From an uncultured Candidatus Peribacteria bacterium (GTDB taxonomy: Bacteria; Patescibacteriota; Gracilibacteria; BD1-5; UBA2023): a stretch of 64,000 nt of DNA. The position numbers and the translations under genes are program-made. The stretch is taken from the NCBI GenBank assembly GCA_964555845.1, contig CAZKUA010000006.1, positions 8,215-72,214 of the forward strand. Reading direction: 5' to 3'. Under the pieces are notes generated by a model that was not told where the DNA came from, searched no databases, and saw nothing but the letters and a program-made list of their open reading frames with translations. Shown one piece after another: positions 1-64,000 of this stretch. The stretch's first letter is position 1. Each line of letters starts with the position of its first letter.

Positions 1-638
1 ATAACGTCTTGTAAATTAGAAAGTGGAACTTCTTGAGTAATGGTTTTTTCTCCATAAGCGTCAGCTGGAGCTATTGTTAAGGTCTTTTTTTCTCATAATT
101 TCATTCCCACAACTCCTGCATCAAATCATTTTATCATATTTCAAGCTCATACTTGAAATTCAAGTGGTTCATATTTTCTACCAGATGCTGGGTCGTAATT
201 TTTCATTTTTTTAGCAAATTCTTCAAGCGATGAATCAAAAATTGTACCATCTTCAAGTTTTCAAACATAATCAACTTTAACTGTATTTCAAGTTTGAACT
301 GTATCTCAAACAGGAGTTGAAGAAGGTGCAGAAGTAGTTTCTAGTCAAGTTGTAGAAGTTGCAACTCCTGAAACTTCTCAATTTTTTGGACTCTTTCAAT
401 TTCAGAAAAAATAAAATGCCAAAATTAAAATTAAAACAGCAACTCCAAAAATAGTATAAATTTTGTTAAATTTTACTTTTTTATCCATTACAGTTTCTAC
501 TTCTGTATTCTCAACTTTTGGCGTAACTTTTTTTACTTCTTTGGCTTTAATTTCTTTTGTTTCTACCTTTTTTGCAACCACTTTTTTCTTTGGCGCAACT
601 TTCTTTTTTGTATCCTTTGTAACTTTTTTAGCAACCAT
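1..638 (-). CDS. FKBP-type peptidyl-prolyl isomerase with Lys-rich N-terminus and one TM helix; C-terminus runs off the window
   Basis: Table-25 reading extends the 78-aa track ORF (402-638) into ...VKVDYVGKLEDGTIFDSS...GAGNMIKGFDAGVVGMKLGEKKTLTIAPADAYGE, an FKBP signature. Several conserved Gly are TGA. Confidence 0.8.
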
Positions 639-683
639 AAATATAATTAATTATTAATAAACTCAGTCATTTTATTTATTTTT

Positions 684-1667
684 TTATTTTTTCAAATTTA
701 AAATTTCTTTTTCTAGTGCAAGTCTTAGTGCATTTTCTCAATCTCAAATCAATTCTCCTGTTTTTGACTGTTTGTCTATTTTTAATAAATTAGCAAAAAG
801 AGACTTTAAAACTCAAATATTTCTAACATTTCTTGTCTTTTCTACTAGAAATGGATGAATTTTTAGAACACTCACTATTTCATCTTTTTTAAATCACTTT
901 TCAAGTAAAAAATTTATATACAAAAAATTCCTTAAATTAGACATTATAACAGAAAAGACTTGAAAAATACTATTGCTATCCAAAATTGTTTTTAGTGATG
1001 AAATTCACTTCATTGAATTTAGTTCTTGGATAGCATCAGTTAGCTCAAAAATTGATATTTCTATTTCTGGAATTACGTAATTTCTAATATCATCTTCTGT
1101 AATTCTATCATTCATCTTAAATAAATGAAGCTTATCAATTTCAGCTTCTATTTTATTTAGAGATGAATTTTTGTAATTTATTAGCTTCGAAATGGCACTG
1201 CTATCTATATTTATAAGTCTAGATCTGATATAATTTCTAAGCTCCTCTCACTCAATATTTTTATATTCTTTTACTTGAGCTGTTTCAAGTAATTTCTTAT
1301 AGAGAGATTTTCTCTTATCTGGCGCACTTTCGACAAAAACCAAAATATTATTATCTGGAATTTTGTCCAGATTTTCCAAAATAATTTCGTCAAAATTTTT
1401 GAATTCTTGTATTACTTTTGTACTATCTTCTGTCTTTTCTGTAGCTTTACTTGGAAATCATTCAAGAATAATTAATCTATGAGAACCCAAAAAGGGCATT
1501 GTAGTGAGTTCGGCTGAGATATTTATTTTAGAAATATTATCGCTTGAAAATCTAGAAATATTAAAATCTCAATGTTTTTCGGTAAAAAGAGAAATCCATT
1601 TTAAAAGATCTCTGTTTAGAAAAACCAGATTTTCTCATGTAAAAAATATTAGATTTGATTTTTTCAT
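684..1667 (-). CDS. holA: DNA polymerase III delta subunit-like, 327 aa
   Basis: Continuous table-25 ORF of 984 nt. Size and motifs (PFLGSHRLIILEG, ISIFELTDAI) resemble HolA. Its ATG lies 2 nt after the upstream gene's stop. Confidence 0.6.
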
Positions 1668-1669
1668 AA

Positions 1670-1939
1670 TTATTTCATTTTTCAAATTGCACAAGAAGTA
1701 TAACTAACAGCCTTTCTCATAAAACTTTTTGCAGCCTCAGATCAAACTTCTGGATAACCAAGTGAACAAAGTTTTTCAACTACAGTATTTCTGTCTCAAC
1801 TAAAATTATATTCAATAGATCAAGAGGGAATATCAATTGAAATGTCTGTAGCTCACAAGGCTTCTAGAGCTTTAGTAGCCGTATTTGCGCAACCTCAACA
1901 TTTAATATTTACAACCTGAATTTTTTGTAAAGTGTTCAT
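1670..1939 (-). CDS. Small heavy-metal-associated (HMA)-like protein, 89 aa
   Basis: N-terminal VVNIKCGGCANTATKALE resembles the MxCxxC metal-binding loop, with both Gly encoded by TGA. Length is divisible by 3. Confidence 0.5.
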
Positions 1940-1974
1940 AATATTTTATTTTAAAAAATAATATTTCCTATTAT

Positions 1975-3288
1975 ATGAATTATTTTAAATTTTCTAAATT
2001 TATTTTTGTTTTTGATTTTTTACTAAATAAGAATAAAATAAAAATTGCTTTATTTTTTAACTTCTTTTTTATGATACTATTTTCTTTTAAAAATAAGTTT
2101 ACAGAACTTAAATCAAAACTCACTCAAATGGCTCCAAATGAGCCAATAAGCAAACTTGCTTTTGTAGCGATAATTTTTCTGGATATTTTTATTTTGATTA
2201 CGATATTTACTTGACTTGAGGATCACACAAAACAACTGGCAACGCTCGAAGATTATATTCCTTATAATTGTCGTGATTTGGTTATAGGAGCTGACCAAAA
2301 AACCCCAGAAAATAAAGTAAATCTTTTGAAAAATTATGTAGTTTTTAATACTCCATTTGCGCCGAGCTCGTATGATTATAATCAAATTCCAATTTCTGAA
2401 ATTCATCCAGTTTGTGGGCAAATTAAGACTTATTTAGACGAGATAAATTTAAAAAATTCGGCTATTAATGATTTATATACTTCTTTAAATGAGCTTGAAC
2501 AAAAAAGAAATGTGATTCAAAATGAGCTCGATATTATTAAATCAAATTATGACACTCAAGTTTTAGAAAAAATTGCAAATATGGAGTCAGACGCGATTAA
2601 AACTCAACAGGAAAGATCCTCAAAAACAGACGAGCTCGCAAGTCTAGATAATGAAATAAAAAATATACAAACGACTATTTTGGCAAATGATAAATTTAAA
2701 GGAATTTGGGATTATATAATTTGAAATAATGCCGAAAAACAGAAGCTTTTAGAAAATGATTTTGCTATAGCGGAATTCTGGTATCCAATTAAAAAACTAT
2801 TTATGGAATTAGCATTTTTACTCCCGCTTTTTATAGTTTTCTGGATATGGAATTCTAGGAGTATCGCCAAAAATTCTTGAGTGCAAAGTCTTATTTCATC
2901 TCATCTTTTGGTTATTGCATTTATACCAATTTTTTGGAAAATTCTTGAAACTATTTTTGAGATAATTCCAAAAAGATTGATAGAAAAAATTCTAGAATTT
3001 TTAGTCTCATTTAAACTACTTGCTATTTGGTACTATATATTAGTTTTATTCTGAATTTTAGTGGGGATTGGGGTAATTTATATAATCCAAAAGAAGATAT
3101 TTTCTAGAGATAAATTAGATGAAAAAAGACTCTCAAACGGAGATTGTTGGAATTGCTGAAAACACTTACCACCTAATTCAATTTATTGTCCATTTTGCGG
3201 AGCCCATCAATTTAAAAACTGTCCAAAATGTAAAAAAGAAACTCCAAAAACATCAAAGTTTTGTACTATTTGTGGATTTAAATTTTAA
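1975..3288 (+). CDS. Membrane protein with coiled-coil segment and C-terminal double zinc ribbon, about 437 aa; start uncertain, alternative ATG at 2071
   Basis: Track ORFs 1975-2214 and 2278-2724 are in the same frame and join through TGA. The C-terminus is CWNCG...CPFCG...CPKC...CTICG. Confidence 0.6.
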
Positions 3289-3354
3289 ATAGTTTTGATT
3301 TTTACTTAAGTTGAATATACTTTTTCAAAAAGTTTATATTTTAAATATAAAATT

Positions 3355-3555
3355 ATGAATAATTATAATATTTTAATATCTCAAGAAGAGAAATATTTTG
3401 TTGTAAAAAATATTGATTTATGAATAGTTTCTCAATGAGAAAGTATTGATGACGCCTTGTTTAATATAAAAGAAGCCACTGAATTATTTTTGGAGAAAGA
3501 AAAAGAATATAAAAATGTCTATTCTAGGTCATTTTTAACAACTATTTCTGTGTAA
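3355..3555 (+). CDS. hicB: HicB-like antitoxin (UPF0150 type), 66 aa
   Basis: YFVVKNIDLGIVSQGESIDDALFNIKEATELFLE matches the HicB N-terminal domain pattern. The gene lies 1 nt upstream of hicA. Confidence 0.6.
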
Positions 3556-3556
3556 T

Positions 3557-3787
3557 ATGGTTAAATCAAATTATAAATATATTTCTTGAAAGGAATTTAT
3601 CAAAAAACTTAATGTTATTTTTTGAGTTGAAATTTTATCTCAAAAATGAAGTCATATCAAAATTAAATTAAAAAGTAATTGAATAAAAACTATTATTCCA
3701 AATCATAAAGAATTGGCTTATTGAACTTTTTCTTGAATTTTAAGTCAACTAAGAATTAATGAAGAAGAATTTTTAAAAATAATGTAA
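3557..3787 (+). CDS. hicA: HicA-like mRNA interferase toxin, 76 aa
   Basis: GKEFIKKL...GSHIKIKL...IIPNHKELAYGTFSGILSQL is the YcfA/HicA pattern. Confidence 0.7.
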
Positions 3788-3909
3788 ATTCTAAATTAAT
3801 CATTATCACAACATAAATTATAAAATTGTAAATACATTTGCTCTTGCCTTTTTAGTAATTTTTCGTATAAACTATATATTTATGGGATATTCTTTAATTT
3901 AAGGCTTAT

Positions 3910-4821
3910 ATGGTAAATAAAAAACCGGGGAATAATGGGAATTTAGGCGATGTTACTTGAGTAAATCAAGAATTATTAAATGCAGTAGAAGCCGAACAAA
4001 ATAAAACTGCTTTATTAATTCAGGATTTATTAAAAATGGCTGAAGATTATGAGAAAAGTATTTCTGAATCTACCGCACAAACTGCCGAACAAGTAGAAAA
4101 AACCAAGAAAACGGTGGAATTACTGCTTGATTTATCTGCAAAAATAACCAATCCAGACAATGATATTTGTGCTGATATTAGTAGTCAATCACTTCATGTA
4201 ATTGGAGAAGCAATCAAAAATCAGCAGTTTTTTGCATCTCAACTTATAGAAAAAAATCAAGAAATTACTAATTTAAAAATACAAACACAGGAATTGACTC
4301 ATAAGGCTTTTTATGATGAACTTACTTGACTAGGAAATAGACATTTATTCAAAAAAACTTTTCTTGCATTCAAGAATGATTTTGTAGAAAAATGACAAAT
4401 ATTTTCAATGGCAATGTTTGATTTAGATGATTTTAAACAAATAAATGATCAATATTCTCATGAGGTATGAGATAAGGCTTTGAATTTTTTTAGTAATAGA
4501 CTAAGGGATTTTTTCTCTGAAAAACTTTGAGAGAAATGAATTTTATTAAGATTATGATGAGAAGAATTTGGTGTATTATCTCAGATCTGAAAAAAAGAGA
4601 TGTATAATTTAATGGAATCTTTTAGAAAAAAAGCTAGTAAAACATATGAATTAAAGCACAAAAAACCTTGAGAGCCAGAAGAAAAAGAGCAAATAAAATT
4701 AACTTTTTCTTGATGAGTAGTTGAATTTAAAGATAAATTAAGTGCAAATCAAATTCATAAAGAGTGTGGCGAAAAATTAAAAGAAGCTAAAAAGAAATGA
4801 AAAAATGTTATTATCAAATAA
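3910..4821 (+). CDS. GGDEF-domain diguanylate cyclase with coiled-coil N-terminus, 303 aa
   Basis: Motifs DELTGLGNR, FDLDDFKQINDQYSHEVGDKAL and RLGGEEFGV are present. The GG of GGEEF is tga tga at 4555-4560. I counted 13 in-frame TGA. Confidence 0.85.
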
Positions 4822-4892
4822 TTTTTTTGATTTTAAAAATTTGACAATAAAGAGAAAACTTATACTCTAAATAAAAATTTAATAAAATATTT

Positions 4893-5900
4893 ATGCCTTC
4901 CTCCCATAAAAAAACACATGGATTATTTGCTGTAACAGTCGCTATAATCTGAAATTTTATCATAATGATTCTTAAATTTATCTGATTTTTTTTATCAGGC
5001 TCTGGAGTTTTATTTTCTGAAGCAATTCATAGTGTCGCTGATACTTCAAACCAAGTCTTGCTTATGGTGGGACTCAAAAAATCCAGAAAAAAAGCAGATG
5101 CGAATTTCTCTTATTGATATTGAAAAGAAAGATTTTTCCGGGCGATTTTATCAGCTTGTGGGATATTTTTTATATGAGCCGGGGTTACCGTTTACCACTC
5201 CATAGAAAATTTCCTACATCCAATTATTATTGAAAATTCATTTTATGTTTTAATAATTTTAGCTATATCTTTTATTGTAGAATCTATAACTTTATTGATA
5301 GCTATAATTTCAGTTTATGATAGGCAAGACTGATTACTAGAAAGTATAAAAGAGGCAGATAATGCTTCAAAAGCAGTAATACTTGAAGATTCAGTTGCTG
5401 TATTTTGAGTTTTAATAGCTTTTGTGAGTATTTTACTTACAAATTTAACAGGAAAAACTTATTTTGATTCAATTTGATCTTTGATAATTTGAATTTTGCT
5501 TTGAATTGTGGCAATTATTTTGATTATGGAAAATAAAAGTTATCTTCTTGGAAGAGGAATAGATGAGGAATTAAAAGAAGATATAATTGAAACCATAAAA
5601 ACAGATAATTTAATAGAAAAAATTATAGATTTTAAATCAGAAGTAATCGATATAGATTGTTATATTATCAAAGTAGAAGCAGAATTTAATGGATCTTCAC
5701 TGATGAGAGAAATAAATCATAATTGATTTTTTCAAGATGAGTATGAATATATAAAAGAAGATTACAATGAATTTTTAAAATTTTGTGTAGATTATGCTGA
5801 TAGAATTCCTAGAATTATTGGTAAAAGAATTGACGCCCTAGAAAAAAATATCAAAGAAAAACATCCAGAAATTAAACATATTGATATTGAGTTGAATTAG
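4893..5900 (+). CDS. Cation diffusion facilitator (CDF) family metal efflux transporter, 335 aa
   Basis: About six TM helices, the motif SEAIHSVADTSNQ, and a C-terminal cytoplasmic domain. The frame matches track ORF 5508-5726. Confidence 0.8.
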
Positions 5901-5906
5901 AAAAAA

Positions 5907-5936
5907 TTGACTTTTCTCAAAAAAAATAGATAATAT
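5907..5936 (+). promoter_or_regulatory. Candidate sigma70-type promoter upstream of the histidine kinase
   Basis: TTGACT (5907-5912), 17-18 nt spacer, then ATAATA/TAATAT. Confidence 0.35.
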
Positions 5937-6079
5937 AACTCTTCGTTAAAAACGAATGAAATTATATAAAAACAAATATTATGAAAAGGAGGGTGTTCTT
6001 TAACATAATATTTTTTATTTAATATAGATTTTTCCAAAGATTATAAAATATAAAAATATATAAAAATTAACTCTTTTAT

Positions 6080-6084
6080 GGAGG
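6080..6084 (+). promoter_or_regulatory. Strong Shine-Dalgarno site (GGAGG) 7 nt before the ATG at 6092
   Basis: Sequence tatGGAGGtacgaaaATG. Most neighbouring native genes have no comparable SD. Confidence 0.7.
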
Positions 6085-6091
6085 TACGAAA

Positions 6092-7666
6092 ATGAAGAAT
6101 CAAGGGAATTTGATACCCATTAATGATTCAAAAACAAGTAGTTTTCTCTCCATAACCCAGACAATACTTTTGTGGTCTTTTTTGATTGTAGGTTTTGCTG
6201 GATGGGAGGCATACCACGCTTATCAATTTAATATAGAAAATGCCCTGGACGTCGCTCGTGATAGCCATAATAAAGATTTGGCTTACAGGCGTTGGGGAAA
6301 TGAGATTGGTGGGGTTTATGTACAAGTTACAGAAAAAACCCAACCAAATCCACTGCTTTCCGGGGTTCCAGAAAGGGATATTATAACTCCTTCTGGCAAG
6401 CATCTTACATTAATGAATCCTGCTTATATGATTCGTAAAGTGTATGATGCAAACAAGGAAAGTTATGGTCTTTTGGGTCACATAACTAGCCTCAATCCAA
6501 TTCGTAAGGAGAATGCTCCCGATAGCTGGGAAACAACTGTTTTACAAAAGTTTGAAAAAGGCGATATTAAGGAATATTTCTCTAAAGAATATATTGGAAA
6601 TGAGGAATATCTCCGGTATATGCGACCAATATTGGTTGATACAAAATGCCTCAAATGTCATGCAAAACAAGGATACAAAGCTGGAGATATTCGTGGTGGC
6701 ACAAGCATTTCTGTACCATTAAAGCCATATAAACTCAAATTCCTTAAGAATTTATTTTGGATAATCTCCCTTTATGGGATAATTCTGGTATTGGGTATAA
6801 TGTACATAACATTGTGTCATAAAAAATCTCTGCAAAATACCAGAATTCGCAAGGAATTTGAACAAAAACAGCAAAAACTCGAAGAAAGACTTCATAAAAT
6901 CCAAAAGCTCGAAAGTCTTGGGGTTTTGGCTGGAGGCATAGCTCATGATTTCAATAATATTTTGATGGTAATTTATGGGAATTGTGATATGATTACTATG
7001 CATCCAGATCCATCACTCACAAGTGAACGAGTTTGTCAGATAAGGCATGCTGCAAAGCGAGCATCTGAAATTTGTAAAAATATGCTTGCCTGTACTGGTA
7101 AGGGTTCAATTAAGAAAAAAAAGATAGATTTGGTGAGGCTGGTTAATGACACTATTGATCTTCTGAAGCCAAAGATAGAGATTAACATTTCTCTTAATTT
7201 CACTCAAAATCCAGAGCCACTTTACACTAACGGCGATATTGATCAGATTCAAGAAGTAATTATGAATTTGATTATAAATGCTATAGAGGCCATTGGTGAG
7301 AATAAGGGCCAAATTACCGTAAGACTCACCCAAAATGGTTTTTCGGGTAAAGACTATTTTGAAGAAGATATTTCGCCCGAGAAATATATATGTATGGAAG
7401 TATCAGACACAGGATGTGGAATGGATGAAGAAGCTCAAAAACGCATCTTTGAACCATTCTATACTACCAAATTCACAGGCCGGGGACTTGGAATATCTGC
7501 AACACTTGGAATTATTAAGCTGCATAATGGCACTTTACAGTTGCTTAGTAGACCAGGTGTTGGCACGACCTTCAGGATTTATCTTCCTGCTTTACAAGAA
7601 GATGAAAAACTTGTGGTCAAGACTAATTCTATAGTGGAGTCAAAGTCCAACAAAAAAATCAAATAA
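6092..7666 (+). CDS. Sensor histidine kinase: N-terminal TM, periplasmic DUF3365-like domain with c-type heme motif CLKCH, TM, HisKA (AHDFNN), HATPase_c; 524 aa
   Basis: Intact ORF even in the standard code, with no in-frame TGA. By my count all 38 Gly are GGN. Visibly higher G+C than the flanks; TAA stop. Confidence 0.9.
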   Translation: MKNQGNLIPINDSKTSSFLSITQTILLWSFLIVGFAGWEAYHAYQFNIENALDVARDSHNKDLAYRRWGNEIGGVYVQVTEKTQPNPLLSGVPERDIITPSGKHLTLMNPAYMIRKVYDANKESYGLLGHITSLNPIRKENAPDSWETTVLQKFEKGDIKEYFSKEYIGNEEYLRYMRPILVDTKCLKCHAKQGYKAGDIRGGTSISVPLKPYKLKFLKNLFWIISLYGIILVLGIMYITLCHKKSLQNTRIRKEFEQKQQKLEERLHKIQKLESLGVLAGGIAHDFNNILMVIYGNCDMITMHPDPSLTSERVCQIRHAAKRASEICKNMLACTGKGSIKKKKIDLVRLVNDTIDLLKPKIEINISLNFTQNPEPLYTNGDIDQIQEVIMNLIINAIEAIGENKGQITVRLTQNGFSGKDYFEEDISPEKYICMEVSDTGCGMDEEAQKRIFEPFYTTKFTGRGLGISATLGIIKLHNGTLQLLSRPGVGTTFRIYLPALQEDEKLVVKTNSIVESKSNKKIK

Positions 7667-7688
7667 AAAATATTATGCCAGAATAATT

Positions 7689-7714
7689 AAAGAGCCGCGC
7701 TTGCACGGCTCTTT
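7689..7714. terminator. GC-rich bidirectional rho-independent terminator between convergent genes
   Basis: aaagagccg-cgcttgca-cggctcttt, a 9-bp stem flanked by A/T runs. Confidence 0.75.
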
Positions 7715-7718
7715 AAAT

Positions 7719-8630
7719 TTATCAAATATTATTTCAAGAATTATTTCAGACATAATAATAAGCATATCCTGTAAATCCATCTTTTACACTTCAGCCTGGA
7801 ATATTTTTAAATTTTCAATAATAAAATCAATCTTTCGTTACAATTTCTACATGTCCATAATCTCTTCTTGCTCAACTTCAATATCATTTATTATAAACAA
7901 GAATTGCTCCGGGATTAGCCTCACGAGGATCTGAAATTCGTACTTTAATAAAATCAGAACGGTTTTCTAAAAATTCATCCCATTTATGTCAGTCTCTTCA
8001 ATTTTCAGGAAGTCATTTTATTCAAAAGGCAATTAAAGCATCTCATACACTTGCCCCACAGGCATTTCGCCCCTTTGCTTTGTATCTTTCTTTTACTATA
8101 AAATCCGATAAAGAAGTACAACTATAGGTATTTTTAGAATTTGAAATGGATTTTTTTACCTCAATTTTATTTATTGCTTGGTTATTTATATTACTTTGAT
8201 TACCAAATAAAACTGTTTGAGTTTCTTTATCACAAATTCAAGTTGGTAATAATTTATTTTCCTTTTGAAATCTTATAAGAGTTTCAATAGTTTTTCTTCA
8301 AAAAATATTATCTTCTTTTAAATTTGTTTTTAGTTTTTGATTTAATGAAGCTTGTAAATCTTTTATGGTTTTATTAATTACACCAAGCTGTTTTATGTTT
8401 CTATTTTCAAAATCAGTTTCTATAGAATTATGAAGCTCTTGTTTTTTATTTTGAGTTTCAAATATTACATCTTGTTTTTCTGGAATATAAATTTGTAAAT
8501 CTCAAGCAGTTTGGGAAGTATTTTTTACTTCTTCCTTAGATACTTCTTGTTTTTCCTCTTTTTTTGGCATTCAAATTGCAAATTTCTCATAATTATAGTG
8601 ACTTCAATCATTTAATCCTATTCTTACCAT
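7719..8630 (-). CDS. Cell-wall hydrolase: peptidoglycan-binding repeat plus CHAP/NlpC-P60-like cysteine peptidase, 303 aa
   Basis: TIETLIRFQKENKLLPTGICDKETQ is PG_binding-like. NACGASVGDAL (Cys) and YGHVEIV (His) fit a CHAP peptidase. The frame was checked at 8045. Confidence 0.65.
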
Positions 8631-8753
8631 AAATAAAATTTAGTAATAATAAATTAATTTTAACATATTTTTCAATAAAAATCAAAAATCCAACTTTTTT
8701 TTCACTTTTTAGAATTTTTGGATAGAATGGAGGAAATTAATTATTTATAAATT

Positions 8754-9794
8754 ATGTACAAGCTAATAACTCAAGATTATTTACCATTTTTAGATATTTT
8801 CTCAGAAGAAAAACCGGAGTTTTTATTGCCTTTTTTTGAGTCAAAAACAATGCAGAGATTATCAGATATTTCTCAGAATTGTGGGACAGAATATTGTAGG
8901 TTTTTTGAATATACTTTCAACGAATCTCGCCTAGAACATTCTTTATGAGTTGCACTAATTATTTGGCATTTTACAAAAGATAAAAAACAAACTTTAGCAG
9001 GATTTTTTCATGATATTTCTAATACTGTTTTTTCTCATGTTGGGGATTATTTACTCTGAGATAAGGAAAATCAAGAATCATCAGAGCAATATACAACAAA
9101 ATTAATCACAGAAGATGAGGTAATTATGAGAGAATTAAAGAAATTAGGGATTACAGTTGCAGAAGTTGAAGATTATAAAATTTATACTATTGCAGACAAT
9201 CCCGGGCCTCAATTATCATCGGATAGATTAGAATATACTTTATCTTCTGGAAGTAGACTTTGGAATATGGAATTAGTTGAATTAAAAGAAATGTACGATG
9301 ACTTAGAAATTTTTACAAATGAAAAACAAGAACAAGAAATAGGATTTAAAACAAAGGAATTATGAGAAAAATTTTGATTACTTTCTCTTCAAAATGATTC
9401 TGGATGTTTTTCTAGTTACGAGTCAGCGAGTTCTATGTCTTTTTTATCAGAAATTCTAGCCTATATGCTAAAACAAAAAATGATAAAACCAATGGATTTA
9501 TATACTCTCACAGATTCTCTAATTATTTCTATAATGGAAAGTAATGCAGACTCAAAATTATCAGAAATGTGGAATTTTTACAAAAATTTATCTTCTTATA
9601 AAATTGAAAAAATCAAACCAAAAACTAATAAATATTTTGTAACTTCAAAAGTAAAAAGAAGATTTATAGATCCATTAATTCAGACTAATACTTGACCAAA
9701 AAGATTATCCGAATTATCACCCATTTTTGTAGATAAAAGAGATTACCATCTCAGCCAAAGGGAAGAATGGGTTAGATTGGATTATGAGATTTAG
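8754..9794 (+). CDS. HD-domain phosphohydrolase-like protein, 346 aa
   Basis: Three track ORFs (8754, 9126, 9435) share a frame and join through TGA. Contains EHSLGVALI...FFHDISNTVFSH. Confidence 0.6.
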
Positions 9795-9819
9795 TTTTAT
9801 TTTTTAACTTTTAAAAACT

Positions 9820-10428
9820 ATGATAGTTTTAGATATTGAGACATCTGGGGCGGACCCATATAAGAATTCCATAGTGAGCGTATGAGCTTTGGAATTGGAA
9901 AATCCTTTAAATCAGTTTTATGGGGAATGTAGGATAATTAGCTGAGATGAAATTCAGGAGAGAGCCTTGGAGGTGAATTGATTTACGGTGGAACAAATTA
10001 CAGATATTACAAAAATTACAGTGAGTGAACTAATTTTAGAATTTATGAATTGGTCGGCCTTCATAAAAGACCAGACAATTTGAGGACATAATGTTGGATA
10101 TTTTGATTTGAGATTTCTAGAAGTAAATTGAGACAGAACATGAACAAAACATAATTTTTGACTAGTAAATGGAAATTATAAAACACTTGATTTACATACT
10201 GTTTCTTATGAATATCACAAAAGGAAATGACTAGTTATTCCTTATAAAAATAATTTATCATCTCTAAATCTAGATACTATTTTAGGTACAGTATGACTAC
10301 CTACAGAGCCAAGACCTCACAATGCACTTAACGGAGCAAAATATGAAGCCGAAGCATTTTCTAGATATTTTTATGGTAAAAAATTATTACCAGAATTTGA
10401 GAAATATGATATTCCTGAGGGATTTTAA
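9820..10428 (+). CDS. DEDDh 3'-5' exonuclease (DnaQ-like), 202 aa
   Basis: Motifs LDIETSG, GHNVGYFDLRFL and HNALNGAKYEAEAF. Confidence 0.75.
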
Positions 10429-10512
10429 ATTTTTCTTTATTTTTTCCATTTTTTTATTTTTTGATTAGAATATAGTCTATTCTAGATTTTTTATCTATTT
10501 AAATTAATTATT

Positions 10513-11172
10513 ATGAACGATATTATTAATAACACAATAAGTCTTGTTAAGACTGAACTTGAATGACTTTGTAGCGCTCATGATTTTTATCATATTGAGC
10601 GCGTTTGGAAGTTAGCGAAAAAAATTTATGCAAAAGAAAAAATGTGAGATCTTTTAGTTATAGAGCTTGGAGCTTTACTTCATGAATCTTTTGACAGAAA
10701 ATTTTATAATAAAGAACAACTTGAGGATAAGAAAATTTCACTTGAAAAATTTTTTTCTGAACAATGACTTGATAAGGACAGAATTGAAAAAGTATTTTTT
10801 GTTATAAAAAATGTTGGATTTGGAAAAAGTCTTATTAGAACTAAGGATTTTATTATAACTCCAGAATTTGCTGTTGTAGAAGATGCTGATAGATTAGAGG
10901 CAATATGAGCAATTGCAATAGCTCGCACATTTTCATATTGAGGGAAAAAACAACGCCCAATTCATGATCCAAATATTGATTATGCAGAACTAGTAACAGA
11001 AGAATCTTACAATAATGGCTCGCCAAGTTCTGTAGCTCATTTTTATGAAAAATTATTAAAATTAAAAGATATATTAAATACTCCAACTGCTAAAGAGCTA
11101 GCTATGAAGCGCCATATTTTTATGGAGCAATTTCTAAAACAATTTTACGCAGAATGGGATTTGGAAGTATAA
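10513..11172 (+). CDS. HD-domain metal-dependent phosphohydrolase (YedJ-like), 219 aa
   Basis: Motifs HDFYHIERV, GALLHE and VVEDADRLEAIGAIAIAR. Confidence 0.75.
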
Positions 11173-11199
11173 TTTAAACTTAACAAAAAAACAACAAAA

Positions 11200-12933
11200 A
11201 TGAAAGAATTTATTAAAAAAGCAAAAGTATTACTAGAACCTGTAAAATACTCAAAATGATGGTTTTGGGTACTTTTTGGAATGGAAATTTATGACTCACT
11301 CCAAAGTATTTTTCTGATTTATGCAGGATCTATGGTTATTAGCGCGGTGGAAATGAAAAATATAGAAAATTTATATTTCTGGATTTGGGTATTTTTGATA
11401 TTTTTAGTTTTTAATACTCTAAATTCATTGTTTATGGATACCGTTTTGAATATGTTTTCTTTTAATATTTCGCGTGGACTTTCTGAAAAATATTTATGAG
11501 AATATATAAATCTTGATAATACTAAAGTTGAGTCTTTTTGAACGGGGAAAATGAGTAATATTATTTTTAGAGGAATTGAATCTTGGTATCTTAATTTAAA
11601 ATTAACATTAGATTTGACGGCTGAAATATGTGCTATAATTTATATTTTTGTATTAGTGCTTATAAAAGTGCCAAATATCTATTATTTTACAGGATTTATT
11701 GCTTTATTCGTAATAATAATTTTGTTTTTTTCAAAATGATTATCTTGTATTGCAAATATTCGTGACCAAACAAAGGAACTTGAGATAGTTCGTGATGCGA
11801 AGAGAATAAAAATGCTTATGTCTAAATTTGAGATTTTACAAAATGATAAATTTGGAAAAGAAATTGAAGTAATATCAGAATTGCATAATAAGATGATGTA
11901 TCTGTGGGCCAGATGAAATTTCATAAAAAATGCTTGGCAAATCGGATCTTTTATTATTTTAAGTAGTTTTAGGATAATTATTTTTTTAGTTATTTGAGCT
12001 TGAGTAATATCTGGAAATTATACAATCGCTAAGCTTGCTTTATTTCTGTGGCTTCTTGATGTTTTAGGGAAATATTCTTGGAATATTAGAGGATATTTTA
12101 GAGATATATTTTATAATTATATTCACATTGAAAAACTTATTGATACATTTAATTCTATTCCCAGATACCAAGAAGATCCAAATGCTCCAAAATTTGTTTA
12201 TAAATCTTGAGAAATAGTTTTTGATAAAATAGATTTTACTTATGACGGAGGTCAAGAAGTTTTTAAGGATTTTTCACTCATTTTAAATTGATGAAAAAAA
12301 TATGCTTTTGTGTGAGCGAGTGGATGAGGAAAAAGTACATTAATAAAATTAATAGCCTGATATATTAAAGCAAATAGCTGAGAAATTATTATTGATTGAC
12401 AAAAACTTTCAGAAATCTCTCTAAAATCCTATTATCGCCATATCGGATATCTCACTCAAGAGCCATCTGTTTTTGACTGAACAATTATGGAAAATCTCAC
12501 TTATGCTCTGGATTATACCCCAACTCAAGAGCAACTTGATGAGGTTATAAAAAATTCAAAATGTGAATTTATTGAGGAATTTAAGGCATGATTTGAAACT
12601 GAAATTTGAGAGAAATGAATAAAATTATCAGGCGGTCAAAAGCAACGCCTTGCAATAGCAAAAATTATGCTAAAAAACCCAGAAATAATATTGCTTGATG
12701 AGCCGACCTCAGCACTTGACAGTATCTCAGAGCAAGCAATAACAGAAGCACTTCATAATTTATTTAAATGAAAAACGGTTGTTATTATTGCTCACAGACT
12801 CCAGACAGTAAAAGAGGCGGATGAGATTATCGTGATAAAAGATGGAGAAATTTTTGAAAGATGAAATCATGAGCAGTTGAGTAATTTAAATTGAGAATAC
12901 AAGATAATGCTTGATTTACAGACGAGTTTTTAA
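11200..12933 (+). CDS. ABC exporter, fused permease and ATPase (MsbA-like), 577 aa
   Basis: Walker A VGASGGGKST has two TGA glycines. Signature LSGGQKQR and Walker [12 protein letters not shown] are present. Confidence 0.85.
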
Positions 12934-12953
12934 ATTTTAACTTAAATAAGAAT

Positions 12954-13373
12954 ATGATAAAATATAAGATAATATTACAAAAAGATTTTTTAAAAAATAA
13001 AAAAAGTTTGATGGATTTTTATCAGCCTGCATATAATGAACCTTATTTGAAGGCATTAAAAAATTCTGATTTAATTTGTGTTTGTATAGAAAAAGATAAA
13101 ATCATTTGATGAATGAGAGTTATTACGGATTTTAATAGGTTTGCATTGTTGGTAGATTTTTTTGTAAAAAAAGATAATCAAAATAAATGAATTTGATGAA
13201 ATATAACTAAAAAAGTTTTAAACTATTTGAAAAAAGAAAAAGTTTTTAATGTAATGTTAACTACGGATCCAAGACATCCATGGCTTGTAGATTATTATAA
13301 AAAATTCTGATTTAATGAAGATTTAGAATGAACTCCAATGATTATAATTAATAAAGAATACTTGTTAATTTAA
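12954..13373 (+). CDS. GNAT-family N-acetyltransferase, 139 aa
   Basis: The acetyl-CoA loop VKKDNQNKGIGGNITKKVLNYL has TGA-coded Gly. Confidence 0.6.
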
Positions 13374-13394
13374 TTTTAACTATTTATACAAAAT

Positions 13395-15326
13395 ATGCAC
13401 AATCTTCTACAAAGAGAATCTATTAAGATTATTATAAATGCACTTAAGAAATGATATGTAGTTTTCTTTCTGGGACTTATTGCTACGGTTTTTGGCTCAA
13501 TTATCTCGATTATACTTCCGTATTTTGCCAAGCTGGAACTTGACCAGTTGGTAGAGAAAAAAACAGCAGTTTTTTTTGGCATAAATTTTGTTCCTTTTCA
13601 TTTTTTTCTGCTTATACTTGTAGTTATTTTTGTTATATCTTTTTTAGATAAGATTATTTCAGAAGTTATTCAATGGTTTTTAGAAGAACGAGAGGAAATT
13701 TTCACTCACGAAACACAGCTTATTTATCTGAATAGAATGTCTCATATGGAAGTTGGACTCTCGCTTTCTGAGGGTTTTCAAAATATTTTACGTTTTGTTT
13801 CAGATAAACTTGGAAATATATTGAAAACCATTCTTGGTATACCAAAATGAATGCTGGGCATGACAATTCAGTTTATCGGAATAAGCTCAATTCTTCTTTC
13901 TATTAATTATATGATTTTTATTGTGGTGCTTTTTGGAGGATTTGTTACTTTTATTTTGGATAAAATAAAACATCATGATGATATGCAAAAATGAAATGAT
14001 CCGGAATTGAAAAGAATAGGTCAAATTACATGGTCAATTCCATGGGAATTACAAAGAAGTCTTGCGGAACTTTCCCGTAATGGAGCTACTAAGAAAATGC
14101 TTAACTCGTTCACTCAGGCAATACATAAAAAACAAGTGCTTTTACGAATATATCAAAAAAAGAATATTTGGACACAATCTTTTATTTTTATAGTTGATAA
14201 TTTTATATCTTTTCTTGTGAAAGCATGAGTCGCATATACTGTTTTTCAGGGGACTCAATCAGTCTGAGTAATGACAATGGCAGTTTTATATATTTCTAAA
14301 CTTTCTTCGCTTTTTCGTGAGAGTTCAAAAATCTTTTTTGATTTCAAAACTATAGAATTTGATCTAGATCTTTTTGACGAATTTCTAAAATTTATCAAGC
14401 CTGCATGAATAGAAAAGGGAATTATAGTTACTTCTGAAATTATATTTAGGTGAGTTTCATTTTCATATCCAAATACTCATGCAATGGAACAATCTTTTTA
14501 TAATATTATTAGGGAAACTCTATCAACCCTAAAGAAATGATCATCGGGATATCGAACATGGGTTATAGATGAAATGAAAAAAGATATTAAAGAATTTGAT
14601 AATAAAATTGAAGAAGAAACAGGAATAATATTAAAAGATTTTAGTTTCACTTTTGTCCCCGGAAAAATTTATGGTATTGTTGGAAAAAATTGAGCAGGAA
14701 AGACAACACTTATAACACTTTTATCTGGATTTTATAGATCATATAAAGGAGAAATTCTTTTTGATAAAGTAAACACAAGAAATTGGAATATGGAAGCATT
14801 CGCGAAAAATATATCTGTTATTTCACAATCTCCTTATATTTATAATGCCTATGGGGATTCATCTATTCGAAATAATTTAACTCTTGGTATAGATAGAAAT
14901 GTATCTGATGAGGAAATGTATGAACTTCTTGAAACATTTTGACTTGCAAAAAAAGTAAGAAAATCTATTAAAGGACTTGATTCTGAAGTAAAAAATGAAA
15001 TCGATCTTTCCGGAGGTCAATACCAACTTTTGGCAATTATTCGCATAATCCTACAAGATCGTCCTATTTTAGTATTTGATGAAGGAACCAACCAGCTTGA
15101 TGCCGAAAATGAGGCACTCGTGATGAAATATCTCCTCAAAAAATGTCATTCAAAAATCATCTTTTTTATTACTCATCGCATGAATACAATTGCCAGGGCT
15201 GATGAGGTTCTCTGTATCGAAGATTGAATAATAAGCGCTCATGGAAAACCTAAAGATCTCCTAGAACAAAATGATAATCCATATGCACGATTTTATAGAA
15301 CTCAAATTTTGCATGAAGAGATATAA
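13395..15326 (+). CDS. ABC exporter, fused permease and ATPase, 643 aa
   Basis: Walker A GKNGAGKTT, signature LSGGQYQ and Walker B LVFDEGTNQLD. The frame matches track ORFs 13548, 14007 and 15030. Confidence 0.8.
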
Positions 15327-15377
15327 AGTGATAATAAAAATATTTTTTTGATTAATAATAAATTAACCCTATAAATT

Positions 15378-16475
15378 ATGCAATTAAATATAAACCTAAA
15401 AAACAACAATAATAGATCTTACAAAATTTTATTTACTCAAGATATTTTAGCTGAAATTAATGATTTTATTTTAGAAAATAGAAAAATTAAAAAGATCTTA
15501 TTTTTGACTGAAAACATTGTTTGGAAATCTCATGGAAAAGATTTATTTGAGAATTTTGAGAATAAAAGTGATTTAAAATTTTATAAATATGTTTTTAAGG
15601 CATGAGAGAAAAATAAAAATATAGATACAGTTTTGGATGCTGTAAATTATTTAAATATGATAAATTTTAATAGAAATGATTTGATAATTTGTTTTTGAGG
15701 TGGGGTTGTGGGGGATTTGTGATGATTTTTATCTTCAATTTATAAAAGATGAGTGAAATTTATTCAAATTCCCACAACTCTACTTTCTGTATTAGATTCA
15801 AGTGTTTGATGAAAAACAGGTATAGATTATTCATGAATAAAAAATGTTATTTGAACCTTTAATCAGCCAAAAATTGTGTTAGTAAATAGGCAATATTTAA
15901 AAACTTTACCAGAAATTCAGCTAACATCAGGATATTTTGAATGATTAAAACATTCTCTACTTGATAACAAGAAACATTTTGAAATCTGGAGTTCTATTTT
16001 TGATGAGATTATTTCATCTAAAAAAGTATCAGATGAAATTTTAGCTAATAATATTAGTATAAAAGCTGATGTTGTAATGAGTGATGAAGAAGAAAAATGA
16101 GATAGAAAAAAACTTAATTATTGACATACTTTTGGGCATGCCGTAGAGAGTTTGAGTGATTATAAATTACCTCATTGAATATGTGTTGGATATTGAATTA
16201 TTTTTGCAAATTTATTATCTTATAAGCTTTGATATCTTGATAAGACTTTATTAGACGATATATCTTCTTTTGTACTTGAAATTGTGAGAAAATATAAAAT
16301 AAGCAATTTTAAATTAGGCGATATTTACAAAAAAATGTTAAATGATAAAAAAAATGATAGCTCAAAAATTAATTTTGTTTTACTTAAAGATATTTGAAAC
16401 TTAGAATTTATGGATATTAATAAAAAAGACTTAGAAGAGACTTACAAATTATTTTCTGATTTTTTGAAAAATTAA
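15378..16475 (+). CDS. aroB: 3-dehydroquinate synthase family protein, 365 aa
   Basis: Motifs GGGVVGDLGGF, VGGKTGID and LNYGHTFGHA. Confidence 0.75.
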
Positions 16476-16549
16476 AACAAATACATAAATTTGACTTCAA
16501 AAACAAAAAAACTAAACTTACTCAAACTATAAACCTTAACCAAGAAAAC

Positions 16550-18374
16550 TATGTGTTGAATTTTTTGATATATTTGAAATAAAAATGCGACAAGCAAGTT
16601 AATCCATTGACTTGAGAAACTCGAATATAGATGATATGATTCATCGGGTTTTGTTGTTGGAAAAGATTGAGATTTGAAATTAATTAAATCAGTTGGAAAA
16701 GTTTCAAATTTAAGTGAAAAAAGTACAAATACATTAGCAGAAAATGAGACTTTTTCTTATGGAATAGCTCATACTCGCTGGGCAACTCACGGAGGAGTGA
16801 CAGAGTTTAATTGTCATCCTCATTATTCAGAAAATGAACGCATTTTTCTTGTTCATAATTGAATTATAGAAAATTATCGTGAGCTAAAAGATGAGCTTCT
16901 TAAGAAATGATATAGTTTTTATGGGGAGACAGATTCTGAAGTTGTTGCTAAGTTAATCGAAGAAAATTGGGATCAAAATTTACTTAAAACTGTTGAAAAA
17001 GTATTACCAATACTCGAGTGAGCTTATGCATTTTTATTTATTTCAAGAGATAATCCAGATGAAATTATTTGAGTAAAATATTGAAGTCCTTTGGTTTTTG
17101 GATATTCAAAAGATAAGAGTGAATTTTATTTTTCTTCTGATACTCAAGCTCTAGCTTGAATTGTGGATGATGTAATTTTTCTTGATGATGGTGAGTTAGT
17201 TTATATCAAAAATAATGATTATACAATAAAAAGTGAGTGAAAATTAATTTCAAAATCAGCCGAGAAAATTGATGTTGCAAGCTTAAAGGCAGAGAAATGA
17301 GATTTTAAACATTTTATGTTAAAAGAAATTTTTGAACAACCAAAAGTATTAGAAGATGTTTTTAGATGAAGAATAGATTTTACTAATTCTCGCCTTAATG
17401 CTGCCGCTTTTGAGGAGCTTGATAAACATGTTTTTTCTAAAATTACTTTCGTTGCCTGTGGAACAAGTTATCACGCTGGATGGCTCGGGACTTATTGGTT
17501 TGAGGATTTGGCAGATATGGAATCTCGCGTGGAAGTTGCGAGTGAATTTGAATACAAAAATATTAAAATAGACTCAGAAACTCTCTATGTTTTTATCTCT
17601 CAATCAGGAGAAACTGCCGATTCTATCGAGCCTCTTAAATATTTGAAATCTAAATGAGCTTCAACTTTTTGAATTGTAAATGTGGTAGGTTCAACCATTT
17701 CAAGACTTACTGATTTTGGTCTTTTTACCAGAGCTGGGACAGAGGTTTGAGTGGCATCTACTAAGGCTTTTACAGCTCAAATATGCACAATTTTGCTTCT
17801 TGCTCTTTATTTTGGAGAGAAAAATTGAAATCTTTCAAGACAAAAATACAGACAAATTATCCAAGAATTACATTCTATTCCAGAGAAAATAAATGAACTT
17901 TTATCAACTTCTGATAATATTAGAAATATAGCAGAAAATATTAAAAATTATAAACAATTTTTCTTTTTAGGAAGACATCTGGAGCTTGCTATAGCATATG
18001 AGTCAAGCCTAAAATTCAAAGAAATTTCATATCTTAATTCTCAAGCACTCCCAAGTGGAGAGCTTAAACATTGATCTCTTGCTTTAGTTGATGAGGATTT
18101 TCCATCTATGATATTTATGCCAAATGATTTTTTATATGAAAAAAATCTCTCATCTGTCCAAGAAGTAAAAGCAAGAAAATGAGAAATTCTAGCAATTTCC
18201 GACAAAAATGTAGATAGTGCCACTTGGAATATTTCAATTCCACAAACTCTAGAAGAGCTATATCCATTCCTCACAGCAATTGCCGGGCAACTAGTGGCTT
18301 ACCATACAGCAGACTTACTTTATAGAAATATTGATAAACCTCGTAATCTCGCAAAAAGTGTAACTGTGAAATAA
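16550..18374 (+). CDS. glmS: Glutamine--fructose-6-phosphate aminotransferase carrying an apparent +1 frameshift near codon 24
   Basis: [24 protein letters not shown] is read in the frame of 16550. EYRGYDSSG...LAKSVTVK* is read one frame over, matching track ORF 16674. The total of 1825 nt is not divisible by 3. Confidence 0.85.
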
Positions 18375-18394
18375 ATTATTTTTAAAAAATATTT

Positions 18395-18828
18395 ATGCAA
18401 ATAACAAAAATTTATGAATGGGATATGTGACACAGAATTCCAAATCACACAAGCCAGTGTAAAAATATTCACGGTCATAGATATAAAATTGAAATAACTC
18501 TAGAATGAGATATTTTAGGGGATAAATGAGCCAGTAACGAAGGAATGATTATAGATTTTTGAGATATTAAAAAAATAACTAAAGAATTTATAGATGAAAA
18601 ATTAGACCACGGATATATGTGATATAAAGAAGACATAGTTTTGGATTTAATTAAAAAAGAAAATTTCAAATACATTGAAGTTGATTTTATTCCAACAGCT
18701 GAAAATATTGCAGTTTGGATATTTAATGAGTTGTCTCCAAAATTCGAAAAAATCTACTGAAAAAATCTAAAACTCTACAAAATCAAACTTTATGAGACCC
18801 CGAATAATTTCGTGACTTACGGGATTTA
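18395..18828 (+). CDS. queD: 6-carboxytetrahydropterin synthase (PTPS/QueD) carrying an apparent -1 frameshift near the 3' end
   Basis: GHRIPNH...C...HGH lies in the frame of 18395. The family C-terminus KLYETPNNFVTYGI* lies in the -1 frame. The 434 nt are not divisible by 3. Confidence 0.75.
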
Positions 18829-18932
18829 GAACTTCTTAATTCCTCTCCAAAAATATCCTCTTGCTATTTTTCAAAAAAATATACAATGAGAGATGCGAAA
18901 GCAAGAGTTTTTAATATTTAATTTTATTATTT

Positions 18933-19313
18933 ATGGAAGCATCTATTTTTTTGGCAAGGTTTTTATGACCTTTGTTTATAGTTATTTCTCTTAGTATTAT
19001 TATAAATGGAAATACTTTTGATCACATCATAAAGGAATTTCCAAAAAATTCTTATGTCCTGTATTTATCTGGATTAATGGCTTATGTTATGGGTGCGCTT
19101 ATGCTTTTAAATTATAATTCATGGGCATTAAATTGATTTATAATTATCACAATTATGTGATATTTGGCTTTAATAAAATGAATTCTCATTTTATTATTTC
19201 CAGAACGGATGATAAATATGGCAAAATGAATGAAATTTAGTAGATGACTTTTAATTTTTGTAGGAATAATATATTTTATATTGGGAGCTTATTTATGTTT
19301 TCTAGGATTTTAA
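18933..19313 (+). CDS. Small membrane protein with 4 predicted TM helices, 126 aa
   Basis: Continuous table-25 ORF with a hydrophobic pattern. No family recognised. Confidence 0.45.
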
Positions 19314-20287
19314 ATCTCACCTAAAAATCTCTCCATATCTGGTTTTAATTTAGCTTCAAATGTGAGCTTGACTCTTTTTGTTGGATGAATAAACGATATT
19401 TTATATGAATGTAAAAATTGCCTAGAAACTCCGAAATTTCTCTTTAAAAAGCTATTTTCTCATTTATTTCAATAAGTATTATCTCAAACGACAGGATGAC
19501 CAATGTGGCTTAAATGAATTCTAATTTGGTGCATTCTTCAGGTCTCGAGCTTACATTCAAGAAGTGAATATTTTTCGTGAATATTTTCTTTTATGACTTT
19601 GTAATGAGTTATTGCCTTGTCTCATAATTTATTATCTATTTTTATTTTGTTTTCAGATTTCGCATCTTTAATTCTAAAAATTTTATCCTTAATGGTTCAG
19701 GTTTTTTCAGTTAAAGTCCCAATACAAACTGCCAAATAATATTTCTCGATTTTATTATCTTGTAATTGCTTTAACATCGAGTCTAGCGCTGGTTTTGTTT
19801 TTGCTATCATTATAATTCCTGAAGTGTCTTTGTCTATTCTATGGATTAGAGACGGCTTAAATGTGAGAGAATTTAGTTTATTTCACAAATAATCATGAAC
19901 TTGTTGAATTAGTGAAATTTCATTTGTCTTAAAATCTCCAGGATGAACTATAGTTCCTGGATTTTTGTTTATAATAAGCAAATCTCCGTCCTCATAAATT
20001 ATATCTTTTTTATCTAAAAAATTAGTCAATGGTAGTGAATGCAGGCCTGCATTCACTACTTCTTTTTTTGCAGTAAGAAGCTCAAATTCATCATCATTTA
20101 GAAATATTTTTATTTCATCTCAAATTTGTATTTTATATTCATTATCTTGTCTTTTTCAATTTACTTTTACCTTGTTTTTGCGATTAATTTTGTAAATTAG
20201 AGAAAGACTTGAATTAACAAGAAGTTTTTTCAAGAATTTATCGAGCCTTTGATCGGCATCATTTTCTTCTATTTTAAATATTTTCAT
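19310..20287 (-). CDS. RluA-family 23S rRNA pseudouridine synthase (RluC/D-like) with S4 domain, 325 aa
   Basis: HRIDKDTSG and GRMHQIRIHL are present. The frame was checked at 19843. Confidence 0.85.
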
Positions 20288-20329
20288 TCTTCTAATTTAC
20301 AAAAATTTTGATAAAACACAAGTTTTAAA

Positions 20330-21931
20330 TTATTTTTTTCTGAGATAAGATGCTTTTGTAACTAATTTTTTTAATTCTCTTTTTGTGTAATCTGTATCTA
20401 AAAGAACTTCTTTAATATTTGAGCAAAGTACTTGTAAATCAGTGTTTCACAGATTTATTTCTTTAAATTTTTCTCACAAATAAGACAGTGCTTCAAAAAA
20501 TCCCATATATTCTTCGTTATCTTTTACTAAAACAAAAACATTAGACATTACTCTGTCTTTTTTTGTTTTATAATCATTGGTTTCTTTGTATTCCTCTATT
20601 AATTCTTTCCAATTTATATTTGAGAGAAACTCAATAAAATTCTGAGATCATTGCATTTTTGCCTTTTCCTTTACAAAATTTAAGATTGGGTTTATAAAAT
20701 TATTTGCGTATTTTCCTCAAGAAACTCCTCAAACTCATGTTGTAGAACTTGATGCTCATTTGCTTATATTTTTTAGGAAAATATTATCTATAAAATGAAT
20801 TACGGCTTTAATTGCCTTCTGTTTTAGGTTAATTGGACAATCTATTAGAGACAGATATTTAATTATTTCATCTGATTCCAAATTATCTATATCAAGCTCA
20901 CATTCTTCCAAAAAAGCTTCAATTGTAGAAAACTGGGCAAACTTAATTTTTAAATTTTCCATATTCTGAATTTGTCAATTTAAAGATTCTATTTGTCCCA
21001 ATAATTGAATATTTTCTTTTTTGATTTCTTGTAATTCTTCCCTCATTTTTCCTAATTCAAATTCTGCATTAAGAGCTATTTCTTCCCAAACTACATTATC
21101 TTCTCATGAAGTGAATGAGTTTTGTTGATTTTTCATATTTTCTTCCATTACCACCATCGAAGCCAATTTATTTTCTAATTCTTCAATTTTCTTGCTTAAT
21201 TTTTCTCTATCTTGTCTTAATCTTTCTGCCTCATCTCCCTTTGATTTTAATGCAGTTTCTGTTTTTCTTTGGGCTCTTTTAATAGATATTATTTCTTTGT
21301 CCTTTTCTTCTAATTGTAATTTTAATAGCTTAATATCCATAGTCAGGTCCTTGGTTTCTTCAAAAAACTTTTTAGCACAAAAATTAGCTGATCAATAAAA
21401 ATCAAAAACTATATCAAATTTATTCTTTACATCCCTTAATATTGCCGAAATCTCAGGATTTAAAAGTGATTTTATAGAAGTTTCAGTTTTCCTTATCAAT
21501 AAATCTATATTGTCTTTTTCTATAAATAAATAAATAGAAAGTAGCTCTTTTAAAATTATATCAAATTGTTTAGCGTCAATTTCTTTTGATAAAAATGGAT
21601 CATTTTTAATATTATCATTTAATAGTTTAAATATTTCATTGAAAGTATCTGATCATTTATTCCCTAGTTTTTTAATTTTTTCCACGGTTTTATCTGTATT
21701 TTCTACAATTCTTTTAGCATCTTTTTCTATAAGGTTTTGTATTTTTCTATTTGCTCAATTTTTTTTAGCGCCTCTTTTCAATGAAATTAAAATAATAGCT
21801 ATTTCTCTTTTATAGAAATTAATTATAGATGTTTTAGAATCTTTTAATAGATTGTCTAAAATAAATGATTTTTTATTATCATCTAATGGCGCTAAAGAAA
21901 CCTCTCTCTTATGATTTAAAGGAATGGACAT
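20330..21931 (-). CDS. Hypothetical coiled-coil protein, 533 aa
   Basis: Track ORFs 21104-21340 and 20756-20962 are in frame with the ATG at 21931 and join through TGA. No family recognised. Confidence 0.55.
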
Positions 21932-21988
21932 TGAATTTTTTTATAAATAAGTCTATAGTTTATAGTGATAAATTTATTTAAGTCAAGC

Positions 21989-22816
21989 TTATTTTGAGGA
22001 ATTTTTAGATTTTATTACTTCATATAAGAAAACTATTAGAGCTCTCCAAATTCTTTTACTCATTCTCATAGGATGAAGAATAAGTCTCCAGAGCCATTCT
22101 AGTCAGAGAGCTACAATTAATTTTGGTGCTCTTTTTTTGAAATTTAGAATATAATCAAAACTTCATCCAACTCAAATTGCTACTTTAATTTTTTCTAATT
22201 TTGGTAATATCTGTGAAATTGTAGTTTCTTGAACTTTTGCTCACTGCGTCGAGAAAAGATATACATCATCTGTTTTATTTATCTCTTCAATTATCTCGTC
22301 TTTATTTTCTTCTTTATAGATGTAGTAATGAAAAGCTGAGTTTGGATATTTCTTTTTTAAATCTCTTGCCATTACCTTTTGTCTCTCAATTTTCAAATTA
22401 TCTCACCAATTTCCAGGAGCTTGGAATTTATCAATTATTGTAACTCACTTTCATTTCAAATTCGCATATTCCACCAAATCTCTAGTTAAAATGCTTCAAA
22501 TAATTCTTTCTCAATATTTTTTGTATAATGCTTTTCTTTTTATAAATAAATTAACTCAATAGTAGGGTATTAATAGTGTATTTAAGAGCTTTCATTTGCC
22601 ATTGTCTAGTATTTGGTATCCAGCCCAAATTCCAATTCAATCTGGCACAAGATAATCTCATTTTTCTAATATTTTTCTAAAGTTTTCATCTTCTTTTGCA
22701 AGAAGTAAAATTTCAGGATTTGGTGTAAAAATAGCTAGTTTTTCTTGAGAATCCTTAATTTCATTAAAGAATTTTTTGTATTCGAGATGAACTAAGTGTA
22801 ATCAAAATATTTTCAT
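21989..22816 (-). CDS. WecB/TagA/CpsF-family glycosyltransferase, 275 aa
   Basis: Motifs PDGIGI and GVGGSFDY...RAP...GLEWLWRL. The frame was checked at 22165. Confidence 0.8.
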
Positions 22817-22869
22817 AGTTTTTAAATAAGTGTTAATAATTTAAATTTTGTAACTTAAACTTCTTTTTT

Positions 22870-22993
22870 CGTCACCCTGAGCGGAACGTAGTGGAGTCGA
22901 ATGGGTCTATTAATTTAATTTTTCCATTTTTTAAAAAAGTATTTTATAAGTAAATGGATCCTTCGACTACGTTTCACTTCGCTCAGGATGACG
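22870..22993. repeat. MITE-like element: two GC-rich inverted arms of about 37 bp flanking about 49 bp of AT-rich DNA
   Basis: The left arm is cgtcaccctgagcggaacgtagtggagtcgaatggg. The reverse complement of the right arm is cgtcatcctgagcgaagtgaaacgtagtcgaaggatcc. Confidence 0.6.
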
Positions 22994-23001
22994 ATTTAGA
23001 T

Positions 23002-24435
23002 TTATTTTTTAGTTAATTTTACAATTGTCTCAATATGATGAGTATGTGGAAACATATCCACAGGAATTACATCAGTAATAGCATATTCTGAATTTTTTAC
23101 AATATAATCTAGGTCACGAGCCAGAGTTGAGGGATTACAACTTACATAAATTATGGTTTTCGCATCAAAAGAAATAATACTCGAAAGTGCTGTTGGATGC
23201 ATTCCATCGCGTGGTGGATCTATTACTAATAAATCCACACTAGAGACCGGTCTCGAATTTTCGAGACCGGTCTCTGATACAAATTCTTTCAAAAAATCTT
23301 CAACTTTTGCGTTAATAAATTCTACATTTTCCACATTATTTAGTTTTGCATTATTTTGCCCGTCAATACTCGCTTCTTTTACTACTTCAACTGAATATAC
23401 TTTTTTAAAATATTTTGATAAAATTATTCAAATCGTCCCTGTTCCAGCATATAAATCTAGTGCAATTTCTCACTTTTCTTTTGATAAATTAGCCAATTCA
23501 AGTGCTTTAGAATATAATACTTCAGCTTGCATTGAGTTTGTCTGGAAAAAACTTCTGGGGTTTATTTCAAAAGTGAAATCTAGTAGTTTTTCTTTTATAG
23601 TTTTTTCTCAAAAAACAAGTTCATACTCTCACTGAACTATATCAGCTTTTCCGCTATTTTTTAAGTAATAAACAGATTTAATATTTGGAAATTTAGAAGT
23701 TAATTTTTTGATAAAATCTAGAAAATTAATCATAAAATTCTCTGGGATAGAAGCTTTATCATTTACACTGAAAATTATCATAATTTCTCAGGTATAATGA
23801 GCTTCTCTTACAACTAAATGTCTCCAAAATCAAATCCCATTAAATGGATCATAAGTAGGAATTTGGCTATTTCTTGAATAGGCGTCCACTTCCTTAAAAA
23901 TATCGTTTACTGTGTTTGATGCTAGCACGCAGTATTCACAATTAATTATTCTATCAAATTCTCCCTGTTTATGAAAACCAAATCTGAAATCATCATGAAT
24001 TTCCTCTTTTGCTGAAATATATTTTCAAAAACTAAACTCAAGTTTATTTCTGTATCAATAAATGTTTTCGGATGCTACTATTGGGTAAAATTTAGTATTT
24101 TTTGTGAAATCTTTTAAGTGAAATAAGGCTTCTTTTACTTGTTCTTCTTTAATTTTTAACTGCTGCCTATAATCTATTGGAAGCCATTTACAACCTCAAT
24201 ATACTTGAAAATGAGCTGGTAGCTCTTTTTCAAGTGGAGACTTTTTTATAATATCAGTTATTTGAGCCTCAAGATATTTACTTTTAGATTTTAGAATTCT
24301 TAAATTCACAAAACTTTCTGGAATAGCACCGCCCGTAATTATAATTTTTTTTCAATCTGGACCAATTGCTAATCATTTTCCACCAAAAATTAATTTCTCA
24401 ACTTTAATATTTTCAAGTATGGCTCACTTTTTCAT
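23002..24435 (-). CDS. TrmA/RlmD-family 23S rRNA (uracil-5)-methyltransferase with TRAM-like N-terminus, 477 aa
   Basis: Motifs DLYAGTGTIG, DPPRDG and VSCNPSTLARD. The gene extends track ORF 23002-23334 in frame. Confidence 0.85.
23243..23274. repeat. 32-bp GC-rich palindromic insert inside the methyltransferase CDS
   Basis: gagaccggtctc-gaattttc-gagaccggtctc is read in frame as ETGLENSRPVS, just before the DPPRDG motif. Confidence 0.8.
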
Positions 24436-24583
24436 AATTTTTCATTTTTTTAAAATTTATACAAATTAATATAGAGTAATTAACGAATAAATCAAGTGAA
24501 AATTTTTCTAAAAAATAAATTTGCATTCAATAAAAAAGTATAATACCATATAGTTGCTTTTTTATTTTTTTAAAAATATAAAT

Positions 24584-24772
24584 ATGGAACCACATAAGCA
24601 AGTTTTTTTAAAGACTTATAATTTAACTCCAGAAAAATTTGAAGAGATAAGATGAAAAATAGATAGTAGTTGTGCACTCAGTACTAAATGTAGATTAAAA
24701 GACATGCCTGAGTGTTGCAGTTTATTCAGGAGTAAGGTTGAAAATTTAATTGCTTTAGGTACGTGAAATTAA
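24584..24772 (+). CDS. Small Cys-rich hypothetical protein, 62 aa
   Basis: An ATG ORF followed by a terminator. No family recognised. Confidence 0.35.
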
Positions 24773-24784
24773 ATATAAAATAAT

Positions 24785-24809
24785 AAAGATCACCCCGCAG
24801 GTGGTCTTT
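24785..24809. terminator. Bidirectional rho-independent terminator
   Basis: aaagatcacc-ccgca-ggtggtcttt, flanked by T/A runs between convergent genes. Confidence 0.7.
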
Positions 24810-24830
24810 ATTATTTTGTTAGACTTTTTA

Positions 24831-27131
24831 TTATTTTATAATAATTTCTTTTGTTTCAGATTGTGTTGTTCCGTCTGTATATACTGCGGTTAGTTTTATT
24901 TTATAGGTTCAAGCATTTTCATATGTATGAGACGGATTTATCTCAGATGATGTTGTGTTATCTCAGAATTCCCAACTGTAGCTTTCTATATTTCCAGTTG
25001 AACCTAGTGTGTCAAAATCAATTGAATTTCAGACAGTTCCTGACGAAAGGCTCGAATTAATAATTAATTTTTTAGATAAAGATTTTATAATTATTTTCTT
25101 ACTAAGACTCTCTTTCGTTCAATCATCTTTTGTTATCGTGAGCTTTACACTATATTCTCCGGGGAAATTATATTTGTAATCCACTTTTGCGTCAGAATCA
25201 ATAGGCTCTTTTCATTCTCAGAAATCATAGGTATATTTTACTATACTTCATTCTCTTACTTCGCTAGCAGATCAATCAAAATGAACTATAACAGGAGCAT
25301 AAGAAGACCCAGATTCTATTTTTAATTTGATATCTATATCTTTTTTAATTCCATTAATTATTATAGTTTCATTTATTTTTTCTATATTATTTTTTAGTTT
25401 TGATTGAAAAGTATATTGCACAGTTATCGTATATTTTTTACTTTCTAAAAATTCTGCCACCACTGTTTCTCAAATTTTCTCAAATTTTTTATCTCAATTA
25501 AAATCCCATTCAACATTTGTAAGGTCATAAGTTGGATCATTTACGGCTACAAGGCCTGCATTAAAAGTTAATTTAGCAGGAATTCATTCTTCAATATAAT
25601 ATGCTTTGAGTTCTCTTTTATAAGTATTATCTATAATTGACGTCCTGTCTTCTGCTTGAATTTTTAGCATTGAATTATTATCATTAACTTCTCAGGTTTG
25701 AATTGGCTTAACCAAAGTTAGGGGTTTTCTAATAATTATAGAGCTTTTTATCTCAGATGTTCCTCATAAATTATCTGTTAAAATTACTTTTACGCTGTGT
25801 GCTCAAAAATTACTAAAAGTATATTCAGGACTTTCTTCTTCTCAAATTAAATTATTATCATCAGCCATCCATTTATAACTTGCTATTTTTTCTTTATTTT
25901 TTAATTCACCTATCATTAATTTCAAAATAAGTGGATTTTCTGCATCTTGTTCATAATTAATTACTCAAGTAATATTTTCTGAATTATTTTCTCAGTTTAC
26001 TATAAATATTCTATCACAAGTATCTCAATTTTTCTCACTGTTAATAATAGCAAGACATACTAATTCTTGTTCTCATGTTTTACTTATTACTTCAAATTTA
26101 TATGATTCTTTTGCTGGTTTTCATTCTTTTTCTGAGCTCTCAGTATACCATTTAATTCTTCAAAGTTGTTTTAGACTTGTGGCATCAAAAGTCGCAATAT
26201 ATCCTCACAGTCTTTGTTGTTTAAATACAGTTTCAACAATTCCCATAACATTAATTTCATTAAAAACCATTTTTATTTCTTTCTCTTTTCAGGTCAAAGC
26301 GTCTATTCATCTATATACTCAATTTGGTTTATAATTTTTAGCTTTGTCATATTTGAAAATAATAGCCTCTTCATCACTTGGATTTGTCCCTGATTTGTCA
26401 ATTTTATTATCTCAATCAAAATCTATATCATAAGATTCAATTTTAAGAAATTTACCAACATATTTTGCATCAGATTTAAAATCAAATCTCAGTGTTATTG
26501 GTCATATTAAATTTGAAAAATCATAAAGCTCAGAATTATCTTTGAATTTATCAGAAATAAATTTGTCGTTATCATATACAATAATTCATCAATTTGGGTT
26601 TGCATAATCTGTAGCTCATATTTTCTGAATTAGAAATATCCAAAGAGTAATTCCTGAAAATAAAATTATTCAAGTAAAAGCAGATGCAATTATAGATATA
26701 GTTTTCTTTTTTTTGTATTCTTTTTTTGTTAAAATTGCCTTAAATAGGAATATTATCCAGATTATAGAAAATGCAAAAGTTACAGTTCCAAACGCAATAT
26801 TAACTAATTTTTCAAGTAGGGATTTAATATTTTGAGGACTAATTCCAAGCGATAAAAAAAATTGTGCCTGTCCAGGATTAAATACTATATAAGCCAAAAA
26901 ACTTCCAAAAAATATAACACTTACTAGAAAAATTGCTCAACAAATTTTCACAAAATCTTGTTTTTTTGCAGCTTGTTTTGCTGTTTTAGAATTATCTAGA
27001 GTCTGATTAACTTGAGGTGGGGAAGTGTTTTCTATATCTTGATTTACTTCATCAGGAGTACTATCTGCACTTTCTAATATTTGAGACAAAAGACTATTTT
27101 CTTGTCATTTATTTTGATCATTTTCTGACAT
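24831..27131 (-). CDS. Membrane-anchored surface protein with several PKD/Ig-like domains, 766 aa
   Basis: N-terminal TM helices, then repeats such as VHFDGSASE...YTYDFGEGK...YKYNFPGEYSVKLTITKDDG and SYSWEFGDNTTSSEINPSHTYENAGTYKIKLTAVY. The frame matches track ORFs at 26897 and 25463. Confidence 0.75.
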
Positions 27132-27153
27132 AATTTTTTGGGTTATAAATTAA

Positions 27154-30100
27154 TTATGATTTTAACCAATCTGGTAAATCGTCATCATTTTTAATATTTA
27201 TATCTTCTTTTTTTGATTTTAAATCTTTTACAGGCATTTCTTTTTTAGGTTTATTTTCTTCTTTCTTATTTTCTATTTTTATAATTTTCTCTTCTTTTTT
27301 CTCTGATTTTTTTTCTTTCTCTTTTACCCTTTCTTTCACAGGTTTTTTATGTTCTCAAGACACTTTTTTTTCTTTCTTTTTCTCATTCTGTCATTCCTGC
27401 GCAGGCAGGAATCTACTTTCTATTTCCCCTTCTTCTTTAGTCTCTTTAATTTCCTCTTCTTCTACAACTTCTTTTTTACTTACTAGACTTCATTTTAACC
27501 AATCTGGTAGCTCATCACTTGCTTCCTCAATTTTCTTTTCTTCAATTTTCTTTTCCTCAATAATAGTTGGAACTTCTACGACTTCAGGAATTTCCTCTGG
27601 AATTTCTGGAATTTCTTGTTTAGTATCACCAGATAATTCTTCATTAACTTCTTGTTCTAGTTCTTCTTTATTAATTCACTTTAACCAATCATAAGTTTCT
27701 TCTTCTTGTTTCATTTCATCTTGTTTTGTTTCTTCAATAATTTCTTCAGTTTTTTCTTCTTCAATTTTCTCTTCCTCAATAATAGCTGGAACTTCTACAA
27801 CTTCAGGAATCTCTTCTTGACTAGTCATAGTTTTTAACCAATCTGGTATTTTATTATCTTCTGGGGTTTTTTCTTCAAGAGATTCTACTCCCTCTCCCTC
27901 CGGGAGAGGGTTGGGGTGAGGGATTTCTTCGTTTGGAATTTCCTGAGCTTCTTCGTGTAGAGATGGAAGTGGTTCAGGAATTTTTTCTTCTTCAATTGGT
28001 GACATTATTGAAGATAAAATATCATCTTTCCTATCTTCAACTTTGTTTATAATTAAATTAGTTTCTCACTTTTTTTCATTCAAAAATCTCTCAATCAAAA
28101 AGTCTTGAAACGATAGATTTTCATTTTTATTTGCAACTTTAAAATACACAAATAATCAAAGTATCAAAGATATAACTCACAAAATTAAATATCCAAATAA
28201 TTTAACAAATCACATCAAAAATCACATAATTCAACCACTCTCACTTTTATTTTCTTCCACAACTTGTTGAGGTACATTTGCTTGTCCTCAATAAATAATT
28301 ACTTCTAATTGCGATTTTATAATTAATTTATCTTTATCACTAATTGTTGTATCATTTTTAATAAAATCAAGAATCTCTTTTCATAGAGTTTTGTTCATAG
28401 TTGTATTTGTCGGATGAGAAAGAATCTCATCTATATTTTTCATTATCTTATCATAAGATGCAATTGTTTTTGGAATTAGAGATTTTAGAACTTTTGCAGC
28501 TAATTTTATATCATCTTTTACCTGATCTTGTTTAACGAGTAGATTTTCTGCGAGATTATAAAATTCATCTTTTAATTTCTGATCCATAGAAGCAGTGGCA
28601 TTGATATAAGATTCAAAATCAATAATTGCCTTTGTTTTCTCTCTATCATCAAACCAGTTTTCTTGAATTAAAGAAAGAAATTGCATTAGCTTAACCCTTT
28701 CTCCTTCAGGAGCTTTTTTTATAAGATTTTTAATATCTTCTATGATAATTTTATCTTGTTCTCAAATATCTTTATTATCTTTCATTTCTACAGTTTCATC
28801 TTTATTTGAAGTACTTAATTTTAATAATATATCTTTACTTTCTTTTTTTCATGCTTCATCAATAATTGATAATCTTATTGTTTTTTCATTTTTTAGAAAT
28901 TCAAGATTTGAAGTAATAAACGGAGTTCATTTATTATATGATTCACTATTTTTATTATCACAATCATCATCTTTTGTCCCATTTAAATCTGAGTCAATTG
29001 AAATATCAGTATCCACACAATATTTTGCGATACTTCATTTTGATTCACCTAAATATATAAATAATTTATCTTGAATATTATCAATTTTTATTGTAGATTT
29101 TTCAACTGCTGGATATGTAAAATATACTAAATTATCTTTTCATTTTTTAATTCTTAATTTATTTACAACATCGCGTCTTACATCACTTTTAATTTCTTTA
29201 GATTCATTATTATCAAAAACTTTTAGATTAACAGAAGTAGGGAAGGCGTCATCTCCAAAATCATAAACAAAATAATCTAAATTTGAACTTGTTATACCAT
29301 TTCACAGGGTCCATAGCGCTCCATTATAAGTTCATTTTGAAGTATTAAATAACACTAACTTACCTCAAATTGCATAATATTCAAAATTTGGTTTGAGTAC
29401 ATTTTTAACAGTAATAATTTGATATTTTGTATTTGAAATTCATTTGTAAGTTGCTTTTACTTTGAAATTAAAAGTTCAAGGCATTGTATAAACATGACTT
29501 ATTTGAGGAGAAGAACTTGCTTGTTCATAGAATCAATTTCAGTCAAAATCCCATTTATATTCTACTTTTCCTGAAATATCTTTTCATAAAATATCTTTAG
29601 CTGACACCTTAAAATTAATTTCATCATTTGTAGAAATATTTGTCTTATCAACTTCTAGTGTAATTAGGGGAGTGTTAATATTATCTCCAGATAGTGATAT
29701 TGAATATCTTTGTTCTGAAATCTCATCTGTATTAACTTTCGCTCAATTAGAATCCTCGGCAATTAGCACAAAATAATATTTTCAAGTAATTTTTGGTAAT
29801 ACAAAAGTAGTAAAGCTTGATTTTGTAATTCTAAAATCTTGAGGCTCTGGGTCTGAATCTGTATAATAATACCAAAGGTAAGATACAATTACTCAATCTT
29901 CATCAATTGGATTATTTGCCGATACTTTTACAACCACAGGATCTGACTCTATATTGGCTGCACTAATAGTTAATCCAGGAATTTTTGGTGGAATATTTTC
30001 TACTTTTATGTAAATTGTATTTTTATGAATTTTTCATGTTTTTTGGCTTTTAACTGTGAGACTCACAGGAAAACATCCAAGCTCATCGAATTTATAAGTA

Positions 30101-32505
30101 AAGCTTTTTTGATTTGAATTTTTATTCATATATCTCCATGAATAATCAAGTCAAGCCGTATTTCCATCTGTATTTATACTATTTTCTCCAGACAATGTTA
30201 TTACTTTAGATCTATCAATCAAATAAGCCTCATTTCCAGAACAACCACCTGCAGTTGGAAAATAATCCTCATTATCACTTTTTACACTAATTAGCGCAAA
30301 TGGACTATCTCAATATGTAACATAGACATTTCTTGAAATTGTATTTGAACTATTATTATCTCATTTCACAGTTAAGCTCACATTATAAGTTCAAGATTTT
30401 TTGTAAGTATGACTTATTTTTGGGCTATTAGTTACATTTGTATTATCATCTCAAAAATTCCATTCATAAGAAATTGCTTCTTTCGAATTTGCTATAAACA
30501 TTACAGGATTTCAGATTTTTACTATTTTTGGTACAAAATTTAACTTAACTGAAAGTAGACTATCTACTTGTAAATCTTTTTTAACTGACACGGTTTTTCA
30601 TTCCTGATTTGAAACTTCAAGTACAATTTTGTGAGTTCAAAGCGAATCAAAAGTATAATAACCTCTTGCTCAACCTCTTTGAGAGTTTTCTAAATCAACT
30701 TTTTGTCAGTCAAAAAACCAGCTATATTTTAATTTTGAATTATCAAAAGTATCTGGATCATAACTTAGTGTTCCATCAAATAAATAATAATTAGGAGTTT
30801 CTGAGCTTGTTTGTCTAGTTTCAAAAGAGCCAACTGGATCTCTTGTCTCAATTGTAATTACTCTTGTGTCAGTATCTTCTCTTCAAGACGCTGATCTTGA
30901 TTTTAATCTCACACTAAATTTACCTGTTTTTCTAAATTTAAAAGATATATTTTCGAGAGCTGAACTAAATACAACTTGGTCATTTGATAAATCAACTATT
31001 TTCCATTCATAATCTAGTTTTGTAGTGTTAAACACAGAAAATGTAGATAGTTTAAAATCATCTCATACAAATCAATCTAATTTATCTACTCTAATTGAAG
31101 CTATTGGATCCCTCACTTCAAGGTCCATTTCCTTTGCAATTTCTTTACCTTCATTTGTAAGAAGCTTTAATTTTATTCTATAAATTCACTCATTTGAGAA
31201 ATATTGCTTTTCAATTCTTGGATATAAATTATTTGAATAACTCACTCAATTCCCAAAATCCCAAAAAGTCTTCGTAAAAGAAGATCATCCTGTAGCCTGA
31301 CTTGCAGTAGCATCAATAATTATTCCGGCTCTTCCAAGCGCTGGTGTAATTTTGAATCTATCGAGGTCTGATACATTAACTCAATTAATATACAAATATA
31401 TAGTTCAGATTTTAGGTAGGACATTTATATTTACACTTGATGAAAATGGTAGAGTATCAATTTTTCATTTTTGATTACGACTAGCTGATACTATTGTAAG
31501 ATTTACAATATAAGTTTTTTCTTCTTTAAATGTCTTTACAATTGAAGGACCAGTCCCCAGAACTGTTCTAGTTCCGTCTCAATTTTTTATCCACCAAACA
31601 TAATTTCAGCTTGGAATAGGAACTCCAGATGGATCTACAACTCCCTCAGATCTTAGGCTCACGGTAAGTGGAGCGTTTCCTGAGTTTGGATTAGCTGAGA
31701 TTTTTGCCATAATTCTCCCAATTTTTGCCTTAGTTAGAAAATCATTAATGCTTTTTGCGAGTTCAGTTATTCTAGTTTCTGATTCTGGATTTTTGGCTAC
31801 TACATCCACTGCAATAAGTAGATTTTTACCTAAATTATTATTTGAAATATAATCATTATTTTCCGGAAAAGTATTTATAGCTTCTGTAACTAATCTTTTT
31901 AGCTCAGTTAAATTAGTACTACTTAATTTTGAATTTACTCTATAATCTCTCTCTAATTGACTTGTCAAAAGTTCAATTCATTTCTTGTATTCATCAAAAG
32001 TGTTTTTATCATTATCAGTGTAAGCCGTAGCCTCTTGCACTATACTCGGGAAATTAAATCAGGTCGGGGTAGTTCATCAGTTTACCATATTGATAATAAA
32101 GCTTATTATAGGATAAGCCATAAACATTAGTATTATTCAAATTAGAACATGCAAAATTGTAGTTTTTGATTTTTTCACTTTTTCATCAGATCACCCAGCG
32201 ATGAGTATATTGAATCCTGCATAAATAATGTATAGCACTCCAATTACTCCCACAAAATAAATAACATATTTTACTATATCTTGCACTTTTTGAGAGAATT
32301 TTTTCTCTGTTTCAACATTGTTAAGACCATTTTTCACCGTATTAACTCAGCTCTCTATACTACAATTATCTCAGCTTTTGCAATAAATAACCTGTGTATC
32401 ACTACCTCATCCAATATCAAATATTCAGGCAGAAGCTATTCCTACATTTAAGCATATCAAAAGGCTTAATAAGAGTTTTGCAAAAATCTTTTTGTTCATT
32501 TTCAT
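27154..32505 (-). CDS. Giant surface protein of about 1783 aa: signal peptide, TrbC/VirB2-type pilin-like two-helix module, PKD/Ig-like array, TM helix, acidic cytoplasmic tail with four PDWLK motifs
   Basis: Four track ORFs (starts 27339, 28005, 28686, 31968) and the ATG at 32505 share one frame. Six PKD motif checkpoints (WDFGNG at 31248, EWNFGDD at 30453, KWDFDGNG at 29535 and others) are also in that frame. Confidence 0.75.
27390..27413. repeat. GTCATTCC...GGAATC hairpin repeat copy lying in frame inside the giant CDS
   Basis: gtcattcctgcgcaggcaggaatc is read on the minus strand as RFLPAQEGQ. Confidence 0.8.
27890..27922. repeat. GC-rich hairpin element inside the giant CDS
   Basis: ccctctccc-tcc-gggagaggg plus ttggggtgaggg encodes PHPNPLPEGEGV. 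Confidence 0.7.
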
Positions 32506-32656
32506 ATTTATTTTTCTAAAATTTATTATAATTACCCATCAATCTTACCACATTTTTTCTATAAATGCAAAAAATTAACCCAACTTTTTTTAAAATAAAT
32601 TATATTTCCAACTATTGTATTTACTTCACTGATAAAATCAATAAAAATTAAAAAAT

Positions 32657-32684
32657 TTGACTCTCCAAAAATATGGACTACAAT
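32657..32684 (+). promoter_or_regulatory. Sigma70-type promoter for the first tail-fibre-like gene
   Basis: TTGACT, 16-nt spacer, TACAAT. Confidence 0.55.
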
Positions 32685-32720
32685 ACTCCAGATTTAATTT
32701 ACAATTTAATCTATAATTTT

Positions 32721-33740
32721 ATGAAAAAATTTAAAAAACCTATTTTATCAGCTGTAGTATTTTTCTCTACACTTATAGTATTATCAGTTTGATATGCCAC
32801 ATGGAATAATACCATGACTACAGTATGAACAGGAAGTGGTCTAACAGCAAATTCCTGGAATGCTATGGTAGATAATATCAATGATTTAAGCTCTAGATCT
32901 TGGTGACTTAACTGATTAGCTAGTTATTATACTGCTTGAAATGTCGGGATTGGTACGACGAGTCCTAGTTCAAAATTACATATTAGTGGCTCAGATACAG
33001 GAGTTGGTATTTTTGGAACTACTAGATCTAAAATGAATTTATGGACTACTAACCAGCCTGGTTGGCAGATAGAGGTTTGAGATGCTACTGGTAATCAAAA
33101 TGCAGGTGATCTTGGTTTTATAGAATCTTGAGTTGCTGCCAGACTAGTTTTAGCAAAAGGTGGTAATGTTGGAATTTGAACAACTGCTCCTGCTGAAAAA
33201 TTACAAGTAAATGGAAATATTCTCGCGGCAAACAATACTTCTATTTGAATTCATCCAACATATCCAACATTTTCAGCATGGTGGAGAAAATGAAGTGATT
33301 ATAGCATGTTAACAGATTGAATAGGTACATATATTAATGCTCCTTCGGCTGGTGGAGGTGTTTATCTTCGAGTTGCTAATGCTGATAGAATGATTATTTA
33401 TTCAAATTGAAATGCATGGCTTGCTGGTACTCTTACTCAAGCGTCAGATATTCGTTTAAAAAAAGAAATTTCTCAAATAGAAAATCCATTAGAAAAAATT
33501 TCTCAACTTGAAGGAGTTACTTATTTTTGGAAAGATAATACAAAAGATGCTAAACGTCAAATTGGTGTAATTGCTCAAGATGTAGAAAAAGTTTTTCCAG
33601 AAACTGTGAATACTGATGAAAAATGAATGAAATCTGTTGCATATGGGAATTTAGTTGCACCCCTTATTGAGGCAATAAAAGAACTAAAATCTCAAAATGA
33701 TAAATTGGAGGAGAGAATTAGATTATTGGAGAATAAATAA
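32721..33740 (+). CDS. Tail-fibre-like surface protein with C-terminal peptidase S74 intramolecular chaperone domain, 339 aa
   Basis: N-terminal hydrophobic anchor and Gly-rich beta repeats (NVGIGTT). The C-terminus reads SDIRLKKEI...LEGVTYFWKD...IGVIAQDVEKVFPETV...VAYGNLVAPLIEAIKEL. Confidence 0.8.
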
Positions 33741-33754
33741 AAATTCAATTTTAA

Positions 33755-33783
33755 AAATAAGTCAAAAGAATTTTGACTTATTT
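33755..33783 (+). terminator. Rho-independent terminator
   Basis: 13-bp stem aaataagtcaaaa-gaa-ttttgacttattt followed by a T run. Confidence 0.8.
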
Positions 33784-33849
33784 TTATTTTTTTGCATTTT
33801 CGGGAAAATTAATATAATTAGATAAAATCTTAAACTTAATTTTAAATTT

Positions 33850-34020
33850 ATGGCTACAATTAGTTTAGAAATACCTAAAAAATTAGATAAAATATCTAGA
33901 GAAGTTTTAATTGAAAATTTAAGGTCTATTCTTGAGGAATATTCTGAATTTGATATGCATTTATTATCAAAATATATACTAACGAAAGATTTACCAAATT
34001 CTAGATTTGTAAATTTATAA
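33850..34020 (+). CDS. Putative antitoxin, 56 aa
   Basis: A small acidic ORF ending 2 nt before the RelE/ParE-like toxin gene. Confidence 0.4.
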   Translation: MATISLEIPKKLDKISREVLIENLRSILEEYSEFDMHLLSKYILTKDLPNSRFVNL

Positions 34021-34022
34021 TT

Positions 34023-34283
34023 ATGATAAATATTGATATAATTCTAGAATTAGATGAAATTGAAATATATATAAAATCAAGAAATTTACTTTCACAATAT
34101 AAAAAAGCAAAATCAAAAATATTATCTTGAGATTTAAAATCAGTTTTATTTAAGAAGCGCGAACCAAAAACTCTTAATGTTTATCAATTTAGAATTAATG
34201 ATAAATACAGAGCTTTTTGATTTTTTGACAAAAATAATTCAAAGATCTTTAAAATAATTGAAATTAGCGACCATCAGGATTAG
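34023..34283 (+). CDS. RelE/ParE-superfamily toxin, 86 aa
   Basis: VYQFRINDKYRAFGFFDKNNSKIFKIIEISDHQD fits the RelE/ParE C-terminal pattern. Confidence 0.55.
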
Positions 34284-34290
34284 TCGCTAA
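34264..34290 (+). terminator. Hairpin overlapping the toxin stop codon
   Basis: ttagcgac-11 nt-gtcgctaa. Confidence 0.35.
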
Positions 34291-34367
34291 ATCCCTAATT
34301 CTCAAATAAAAATTTGCAAAATGCAAATTTTTTATATTATGGGTGGGTATTATTAATACTATAAAAT

Positions 34368-35372
34368 ATGTTTGAAGCGTTAATTTTGAATTGAATAGGG
34401 ACTTTATTTTGAGAGAAATCGGCTATTGAGATTAAGTCAATTTGAAATACTCTAAAAGTTCATGAAAAAATCCATATTTCTAATATGTTTCAGATGATAA
34501 TTTCACTCTTAATCCTTTCTTTCACAAGAAATTTCAAATTTATTTTTGACATTAGGCTAGTTTTTTTGTTTTTAGTTTTAATTATTTCAAGTATATTATT
34601 TAATATTTTTGTAATTAAAGCCATAGAAAACGCTGATAGATCGACAAATGGACTTCTTAGTATTTTAGCAATACCCTTGCTTTTGGTTTCAGATATTTTC
34701 CTAAAATATGATATTACAACTTATCATATTATCTGAATTATTTTTATAGTTACGACTTTGCTTACTATAAGTCTTAGATGAACCATTAACTTAAAATGAG
34801 CTCAATTTACACTACTTACTCAAGTTTTTGCATTTATAAATATTATGATTTTTAAATATATAATTACGCATTATGCTTCAACAGAATTATTAAATATAAT
34901 AACAAGTTTGGTTTTATATATTTGAAGCTTTGCTTTAATACTTAGGAAAAGCGATAGATTTGAAGTTTTAAATAAAGTATATGATAGAAAATATATAAAA
35001 TTTTGAGTGTTTTGATGACTTGGATGAGCATTTAATAGTATGTGATTTATGTTTGGACCAGCCTCAGTTATCACGGCTTTAAAGAGAATACTATCTATGT
35101 TCTGGGGAGTTGTGATGTGAAAGATATATTTCCATGAAGAAAGATTTTTCCAGAAAATGGCAAGTGTGTGAGTAATTGCAATGTGAGTTGTAATAATGAA
35201 TTTCCCAGTTATTGTTACAAACAAAGCACTTCTAACAAGTGTAAATTCAGCACTTTTAATTAAATGAGATATAAAATGATACAACCAAGCTTTAAAAGAA
35301 TCTAATATAGATCTAAACAAAAATTTCAGAGAAAATGCCGCGAGAGCTGAGCAATTATATAGTATAAATTAA
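34368..35372 (+). CDS. Polytopic membrane protein (DMT/EamA-like transporter suspected), 334 aa
   Basis: About 9-10 hydrophobic helices. The frame matches track ORF 34485-34736. Confidence 0.45.
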
Positions 35373-36740
35373 TTAATTACACTGCTCCTCGAACCCAGCG
35401 CCATCAATTAGGTGACTTTTGTTGCAATCAATGTATTTAATTCATTTTTCTAGTACTACATTATCTTCTTCTTTTGAACTGAAATTTTTGTTAAAATAAT
35501 TATCAAATTCTATTTTGAGTCATTTTGTAAAACTCTTTAGCTCAACGCTCGGATCCATAAAGCTTTCATAAGTTACATATTCGTAATCTTTTGATACACT
35601 TTCTTTTTTTCTTTGGTCTTCTAGGGCCCTTATTGCGCTTAAATAAGCTGGGAATGATTTTAGATACTTTTCTTGAGCTTCTTGTCTAGATAGATAATTC
35701 ATAAAATCGTATCCCATAGCCAGATTTTGAGTTTGTTTTGATAGTGCAAAATAATTGTAATTAACTAAATTAGTAGCACTATTATCTTCTTTATTTGAAG
35801 ATATTTGAGGTAATGGAGAGGTTCTAAGAAATTTTTTATTAATATTTACAGTTCCAGAAGTTCTTTTTATAGCAAGCTCAATTTCTTTAACTAAAGAAGG
35901 GTATCCAATTATCATTCATATTTTTCATCTTACAAACATATCTACTGTTGTAAGACCGAGTGAATCCATTTCATCTTGGAATTTTGTAATATCATTGTTT
36001 GGGTCTGTGGCATAGGATTTATAAGCTTTCATCGCGAGAATCGCATTATTTGATTTTAAATCTTTATAGTTATTAACTCAGTTTTGTAACAAAAACACCG
36101 ATAAAATATCTGGAGCTTTGAAAATATATTTTTCTCCAAGTCATAATCAAATTGTAATATAATCACTACTTTGCTCAGAATTTTTGATTTCTTCGTCAAG
36201 CTCAGCCCATGTTGCAGGGGTATTTCTCACTAATTTCCAATTATAAAAAACTCAAAGAGTTTCATATCCAAGTGGTATTCATTTTAAATATGTTTTTACT
36301 AAATCTCAATCTTTTTCTTTTAAAATCATATCATCAAAGGCCTTATTAAACCTTTTTGAAAAATCTAGGGAATCAATAACTTCGTTTGGAATTGCTTGAA
36401 TTTTTGTCTCAAGTAAATCTCATCAATTATTATTTACTACAAAAACATCCGGAGAATTATTGTCAGCCATTACAGTCAATAGGGTTTTCTCATAATCCTC
36501 ATAAGAACTAAATTTTGTAAATTTTATATTTGTATTCTCATAGCTCGGATATCTTTGCTTAAATCAAGAGATTATATCGCTAAAACCCGCACTCTCATCT
36601 CCAACCACCCACACATTAAATTCCTTTGGACCAGAGACTTTTTTTTTATTACTAGATGAATTAAGTAGTGAAACTCAATAAACTATAATCATAAGCAAAA
36701 CTGCTCACAACGCTCAAAATATCATTTTGTTTTTTGACAT
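35373..36740 (-). CDS. ABC-transporter extracellular solute-binding protein (family 1-like), 455 aa
   Basis: N-terminal anchor, then FNVWVVGDES...PDVFVV...GIPLGYETLGVFYN pattern. Extends track ORF 35520-35915 in frame. Confidence 0.65.
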
Positions 36741-36753
36741 AAAACTTGTATTA

Positions 36754-37065
36754 TTAATTAGCTAAAAAATGTAGGTGTATATGCATTATTTCCTGTCATC
36801 CGCCCTTTCAGACATTAAAAGTTAATTGGTATCATTCTATATTTCTCTCTTTTGCCAAATTCCTCGCCATCAGAAACATCCCTCCAACAACATCTCTATC
36901 ACTATCTTTCATATCAGTAATTGTGCTTATATGGCGTTTTGGAATTATCAACATATGAGTTTTTGCCTTTGGATATAAATCGTTTATCACTATATAATTC
37001 TCATCTTCATAAAGAAAAGTTGAAGGAATTTCTCAATTTATTATTTTACAAAAAAGACAGTCCAT
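36754..37065 (-). CDS. HIT-family (histidine triad) nucleotide hydrolase, 103 aa
   Basis: CLFCKII...E and the HIHLHFL triad. Confidence 0.85.
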
Positions 37066-37163
37066 AAGTTTTAAAAATTAGTTATTTTTCATTTTATTTT
37101 CTTCCAATATTTCCAGTATATCTAAAAAAAATAAAATTCAAATTTTGAAATTAATTTTTCACT

Positions 37164-37191
37164 TGTTTTTTCATTTTTTTGAATTATAATA
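37164..37191 (+). promoter_or_regulatory. Candidate promoter for the second tail-fibre-like gene
   Basis: TTGTTT, 16-nt spacer, TATAAT. Confidence 0.45.
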
Positions 37192-37225
37192 CTTCCGATT
37201 TCATTTATAATTTAACTTTTTTATT

Positions 37226-38260
37226 ATGAAGCTCCCAAAAAATTTATATTCCCGCCTAACTCTAATAACTGTAGCCACAGTTGTAACTTGATATGCTATA
37301 ATATATGCATACACAAATTTACCAACTCAGGAATCTTGAAATCCTCTTACAAAAACTATTTGGAATGATGTAGTAAATAAAATAAATGATATCTGAACAA
37401 GAACTGACTGAATTACCAGTAGTGTTTGAGGAAAAGTATGAGTTTGAACTACAAATCCATATGCTAAAATACATTCAATGTGACAAACATTTATGATGTG
37501 ATCTACGCCTGACTTAAATTGGTGATCAGTTTGAAGTGTATTCCAATGAGAATTCTGAGCCGCAAGCGGAAATACCTATACAAAATTAGAATCATTTGTG
37601 AACTGAGGATCTGGGTACGGTGATTTAGTTTTAAATCCAGGATGATGAAATGTTAATATTGGTCCATATGAATTATGAGGAAGTAAATTAAAAATTGTAC
37701 AACCTACAGATAATCTCCGGACAGCTTTAATAAAAAGCACTAGTCCAACTACATGATTAAATTTCTGATTAACAGTTAGAGCGTGAACAAATTCAGCTGA
37801 TTCAGGATTTTTAGTTATGGATAAAAATTCAACTGTATATCAATTTTATGTTAGATGAGATGGTAATGTTTGAATTTGAACAAATAATCCTTGAACAGAT
37901 AAGCTTTATGTTAACTGAACTGCTAGAGGAACTTCATGGACAAATATATCAGATCAAAGATATAAAAAGAATATAACTCCAATAAATAATTCTCTAGATA
38001 AAGTATTAAAACTTAATTGAGTAACTTTTGATTGGAGAGTCGATGAATTTAAGAATAAAAATTTCCCAGAATGAAAACAGGTTTGATTTATAGCCCAAGA
38101 AGTGGAAAAAGTAATCCCTGAAGTTGTAACAACTGATGGAGAATGATATAAATGAGTAGAATATGCGAATATTACTGCATTACTTGTAAATGCAATAAAA
38201 GAACAACAAAAGCAAATTGAGGAATTAAAAAGCGAGATAAGGGAATTTAAAAATAAATAA
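37226..38260 (+). CDS. Tail-fibre-like surface protein with S74 chaperone domain, paralog of 32721-33740; 344 aa
   Basis: SDQRYKKNI...LNGVTFDWR...VGFIAQEVEKVIPEVV...VEYANITALLVNAIKE. It shares the N-terminal WN..V..IND motif with its paralog. Confidence 0.8.
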
Positions 38261-38269
38261 AACCAAGTA

Positions 38270-38295
38270 AAAATCCCAGCTTGCGCTGGGATTTT
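38270..38295. terminator. Bidirectional rho-independent terminator
   Basis: aaaatcccagc-ttgc-gctgggatttt. Confidence 0.8.
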
Positions 38296-38311
38296 TTGAG
38301 AAATATAAAAA

Positions 38312-38815
38312 TTATTTACTCATCATCGGACAATTTCCGCTATTTCCACCTCTCATTCATCCTCTTCCTCCACCTCTTTTTCCTCACATTTTACCTCACA
38401 TTCCACCTTGACCAAAAGCTCACATTTTAGCTGTAATAGCTCTATCTTGGATAGATTTTACAGTTGCGGCATCAGTTGATGTCATTGTTACCTTTGTTCC
38501 ATTAGCTAATTTTTCTCTTTTTACAGTAATTAGAGAATTAGCTGGAGTTTTTGCTTGATTTTTATCAAACATTGATTGCATATGAGCTAAAGTATCTGCA
38601 TCAGTTGTTGTCATAGTTATTTCAACCCCATTTGCAATATTGTTCACAGTTCTTGTGATTTTAGATGCATATAAGCCTTGATTAACTGCTCCCGAATTAT
38701 TTCTTTGAGCAAAATTTCCTCCTGATGACATTTGTCATCTTGCCGCGTATGTAGATGATACAAGTATTGCACCAAGTGCTACAACTCAAGCGGTAATTAA
38801 AAGTGCTTTTTTCAT
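38312..38815 (-). CDS. Secreted protein with internal duplication and a Gly/Met/Arg-rich C-terminal tail, 167 aa
   Basis: Signal peptide MKKALLITAGVVALGAILVSSTYA, two copies of V.ITMT.TDA.T, and the tail GQGGMGGKMGGKRGGGRGGMRGG, which is rich in TGA. Confidence 0.6.
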
Positions 38816-38884
38816 AATATATAAAATTAATAATAAATAAAAGTTTAAATTCAAGCTTGACCGAGAGATAAGGAAGGGCATTCT

Positions 38885-38908
38885 GTCATTCCCGTGAAGA
38901 CGGGAATC
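38885..38908. repeat. GTCATTCC...GGAATC hairpin repeat copy
   Basis: gtcattcccgtgaagacgggaatc. Confidence 0.8.
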
Positions 38909-38978
38909 TATTAAAATCAAAATTACTTTCTTCTCTCTCAAAAATTAATACGAAAGAGTGAATTTTTTCTTTCAAAAA

Positions 38979-39010
38979 AAACTCCCAAACCTCATGAGGT
39001 TTGGGAGTTT
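38979..39010 (-). terminator. Rho-independent terminator of the 39028-40059 gene
   Basis: 14-bp stem aaactcccaaacct/aggtttgggagttt, with a T run on the minus strand. Confidence 0.8.
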
Positions 39011-39027
39011 TTAAATTCTTAAGTTTT

Positions 39028-40059
39028 TTAATTTCTCTCAAGATATTTTACTATTTTATCTGAATTTTCATTTTTCATTCCTCTTAATACCCCAAGTGCT
39101 ATACTTTTTAATTCATAAGATTTTCTAAAAATATCATTATATACTATTTCTGGATATAATTTAAACATAATTTCTAATATATCTTTAATTGACCTATTAT
39201 TTTTAAATTTTTCTATAATAACTAAATATATTTTATCAGTATTTCTAACAATTTCAATATTGTTTTTATTTAAATAATCAATAACAAATAAATGATCTTT
39301 ATCTGCAAAATATTCCTCAATAATATTTTTATTTTCAGCATACACATTACCACCAATTTCAACTAATTTAAATAAAAAATCATTTCATTCATCTTGTAAA
39401 ATTTGCTGAGAGATAGCATTCATCCATATATATGTATACCCTGATTTTTCCGCAAGTTTTAGAAGAAATTCTTTATCATTTCTAAGCTCTAAAGGAAGAG
39501 TCTTTCATATATTTTGAAATGTAACTCCGGCATTAACAAGTTTCATAAAGAAATTTCTATTAAGGATTTTTTTCTCATATAATTCATTCGTAATATCTAC
39601 CTTTTCTTTTATTTTTTCAGGTCCCATATTTAGCTTCCCATTAGGACTATGATAGCCACTATAATTCAAGACCACTTCTCTTTCTTCTTGAATTCCATTA
39701 AATTCCCCTTTTGCTATAATTTTTGCTAAAATTTCTTCTTCATTTAACATACTGTCATATAATACATCCATAGTATTTAGTCATTCAGTTTTTCCGTGGC
39801 GAATATTTTTGTCTGCCTGCCTTTGGGCCTCCATAAAGTGTTTGTCTGCATCTTTGCGGACAAATCCGGTTTCATCTTCGGTATTTATGAAGTCATCACG
39901 AAAAGCACGTGGCAAATCTTCCACTTTTTTATATTTTGGATCACTTGGATTAAAAAGTATTTGAGCCACACTTTTTCTTGTAGTTTGTTCTACAATTAAT
40001 TCTCAAGTAGTATCTATTTCTTGTTTTCCAGCATTAGCTGGATTAGGTGTATTAACCAT
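39028..40059 (-). CDS. Hypothetical protein, 343 aa, possibly with DUF4116-like repeats
   Basis: Three track ORFs (starts 39345, 39771, 39969) share a frame and join through TGA. LRNDKEFLLKLAEKSG resembles DUF4116. Confidence 0.5.
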
Positions 40060-40083
40060 AATTATAAGGTTTAGGTAATAAAG

Positions 40084-40779
40084 TTATACATAATATGCTT
40101 TTGGTGGATTTATCTTTTTTCCAAAATGTTTTTTAAATTCACTGAGAGTAAATATTTTGTCTGCAGGAAAATCTCGCGGTCATTCCCGGGCTTTTTCAAA
40201 TCATAAAATCTCAAAGATAACTTGTTTTCATCAATGAATAAGTATATTTAAAATTCTTTCATTCATTTTTTTATCTCAAAAATCTATAGAAACTCGCTCA
40301 TCCCAAGCAGTAGAAGCAAAATTCTCTCAACTATTTTTGTAAAAAAAGACTTGTGAAGGCTCTTGTGTAAGTTTTCATCTATCTCTTAATACACCTTCTC
40401 GCATTAGACTATTAATTATACTTAAAGTTTTATTATGCAATTCATCCCATTGTTCTCAGTAAATTCTTTTGACATTTTGTTCTACAATTAATTCAAAATC
40501 ATTTAACAAGTTATTTAAACGAATTTCTTTTTGTTTTTGCATTTCTAGTTCGTGATTTTTTCTCTTTTTTTCAAATAATTTTTGTCAAATATACTCAGCT
40601 TTTTTCTCTCACTTTAATATTTCATTTGCTCTACAAGAAAACATAGATTTCAGCATACCAAGCTCATTTTCTCTGTAAGGCTTTTCAATATATGCCATTT
40701 CCTCAGCTATTTGAGAATCTATTATTTTTCCATTATTATCCTTTAATCCATAAGGAAAGTCAACAAAATTCGTTGTCAT
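40084..40779 (-). CDS. Hypothetical protein, 231 aa; N-terminal module paralogous to 46310-47461
   Basis: MTTNFVD...IDSQIAEEMAYIEKPYRENELGMLKSMF...ANEILKG. Confidence 0.5.
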
Positions 40780-40856
40780 AATTATTAAAGTTAAAAATTA
40801 ATTTATATCTATGTTATCATTTTATTTCTATTTTTGCAAATATCTGAATTTTAGTT

Positions 40857-41984
40857 CTAAACTTGTTTGTGTTCTAGTATTTTTACTCAATATTCTTCTT
40901 CTAATTTATCTTTTTCTAGGTCATCGAAAGTAAATGAAACTTCCAATCAACTGCAATCTTGTTTGCTACATACATTAAATCAAAATATTTGGTTTTGTTC
41001 TAGAATTTGATAAATTTGGTTAATATTCGCTCATCCAGTCCATATAGATAATGAAATTCATTTTTCTTGTGATAACTTAAAGGCTTCTTGGAAAAGTTCT
41101 TTTCTAAATTTTCAATCTTTAAATAATGTACCATCCCAATCAATAAACACTCATTTCATACTTATAAATTCGTTATTTTGTGTTTTTATGGTCTTACTAT
41201 TCATCACCTGGTCTATGATTTCTTCATCAGTTCAAGATAATCAAAGTCATCTCGCTTTGCCGATGAGTTTATTTTTATCATAATCTGCAACACCATTAAG
41301 AGCATGTCATAGATCATGGCGAATACCAGATAAATTTCTCTCAATATGAGCATTATCTACTCAACTTCTTCCTCAATAAATCATATTTTCTATCATAATA
41401 TCTCTAATCTCCTCATTTGTCGTATTTTTTCATTCATCGCTTTCTTTGATAGTTCTTTGAAAAAATTCCTTCATAGAAAAAATTCTTACATTTGGATATT
41501 TAGATATTTTCCTCATTATACCGACTACATCAGGGCCATAACTACCATCTCTTCAAAATTTATTATCTATAAGTATCACCGGAAGTGTTGGATATAGATC
41601 AAGCAGTTGAATTATTTTTCAAAATCAAACTGTTCAATTATTGCCTGATATTCATGAAATGCCTGTTACGAAAATACCTTTTTTAAATCTATAATCTCAG
41701 GTATTTTGAAGAATTTCAGAAAAAACCATTTCCCAAATGTGTCAATTATCACTATCTACATCTGTGGGATTTAATCTTTCTCATCTAATTTCCAGAATTT
41801 TATCTGCAATATCTCAATTTAGAATTAAATTAGATTTTGAATTTCAATCACCCAATATTCAATCAAATGCTTCTCTAAATTGATCTGTAACTTTTTCTAG
41901 GTCATCAATCCAAGAGCTTGAAATTGCGGGTTTTTCACCCTGATTTTCACTCAGTCAATCTTTTTTAATATCATCAGTTGTCAT
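40857..41984 (-). CDS. Hypothetical protein with C-terminal HAD-like DxDxT motif, 375 aa
   Basis: VFIDWDGTLF is in frame (checked at 41141). A Gly-rich loop VTGISGISG is present. Confidence 0.45.
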
Positions 41985-42017
41985 AGTATTAAAAGTTAAG
42001 TTATAAAATATTTTTTC

Positions 42018-42165
42018 AAAGAAATTAAATTTCCTTGACAAGATGAGAATACATATTTAAAAATATTTCACAAAAACTCTTGTAAAATATTTAAAAAATA
42101 CAAGAGTTTATGGCTTATTAGTGAGATAATATTTTGTTGTCTGGATAAGACAAATAAAATTTATG
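42018..42165. repeat. Copy B of a conserved non-coding element of about 150 bp
   Basis: Shares long blocks with 47495-47648: ccttgaca, aaatatttcacaaaa, caagagttt and gacaaataaa. Confidence 0.7.
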
Positions 42166-43108
42166 ATTCTTCATTTATTCACTTTACAAAATCCATTCGC
42201 GCTTCAAATTTCTTTTTATTTTCTTCAGTTACTGGATTATTTTTTAATTTAGAAACAAGTTGAAAATCTCAGCCATCCTGATTAGAATAGGGAACTTGCA
42301 TAGCTCTTTCTTTATATCAAAACTTCTCTAATAATTCTTGTGCTGGTTGTGTATTTTGAGTTATAAAAGTATTTCATGTTGAATTTACAAAACATAATAC
42401 AGAATTATTTGAATAGAAAGTTCAAATACTCTCTAAATCTATATTTGGTATTCAGATGGAATTATAAACTCATTTATAGAAATTAACTTCATATTCTTTA
42501 TAAGGATGTAATATTTTTTTACCATTTACCATGAAAAAAGTTCAATCTGGCAATGGAGAATCATCAAATCTTAGTAACTCTCAAATTCTTTTATAATCAC
42601 TTAGCGTTTTTTCTTTATTTCATTCTATAAATCAATAAATTTTATCATGATGGGAAAATATAGATTTCATTGGAAATTTATTATCCCAATCATCTATAAT
42701 TTTTCATAAAATATAATCTCATTTTTTCATTCTATCAGGCTTTCATTCCCATTCTTTTTGAGATAAATGTTTATCAAAAAGCTTAGATAAATCACTTTGA
42801 TTATTTCTAAATTCGTCTCTGTTAAATAAATTACTCTGATACGGAATAAAATATACGACTCAATTATATACAATCAAAAAATCTCTAGATTTTCATTCTT
42901 TATCTCATATAAAAGAGCAGAAATTATCTAAATTATCCTTCATATAATTTTCTTCTCAAAAGAAACTTCTAGCGTCTGTAGATATTACAGATCAGCACTT
43001 CAATAAATCTTTAAAAAAATTTATTCATGTTTCTTTTTCCTTACTTTCTTGATTTTGTCATATTACACCATTCTGTAAAAGAGTTCATTCTGTAGGATTA
43101 TTGTTCAT
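42161..43108 (-). CDS. Hypothetical protein, 315 aa
   Basis: Table-25 ORF of 948 nt. No family recognised. Confidence 0.45.
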
Positions 43109-43239
43109 AAAAATTTATATTAAAATTATAAATATCAAGTTAATTGTATCATAAAATTTCAAATAACACAAATTTTGCCATTTTTACTAAAATATGTTAT
43201 ACTAATATTAATTTCAGTAAGTTTTTTACAAACAAAACA

Positions 43240-44547
43240 ATGAAAAATCGTGATAATTATAGGAATTATAGGAATGACTATATCAAAAGACTTTCTTTTG
43301 GTGAAGATTTTTCTGCGAAAAAGAAAGTTTCTTTGTTTAAGAGACATGTTTCTATTTGAATTAACTCTATTTTAGATCAAAACAAGAGCTTATCAAAAGA
43401 AGATTTTCCATTTTTGAAAATGAGAGATTATGAAAGAGGAATTTTTAGAGATATCTTGAATATATCAAAAGAAGAAAATAATCTCAAAAATGAACGAACA
43501 AATATTGATGTTTTATATAATATGAATGAGTTTAAATTAAATTTATATGGATTATTAAATCAAATAAATGCCGAAAAATTAACCGCAGAAAAATTATTTA
43601 TTTTGCTTGTAAATGAATTTGGAACTTATTTAGATTCAATTGGTTTAAATATTAATAAATCCATTCAGTCTCAACAAAAAATTTGAGATAAAATAGGTGA
43701 ATTTGAATTACAAAAAATCAAAAAAATCTCTAAAATACTTTATTCATATTTTTTAAAAAGTTGAAATTCATATCTTGGAAGGAAATTTTTATCTTTTTTG
43801 TGAGATAAAAATGAGGCTAAAAAGGTTTTAAGTAAAAGAAGGCTATATTTTCCAAACTGAATGGATTATCGCGACGCTGACATTTATGAATTAATTCTAA
43901 ATTATGCCTCAAAATCCGAAAAAAGAATAGCAACAGAGCAATATATAAGACAGTATGGAATGGGTTATCCATTTTTTGACTCGATGCCTTATTTTAAGAC
44001 AAAAATTGATAAAATAAATTCTCAACTCGAGAAATATTGTAAAAAATATAATATTCCATTTAAACAATTACTTAATGCCGAAAGCCTTAATATGGCAGTT
44101 GAAACTCTTAGAAATAACTATGATCTTACAATTTGAATACTTGGAAGTGGCACTGGAGTCGCAGCTTTACACGAAATGTTTGGTAGAAATGTGGGATATA
44201 TGGAGTGGCACAAAAAATGGAAAAAAGAGGCAGTATGGAGAAAAATATGAGAAAATGAATGAAAGATAAATTCAAAAAATCCTAAAAAAATTCTAGTTTG
44301 TGAACATGATACAAGCACATGAGCTACGCTCACACAATTAAAAGAGCGCTTTGAAAAACTCTATCCAGAGTCAATTGTTGATATTTGTTTCCTATATGAT
44401 TTTTGAAAAAATGCAGATTTTGTAGATAATGTCTGATTTTTCAGAAAATGTATCAATCCCAGAGAAATAGTCCAAGTGTATTTTTTCGATAATATAGAGA
44501 TACTATATAAAATGGTAAATTCAAAGGAATTTAAGGCCAAACTCTAG
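43240..44547 (+). CDS. Hypothetical protein with C-terminal phosphoribosyltransferase-like motif, 435 aa
   Basis: Track ORFs 43144, 43414 and 43861 share a frame. KILVCEHDTSTGATL resembles a PRTase PRPP loop. Confidence 0.5.
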
Positions 44548-44576
44548 AAATTTTGCAAAAATTTTTTAAAAAAAAC

Positions 44577-44604
44577 TTGTATTTTAAATAAAAAATATTA
44601 TAAT
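44577..44604 (+). promoter_or_regulatory. Sigma70-type promoter
   Basis: TTGTAT, 16-nt spacer, TATAAT. Confidence 0.5.
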
Positions 44605-44650
44605 AGTTCGTGGTTCTATATGAACTATGAACTATTATAAATAAAATCAA

Positions 44651-45628
44651 ATGAAAACTGATACAAGAGAAAAAATAATGCAAATAATTTCCCTTAAATA
44701 TCCTATTTGAGTGACTCAAATAAGTAATATTTTAGGTTTTTCAAATGAAATAATTCATAGACATCTAAAAAAACTTATAAATGAAAATAAAATTTATAAA
44801 GTAGGTTCTCCACCTAAGGTTTATTATTTTCCAGTAGTTGAAGTTAAAAAAAATATTATTTCTATAAAGAGAGAGGATAGCGAATTTTTATTAAATAATT
44901 TTTTAGAATTTACTCCAGATGGACAGATTTTATATTGAATAGAATGATTTCAAAATTGGTGTGAAAAAAGATGATTAGATACCCTAAAAGAATTAGAAAT
45001 ATATAAGAAAACTCAAGAAAAATATAATAGATTCAAAAATAATTTTTTATTAATTGATTGAATGGAAAAAATGAAAAATACTTTTGAAAAGGTATATCTT
45101 GATGAAGTATACTATCTCGATTTTTATTCAATTGAAAAATACTGAAAAACTCTACTTGGAAATTTAATGTTTTATTGAAAACAAACGGCAGATAAAGAAA
45201 TTATATATAAAGTTTTAAATTATATAAAAAACCCAATAGAAAATCTAATAAATGCGAAAAATATAGATAGTTTTGCATTTATTCCACCTTCAATTAAGAG
45301 AAAGATTCAAATTCTTGATGAATTAAAAAAATGATTAAATATAAATCTTAAGGAATTAAAATTACTGAAAATTTTCAAAGATAAAATTGTTTCTCAAAAA
45401 TCTCTTAATAAAAAAGAAGATAGAATTATAAATGCTCGCGATACGATTTTTATTAAAAATAAAGATTTTGTATCAGACAAGATTCTACTTATTGATGATG
45501 CAGTTGGGTCTTGATCAACACTTAATGAAACAGCGAAAAAAATTAAAGAATCTTGAATAAGTAAATATGTAATTTGAATTGCAATTGTAGGAAGTTACAA
45601 GGGTTTTGAAATTATCAATGAAGTATAG
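44651..45628 (+). CDS. ComF-like phosphoribosyltransferase with N-terminal winged-helix domain, 325 aa
   Basis: VTQISNILGFSNEIIHRHLKKLINENKI is HTH-like and ILLIDDAVGSGSTLNETAKKIKE is a PRTase motif. I translated the whole gene codon by codon. Confidence 0.65.
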
Positions 45629-45662
45629 TTTATAAGTATAATTTTACTAAACTCTAGAATTT

Positions 45663-45691
45663 TTGCAAAAAAAGAAATTATATGATATAAT
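45663..45691 (+). promoter_or_regulatory. Sigma70-type promoter
   Basis: TTGCAA, 17-nt spacer, TATAAT. Confidence 0.6.
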
Positions 45692-45722
45692 TAACTTATA
45701 TTTACTTTTTAAACATAAAATT

Positions 45723-46241
45723 ATGGCAGGAGAAGCCCCAAAAAATAATATACCTCAAGTACCAAAACAAGAGGTTATACTTGGCCCAATAGAACAGTTA
45801 ATAAAACTTCGTGAGGATTTTGAAACAAAACAACCATCTTTTGCAAATTATACCAAACAAAAATGATATGTTGAAATGAAAGTAGATGATCCAGAAACAC
45901 AAATGGCTTATAAAGTAGTTAAAAAGAAGGAAGAAAAAGAGGCGCATAATTCACCAGATGAATATCTTCTTGATATTTCACTTTTGGTAAAAGATCCTGA
46001 ATGAGTAAAACAAATTTTAAGTCAAAATATTAATGTATCAAATGGACATATTGGTAGTCTAATTCATATTGATTTTTATACAATTCATATAACATATTTA
46101 ACAAAAGATTGACTTCCGAAATCAAAAATAATTATCCTTAAGGATGACGGTGGTAGAAAAACTAATATACCCTATTGAAATAGTACTGCCTGATCAGAAA
46201 ATAATCTTGCTATTAGAAACTTAACAGTATTTAAGAAATAA
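45723..46241 (+). CDS. Hypothetical protein, 172 aa
   Basis: The ATG lies within track ORF 45663-45866 and the ORF continues through TGA. Confidence 0.45.
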
Positions 46242-46264
46242 TTTTTGCAAAAATTTTCAGAAAA

Positions 46265-46287
46265 AAAACTGGCTAAAAGCCAGTTTT
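46265..46287. terminator. Bidirectional rho-independent terminator
   Basis: aaaactggc-taaaa-gccagtttt, flanked by A and T runs. Confidence 0.8.
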
Positions 46288-46309
46288 TTTGGTCTCTCAA
46301 GAGAGTAGT

Positions 46310-47461
46310 CTATATATTCAATAAACTTTGTCTTAATTCATCTCTTTCAATTTTCTGTAATCTCTCTTGTTCTTTTCTTGCTTGCTCTTCGGCTTCTTTT
46401 CTCTTTCTTTCTTGTTCCATCTTTTCTTCTGCCTCCTTTTTAATTCTATATTGCTCTGCAATTTCTTGTAATCTCTCTTTTTCTTCATTCTCTAAGAAAA
46501 TTTTATATTCTTCTTTATTCATATTATATTGAGATTTTTGTTCTCTCTCAAATTCATTAATTTCATCTCAAAAATATTTCATAAAATGATTATTTGCCCT
46601 AAGATTATCAGTTGGCATACAATCAAGAAGTCATTTCTCTCCATTTTTTCTTAAAGTTGCTTCGATAAAGACTTTTGTTCAATATTCTTTTAAATTATAT
46701 CAAGAATCATCACAGTATTTTATTATCATAGCGCTTGCTAGAGACTTATTCATCATACATTTTTCAAGATAACTGTTAAATATATTTCATACTCTATAAA
46801 TACTTATACATCTTTTACTTCTATAAAAGCTATTTTCATTTTTTCTATCTTTTTCACTTAACATAAACAAAAACAGTTCATCATCTTCAGTTGTTCTCCA
46901 ATCAGTTGGTATCATAAGAATTTCTCGCATATTATCACTCGCGTCAATTCTATTATAGAAATTTTGGTATAAAGCCCGTCTAGCTTTTCTATAAATAATA
47001 TATGAATCATCCGAGCGTTCTGCATTCGCTTTATTGGCAAAGTCATATAAGAAATTTATTGCTTCTCATAATTCAGGTTGAGTTTGAAGATACTTAATAT
47101 ATATATCTAATTTCTTTAATTCCTGCGGATTTCTTAATTCAAATTCTTCTTTTTCTTTGATGAGTCTTTCGGTTTCTTTATCTCTTTTTATTCTATCTTC
47201 TTCAGCTTTTCTCTCTTCAGCTATTCTTAATTCCTCTGCAAGTCTTAATTTTTCTTCTAATTCTTTTTCAAACTCTATTTTTTTATTTAAGAATTCTCCT
47301 GATTTTTCTTGTCATTTTAATATCTCGGAAGCTCTTCATATGAATATTGATTTTATAATTCCTAATTTATTTTCCCTAAAAGGCTTCTCAATATATGCCA
47401 TTTCCTCGGCTATTTCATAATCTATTACACGACCGTCTGTATCTAAAAATTTCGTTGTCAT
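46310..47461 (-). CDS. Hypothetical coiled-coil protein, 383 aa; N-terminal module paralogous to 40084-40779
   Basis: MTTKFLD...IDYEIAEEMAYIEKPFRENKLGIIKSIF...ASEILKG. In frame with track ORF 46310-46522. Confidence 0.55.
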
Positions 47462-47494
47462 AGTTCTAAAGGTTAAAAGCTAAATTCTTCTTTT

Positions 47495-47648
47495 TGAAGA
47501 AATCAAGTTGCCTTGACATGAGTGACAGTAATCATTTTAAAATATTTCACAAAATTTATCATTTCTTTTTTAAAAAATCCAAGAGTTTCTGGCTAATTAG
47601 AGAGATTATTTTTTGTCGTCAGAAATAGACAAATAAATTTGTAATTTT
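47495..47648. repeat. Copy A of the conserved non-coding element of about 150 bp
   Basis: See 42018-42165. It lies in the divergent region between 46310-47461 and the TrmB-like gene. Confidence 0.7.
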
Positions 47649-47667
47649 GGGGTAAAAGTGATATAAT
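47639..47667 (+). promoter_or_regulatory. Sigma70-type promoter for the TrmB-like regulator
   Basis: TTGTAA, 17-nt spacer, TATAAT with an upstream TG. Confidence 0.6.
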
Positions 47668-47698
47668 AGCAAGAAATTAGTAATTAACATAATTTTTT

Positions 47699-48484
47699 AT
47701 GTCATCAAAATACGCAAAATATCTGGAGGAACTGGGGCTTGATAAAAATGAGGCTACGATATATTTGAGTCTTTTGCAGTTTGGAAATGCGATAGCCGGG
47801 ACTATTGTCAAAGAGACTTGATTACCGAGAGCGACAGTTTATCAGACACTTGATAGACTTGTGCAGAAGAATTTAGTTTTAAAAATTGATAAAGAAAATA
47901 TACTTACTTATTTCCCAGAAAGTCCAGAAAAATTAATAACAAATCTTAATAAACAGACAAGAGATTTAAGAAAAAAATTAGATCTTGCGGAGAAGTTAGT
48001 GCCTCATTTGGACACCTTAAAAAATCCTCACAAAAAAGATCCACAAGCGAGTTATTTTGAGTGAGAAGAGGCATATTATGAACTTCTAGAAAAATCTTTA
48101 AGAAAAAATGTGTGAGAAATACTTATGATTTCCAATTCTAAATACAAAAAACAAAACATAAAAGACGAGACAAAACTTGAGGCGATTTACAATTATGAGG
48201 ACAAAATTTTCTCAACTAAAAGACTTGAAGCTAAAATTAAACTGAGATTTATCACAAATGAAGAGAATATTTGAAAGGAATTACAGAAAAATGATATGGA
48301 TTTTATGAGGGAAACTCGCGTATTGCGAGATGATTTCGGGCAAACAGAAACTATGATAATTTTTGGAGATAATCTTATAATGATCACTGATAACTACCCA
48401 ATAATCTGACTTCACATAAAAGAAGCTCAACTCACAACTATGATGAGAAATTTATTTGAATTTGTGTGGAAGAGTTTGGGATAA
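47699..48484 (+). CDS. TrmB-family transcriptional regulator, 261 aa
   Basis: LGLDKNEATIYLSLLQFGNAIAGTIVKETGLPRATVYQTLDRLVQKNLV. Confidence 0.7.
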
Positions 48485-48509
48485 ATTTTAATTCTTTATT
48501 TTAAAAAAT

Positions 48510-48746
48510 ATGAAAACTATAAAAATCCTCGGAACTGGTTGTCCAAATTGTATGACACTCGAAAATAATGTAAAATCAGCGGTTAAAATTGCTTCTATAG
48601 AGGCAAATATTGAGAAAATTACAGATATTGCAGAAATTATGGATTATAATATAATGTCCGTTCCGGCTCTCGTAATAGATGAGAAAGTCGTAAGTTCTGG
48701 AAAAGTTTTGAGTGTTTTGGAAATTTTATCTCTTTTAAAAAAATAA
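48510..48746 (+). CDS. Thioredoxin-fold small redox-active disulfide protein, 78 aa
   Basis: IKILGTGCPNC motif. This family is a typical partner of the following permease family. Confidence 0.75.
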   Translation: MKTIKILGTGCPNCMTLENNVKSAVKIASIEANIEKITDIAEIMDYNIMSVPALVIDEKVVSSGKVLSVLEILSLLKK

Positions 48747-48749
48747 AAT

Positions 48750-49712
48750 ATGTTTGATTTTATACAAATTTTTGCTGATTATATTTCTTATTCTTTGCTC
48801 AAACTTGATGGTTCTCATCTTGGAGAAGCACTGAATTTTTTCATTTATGATAGTATTAAGATTTTTTTCTTGATGATTTTTATTGTTCATTTAATGACTT
48901 TAATAAATCATTTCTTACCGATTGAAAAAATCAGAGATTTCTTGGCAAAAAACAAGATGTTTTGATTTGATTATTTACTTTCTGCTCTATTTTGAGCTGT
49001 AACTCCATTTTGTACTTGCTCAAGTATTCCAATGTTTGTTGGATTCTTGAAGGCTGGAATTCCTCTTGGAATCACATTTACCTTCCTCATTACATCACCC
49101 CTTATCAATGAAGTCGCGGTTGCCTTGTTTATAGGACTTTTTGGACTTAAAATCACAGCTATTTATGTAGCCTCTTGAATGTTTCTTTGAATGTTTTGAG
49201 GTTTTATAATTGGGAAATTAAAAATGGAATGAGAAGTGGCAGAATTTATTTGGAAAAATAAATGAGTCCCACCTGAAGTAAAAGAAGAAACCAGAAAATG
49301 GAATAAATTTTTAAGAGAAGTAAGTAAGGACAGTTTTTCTCTTGTCTGGAAAATTATGCCCTATGTTTTACTTGGAGTAGCTATTTGATGACTAATTCAC
49401 GGGTTTGTTCCAACCGGATTTTTTGAAAAATATATCACCAAATCAAATCCTTTCGCAGTACCAATCTCAGTAATTCTAGGGATACCGATGTATGCCAATG
49501 CTACAAGTATTCTTCCTATAATTCAAGCTCTTATCACGAAATGAATTCCCCTCGGAACCGGACTTGCCTTTATGATGGCGGTTGTTGGACTTAGTTTACC
49601 AGAATTTTTGATTTTAAAGAAAGTTATGAGCATGAAATTACTCCTTACATTCTTCGGAATCGTCGGATTTTTTATGATTTTACTTGGGTATTTTTTTAAT
49701 GCCGTGATGTAA
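48750..49712 (+). CDS. Predicted permease (ArsP_1/DUF318-like), 320 aa
   Basis: The [16 protein letters not shown] motif and multiple TM helices. Confidence 0.7.
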
Positions 49713-49713
49713 A

Positions 49714-49744
49714 AAATCCCACAGGCGCTCAGCCCATGGGATTT
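49714..49744. terminator. Candidate hairpin between convergent genes
   Basis: aaatccca-15 nt-tgggattt followed by a T run. Confidence 0.45.
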
Positions 49745-49772
49745 CAAATTTTTTTATCATACGAGTGGAAAT

Positions 49773-50639
49773 CTAACTTCAGATCCCACTCACAATAATT
49801 TTGATGTCTTCGGACCTAAGGAGACCGAAACCAAGTTGGTTCAAAATCTCCATATTGGCTAGTTCCAGAGCGTCCATTCTGGATATTCCTGTCCTTATAT
49901 TTATTTGATGAAAATCTCCTTGTCCCAATATCGCCTTGTAGGCCTCATGGTTTTGAGGTCGAAATTCGACATGGAGATTCCCGTCGAAATGCTCTTCCTT
50001 TCTCCATCCTGATTCTTCAGAGCTGAAGATACTGATTTTGGCAGGAATTTCAGCCGGTTCCAGTTTTGCGACCGGGAAATACAAATCTTCCAGAGTCTTG
50101 AATCCCAAGGGAACGATTACTTCCTCTGTTGTCACTTTACCATCCGCTTTTGAAAACCACACAAAATTGGGATCAGGCTTGGATAAGCTTGAAGATATCG
50201 ACCAGGTATTGATAGTTAAGGCAATAACAACAAACACTGGAAGATATTTCCTGTGTTTATCCCACAAATATCCTCCGAAAATTGCAAAGAGAGCCATGAG
50301 ACAAAAGCTAAATCCTACTATTGTAATAACAGGACCATTCCCAAAAATAACACCGCAAATAGAAATAATAATACCAATGATACCAAGAAAAAGAGTTTCT
50401 CCACTATTAGGCAATGATAGTACAAAAATGAAAACCCCGATAATGAGATTGGTTAAAACCAACCTTTCTATTGATATCTGAAAATGTGGCTGGTGTAGCC
50501 CATAGTAGGCGATACCAACCAGTATTGCAGTCATCATTATTGTCAGCATTGTGGAAAGCCGATTTTCTGGCTTCCAGATAAGGTTAAGGAACGAAGAAAC
50601 AGACCATTGTGTTTTTGGTACAACATTTGTTGCTTCCAT
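49773..50639 (-). CDS. Membrane protein of unknown function (4-5 TM helices plus soluble C-terminal domain); 288 aa in table 25, 286 aa in the standard code
   Basis: Intact ORF in the standard code with no internal TGA. By my count all 22 Gly are GGN. G+C is higher than the flanks. The standard-code TGA stop (49779-49781) reads as Gly in table 25, so translation would continue to the TAG at 49773-49775. Confidence 0.75.
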
Positions 50640-50646
50640 GATTTTT

Positions 50647-50654
50647 CCCTCCTT
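50647..50654 (-). promoter_or_regulatory. Strong Shine-Dalgarno site AAGGAGGG 7 nt upstream of the ATG at 50639
   Basis: The plus strand reads ccctcctt. Confidence 0.7.
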
Positions 50655-50716
50655 GCGGGATATTTTATTTTTGTCTTGATATTTGTATTCGCTGAAAATT
50701 ATTTCCAGTAATTCTA

Positions 50717-50744
50717 CTTATAATCAAAAACATATTTTTGTCAA
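50717..50744 (-). promoter_or_regulatory. Sigma70-type promoter for the membrane-protein gene
   Basis: On the minus strand: TTGACA, 16-nt spacer, TATAAG. Confidence 0.5.
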
Positions 50745-50772
50745 TAGAAAATTTGGGATTATTTTGGTAAAT

Positions 50773-50800
50773 TTGATTTTACTCAAAAAAATATTACAAT
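50773..50800 (+). promoter_or_regulatory. Sigma70-type promoter for rubrerythrin
   Basis: TTGATT, 16-nt spacer, TACAAT. Confidence 0.5.
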
Positions 50801-50833
50801 ACCCTTGTATTTTATTTTCTAATTTTAAGAAAT

Positions 50834-51409
50834 ATGGCAAGCATTAAATGAACTCAGACAGAGAAAAATTTGTTAAAATCTTTCGCGGGGGAATCTCAGG
50901 CTAGAATGCGTTATGATTATTTTGCAAAAATTGCAAAAAGTGAATGATATGAACAAATTAGAGCATTTTTTGAAGAGACAGCACTAAACGAAAAAGAACA
51001 TGCAAAGAGATTTTTTAAATTTCTTGAATGAAGTATGGTAGAAATTACTGCTACTTATCCGGCTTGAAAAATTGGGACAACACTCGAAAATCTGGAGGCT
51101 TCGGCAAATTGAGAGAATGAGGAATGGACTTTACTTTATCCAGAATTTGCGAGAATTGCGGATGAAGAATGATTTGGAGAAATTGCGAAAGTCTGGAGAA
51201 ATATAGCACTTGTTGAGAAAGCTCACGAGACAAGATATAGAAAACTTCTTGAAAATATTAAAAATAATGAAGTTTTTGAGAAATCTGAAATAAAAAAATG
51301 GAAATGTGCGAATTGTGGATATATACATACTGGAAAATCTGCTTTAGAAGTTTGTCCAAGCTGTGATCATCCAAAATCTTACTTTGAAATTTGGGTAGAG
51401 AATTATTAA
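50834..51409 (+). CDS. rbr: Rubrerythrin, 191 aa
   Basis: Ferritin-like ExxH motifs (EKEHAKRF, EEW...E..H) and the C-terminal rubredoxin CANCGY...CPSCDHP. Confidence 0.9.
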
Positions 51410-51424
51410 AATTTAAAAAATATT

Positions 51425-51448
51425 GTCATTCCCTCGTAGGAGGGAATC
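51425..51448. repeat. GTCATTCC...GGAATC hairpin repeat copy
   Basis: gtcattccctcgtaggagggaatc. Confidence 0.8.
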
Positions 51449-51497
51449 TTCCTTGTATTTTAAAAACTTCTTTTTGTAATCTTGAACTCCACGACCT

Positions 51498-51544
51498 GTC
51501 ATTTCAAACTTTCCTACTGTCATTTCGAACAAAGTGAGAAATCC
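51498..51544. repeat. Two degenerate GTCATTTC units in direct orientation
   Basis: gtcatttcaaactttcctact followed by gtcatttcgaacaaagtgagaaatcc. Confidence 0.6.
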
Positions 51545-51626
51545 CTTTTTGATGCACACTTGGAAAACATAATTCCCAAGTTTAACTTTTCTTTAAGTTT
51601 TAGTCTCAAAAGATTTGATTTAAAGG

Positions 51627-51672
51627 GATTCCTCGTTATCACTCGGAATGACAGAAGGGAACTCGAAATGAC
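51627..51672. repeat. Inverted copies of the same unit facing 51498-51544
   Basis: gattcctcgttatcactcggaatgac and ggaactcgaaatgac. Confidence 0.6.
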
Positions 51673-51696
51673 AAGTGGGATGCGAGGGATTTTTTG

Positions 51697-52401
51697 TTAT
51701 CTCCAGTTCATCATTCATCTTCCTCATCTTCATCACATCATTCCTCCTCACATACCAGCGGAATTTATAATTTCAGTTGCTTGGAATTCTCAAGTTCCGG
51801 TTTTTTGTCAGATAATTCTTATTCTGTCTCAAATATTTAAGTCACCTGAGTTTGCGCTTCAAGAAAGGGTAACACTAAATTTATCTCATCTAATATTTGA
51901 AATAATGATTTTATCATTTTTAATTTCTTCAATAATACCTCACATTCTTCATTCACTTGGATTTTGCCACATTTGTTGACCGAGAGTAAAATCCTTGTAT
52001 CATCTCATATGTGAGCCCATATAATCATTCATATTGTGTCCAATCCCAAATCTATAACCTAAAAATCCTACAAAAATAAATATTGCGATAATGACTCAGA
52101 TTATACCAAAAACAGGATATTTATAACCTTTTCCAGTGTTTTGAAAATCTTTAAATGTAAAAAATCAAATTCAAAAAATTATTAAAATCCAAAGAAGTGG
52201 GAAATGAAAATAACGAAGATTAAAAAATCTCATATTTTCCCCAAAATCTGACATAAATAGCATTGTAAGAAGAATTCCTACAAATAATAGAAATATCAAA
52301 GCTCATATTTGTAAATATTTTTTTGTTATAAAGTAACTTGAAGAAGTTGGTTTTACCTCTTCTTTCTTGATTTTTCCAAGAATTTTATCTTTGATTGACA
52401 T
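51697..52401 (-). CDS. Membrane protein immediately downstream of the ECF sigma gene (anti-sigma candidate) with a Gly/Met/Arg tail, 234 aa
   Basis: Its start lies 11 nt after the sigma gene's stop. It has 4 TM helices and the tail GMGGGMMGGRGGRGMMNWR, with 5 TGA in 13 codons. Confidence 0.5.
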
Positions 52402-52411
52402 AATGTGATAG

Positions 52412-52987
52412 TTAAAAATTAAAATTTAAGTTTTGTTTTATTTGTGTTTTTGCTCTATTTATAAGTGTCCCGACAGTTCCACTTGGTATGCGGAGAATAT
52501 CACTAATTTCATCATAACTTTTATCTTCTATAAATTTTAGAATTAGAATTTCTCTGTACTCTTTTTTTATTTTTGACAAAGCGAGTTGCACAATTTCTTT
52601 TATCTCTTTTTTATCTAAATCTAGTCTTGGGTCAAAGTCACTTTTTATGTTGTTTATCAGAAAACTATATGACTCATCATCTAAACTTACTTTCTCAATT
52701 TTGCTATTTTTTCTAAAATAATCTATTATATAATTGTGAGCAATCCTGTAAATCCAAGAAGAAAACGAAAGATTTTCCTTTACTTCAAATATATTTTTAT
52801 AGACTTTTATAAATATTTCTTGCAACAAATCGTCCGCTTCTTCATTTGTAATATCAGTTGAGCGCATTATATATTTATAGAGTTTTTGCTCATATCTATC
52901 AATAACAAGCCCAAAATTATCCGGATTTTCTTTTATTTTCTGGATTATTTCATAATCCGTTAAATCTATTTGCGTCATTTTATTCAT
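52412..52987 (-). CDS. ECF-type sigma-70 family RNA polymerase sigma factor, 191 aa
   Basis: Region 2 (DLLQEIFIKVYKN...SWIYRIAHNYIIDYFR) and region 4 (YREILILKFIEDKSYDEISDILRIPSGTVGTLINRAK). Confidence 0.85.
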   Translation of the reverse strand: MNKMTQIDLTDYEIIQKIKENPDNFGLVIDRYEQKLYKYIMRSTDITNEEADDLLQEIFIKVYKNIFEVKENLSFSSWIYRIAHNYIIDYFRKNSKIEKVSLDDESYSFLINNIKSDFDPRLDLDKKEIKEIVQLALSKIKKEYREILILKFIEDKSYDEISDILRIPSGTVGTLINRAKTQIKQNLNFNF

Positions 52988-53169
52988 TTAGAAATATTTT
53001 TTATTATATTGATTTTTGTTTTTTTACTAAATCTCACTCATCTTTTTATACGAATCTCATTTATTTTTCTTTCAAAAAACTAATTAGAAAAAAGTATGCT
53101 CAAAAATTTGCACTTATTTAAAAAATATGATAAACTTAAAAAGAATTTAACAAATAACTTAATATTTAT

Positions 53170-55503
53170 ATGGCAGATAATACAAATAATACAAAAGAAA
53201 ATCCCCAAGTAAAGCCAGAAATGATTAAAATCGATGGTCTTGATCAATTAAAACAAGAACTAGATATTGGTTTTGATACCAAAAATGATAAATTTTTCGA
53301 ATGAAAAGATGTTCATTTGGAAATTTCAAGAGCAGAATTAGACACTCTACATACAGAATTACTTTGAATGCCTTGAGATACCGAGAAGTTAGAGAGAATT
53401 AAAAAAATTATTGAAGAAAAACAAGTAGTTATAGCTAATGCCTGAAAAGAAACATGAATATTAAAAGATAAAATTGAATCATTTCCAAGAACCTCAGAAT
53501 GAATGGAAAAAGCTTTTGAATTAATAAAAGATAATAAAGAACCTCAAAAATATTTAATTATTTCTCAAATTTTAAATGTATTTGTTTATAAAAATTGATT
53601 TTCAATAAAAAAATGAGATTTTCTAGAAAATATAAGTATAGTAGATAAAGACTGAAAAGAACAAAAAGAATATAGTGAAGTTACAAATAAATATATATCA
53701 AAAGACATATTAAAAAAGGTTTTTGTTTTTGAATCATCATTAAAAAGTTGAAATTTCGAAGGAAAAGCCCTAGAAATTGCAAATAAATATCAAATTAATT
53801 TAAAAAATTGAAATAAGGCAGAAATAAGAACACAAATTTTAAGTAATAATGATATTAAACAGGAAGAGCAAATGATACTTTTATCTTATATTGATAATGA
53901 CTATAAAGAAGTTGAATTAGTTGCAAATGCTTATTTTACTGAAAATAATCAAAATTTGAATAACAATAAAAAAGAATTAGAAAAAGCTACTTGAATTGAA
54001 TTCACTAAAGAAAAAACTGCTGATTATGCTAGAAATCCCGATAAATTAGTATGAGATGTAGTAAAAGAAATTTCAAAAAATCCGTTACTTTTATTTTCTA
54101 CTATTTGACTTATTCTTTGAAAAATATTTTGATTTAAAGTATGAAAAGACGGAGGTTTTTTAATGAATCTTTTGGCTGTTTGAGCTTCAGTATGAGCATA
54201 TAAAGCACTTTGAGCAGGAAAATATATCGGTGATTTAATTGAATGAACAAATTGAGCGAGAGAGCCATACAAGGCTTGAATTGAATATTCTAAAGAAGTT
54301 GTTGATTGGGCATGGACAAAAGCCAAATGAGTTCCAAATAAAATCACTTGATCTATTGATGAATTAATGGCAAAAATAATTGAATGGGGAAATTTCAGAA
54401 ACACTAAATTTATTGATGCAGCTTGAAATCAAAATGAAATTCTTGATAGCAATTTTATGCAATTATATAATTCTAAAGATTGATTTCCAAATAAATTAAC
54501 AGGAAAAGACTGAAAACCAGTTTCCAAAGAAGAAAGCCAAGAACTAAACCAAAAATTATCAGGACTTTATACAAAATGAATTGAAAAACATTGAAAAGAA
54601 TTTCCAAAAAGAGTTGAAAAAATGAATGTAGATCAAGTTATTGATTTTTTAATCGAAGAACCTGCTACTCCAACTCCAGCAAACAAAGCTTCTAATGCTC
54701 TAGCAACTGCAGCATGAGCTACCGCAACCGCAGCAGCATTAGATAATTGAAAACCAGCTCCAGCTCCAGTAAAATCTAAAGAAGAAATAGAATCAGAGAA
54801 AGAAGCCTTAAAAAGCTTATTAGATAATAAAATTGCAGAGATATTAAATAATTTAAATTCAAAAGCTAAATTTGGATTTTATGCTTTTACAAATCATGAG
54901 AATAAATTAATTCAAGCCATTCAAAATAGAATTTCTTGAGTTAAAGAACAGATAGAATGAATGACAGCATCAAATCAAATACAATCAGCTATAAAAGATA
55001 TTAATTTATGGTGTACTGATATAAATCAACAAATTAATATTTATGCCACAAAAGATACTCAATGACAAACATTTATTTTAAATGATAGAGACAGATTATC
55101 GAAGCCTGAATTTGATAAATTATCTGATTTTGCTTTTAAAACGCCTATTTTAGGGTATTCCATTTTAGATAATAAATCATATATAAATTATAATTGAGAT
55201 TTATTAAATTTTTCTTCATTTAATTTTAAACAAGAAATTTCAAAATTAATTGCAGATTTTTGATTTGTAAATGAATGAGATAGGTTGATTTTAAATAGTA
55301 AAATAGAAAATTTGATACCAAAAGAAACCAAAGAAAATAAAAAGGATTTAGATTTGTATAAAAAATATACATTACAAGAATTAAATTTTTATTTATCAGA
55401 TATAAAAAATCATAAAGTTATAACAAGGAGAATAGAATCATCTGACATTCAAACTATGCAACCAAAGTCTTTTGATGAGTGGAAAACTGAGTTTAGTGTT
55501 TAA
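53170..55503 (+). CDS. Large hypothetical membrane/coiled-coil protein, 777 aa
   Basis: The frame was checked at 53221, 54022, 54661 and track ORF 55285. It has central Gly-rich TM helices and a Pro/Ala linker. Confidence 0.55.
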
Positions 55504-55528
55504 AAAAATAATAATTTAAAATAAAATT

Positions 55529-58312
55529 ATGACTCCAATTAGACCAGAAATAAAACATATAATAAACACCAAAGAAGAGCTAAGAAGAAAATTGGAACTT
55601 CGAGAGGATATTAAAATTCCAGAAGTTACAGAAACTTTAGTATTCACTCAAAAAGAACTTGATGATTTAAAAAAAGAAATTCATGAAAAAAATGGATGAG
55701 AGATTTTTAGAATTTTAGAACCAATAATCAAAGAAAGAACTACCTCATCTATCAAAGCTCAATGAGAAGCAGTGACAGATAAGGCTTGATTAAAAATTGA
55801 TATTCTTAAATGATCTTTGGATAAGGCGAAAAATCCATCATTTGCTTACTGAGAATCTCTAAAAACTTTGGATTTAACTAAAAATCTTGAGTCTCAAAAA
55901 AATTTAATTGAATCAATTTGAGTTTGAGTGATTATCTTAATTCCAGAACTTTCTAAATATAATTTGATTGAAAAATGAGGTTTTGCTAGTATGGAAGATT
56001 TGGCAAAAATCAATAACACAGAAGCAAAAAATAAATTATCTCCAACAAGTTATAATTTACTTAATAAATTAATTGAAATTTCAGCTTGAAACTGAGAAGT
56101 AAGTGAATATTTCAAATCTAATTGGCAAAATCTCCAATCAAGATGACTAGAAGTATCTGGTGCTGCAACTAGTTTTATAGATAAATTAGACAAAAAAGAT
56201 TATAAATTAGACAAAAAAGAAAGTGAATGAGTTTTATGATGGATGAAAGAAAATCCAGGAAAATCAGCAATTTGATTAGCTTTGTGAGCATTCGTTGGTT
56301 ATAAGGCACTTAGTTTTATTGGGGGAGGATTATTTGGTGGATGAGATAGTAAAGATGGCGAAAAAGATTGAATTACAGATGGAATTTTTGACAAAATGTG
56401 ATTATGAAAATATGGTTGATTTTTAAAGAAATTTTGAATTCTTTGAATTCTAGCTGCTGTTGCAATCTGAGCATTTATGTGAAAAGATAAATTAGGAGAA
56501 TACTGGGATAAAATTAAAGAATTTTTTGTTCCTGAAAGTAAAGAAGAAAAAGAAGCTTTCACTAAATTTGCTGAAAAAATTTCTGGAAGTGATGATAAAA
56601 TCAAGATAAGACCAGAAACTATTAATAAAATAAAATGAGATACAGTTAATGATTTTATAAATCCTGTAAATTCTTTCATAACAAAATGAAGAAATTATCT
56701 TTCTTGATTGGTAGGAAAATGAGCCGAAATGATGGGACAGTGAGATGCTGCAAAATATATGTGACTTGGAGAAAAAGATTTATCAGAAATGGAAGCAATT
56801 CAAAAATATCTTGAAAAAAGAATAAAATCAGGAGAATTAAAAGTGAATGACAAAACTACAATTTGAGATTTATGTAAATTAGAATCTTGAAATCAAGAAT
56901 TAGTAAAAAGTGTTGATAGTTCTCATATAGCAGAGATTTGAGCTGCGACTTGAGGAACTATGGCTGTGAATTCTTGAAAATGAGAGAATAATAATGAAGT
57001 AAATACTTGAAATCCTGGAGTCATATTATGAGCAAGAACTTATCAATTATGGCAAGGAACCGTAAAACCTTTTACTCAAATGAATAGTACCGAAAAATTT
57101 TCTGTAATAAATAGGGTATCTAACTTATTCAATAAATTTAAAAAAGATACTTCTTTAAAAGAATTTAATTTAGCAAAAAACAAACTTGGAGATTTAGAAG
57201 TTGAATTTAGTAAATTATCAGAACAATCGAATCATACTCCAGATGAAATTGGAAAAATGACTTTTTTAGATAGACAAATACATGCTATAAAATGATGAAG
57301 TGAAAGTTATAAGGAATTTGTTTTACTTGTAGATAAATGACCTGAATGATTTATAAAACATATAGAATCTTTAGAAGAAAGACAACTATCGAATGCTAAT
57401 AATATAAAAACTTTTAAAAATATAAGAGCTTGAGATTTAAGAGAATTTTGAAGAATTTCAGCTGAAGTTCAAAAAACAATGGATAATCAAAGTATTTTGG
57501 TAAATGGAATTAATTCCGAAATAGAAGTCCTACAGACAGAAAAAACCAAATTAATTCAGACAGACCCAAAGAATAACAAAATATTACAAATAGATGAAGA
57601 AATAAAAATCAAAACAAATAATATTTCTAAAATTGAAACAGATGTAAAGCATTTATTTGAACAATTTAAAACTCAAAATGAGGCCTATCTTGTTGATGCA
57701 TTAAGACATCAAAAAGCGAATTTGAAAATGTCTTGAAAATTTAAGGAAATGATGTGATATGATCTTGAATTGAAAGATCTTAAATTATCTCCAGAAAAGA
57801 AATTTTTCAGATTTTGAAGTTATAAATGAGCTTTAATTCTTACTTGAATTTGAACGACTATTACAGCATTAACTTCTAAAAAAGATAATTGAGATGTAAA
57901 TTGGAATCAAGTATGACATACGGCCTGAAGAATATGAGTTTGATTTGTTCCAATTGTTTGAACTTGATGGGACGCAAAGGATGCTTTTAAAGCTTTTTCA
58001 GCTTGAGATATGATTTGATGAATTGCAAATACCTGAGCTTTCGTAGCAAGTGCTGCTTGAGATATCTTGCTCTGAATGAGTCTCTTAGGATGACCAGTAA
58101 CAGCACCAATTTGAATATGAGCAAAAGCATGAACATCTGCGTTAAGAACTGCAATAAAAGAGTTTTTCTTAGTAGGCTCTAAATCTACAAGACTATTAAG
58201 ATGAGCCGCAGTAGGATGAGTTGTTGTTGCTGTATGAGCTGGAGTTGTACCGTTAGTATCCTATGTCCAAAATGGTGATAAATTAGAAAAATCAGAAAAA
58301 ACAATTATTTAA
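55529..58312 (+). CDS. Large hypothetical membrane/coiled-coil protein, 927 aa
   Basis: The frame matches track ORFs 57080 and 57479 and was checked at 56318. Gly-rich TM clusters lie mid-protein and at the C-terminus. Confidence 0.55.
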
Positions 58313-58329
58313 TCTCCCAAAACTCCAGA

Positions 58330-58358
58330 AAAAATCCACGACTAGTCGTGGATTTTTT
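58330..58358 (+). terminator. Rho-independent terminator
   Basis: aaaaatccacgac-tag-gtcgtggattttt. Confidence 0.8.
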
Positions 58359-58362
58359 CGCA

Positions 58363-58396
58363 CTTGTAGATGAATGCTGCTTGTAGATGAATGCTG
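58363..58396. repeat. Perfect tandem duplication of a 17-bp unit
   Basis: cttgtagatgaatgctg occurs twice. Confidence 0.85.
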
Positions 58397-58522
58397 GTGG
58401 AAAATTAAGAAGTTGCAGAGAGATTTTATGATTTCATTATGAAAATTCGATATTTATATTCAACTATCGGGAAAATGCAAATGATTTGTGTGAAATCTTT
58501 TTGAGAATTTTTGGAGAAAAAT

Positions 58523-58550
58523 TTGCAAAAAAGAGAAATAGGTGTAGAAT
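58523..58550 (+). promoter_or_regulatory. Sigma70-type promoter for fic
   Basis: TTGCAA, 16-nt spacer, TAGAAT. It is followed by the hairpin aggtgtaa...ttacacct in the leader. Confidence 0.55.
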
Positions 58551-58587
58551 AGGTGTAACAAAATTATTTTACACCTAATTTATACCT

Positions 58588-59898
58588 ATGCAAGAAAAAT
58601 ATCTACTAGAAAAATGTGATATAAAAAAATTATCCATAACACAAGAAAAGATTGATATTTACTTTAAAGAAAAACTAAATAAATATTCTGATGAAGAATA
58701 TTTATATTGGGATAAGATTAAATATAAAAATATTCCTGAATGATTTAATGATAATAAGGAATTATGGGGAATAATTAAAATTATGAGAATTCCAAACATA
58801 ATATCGCCAATAAAAACTGAAACATGAAATTTTTTTAAGTTTTGAGAATTACAGTTTTCAAAAGAGCTTTTGCATGAAATTGATAAAAATACTTCTTGAA
58901 CCTTTTTTACTAGTATTTCAGAGACTGATAAAAAATTATTTATAGCAAATTGAACGCTTGAAGAAGCTATAAGTTCAAGTCAATTAGAATGAGCTTCAAC
59001 TACAACAAAAAATGCCAAAGAAATGATTCAAAAGTGAAAAAAACCAACAACAAAAGATGAACAAATGATTTTAAATAATTTTCATGCGATGAATTATATA
59101 AAAAATGATTTAATTAAAAAAGAACTTGAAATTTGAGATTTATTATATTTACAATCGGTTTTAACAAAAGATACAATTGAAAAAGATGAAATATGAAGAT
59201 TTAGAAAGGATTCTGATAATATAATTGTAGAATTTGAATGAAAAATTACACATATTCCACCAAATGAAAAATTTCTAGCCACTGAAATAAAAAATTTCAT
59301 TGATTTTGCAAATGATAAATGAAGTTTTGATATGTTTGTACATCCTATTATAAAAGCAATTTTGATACATTTTTGGATTTGATATTTACATCCTTTTTGT
59401 GATTGAAATGGGAGAACGGCAAGGGCTTTATTTTATTGGTATTTGTTAAAACATGATTATTTTGGATTCTCATATATTCCATTATCATCAACAATCAAAA
59501 AATCAAAAATAGATTATGCAAAATCATATATTTATAGTGAACAAGATGATTTAGACGCTAATTATTTCATAAATTATAATCTTAGAAAAATTAAATTAGC
59601 ACTTAATAAATTCAAAGAAGAGATAACTATAAAATTTAAACAAAATCATAATAATTTAAAAAAATTAGCACATCTCGATTTAAATGATAGACAAAAAAAA
59701 TTAATAAATTATTTTTTAGAAAATAAAGATTCATTTACAAATCCAATAACTCATATGAATTATTATAGTCTTTCAAAGAAAACAGCCATTGTAGATTTAA
59801 AAACTCTAGAAAAAAAGTGATTTATATTCTCCATAAAATCTTGAAGAAATCTTAATTACTTTCCTGTAGACAATTTATCTGATAAAATCAGTAAATAA
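58588..59898 (+). CDS. Fic-family protein (AMPylase-type) with C-terminal winged-helix domain, 436 aa
   Basis: HPFCDGNGRTAR with a TGA Gly (59389-59424). The frame matches track ORF 59443. Confidence 0.85.
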
Positions 59899-59902
59899 GT
59901 TT
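59811..59902. repeat. Direct repeat copy 1 (the native 3' end of fic)
   Basis: aaaaaagtgatttatattctccataaaatc...tctgataaaatcagtaaataagttt recurs 800 bp downstream. Confidence 0.85.
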
Positions 59903-60054
59903 GAAAGTGGATTTATTACACATTGATCAGACGATGACCATATTTTGACTATAAATTTTTTATAAAACTAAATTTACGCCTTTGAAGATTATTTGAAGTT
60001 GTTTAGGTAGAGTCAGAATAGAGCTAAGAATTTAATTTTTTTATTCTATAAAAT

Positions 60055-60636
60055 ATGTTTTTATTTATTTTGTTAATTAAGGTTATTTTAGCTAGTTTTT
60101 ATTTTATTATAATTTTACTTACTTCCTTTTATCTTATTGGTTCTTTTATAGCAATAATTCAAACTAAATGAGTACCATATGTACCAAGTTATGATAAAGA
60201 TATTGCCACAATGAAAGAAAAATTAAAATTAGAAAATACTTGATCAATAATTGATCTAGGCTGTTGAGATGGTAAAGCATTGAGATTTTTTGTTAAAAAT
60301 TATTGATTTAAGAAAGCTGTAGGATATGATCTTAACTTGCCAGCAATTTTGTTTTGAAAATTTTTAAATAAAAATAAAAAAATAAAAAATGTTAAGTTAA
60401 TAAATAAAAATTTTATTTGAGTAGATTTAGCTTGATATGATTATGTTTTTGTTTACTTACTTACTGAATATCTAGTGAAAATTGAAGATTATGTTTTCTC
60501 AAGTATTGGCGACAATACAATAATTATCAGTAACGCCTTCAAATTCAAAAAACACGAACCATTTGAAATTATAAAAGACAATTATTGAAAGGATAGATTT
60601 ATGTTCTATAAAAAAAGTGATTTATATTCTCCATAA
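60055..60636 (+). CDS. Class I SAM-dependent methyltransferase with N-terminal TM helix, 193 aa
   Basis: Motif I IIDLGCGDGKAL. The 3' end runs into repeat copy 2 in a different frame. Confidence 0.65.
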
Positions 60637-60703
60637 AATCCTGAAAATAATCTTAATTATTTTCCTTTAGATAATTTATCTGATAAAATCAGTAAATAAG
60701 TTT
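60611..60703. repeat. Direct repeat copy 2: a relic fic 3' end with an internal 1-nt indel
   Basis: Nearly identical by eye to 59811-59902. The fic reading frame is broken at gaaaataatc versus gaagaaatc. Confidence 0.8.
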
Positions 60704-60740
60704 ACATAAATATTTTTTTTGAAATTAGGCCCGGATTTTT

Positions 60741-60800
60741 GTCATTTCTGCCATCTCTGTCATTCCTGCCATCTCTGTCATTCCTGCGGAGGCAGGAATC
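60741..60800. repeat. Tandem array of two truncated 18-bp units plus one complete GTCATTCC...GGAATC hairpin
   Basis: gtcatttctgccatctct, gtcattcctgccatctct, then gtcattcctgcggaggcaggaatc. Confidence 0.85.
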
Positions 60801-61201
60801 TACTTATTATAACGATAAAGTTTTTCTTAATGTATTTTCTTAATAAATTTTGAGTCAAAAAAGTAATATAAATTGATTTATATATTTTGGCTTTTTGATG
60901 AAATAAAATTTACTAAAATATAGGAATTAGTACAAAAATAGTTTGATTTTTTGGAAAAATTCATATTATAAAATAAAGGTATATAAAAGTCGATATACTC
61001 TGGATATATTTCTAATATAATATTTATGATAAAAGCTACAAAAATAGCTCTTGAAATAAGAAAATCCCAAGAGCTAAATTGTAAAGAATTATATGTAATC
61101 CTTTAGTAAGTAAGTTGAATTATATATATTTTCTAGGATTTTCAAGTTTTTTATATTTTTTGATAAAAAATATAAATTTATAACTTAACTTAGTAATAAC
61201 T

Positions 61202-61405
61202 ATGACACAAGATGCAGCCGGAATGAGATGATACCGTTCTCGTAATCAAAACGGGGAATTAAGACAAAAAAGAGGTGATACACATATTTGAACTATTGAG
61301 CAAAACTATTGAATTGATTTATGAGTTCGTGGTGATATGCACTTAGAAACATTCTTAGAAAATCATAATATTGAATCATTAAATGATTTAATAAATTGAA
61401 AATAA
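61202..61405 (+). CDS. Small hypothetical protein, 67 aa
   Basis: GELRQKRGDTHIGTIEQNYGIDLGVRGDMHLETFL resembles a small family I recall but cannot name. Confidence 0.4.
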
Positions 61406-61429
61406 TTTATAATTTAATTATAAAATAAT

Positions 61430-61546
61430 ATGGCAACTAAAACTATATGTAAACCTACAAGGACTACATCAAAACCTGGACCAAAAACAGTAATTGTTCC
61501 AGCACATAAAAGAAGTACACCAACAAAACTTCCTAAGTGTAAATAA
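61430..61546 (+). CDS. Very small basic ORF, 38 aa
   Basis: An ATG ORF followed directly by a terminator. Confidence 0.25.
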   Translation: MATKTICKPTRTTSKPGPKTVIVPAHKRSTPTKLPKCK

Positions 61547-61551
61547 AAAAT

Positions 61552-61575
61552 AAAATCCTAGCTTGCTAGGATTTT
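61552..61575. terminator. Bidirectional rho-independent terminator
   Basis: aaaatcctag-cttg-ctaggatttt. Confidence 0.75.
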
Positions 61576-61580
61576 ATTTT

Positions 61581-62531
61581 TTATAATATTTCATTAATTT
61601 TATCAAATAAAATTTTAAAATCTGAAAAATTAATTTCATTATGACTTTCTACTATTTTTTTAGAGAAACTTTCTTTTTGCTTTATTTCTAATTTGGTATA
61701 GTTAAATCAATCATCAGACATTGGTTTTATAGAATCTTTAAATCAAATTTTTTCAATATCTTTATCTGATATATAATATTCTATTTCAATACTTCAGTCT
61801 GACTTTTTATTATCTCTTTTTCCGTATCATGGCCTATTTAAAGGAATAGGATAAACCAATCAAGTTGCATAATTTTTTCATAATTTAGTTTTAACTTTTA
61901 AATGATTTTGATCTTCATCTTTTATTTCTTCAAAATCTGCCCTTCTAATATCAATTTTATGATATCCCTTAAATCAGGCATCATCTCTATCAAATAATCA
62001 TATTACTTGACTTTCTCATTTCCAGTAATAAATAATATTTCATAAATTTTCTGCATTTGCTAAAGTTTTTGGTAATTTTTCTCAGTTATATAAATCACAA
62101 TTCTCTATTTTAAATAAAGAATTATTGTCATAGACTTCATTTAAATTATCTTCATTAAAATCATCTAATCAGTTTATTTTTAACCAAGCTGTTTTTAGAA
62201 TTTTTTCATCACTTTTTCATTCAGTTAAAATCAATGGTTTAATAATATTTTTTGATAAATTAGTTAATCTATCATTTCATAATCATCCTGCATCCTCGGG
62301 AATATTCAAAATTTCTATTATCTTTTTTAAAGATTTTTCATCATGTCTTTTTACGGCATTCAAAGACATTGAATAAAAATCTTGTGAATCAATAAATTTA
62401 AAAAAATCATCGGAAATACTTTTTGGAGAATTTGCTCTTATTAGCTCAATAAGTTCATATTTATCAAAAGCTTCTTGATAAAATGGAGGAAATCTTCAAG
62501 TGAGATATATAGAAATACGATTTAAGTCCAT
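61581..62531 (-). pseudogene. TOPRIM-like hypothetical gene interrupted by two compensating frameshifts (or assembly indels)
   Basis: The frame of 62531 stops at TAG 62268-62270. The middle part LILTEGKSDEKIL reads one frame over, until TAA 62141-62143. The rest (GLFDRDDAG...) returns to the first frame and ends at 61581. Confidence 0.45.
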
Positions 62532-62558
62532 AAATAAAATTATTAACAAACACCTCAC

Positions 62559-62609
62559 ATTATATCATTTTTCCATATTTTTGCAAAATTATCATATAAT
62601 CTTTAATAT
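62559..62609. promoter_or_regulatory. Back-to-back promoters sharing one palindromic -35 box, TTGCAA (62581-62586)
   Basis: Minus strand: TTGCAA, 16-nt spacer, TATAAT (62559-62564). Plus strand: TTGCAA, 17-nt spacer, TAATAT (62604-62609). Confidence 0.55.
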
Positions 62610-62675
62610 AAGAAGTTAAATGAAGATAAATTAAAAAATTATTTTGTTTTTTAGGGTTTTTAATTAATATAAAAA

Positions 62676-62880
62676 AGCCAAGATAACATTTTTAAATTAT
62701 TATTTTCTCATAATAAAAATTAAAGGGCAGTTTTACAACTGCTCTCGCCCTTAATGTTTATTATGGGAGAAAAATAGTTATCTTGGCTGACGACTAGAGT
62801 TGTTTATTAAAACTGCCCTTTTTGTTAGCCAAGATTCCAATGTCTTTTTTGGCGTGTTTATTTGATAAATACGCCTTTTA
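62676..62880 (+). promoter_or_regulatory. Structured leader or candidate ncRNA upstream of the EcoRI-like methyltransferase
   Basis: 12-bp perfect pairs 62676-62687/62777-62788 and 62723-62734/62809-62820 are interleaved. There is a nested helix (62703-62717/62757-73), a direct repeat agccaagat (62827-62835) and a terminator-like hairpin (62851-62875) 6 nt before the ATG. Confidence 0.5.
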
Positions 62881-62881
62881 T

Positions 62882-63832
62882 ATGGAAAAGAAATCTAAAA
62901 ATAAAAATCTAAATAATGCAAATACTGCTAAAAAGGATGAATTCTATACACAATTATCAGACATAGAAAAAGAACTAGGTCACTACAAAGAACATTTTAA
63001 ATGAAAAACTATTTTCTGTAATTGTGACGATCCAGAAGAAAGTAACTTTTGGAATTATTTCGCTTTAAATTTTGAGCATCTTTGACTAAAAAAGTTAGTC
63101 GCTACTCATTATGAAACAGAAAAACCCTCATATAAATTAGAAATTGTATGAGATATAAACAATGATTGAAAAATAAATAAACTTGATACTATAAAAACTC
63201 CTCTAAAACAAAATTGAGATTTCAGAAGTCCTGAATGTATCGAAATATTAAAAGAAGCCGATATAGTAATTACAAACCCGCCATTTTCACTATTTAGAGA
63301 ATATGTTGCACAACTTTTTGAATATGATAAAAAATTCATAATTTTAGGGAACTTAAATGCTATAACATATAAAGAAATTTTTAAGCTTATAAAAGAAAAT
63401 AAAATATGGTCTTGAGCCACTCTTGATGGTAGAAATATATGGTTTAGAATACCGGATACTTATGAAAAATATCATAAAATTGAAAACTGAATTAAATATG
63501 CTTTTGTGGCAAGTACAATTTGGTTTGCCAATTTAGACTATAAAAAAAGACATGAAGATTTAATTCTATATAAAACATACAACGAAGAAGAATATCTAAA
63601 ATATGATAATTATAATGCAATAAATGTAAACAAAACAAAGAATATTCCTATGGATTATAAATGAGAAATAGGTGTTCCTATAACCTTTTTACTTAAATAT
63701 AATCCAGAACAATTTGAAATTATTTGAATTGATAGAGTATTAGTGCAAGAATTAACAGGAAAAGTAACTCGTTTTCATATAGATTGAAAAGAAATTTATG
63801 CTCGTGTAATTATCAAAAACAAAAAACTTTAA
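62882..63832 (+). CDS. Adenine-specific DNA methyltransferase, EcoRI-methylase-like family, 316 aa
   Basis: VITNPPFSLFREY catalytic motif (frame checked at 63272) and the N-terminal KKDEFYTQ pattern. Confidence 0.7.
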
Positions 63833-63852
63833 TTTTTTAACAATATTTATTT

Positions 63853-64000
63853 ATGAAAATAGAATTAAAAGAAATTGCAATTAGAGAAGTTGCAAATGGA
63901 TATGTAAACGATAATGAAGAGTGAGTTGTCGGATTTGGCGGAAGGCTAAATATTCGCCCAAAATACCAAAGAGAATTTGTGTATAAAGATAAACAAAGAG
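63853..64000 (+). CDS. N-terminal fragment of a DUF262/ParB-Srx-fold-like protein; continues beyond the window
   Basis: GRLNIRPKYQREFVYKDKQR resembles the DUF262 IPxYQRxYVW box. Confidence 0.35.

What the first reader, a model, noticed from the sequence alone, without database searches (positions are those of the whole stretch)
51425..51690. Family of GC-rich GTCATTCC...GGAATC hairpin repeats scattered through an AT-rich genome
At least seven loci carry the same termini around compensatory variable stems.
- gtcattcc-tgcgcaggca-ggaatc (27390)
- gtcattcc-cgtgaagacg-ggaatc (38885)
- gtcattcc-ctcgtaggag-ggaatc (51425)
- gtcattcc-tgcggaggca-ggaatc (60777)
- degenerate gtcatttc units (51498, 51519, 60741)
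- inverted copies (51627-51672)
Between rbr and the anti-sigma gene, direct and inverted units face each other and could form a structure of about 180 bp. Conserved ends with covarying stems indicate selection on a hairpin, as in REP- or MITE-like elements. No such family is known to me from code-25 lineages.
Basis: seen in the sequence. Interest (0 to 1): 0.65.

Follow-up and report, generated by a model that had tools for sequence, protein, structure and literature searches.

The report
Ssn-type DNA hairpin repeats in Gracilibacteria
The GC-rich GTCATTCC...GGAATC hairpins are real, and they belong to a repeat family already known from Neisseria and many other bacteria (dRS3/NTS, the sites cut by small Ssn single-strand DNA nucleases), here found in a tiny alternative-code bacterium where copies have been gained or lost recently.

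Summary
GTCATTYC-N8-16-GRAATC occurs 6 times in the window against 0.03 expected.

- **Canonical copies.** Four copies (27390, 38885, 51425, 60777) are GTC-ATTCCnnn-GNAG-nnnGGAAT-C hairpins with an 8-bp stem.
- **Family.** They match the Neisseria dRS3/NTS "Ssn-related motif" in 24 of 28 positions. The match includes the unpaired GTC and 3' C that Chenal et al. 2025 showed govern cleavage and binding by the GIY-YIG ssDNA nuclease SsnA.
- **Distribution.** The same 31-nt motif occurs in at least 113 genome stretches from many phyla, including six Gracilibacteria MAGs. Nine of those stretches carry a ~95-aa Ssn-like gene, and three of these genes abut the hairpin.
- **Covariation.** It is strong: 235 of 254 copies are fully paired, against a shuffle maximum of 122.
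- **"Degenerate" units.** The units at 51519 and 51627 are a second structured subfamily with tandem G·A mismatches. Inverted pairs of this subfamily flank a distinct Ssn subclade elsewhere.
- **Sister genome.** It has a 44-nt terminator where the window has the 262-nt cluster. It also lacks the in-frame copy at 27390, but keeps the copy at 38885.
- **Ssn gene.** None lies in 71.4 kb of the contig. The rest of the genome could not be searched.

Verdict: a new member of a known kind, of moderate interest.

The parts
27390..27413 (+). Canonical NTS-like hairpin GTCATTCC-TGC-GCAG-GCA-GGAATC. It lies in frame inside the E/K-rich C-terminal linker of the 1783-aa ORF 27154-32505 (-), where it is read as ...ESRFLPAQEGQ... 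with TGA as Gly.
   Evidence: covariance model E = 7e-12. The hairpin is absent from the orthologous gene of the sister genome.
38885..38908 (+). Canonical hairpin GTCATTCC-CGT-GAAG-ACG-GGAATC, between two minus-strand genes. It matches the Neisseria NTS consensus in 24 of 28 positions and is the only copy that passes the published SRM search pattern.
   Evidence: E = 3e-12. It is conserved, with ~180 nt of spacer, at the orthologous site of JALNXF01.
51419..51680 (.). A 262-nt mosaic of hairpin units between the converging rubrerythrin and anti-sigma-like genes. In the sister genome only 19 nt of a 44-nt bidirectional terminator occupy this position.
   Evidence: The blastn break points are window 51418 and 51681, against L131 9304 and 9284. 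Alignment and sequence are, and the terminator fold.
51425..51448 (+). Canonical hairpin GTCATTCC-CTC-GTAG-GAG-GGAATC, 16 nt after the rubrerythrin stop codon. Its CTC:GAG inner stem is unique among 254 copies and resembles the left arm (CTCTCG) of the sister's terminator.
   Evidence: (E = 1.6e-9), with the sister sequence.
51494..51548 (+). Type C unit. It consists of a left-arm half-site (GTCATTTC, 51498-51505) followed by the hairpin GTC-ATTTC-GA-AC-AAA-GT-GA-GAAAT-C (51519-51543) and a CCTTT tail.
   Evidence: The hairpin matches a Spirochaetes MAG (L092) exactly over 24 nt.
51549..51621 (.). The 73-nt AT-rich spacer between the two facing type C units.
51622..51680 (-). Type C unit in inverted orientation. 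The hairpin is GTC-ATTCC-GA-GT-GATA-AC-GA-GGAAT-C (51627-51652), with an upstream half-site GTCATTTC (51665-51672).
   Evidence: E = 0.0025.
51680..51694 (.). GCGAGGGATTTTTTG, the surviving right arm and T-run of the ancestral bidirectional terminator.
   Evidence: It aligns with GCGAGAGATTTTTTG of the sister genome.
60741..60800 (+). Two 18-nt tandem copies of the 5' flank plus left arm (GTCATTYCTGCCATCTCT), followed by the canonical hairpin GTCATTCC-TGC-GGAG-GCA-GGAATC (60777-60800).
   Evidence: E = 6e-12. It lies in a 58.5-64 kb island with no counterpart in the sister locus.

Best explanation
The repeats are short DNA hairpin elements of the dRS3/NTS 'Ssn-related motif' superfamily. These palindromes expose a stem-loop when the DNA is single-stranded. 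They carry an unpaired GTC on the 5' side and a C on the 3' side, which give them an orientation.

In other bacteria this motif is bound, and the DNA cut a few bases upstream, by ~95-aa single-domain GIY-YIG nucleases (Ssn). The Ssn genes sit between such hairpins, in the manner of an insertion sequence.

The window's genome, a Gracilibacteria MAG using code 25, carries two subfamilies:
- perfect 8-bp hairpins (27390, 38885, 51425, 60777);
- hairpins bulged by tandem G·A mismatches, arranged as a facing pair (51494-51680).

The solo hairpins and the pair most likely behave as non-autonomous, REP/BIME-like passengers of an Ssn element, and copies have been gained or lost since the split from a sister genome.

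Shown here: membership of the sequence family, covariation, association with Ssn genes in other genomes, and presence/absence differences between sister genomes. Inferred: that an Ssn encoded elsewhere in this genome acts on these copies, and how copies spread.
For: **Match to the published motif.** The copy at 38885 matches the NTS consensus CGTCATTCCCGCGMAVGCGGGAATCYRG in 24 of 28 positions, and two of the four differences form a compensating pair. All four copies keep the GTC and the 3' C that mutagenesis showed to govern cleavage and binding.

**Distribution.**
- The 31-nt pattern with flanks hits at least 113 genome stretches from many phyla, including the Gracilibacteria MAGs JALNXF01, JAQVVS01, JAAXWG01, JAQUWS01, DYHI01 and DHWA01.
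- A shorter version of the pattern (26 nt, without the outer flank bases) hits 16 viral contigs.

**Association with Ssn-like genes.**
- Nine of the 113 stretches encode a ~95-aa GIY-YIG protein. In L124, L108 and L060 the hairpin lies 6 to about 30 nt from the gene's end.
- Of six Ssn homologs in viral contigs, three (L257, L259, L260) have GTC-type hairpins within about 65 nt of the gene. L257 and L259 are GTCATTCC…GGAATC type; L260 carries variant perfect palindromes.
- These proteins are PF01541 and are named 'GIY-YIG nuclease family protein'.

**Covariation.**
- Of 254 copies, 235 have all three variable pairs complementary, against a shuffle mean of 98 and maximum of 122. Twelve distinct stems occur.
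- On alignment A7, 97.2% of cells are paired and 53 cells are changed on both sides, against 13 expected. None of 500 shuffles reaches this.

**Type C subfamily.**
- It occurs in at least 120 viral and at least 120 metagenome stretches, with covarying inner pairs.
- Four of the 120 metagenome stretches hold an Ssn-like gene, and three of those genes (L356, L310, L277) are flanked by type C hairpins. In L356 the flanks are inverted pairs separated by 28 nt, the same layout as the window's pair.
- These three proteins are more divergent (35-51% identity to the A/B-flanked ones) and share a distinct motif.

**Turnover between sister genomes.**
Against: - No Ssn or other GIY-YIG gene lies in 71.4 kb of the 75.8-kb contig, nor in roughly 220 kb of Gracilibacteria DNA read in total. 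The tools could not reach the rest of the genome.
- Only one of the four canonical copies passes the published SRM search pattern, and none is within one mismatch of the Neisseria NTS.
- The type C motif is not covered by that search pattern. No gene family was enriched next to type C copies in viral contigs.
- No outgroup fixes the direction of the change, so insertion in the window's lineage and deletion in the sister's cannot be separated formally.
- No biochemical or expression data exist for this organism.
Confidence: 0.8

Rival explanations
1. They are classical REP elements mobilised by a REP-associated tyrosine (Y1/HUH) transposase, as in gamma-proteobacterial REPtrons.
For: They are dispersed and mostly extragenic palindromes with a conserved unpaired 5' motif. 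Facing (+,-) pairs resembling BIMEs are the commonest arrangement (53 of 77 neighbouring pairs). The Ssn paper itself draws this analogy.
Against: The conserved 5' motif is GTC, not GT[AG]G. The sequence is essentially that of NTS/dRS3. In other genomes the gene found between such hairpins is a GIY-YIG nuclease, not a Y1 transposase. Pfam scans of ten ORFs in and around the variable regions near the hairpins found no transposase.
Confidence: 0.05
2. They are transcription terminators or mRNA-stabilising 3' hairpins selected at the RNA level.
For: The copies at 51425 and 60777 lie 16 nt and about 140 nt downstream of stop codons, on the sense strand. The 51.4-51.7 kb cluster occupies the place of a terminator in the sister genome. 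The simple scan scores 51428-51447 as terminator-like, with a weak T-rich tail.
Against: - None of the hairpins is followed directly by a T-run. Real terminators in these genomes are long stems flanked by A- and T-runs, folding at -18 to -23.5 kcal/mol.
- One such terminator sits beside the 38885 copy, so that copy is not needed for termination.
- Orientation relative to transcription is inconsistent: 27390 and 38885 are antisense to the local genes.
- The copy at 27390 lies inside a coding region.
- Unpaired bases identical across phyla point to recognition by a protein, not to stem stability alone.
- SsnA does not bind RNA.
Confidence: 0.1
3. They are passive relics or attachment sites: targets for IS110-type or phage recombinases (as dRS3 is for meningococcal filamentous prophages), or fossils carried in with horizontally acquired DNA, with no resident enzyme acting on them.
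For: dRS3 is a known phage recombinase target. No Ssn gene was found on the contig. In the paper, 19% of genomes with more than 200 SRM copies lack an Ssn gene. The 60777 cluster sits in a variable island holding Fic and restriction-modification genes. The copy at 38885 is old and conserved.
Against: Two or three of the window's sites differ from a sister genome that is 84-94% identical in the aligned flanking DNA, so turnover is recent. The copies are intact and fully paired rather than decayed. No integrase, IS110 element or prophage lies next to any copy.
Confidence: 0.2

Closest known systems
Neisseria dRS3 / NTS and the wider 'Ssn-related motifs' with their Ssn (cd10448 GIY-YIG) single-strand nucleases (Chenal et al., Nat Commun 2025, PMC11893778)
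   Same: - The core ATTCC(C/T)-N8-(G/A)GGAAT is shared, as are the unpaired 5' GTC and 3' C, the GNAG/GMAV loop and the 8-bp stem.
- Copies are mostly intergenic, and often occur in facing pairs or mosaics.
- The identical motif lies next to ~95-aa GIY-YIG genes in other genomes.
   Different: - The host is an AT-rich (27% GC) code-25 Gracilibacteria MAG.
- The inner stems are partly AT-substituted (TGC, CGT, CTC), so three of the four copies fail the published search pattern.
- No Ssn gene has been seen in this genome so far.
- One copy lies in frame within a coding region.
- 18-nt duplications of the left arm occur upstream of some copies.
Neisseria intergenic mosaic elements (NIMEs) and enterobacterial BIMEs
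   Same: The 51419-51680 cluster is a mosaic of oriented hairpin units in alternating orientation separated by short spacers, sitting between converging genes.
   Different: The units belong to two hairpin subfamilies. No RS-type spacer families or IHF/gyrase sites were identified. The cluster replaces half of a terminator present in the sister genome.
REP elements with RAYT (Y1 transposase) 'REPtrons' and the IS200/IS605 family
   Same: Both involve recognition of single-stranded DNA hairpins, a short conserved unpaired motif 5' of the stem, and an enzyme gene flanked by its own hairpins. The logic of the system is comparable.
   Different: The enzyme fold differs (GIY-YIG against HUH/Y1), and so does the motif (GTC against GTAG). 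Transposition by Ssn has not been demonstrated.
Rickettsia palindromic elements (RPEs)
   Same: As with RPEs, a palindromic repeat is inserted in frame into a protein-coding gene without breaking it (the 27390 copy, in a low-complexity linker).
   Different: RPEs are 100-150 bp long and unrelated in sequence. Here only one 24-nt copy, plus a second unrelated palindrome at about 27880-27925, lies within a coding region.

Membership tests
dRS3 (Neisseria) | A 20-bp palindrome ATTCCC-N8-GGGAAT | tested here: met
   The copies at 38885 and 51425 match exactly. Those at 27390 and 60777 carry ATTCCT...AGGAAT, a single compensated change.
NTS (Chenal 2025) | CGTCATTCCCGCGMAVGCGGGAATCYRG with at most 1 mismatch | tested here: not met
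   The best copy, 38885, matches 24 of 28 positions, and the others match fewer. The functionally critical GTC and 3' C are present in all four.
Ssn-related motif (SRM) | A match to HGTCWYN(0-2)YYVSBRHN(0-5)WNVSBRGN(0-2)RNCYNB | tested here: inconclusive
   One of the four canonical copies (38884-38911) matches, against a shuffle mean of 0.01. The other three fail only because their inner stem pairs are AT-substituted. Type C units do not match.
Ssn-related motif (SRM) | A hairpin with stem pairing maintained by compensating changes | tested here: met
   235 of 254 copies are fully paired, against a shuffle maximum of 122. On A7, 97.2% of cells are paired and no shuffle of 500 reaches the observed covariation.
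Ssn-related motif (SRM) | Spatial association with an Ssn (single-domain GIY-YIG, ~95 aa) gene | tested here: met
   This holds in other genomes that carry the same motif.
- Nine of 113 stretches hold an Ssn-like gene, and three of those genes abut the hairpin.
- L257 and L259 show the same for GTCATTCC…GGAATC hairpins; L260 is flanked by variant GTC-type palindromes.
- For type C, L356, L310 and L277 are flanked directly.
Ssn-related motif (SRM) | A cognate Ssn gene present in the same genome | not testable with these tools
   None lies in 71.4 kb of the 75.8-kb contig or in about 220 kb of Gracilibacteria DNA read. The other contigs of GCA_003488725.1 could not be fetched.
REP / RAYT (REPtron) | A GT[AG]G tetranucleotide 5' of an imperfect palindrome, with a Y1-transposase gene flanked by REPs | tested here: not met
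   The 5' motif is GTC(A). The flanked gene seen elsewhere is a GIY-YIG nuclease. No transposase domain was found in ten ORFs scanned in and around the variable regions near the hairpins. The whole genome was not searched.
MITE | Terminal inverted repeats plus a target-site duplication | tested here: inconclusive
   The type C pair has ~55-nt inverted arms, and a second such pair lies 3.9 kb upstream of the window. No target-site duplication could be defined at the junctions of the 51419-51680 cluster.
Intrinsic terminator | A GC-rich stem followed directly by a U-run | tested here: not met
   The tails are CTACTTTC, CTATTAAA, CTTCCTTG and CTACTTAT. True terminators in these genomes look quite different. 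The scan gives a lenient hit only for the copy at 51428.

The most novel reading that the evidence does not exclude
In Gracilibacteria these hairpin modules may be actively mobile. The evidence would be a 262-nt mosaic landing in a bidirectional terminator, a 24-nt copy landing in frame in a coding linker, and 18-nt duplications of the left arm as footprints of the cutting and copying reaction. This would be the first comparative evidence that Ssn-type hairpins transpose.

In the same reading, the G·A-bulged 'type C' hairpin and its divergent Ssn homologs (shared motif REKxIKG[W/F]xRxKK) would form a second, so far undescribed nuclease/site specificity pair.
Probability: 0.25. Interest if true: 0.6.

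Novelty: new member of a known kind. Interest (0 to 1): 0.35.

Why it matters
The finding extends the recently described Ssn hairpin system to a reduced-genome, alternative-code candidate phylum.

The comparison with a sister genome shows copies appearing or disappearing. One change is inside a terminator and another is in frame in a gene. The original paper could only hypothesise mobility from the insertion-sequence-like gene layout, so this comparison bears directly on that hypothesis.

The second, G·A-bulged hairpin type with its own nuclease subclade is a concrete lead for a new single-strand DNA cutting specificity. That is of practical interest, because Ssn enzymes are being developed as ssDNA tools.

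For annotators, the result explains recurrent spurious peptides such as ...DSRLHGND... and ...SRFLPAQEGQ... in these genomes.

Tried and rejected
**Negative searches in the window**
- Rfam at gathering thresholds and a tRNA scan found nothing.
- A regex and two profile searches for GIY-YIG genes found nothing in the window, its contig or any Gracilibacteria locus.

**Attempts to find a lineage-specific Ssn**
- A family-wide protein search returned only close relatives of the query, because the family has at least 8000 members.
- The most AT-biased hit that lay on a contig long enough to judge (P0110) came from an unrelated secretin-bearing organism.

**Other checks that led nowhere**
- Genes next to type C hairpins in 120 viral stretches were clustered to look for an enriched partner. 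Only ordinary phage genes turned up.
- Full-text searches for the type C sequence found no description of it.
- A preprint that mentions SsnA could not be opened.
- Outgroup loci intended to fix the direction of the 51.4-kb insertion are not syntenic.
- The terminator scan missed perfect bidirectional terminators, so folding was used instead.

**Ideas rejected**
- Chance: excluded by the shuffle counts.
- Assembly artefact: the 38885 copy is conserved in an independent assembly.
- CRISPR-like array: there are no regular spacers.

**Idea left open**
- The CTC stem of the 51425 copy may derive from the terminator's left arm. This is a post-hoc resemblance (that stem occurs in about 1 of 253 other copies) and was left unexplained.

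Full report
**1. Observation**

The window is 27% GC, and TGA is a sense codon. Under the standard code, ORFs of at least 100 aa total about 5,300 residues. With TGA read through they total about 27,600, and TGA far outnumbers TGG in almost every ORF. The window is part of GCA_003488725.1, contig DNKQ01000017.1. Its closest relatives are labelled Candidatus Gracilibacteria.

The pattern GTCATTYC-N8-16-GRAATC occurs 6 times, against 0.03 expected. Four copies (27390, 38885, 51425, 60777; all on the + strand) have the form GTC-ATTCCnnn-GNAG-nnnGGAAT-C. They fold as 8-bp DNA hairpins, and their inner three pairs differ but remain complementary. The ~180-nt long-range fold is predicted with z = -3.2.

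**2. What the canonical hairpins are**

A literature search on the core ATTCCC-N8-GGGAAT led to Chenal et al. 2025 (PMC11893778). That paper makes the following points.
- It redefines the Neisseria dRS3 repeat as the 28-nt NTS, CGTCATTCCCGCGMAVGCGGGAATCYRG.
- SsnA, a 94-aa single-domain GIY-YIG protein, binds this hairpin only as single-stranded DNA and cuts a few bases upstream.
- The C just after the palindrome is the key base for binding.
- The three bases before the palindrome (GTC) govern cleavage.
- Related motifs (SRMs) flank Ssn genes across phyla in an insertion-sequence-like NTS-ssnA-NTS layout.

The copy at 38885 matches the NTS in 24 of 28 positions, and two of the four differences form a compensating pair. 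All four copies keep the GTC and the 3' C. Only 38884-38911 passes the published degenerate search pattern, because the other three have AT-substituted inner pairs.

**3. Distribution and partner gene**

A 26-nt version of the motif hits 16 viral contigs. These come from Flavobacteriaceae, Legionella, Coxiellaceae, Spirochaetes, many candidate-phyla bacteria and six MAGs labelled Gracilibacteria or relatives of them.

Nine of the 113 stretches encode a ~95-aa GIY-YIG protein. In L124, L108 and L060 the hairpin lies 6 to about 30 nt from the gene's end. A profile of these proteins retrieves at least 8000 relatives, all PF01541 and named 'GIY-YIG nuclease family protein'. Of six homologs in viral contigs, three (L257, L259, L260) have GTC-type hairpins within about 65 nt of the gene: L257 and L259 carry the GTCATTCC…GGAATC type, and L260 carries variant perfect palindromes.

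**4. Covariation**

The three inner pairs were left free in every search pattern.
- Among 254 copies, 235 have all three pairs complementary, against a shuffle mean of 98 and a maximum of 122.
- Twelve different stems occur.
- On a 63-sequence alignment, 97.2% of cells pair and 53 cells are changed on both sides, against 13 expected. None of 500 shuffles reaches this, and all slid controls collapse.

**5. The 'degenerate' units are a second subfamily**

The units at 51519(+) and 51627(-), and two more found 3.9 kb upstream of the window on the same contig, align over about 55 nt. Each has this layout:
- a half-site TGTCATTYC;
- about 12 nt of spacer;
- the hairpin GTC-ATTYC-GA-[2 bp]-[loop]-[2 bp]-GA-GRAAT-C;
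- a CCTTT tail.

The inner two pairs covary (AC:GT, GT:AC), and the two GA steps face each other as tandem G·A mismatches. The 51519 hairpin matches a Spirochaetes MAG exactly over 24 nt.

The dominant form is GTCATTCTGAGCGAAGCGAAGAATC, and its inner pairs covary as GC:GC, AC:GT, CC:GG and GG:CC.

In the 120 metagenome stretches, four hold Ssn-like genes, and three of these genes are flanked directly by type C hairpins. In L356 the gene has a C(+)-28 nt-C(-) inverted pair on its upstream side, with a weaker pair and a further full pair downstream. This is the same composite layout as window 51494-51680. These three proteins are PF01541. They are only 35-51% identical to the ones flanked by canonical hairpins, and they share a different motif, REKxIKG[W/F]xRxKK.

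No paper in the library contains the type C sequence. Facing (+,-) pairs are the commonest neighbour arrangement for both subfamilies.

**6. Comparison with a sister genome**

JALNXF01 (GCA_023230505.1) and independent ENA assemblies share 84-94% nucleotide identity over the aligned regions. Site by site:
- **38885.** The hairpin, with about 180 nt of spacer, is essentially identical in the sister, while the neighbouring coding sequence is 84% identical.
- **51419-51680.** The sister's spacer between rubrerythrin and the anti-sigma-like gene is 44 nt. It is a perfect bidirectional terminator, AAAAAAATCTCTCGCTTTGCGAGAGATTTTTT, folding at -18 kcal/mol. The window has 262 nt where the sister has 19, and it keeps the right arm GCGAGGGATTTTTTG.
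- **27390.** This copy is read in frame as SRFLPAQEGQ in the E/K-rich tail of a 1783-aa protein. It is absent from the sister's ortholog.
- **60777.** This cluster lies in a 58.5-64 kb island (Fic, methylases) that has no counterpart in the sister locus.

No syntenic outgroup was found. Gain in the window's lineage is the simpler reading, because the sister's terminator is intact, but it is not proven.

**7. Census and the missing enzyme**

A covariance model finds only the four canonical copies in the window (E of 1.6e-9 or lower), and scores type C units weakly. The 3.5 kb downstream of the window adds a fifth canonical copy. This gives five canonical and four type C units in 71.4 kb.

Two Ssn profiles run without filters find nothing in those 71.4 kb (best E = 0.04). 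They also find nothing in about 220 kb of Gracilibacteria DNA in total. This cannot decide whether the genome has an Ssn gene, because the remaining contigs were out of reach.

**8. Rival explanations**

- **Terminators.** Unlikely as the primary role. No T-run follows any hairpin, and true terminators in these genomes look quite different. Orientation relative to transcription is inconsistent. One copy is within a coding region. SsnA ignores RNA.
- **REP/RAYT.** The motif and the associated gene do not fit.
- **Passive relics or recombinase targets.** This remains possible, because no enzyme gene has been seen. The recent turnover and the intact pairing argue against it.

**9. Verdict**

This is a real repeat family and a member of a known kind (dRS3/NTS/SRM with Ssn), in a new host lineage. 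Three leads go beyond the published picture:
- the presence/absence evidence for turnover between sister genomes;
- the G·A-bulged subfamily with its own Ssn subclade;
- the unexplained 18-nt duplications of the left arm.

Noticed in passing
window 60741-60776; L392 tail (contig 3' end); L026 ~2500-2530; L069 ~4715-4740: Several hairpins are preceded by one or two tandem copies of their own 5' flank plus left arm, with an 18-nt period. In two cases the repeat includes that copy's own variable triplet (TGC at 60741, CAC in the downstream copy). Type C units have a similar half-site 19-21 nt upstream. GTCATY within 5-35 nt upstream occurs in 12% of A/B copies elsewhere, against 4% downstream. 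The mechanism is unknown.
   Followed up: partly
window 38816-38990: The spacer holding the 38885 hairpin is nearly 100% identical to the sister genome over about 180 nt, while the adjacent coding sequence is 84% identical. This could be a conserved leader or regulatory region of the Gly-rich secreted-protein gene 38312-38815 (-). A strong bidirectional terminator at about 38977-39012 is present only in the window.
   Followed up: partly
window ~27880-27925: A second, unrelated GC-rich palindrome (CCCTCTCCC-GGA-GGGAGAGGG) lies in frame in the same giant ORF, where it encodes HPNPLPEGEGV. It too is absent from the sister ortholog.
   Followed up: partly
window 49713-50768: A 1,056-nt segment between the ArsP-like gene and rubrerythrin is absent from the sister genome. 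Its 288-aa membrane-protein ORF (49773-50639, -) has 1 TGA and 6 TGG codons, unlike its neighbours. The segment falls in the 48-52 kb stretch that is relatively GC-rich (0.33-0.34 against about 0.27 for the window). The ORF has no Pfam match. It may have been acquired from a standard-code organism.
   Followed up: partly
window 58500-64000: This is a variable island with no counterpart in the sister locus. It holds a Fic protein (58588-59898), a methyltransferase-like ORF (60055-60636), an unassigned 331-aa ORF with a Toprim-like ExxxDxD look (61581-62576, -) and an EcoRI-type adenine methylase (62822-63832).
   Followed up: partly
window 40084-40779, 46310-47461, and 41977-42161 against 47371-47701: Two ORFs share an N-terminal module (MTT.F.D...IAEEMAYIEKP.REN.LG), and short DNA segments are repeated between 40.6-42.2 kb and 47.2-47.7 kb. 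Neither ORF has a Pfam match.
   Followed up: no
L262 1-300 (ERZ27247100, closest relative of the PKD gene): The tail of the giant ORF in this relative carries a GC-richer, non-repetitive insert (...AGATGCCCCCGCGCGACATGCTCCTGAGGGGCTCGG...) at the place where the window has the hairpin. The linker appears to be a hotspot for insertions.
   Followed up: no
L264 12712-14553 (JALNXF010000006.1): The tRNA U5-methyltransferase ortholog is 613 aa and carries a DUF559 (Vsr-like endonuclease) domain. The window's counterpart (23002-24435) is 477 aa and lacks it.
   Followed up: no
L391 5560-5780: In a more distant relative, a GC-rich block of about 200 nt follows the anti-sigma gene within otherwise AT-rich DNA. 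It could be a structured RNA. It was not examined.
   Followed up: no
L132 9248-9296; window 38972-39020: A method note. The terminator scan reports nothing for perfect bidirectional terminators with A-run and T-run flanks, apparently because the stem is extended through the runs. Folding shows them clearly.
   Followed up: yes

What the first reader, a model, noticed from the sequence alone, without database searches (positions are those of the whole stretch)
62559..62880. Structured leader of about 200 nt with interleaved perfect 12-bp helices in front of the EcoRI-like methyltransferase
A single palindromic -35 box, TTGCAA (62581), serves divergent promoters. On the plus-strand side the following elements occur.
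- agccaagataac (62676) pairs perfectly with gttatcttggct (62777), enclosing nested helices ttttctc/gagaaaa, ataataaa/tttattat and agggc/gccct.
- aagggcagtttt (62723), which lies inside that hairpin, also pairs perfectly with aaaactgccctt (62809).
- agccaagat recurs at 62827 and could compete for 62780-62788.
- A terminator-like hairpin ggcgtgtttat-ttg-ataaatacgcc (62851-62875) ends 6 nt before the ATG.
The mutually exclusive or pseudoknotted pairings next to a terminator look like an attenuator or riboswitch-type control of methyltransferase expression, or an independent small RNA. I cannot match the region to any known RNA family.
Basis: seen in the sequence. Interest (0 to 1): 0.72.

Follow-up and report, generated by a model that had tools for sequence, protein, structure and literature searches.

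The report
Conserved structured leader of restriction-modification operon
The ~200 bases in front of this DNA methyltransferase gene encode a real, evolutionarily conserved folded RNA leader with competing helices, sitting exactly where sister restriction-modification operons carry a small controller-protein gene, which suggests an RNA-only way of regulating such systems that has not been described.

Summary
It is the 5' leader of a mobile Type II restriction-modification operon: EcoRI-family methyltransferase, then a DUF262+HNH endonuclease. The host uses genetic code 25 (Gracilibacteria-type) and no Shine-Dalgarno sequences. Twelve further independent loci carry the same layout with different sequences: promoter, 5' segment a, long hairpin H1 capped by b:b'prox, hairpin H2 (a':a'') holding b'' plus a U-tract, and a GC-clamped hairpin H3 just before the AUG. 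The interleaved pairings a:a' and b:b'' beat shuffled controls in 13 of 13 loci. They covary on a sequence-only alignment. Their non-Watson-Crick pairs are G.U on the + strand (17 versus 1 A.C), so they are RNA features, not DNA repeats. A looser version occurs in about 30 loci from several phyla. It never co-occurs with the controller (C) protein gene that fills the same slot in at least 15 sister operons. No Rfam family, leader peptide, antisense promoter or conserved ligand pocket was found. Best reading: a multi-state attenuator-type leader whose trigger is unknown. It is a new RNA family and a candidate sixth strategy of R-M regulation.

The parts
62581..62609 (+). The same TTGCAA also serves as the -35 of a strong minus-strand promoter for the divergent gene.
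   Evidence: Sequence. The minus-strand promoter scores 10/12. TTGCAA/TTGCCT is the conserved -35 of the homologous leaders, but there it lies about 34 nt before segment a.
62644..62673 (+). Candidate proximal promoter TTGTTT-N18-TATAAA. It lies at the position where homologs have their promoter, with the -10 ending a few nt before segment a. The consensus match is weak.
   Evidence: Read from the sequence by positional analogy with 11 of 12 homologs. Not listed by the consensus scans.
62676..62687 (+). Segment a (AGCCAAGATAAC). It pairs with a' to close H1. In the homologs it is the 5'-terminal segment of the transcript.
   Evidence: 12 bp perfect. a:a' beats shuffles in 13 of 13 homologs. 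The predicted TSS coincides with the first base of a in the homologs.
62695..62779 (+). H1: long imperfect hairpin (arms c:c') capped by the b:b'prox hairpin.
   Evidence: (I1). Present in the MFE fold of every homolog.
62722..62735 (+). Segment b (AAAGGGCAGTTTTA), the 5' arm shared by two alternative partners.
   Evidence: (I6).
62738..62751 (+). b'prox (AACTGC-TCTC-GCCCT), the local, bulged partner of b. It is followed by the U-rich TTAATGTTT.
   Evidence: (I18, D2, D3). Covariation on A4: 0.487 against 0.285, 0 of 500.
62777..62788 (+). Segment a' (GTTATCTTGGCT). It pairs with a (extending H1) or with a'' (forming H2).
   Evidence: (I3, I2).
62780..62835 (+). H2: a 14-bp stem (ATCTTGGCTGACGA / TTTGTTAGCCAAGAT, including G.U pairs) whose large loop carries b''.
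   Evidence: (I2). The H2 core covaries.
62808..62821 (+). b'' (TAAAACTGCCCTTT), the distal, perfect partner of b.
   Evidence: 14 of 14 complementary. Beats shuffles in 13 of 13 homologs. 7 of 12 columns show changes on both sides. RNAalifold picks this helix unaided.
62819..62826 (+). U-tract TTTTTGTT directly abutting b''. It is the most conserved sequence in the leader.
   Evidence: Alignments A1 and A4. The same adjacency is seen in about 30 loci of several phyla.
62827..62835 (+). Segment a'' (AGCCAAGAT), a second copy of a and the 3' arm of H2.
   Evidence: (D4).
62845..62853 (+). a''' (TTTTTTGGC). It is complementary to a and a'' and overlaps the first three bases (GGC) of the H3 stem.
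   Evidence: Window: a'':a''' reached by 38 of 500 shuffles and a:a''' by 42 of 1000. Significant only in the UUUUGGC subgroup, not family-wide.
62851..62875 (+). H3: terminator-like hairpin GGCGTGTTTAT-TTG-ATAAATACGCC, followed by TTTTAT and the ATG.
   Evidence: A hairpin 0-8 nt before the AUG is present in every leader-bearing locus.
62882..63832 (+). M gene: EcoRI-family adenine methyltransferase, 316 aa (code 25).
   Evidence: PF13651, E = 3e-124. PADLOC MTase_II.
63853..64000 (+). Start of the R gene (GmrSD_N/DUF262 + HNH endonuclease), cut by the end of the window.
   Evidence: The N-terminus matches 360-aa homologs. Those are PF03235 + PF01844 and PADLOC REase_II, E = 1.7e-137.

Best explanation
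The region is the cis-acting 5' leader RNA of a horizontally mobile Type II restriction-modification operon (M then R). It works as a multi-state, attenuator-type switch.

Proposed steps:
1. Transcription starts at or shortly upstream of segment a.
2. The nascent RNA first folds into H1. This long hairpin is closed by a:a' and capped by b:b'prox, so it cages segment b.
3. While b is caged, the downstream b'' plus U-tract cannot complete its helix, and RNA polymerase reads through.
4. Once a'' is made, the more stable H2 (a':a'') displaces a and buries b''.
5. The last hairpin, H3, sits 6 nt before the AUG in an organism that lacks Shine-Dalgarno sequences. It acts as a second gate on termination and on ribosome access. 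In this subgroup a or a'' can pair with UUUUGGC and loosen it.
6. If H1 is prevented or undone, b pairs with b'' next to the U-tract. This makes a long-range intrinsic terminator about 60 nt before the gene.

Shown here: the RNA nature, the strand, the conservation, and the mutual exclusivity of the helices. Also shown: the leader and the C-protein gene never occur together in the slot between the promoter and M.

Inferred: that b:b'' plus the U-tract terminates, that H3 gates expression, and the order of folding events. The signal that tips the switch is not identified.
For: - Structure: z = -8.95 on the + strand, which is more stable than the - strand.
- Same H1-H2-H3 architecture in 12 more independent loci, with different a and b sequences.
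- a:a' reached by at most 19 of 1000 shuffles, and b:b'' by at most 8 of 1000, in 13 of 13 loci.
- On MAFFT alignment A4, b:b'' plus the H2 core is 83.6% paired against 70.2%. 13 of 22 pairs change on both sides. The covariation score is 0.411 against 0.189 (0 of 500), and slid registers give 0.11-0.21.
- The competing b:b'prox scores 0.487 against 0.285, 0 of 500.
- RNAalifold alone returns b:b''.
- Interior transition mismatches are G.U 65 against A.C 18 overall, and 17 against 1 in a:a' plus b:b''.
- b'' always abuts a U-tract, and the same holds in 37 of 92 testable loci from several phyla.
- A hairpin lies 0-8 nt before the AUG in all of them.
- A promoter TTGCNN, spacer 15-18 nt (16 in most), TAnAnT ends 6-7 nt before a in 11 of 12 homologs.
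- The host lacks SD sequences: 3 of 44 genes have an SD-like 4-mer.
- At least 15 sister operons have an HTH_3 controller gene ending 5-12 nt before M, and never together with the leader.
- The known R-M regulatory strategies do not include a leader RNA (PMC3695507, PMC3874152).
Against: - No transcript data exist, so no terminator or TSS is demonstrated.
- In nested folding the b:b'' state is 9-19 kcal/mol less stable than H1+H2+H3. It therefore needs a factor, a kinetic window or a pseudoknot geometry.
- The loop of the proposed b:b'' terminator is about 70 nt, which is unusual for an intrinsic terminator.
- The coupling of a'' or a to H3 is significant only in one subgroup.
- In this window the family-type -35 is displaced by about 60 nt, so a may not be 5'-terminal here.
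- A leader upstream of both M and R does not by itself explain how R is delayed relative to M.
- The wider-family members were matched by architecture, not by a common alignment, so homology and convergence cannot be told apart.
Confidence: 0.6

Rival explanations
1. One compact pseudoknotted fold rather than a switch. H1 and H2 stand side by side and b:b'' is a tertiary loop-loop or H-type pseudoknot helix. The whole domain would be recognised by a protein (for example M or R) or by a ligand that controls H3.
For: b lies in the apex of H1 and b'' in the large loop of H2, and both helices are conserved. The nested-energy penalty for b:b'' disappears if it forms as a pseudoknot. In the Bacteroidota-type leaders b is the 3' arm of the apex, which is sterically suited to an H-type pseudoknot (inference).
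Against: b'prox also covaries with b. That is expected for a true alternative state and is unnecessary in a single fold. There are almost no conserved unpaired nucleotides to form a pocket or protein-recognition surface. In the Gracilibacteria type the linker between c and b is only 0-5 nt, too short to span a 12-14-bp second stem (inference from geometry). The strict adjacency of b'' to a U-tract is unexplained by a purely tertiary role.
Confidence: 0.15
2. An independent small RNA gene of about 200 nt, ending at the H3 terminator, that acts in trans and is merely adjacent to the operon.
For: It has its own promoter directly upstream and, in the Gracilibacteria type, a canonical-looking terminator (H3 plus U-tract) at the end. 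The hairpins are stable and the H2 loop is exposed.
Against: It is found only in front of this M-R cassette, at a fixed distance of 0-8 nt from the AUG, across many genomic contexts. In the wider family the last hairpin lacks a U-tract, so the RNA must continue into M. No room or signal for a separate M promoter was seen, although a near-leaderless start inside H3 was not excluded. Complementarity to the R start region is not significant, and no conserved target position exists in the operon. There is only one copy in the window.
Confidence: 0.12
3. Antisense-RNA-mediated attenuation of the pT181/pIP501 type. A countertranscript from the minus strand would bind the 5' strand of H1, free b, and so trigger the b:b'' terminator.
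For: The logic of the leader (preemptor helix against terminator helix) matches that class. A cis-encoded antisense RNA would explain why only complementarity, not sequence, is conserved (inference). The window has one minus-strand promoter-like site inside H1, TTGTAA-17-TATTAT at 62738-62710.
Against: No minus-strand promoter of the family's own type was found in 11 of 13 leaders, and none is positionally conserved. The window's site scores 9/12 in AT-rich DNA, where such matches are expected by chance: 6 found against 4.2 expected.
Confidence: 0.08
4. DNA-level repeats: operator sites for a regulator, inverted repeats of an invertible promoter, or termini and target duplications of a small mobile element.
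For: There are three copies each of two motifs, in direct and inverted orientation. AGCCAAGAT occurs as a direct repeat 151 bp apart. The cassette is mobile.
Against: Non-Watson-Crick positions in the helices are G.U on the + strand (65:18 overall; 17:1 in a:a' plus b:b''), where DNA repeats predict symmetry. Motif sequences differ in every homolog while the MTase stays 75-80% identical, so no conserved protein could recognise them. There are no other copies in the window. There is no recombinase in the cassette.
Confidence: 0.03

Closest known systems
Controller (C) proteins of Type II R-M systems (e.g. C.PvuII, C.AhdI, C.Esp1396I)
   Same: It occupies the same slot. Sister operons of this very M-R cassette have an HTH_3 gene between a CTTGCAA-type promoter and the M start, ending 5-12 nt before M. 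Both modules are about 200 nt. Both presumably set the level or timing of operon expression after transfer to a new host.
   Different: C is a DNA-binding protein acting on C-boxes at the promoter by positive and then negative feedback. Here there is no ORF and the conserved features are RNA helices. Whether the RNA provides feedback at all is unknown.
Antisense-RNA-controlled transcription attenuators of plasmids pT181 / pIP501 / pAMbeta1
   Same: A leader of a mobile element's key gene in which one segment can pair either with an upstream 'preemptor' or with a downstream segment followed by a U-tract (the terminator). Only complementarity is conserved, not sequence.
   Different: Those need a countertranscript promoter on the opposite strand, and none is conserved here. 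Their terminator is a local hairpin, whereas here the arms are about 70 nt apart. Here there is a second hairpin at the start codon and a second triplet of competing segments (a, a', a'').
Expression platforms of riboswitches and T-box leaders (terminator/antiterminator)
   Same: A cis-acting 5' leader with mutually exclusive helices and a terminator-like hairpin before the ORF.
   Different: No conserved ligand- or tRNA-binding core. Nothing reaches any Rfam gathering score. Nearly all conserved positions are in helices and U-tracts.
hok mRNA of the hok/sok post-segregational killing system
   Same: The mRNA of an addictive module whose expression is governed by a programmed series of alternative long-range pairings. 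These include pairing of the extreme 5' end and metastable co-transcriptional hairpins.
   Different: hok control is post-transcriptional (3' processing, Sok antisense, translational coupling) and concerns a toxin peptide. No homology, and no antisense partner found here.
Antisense RNAs of the EcoRI and Eco29kI R-M systems
   Same: RNA-level regulation of a Type II R-M system that includes an EcoRI-family methyltransferase (PMC3141266, PMC3695507).
   Different: Those are trans- or cis-antisense transcripts from reverse promoters inside the R gene, in an R-then-M operon. They are not a structured 5' leader.

Membership tests
Any Rfam 15 family | Covariance-model score at or above the family's gathering threshold | tested here: not met
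   Window: 0 hits at gathering. Best sub-threshold hit is MicX, 26.9 bits against 75. In 30 homologous loci only tRNAs were found, outside the leader.
Terminator/antiterminator transcription attenuator (generic class) | Promoter and leader on the same strand, immediately upstream of the regulated ORF | tested here: met
   A conserved -35/-10 ends 6-7 nt before segment a in 11 of 12 homologs. The leader ends 6 nt before the ATG. Promoter position in the window itself is uncertain.
Terminator/antiterminator transcription attenuator (generic class) | Stem followed by a U-tract before the ORF | tested here: met
   H3 at 62851-62875 plus TTTT. b'' abuts TTTTTGTT, and the same holds in 37 of 92 loci. 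Whether either actually terminates was not testable.
Terminator/antiterminator transcription attenuator (generic class) | A conserved alternative helix that uses one arm of the terminator | tested here: met
   b pairs with b'prox or with b'', and both covary. For H3 the competing pairing with a or a'' is significant only in a subgroup, so that part is inconclusive.
Terminator/antiterminator transcription attenuator (generic class) | An input that shifts the equilibrium (ligand, protein, ribosome, RNA) | not testable with these tools
   A leader peptide, an antisense promoter and a conserved pocket were each tested and not found. The real input is unknown.
Metabolite riboswitch | Conserved aptamer core with invariant unpaired nucleotides | tested here: not met
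   In A4 the invariant columns are G10, G12, C101, the U-tract, the H3 flank and the ATG. Loops and junctions are not conserved.
Ribosome-mediated attenuation (trp / erm type) | Conserved leader peptide ORF overlapping the alternative helices | tested here: not met
   5 of 13 leaders have no ATG-initiated ORF at all, and the others share neither peptide nor position.
Antisense-RNA attenuation (pT181 type) | Countertranscript promoter on the opposite strand within the leader | tested here: not met
   No minus-strand TTGNNN-N16-18-TAnnnT was found in 11 of 13 leaders, and none at a conserved position. Non-canonical promoters cannot be excluded.
C-protein-controlled R-M system | Small HTH gene adjacent to the R-M genes | tested here: not met
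   No C homolog in the window or in any leader-bearing locus. It is present in at least 15 sister operons.
Type II restriction-modification system (the cassette) | Separate methyltransferase and endonuclease genes in one unit | tested here: met
   M: PF13651 and PADLOC MTase_II. R: PADLOC REase_II, E = 1.7e-137, on a full-length homolog. The window holds only the first 49 codons of R. Enzyme activity and specificity were not testable.
MITE / IS termini / invertible DNA switch | Multiple dispersed copies, or symmetric DNA-level repeats together with a recombinase | tested here: not met
   Single copy in 64 kb. Strand-asymmetric G.U bias. No recombinase in the cassette.

The most novel reading that the evidence does not exclude
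The leader is an RNA-only controller of a restriction-modification operon and a sixth regulatory strategy beside the five known ones. It would be a self-contained folding device that took the place of the C-protein gene. Its long-range, normally caged terminator (b:b'' plus U-tract) and its start-codon hairpin would set the burst and subsequent shut-down of M and R after the cassette enters a new cell. On this reading it is widespread across CPR bacteria, Bacteroidota and Lentisphaerota.
Probability: 0.35. Interest if true: 0.8.

Novelty: new variant of a known kind. Interest (0 to 1): 0.66.

Why it matters
Type II R-M systems are toxin-antitoxin-like mobile modules, and their expression must be tightly programmed when they enter a naive host. 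[quoted passage not shown] The main review mentions no leader, attenuator or hairpin mechanism (PMC3874152).

Here the same M-R cassette comes in two interchangeable versions, one with a C-protein gene and one with a structured RNA of the same length in the same slot. That is a natural experiment pointing to an RNA substitute for a transcription factor. It also adds a sizeable, multi-phylum RNA family that is absent from Rfam. The design is unusual: two interleaved triplets of competing segments, and a terminator whose arms lie about 70 nt apart. It offers testable material on co-transcriptional RNA folding in Candidate Phyla Radiation bacteria, where almost nothing is known about gene regulation.

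Tried and rejected
- **Table 11 and table 4 translations.** The genome uses code 25: GlmS reads MCGIFGYIG only with TGA = Gly.
- **Rfam.** Window, leader at permissive E-value, and 30 homologous loci: nothing.
- **ARAGORN.** No tRNA or tmRNA genes.
- **Strict regex for the b/b'' signature.** Too strict; it found only one extra locus.
- **nhmmer with single sequences and with a profile.** Finds only close relatives, because the leader diverges too fast in sequence.
- **mafft-xinsi and mafft-qinsi.** Not installed.
- **Automatic H1/H2/H3 landmarking from the MFE.** Failed for L046, L073 and L165 and had to be refined.
- **Leader peptide.** Rejected.
- **Whole-leader duplex against operon mRNA.** Noisy, with no conserved target.
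- **Leader against the R translation-initiation region.** Not significant in any locus.
- **a'' to H3 relay as a universal feature.** Rejected. Only 3 of 21 loci had p <= 0.05, and the signal is confined to the UUUUGGC subgroup.
- **Conserved antisense promoter.** Rejected.
- **Leader as a decayed C gene.** No tblastn similarity to C in any leader locus.
- **Klebsiella plasmid pC280_4 as a tractable relative.** It has a different R gene and gene order, so it is not the same cassette.
- **First z-score script.** Timed out and was redone in parallel.
- **Covariance model.** Not built. MAFFT aligns only b, b'' and part of H2 reliably, and RNAalifold returned just that helix, so a model would have added little.
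Full report
**Context.** The window is AT-rich (27% G+C), and its ORFs are interrupted by in-frame TGA. With TGA read as glycine, GlmS at 16551 begins MCGIFGYIG...LEYRGYDSSG as it should. The organism therefore uses genetic code 25, the Gracilibacteria/Absconditabacteria type. The nearest database protein is from the Rifle-aquifer bin "ACD_49, uncultured bacterium (gcode 4)".

The finding lies between two genes. One is a divergent, non-conserved 316-331-aa gene (61581-62531/62576, minus strand) with only a weak Toprim-like match. The other is an EcoRI-family adenine methyltransferase at 62882-63832 (PF13651, E = 3e-124). Twenty bases after M begins a gene whose full-length homologs are 360-aa GmrSD_N (DUF262) + HNH proteins. 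These match PADLOC's Type II restriction-enzyme model at E = 1.7e-137. The regulated unit is therefore an M-R operon.

**The observation.**
- The 12-bp a:a' helix, 62676-87 with 62777-88.
- The nested 32-nt arms of H1.
- The perfect 14-bp b:b'' helix, 62722-35 with 62808-21.
- The third copy of AGCCAAGAT at 62827, which with 62780-88 forms hairpin H2.
- The hairpin 62851-75, 6 nt before the ATG.

The + strand folds at -73.2 kcal/mol against -37.4 +/- 4.0 for shuffles (z = -8.95). It is more stable than the - strand (-61.2), partly through G.U pairs. Neither motif recurs elsewhere in the 64 kb, so this is not a dispersed repeat.

**Homologous loci.** The MTase is strongly conserved and very widespread. 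I fetched 169 loci around relatives. The M-R pair sits in a different neighbourhood each time, often near tRNA genes, which fits a mobile cassette.

Twelve independent Gracilibacteria/Peribacteria loci carry the same series of elements upstream of M, with different primary sequences. They are L004-L009, L046, L073, L080, L165, L166 and L168. The series is:
- a promoter;
- segment a;
- long hairpin H1 capped by b:b'prox;
- a' and a'' forming H2, with b'' and a U-tract in its loop;
- a GGC-clamped hairpin, then U-tract, then AUG.

Examples of the a triplet are AGCCAAGAT (window), GCCAAAAYACCC (L046), GCTAAAGTA (L007) and GCTTACA (L005). Examples of b/b'' are GGGCAGTTTTA/TAAAACTGCCC (window), GGGTGATTTTA/TAAAATCACCC (L006) and GGAGGAAATTAAC/GTTAATTTCCTCC (L080).

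**Statistics.** Four lines of evidence agree.
- Alignment-free duplex energies against dinucleotide shuffles: a:a' is reached by at most 19 of 1000 shuffles, and b:b'' by at most 8 of 1000, in all 13 sequences.
- A MAFFT alignment not fitted to any structure (A4). The b:b'' register is 84% paired, against at most 64% for any other offset.
- The pair-counting tool on A4. For b:b'' plus the H2 core it gives 83.6% paired cells against 70.2% in shuffles, and 13 of 22 pairs with changes on both sides. The covariation score is 0.411 against 0.189 (0 of 500), and slid registers give 0.11-0.21. The competing local partner b'prox also covaries, 0.487 against 0.285, 0 of 500.
- RNAalifold, run unaided on A4, returns exactly the long-range b:b'' helix, with 8 of 13 pairs showing compensatory changes.

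I also applied a strand-symmetric test. Helices were seeded on Watson-Crick pairs only, and interior transition mismatches were then classified. There were 65 G.U against 18 A.C overall, and 17 against 1 within a:a' plus b:b''. Base composition predicts about 1.1 to 1 (my estimate). The pairings are therefore selected in + strand RNA. They are not DNA inverted repeats and not a minus-strand transcript.

**Wider family and the C-protein alternative.** The 210 nt upstream of M is unusually structured not only in the seed group (z of -7 to -13). It is also unusually structured in many Bacteroidota, Lentisphaerota and other loci (z <= -7), against a median of -1.8 over 149 loci. These loci show the same plan:
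- a long H1 with a GC-rich apical hairpin;
- a downstream copy of one apical arm followed by 6-8 U and then GU;
- a hairpin ending 0-3 nt before the AUG.

A uniform test found that in 37 of 92 testable loci (about 30 distinct) the 14 nt abutting a U-tract pair with a site 65-95 nt upstream, reached by at most 2 of 200 shuffles.

None of those loci has a C gene. Conversely, at least 15 loci have an XRE/HTH_3 gene that ends 5-12 nt before the M start. In L089 the promoter CTTGCAA-N17-TATTAT ends 6 nt before the C start codon. That implies a leaderless C mRNA, read from the sequence. The -35 motif is the same as in the leader-type cassettes. So the roughly 200-nt module between the promoter and M is either a controller-protein gene or this RNA.

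**Promoter.** In 11 of 12 homologs a promoter TTGC(C/T/A)N, spacer 15-18 nt (16 in most), TA(T/A)A(G/C)T ends 6-7 nt before segment a. The predicted start site coincides with the first base of a. L073 shows the same TTGCAA-N16-TAAACT arrangement 7 nt before a by eye. In the window the family-type TTGCAA lies 60 nt further upstream (62581, followed after 17 nt by TAATAT). At the usual position there is only a weak TTGTTT-N18-TATAAA. This copy either has a 60-nt A/U-rich 5' extension or uses the weaker proximal promoter.

**What it is not.**
- No Rfam family.
- No tRNA or tmRNA.
- No conserved leader peptide: 5 of 13 leaders lack any ATG ORF.
- No conserved antisense promoter.
- No significant complementarity to the R start region, and no conserved target in the operon.
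- No remnant of a C gene.
- Practically no conserved unpaired nucleotides that could form a ligand pocket.

The host does not use Shine-Dalgarno sequences: 3 of 44 genes have an SD-like 4-mer against about 9% by chance. The absence of an SD before M is therefore normal, and a stable hairpin 6 nt from the AUG is a plausible gate on initiation.

**Mechanism (inference).**
- The three-hairpin state H1+H2+H3 is the minimum-energy fold in every homolog.
- The state with a:a' closed costs 4-10 kcal/mol more, but it must form first during transcription, because a' is made before a''.
- The nested b:b'' state costs 9-19 kcal/mol.
- The 3' partner b'' always abuts a U-tract, and b is often preceded by an A-tract. 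For those reasons I read b:b'' as a long-range intrinsic terminator whose 5' arm is normally caged in the apex of H1.
- On this reading H1, clamped by a:a', is the antiterminator. H2 later buries b''. H3 is a second gate at the start codon.
- Pairing of a or a'' with the UUUUGGC flank of H3 is significant only in the window's subgroup.
- The input that destabilises H1 is unknown.
- A leader upstream of both genes does not by itself explain how R is delayed relative to M.
- A single pseudoknotted fold remains a serious alternative.

**Novelty.** The literature recognises five regulatory strategies for Type II R-M systems (PMC3695507). The main review contains no leader, attenuator, riboswitch or hairpin mechanism (PMC3874152). 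The 224-motif catalogue has no R-M-associated RNA. Terminator/antiterminator leaders are a known kind. This is a new family with an unusual interleaved design in a new biological role, so I rate it a new variant of a known kind.

Noticed in passing
window 1-64000 (e.g. GlmS at 16551-18374): The genome uses genetic code 25 (TGA = Gly). GlmS reads MCGIFGYIG...LEYRGYDSSG only with that code. A table-11 ORF list fragments nearly every gene, and table 4 puts Trp where Gly belongs.
   Followed up: yes
window, 44 gene starts: Shine-Dalgarno motifs are essentially absent (3 of 44 genes, below the random expectation). Start codons are preceded by A/T-rich sequence, commonly ...TTATG or ...AAATG.
   Followed up: partly
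window 60640-61580: About 940 bp without any ORF in code 25. It contains an 18-bp tandem repeat (TGTCATTCCTGCCATCTC, 2.7 copies, 60740-60787). No Rfam match. Function unknown.
   Followed up: partly
window 62647-62669 and 62845-62867: A 23-nt direct repeat, 78% identical (TTTTTTAGGGTTTTTAATTAATA / TTTTTTGGCGTGTTTATTTGATA). The sequence just upstream of segment a resembles the flank and 5' arm of H3. This may be a trace of the rearrangement that moved the TTGCAA promoter 60 nt away from a in this copy.
   Followed up: no
window 61581-62576 (minus strand): The divergent neighbour is an unannotated 316-331-aa protein with no Pfam hit and only a weak match (E about 1e-6) to the C-terminal Toprim part of PADLOC RT-Toprim models. 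With the Fic gene at 58588-59898 and the R-M operon, the area looks like a small defence or mobile island.
   Followed up: partly
L004, L007, L009, L073, L165 (about 40-75 nt upstream of segment a): A conserved A-tract, GC-hairpin, T-tract element (e.g. AAAAATCCTCTCCTCCGGGAGGATTTTTT) sits immediately before the -35 of the leader promoter. It is a bidirectional-terminator-like insulator that seems to travel with the cassette. The window copy lacks it.
   Followed up: no
L005 1965-2045, L008 1638-1718, L006 946-1020, L046 4635-4708: tRNA genes lie within 0.5-2 kb of the cassette in four loci, consistent with insertion of the R-M unit near tRNA genes.
   Followed up: no
L025 (Pasteurellaceae bacterium Macca), about 60-150 nt upstream of the MTase start: The upstream region holds a long (GCAC)n tetranucleotide repeat of about 23 copies. 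It is the kind of simple-sequence repeat that mediates phase variation in Pasteurellaceae, and it could be yet another way of regulating the same methyltransferase.
   Followed up: no
L082, L081, L077, L067, L066, L030, L111, L062 (last 30 nt before the MTase AUG): In Bacteroidota-type leaders the start-codon hairpin has a sequence-conserved stem, GAUUGAUAG...CUAUCAAUC, with a variable 7-12-nt loop. Whether this conservation reflects recent common ancestry or a recognition site was not examined.
   Followed up: no
L089 about 100-170, also L013 and L086 (upstream of the C gene): In the C-type operons the promoter region contains the palindrome CTTGCAAAATAATGCAAG overlapping the -35. This is a candidate C-box operator, and the C mRNA appears to be leaderless.
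   Followed up: no
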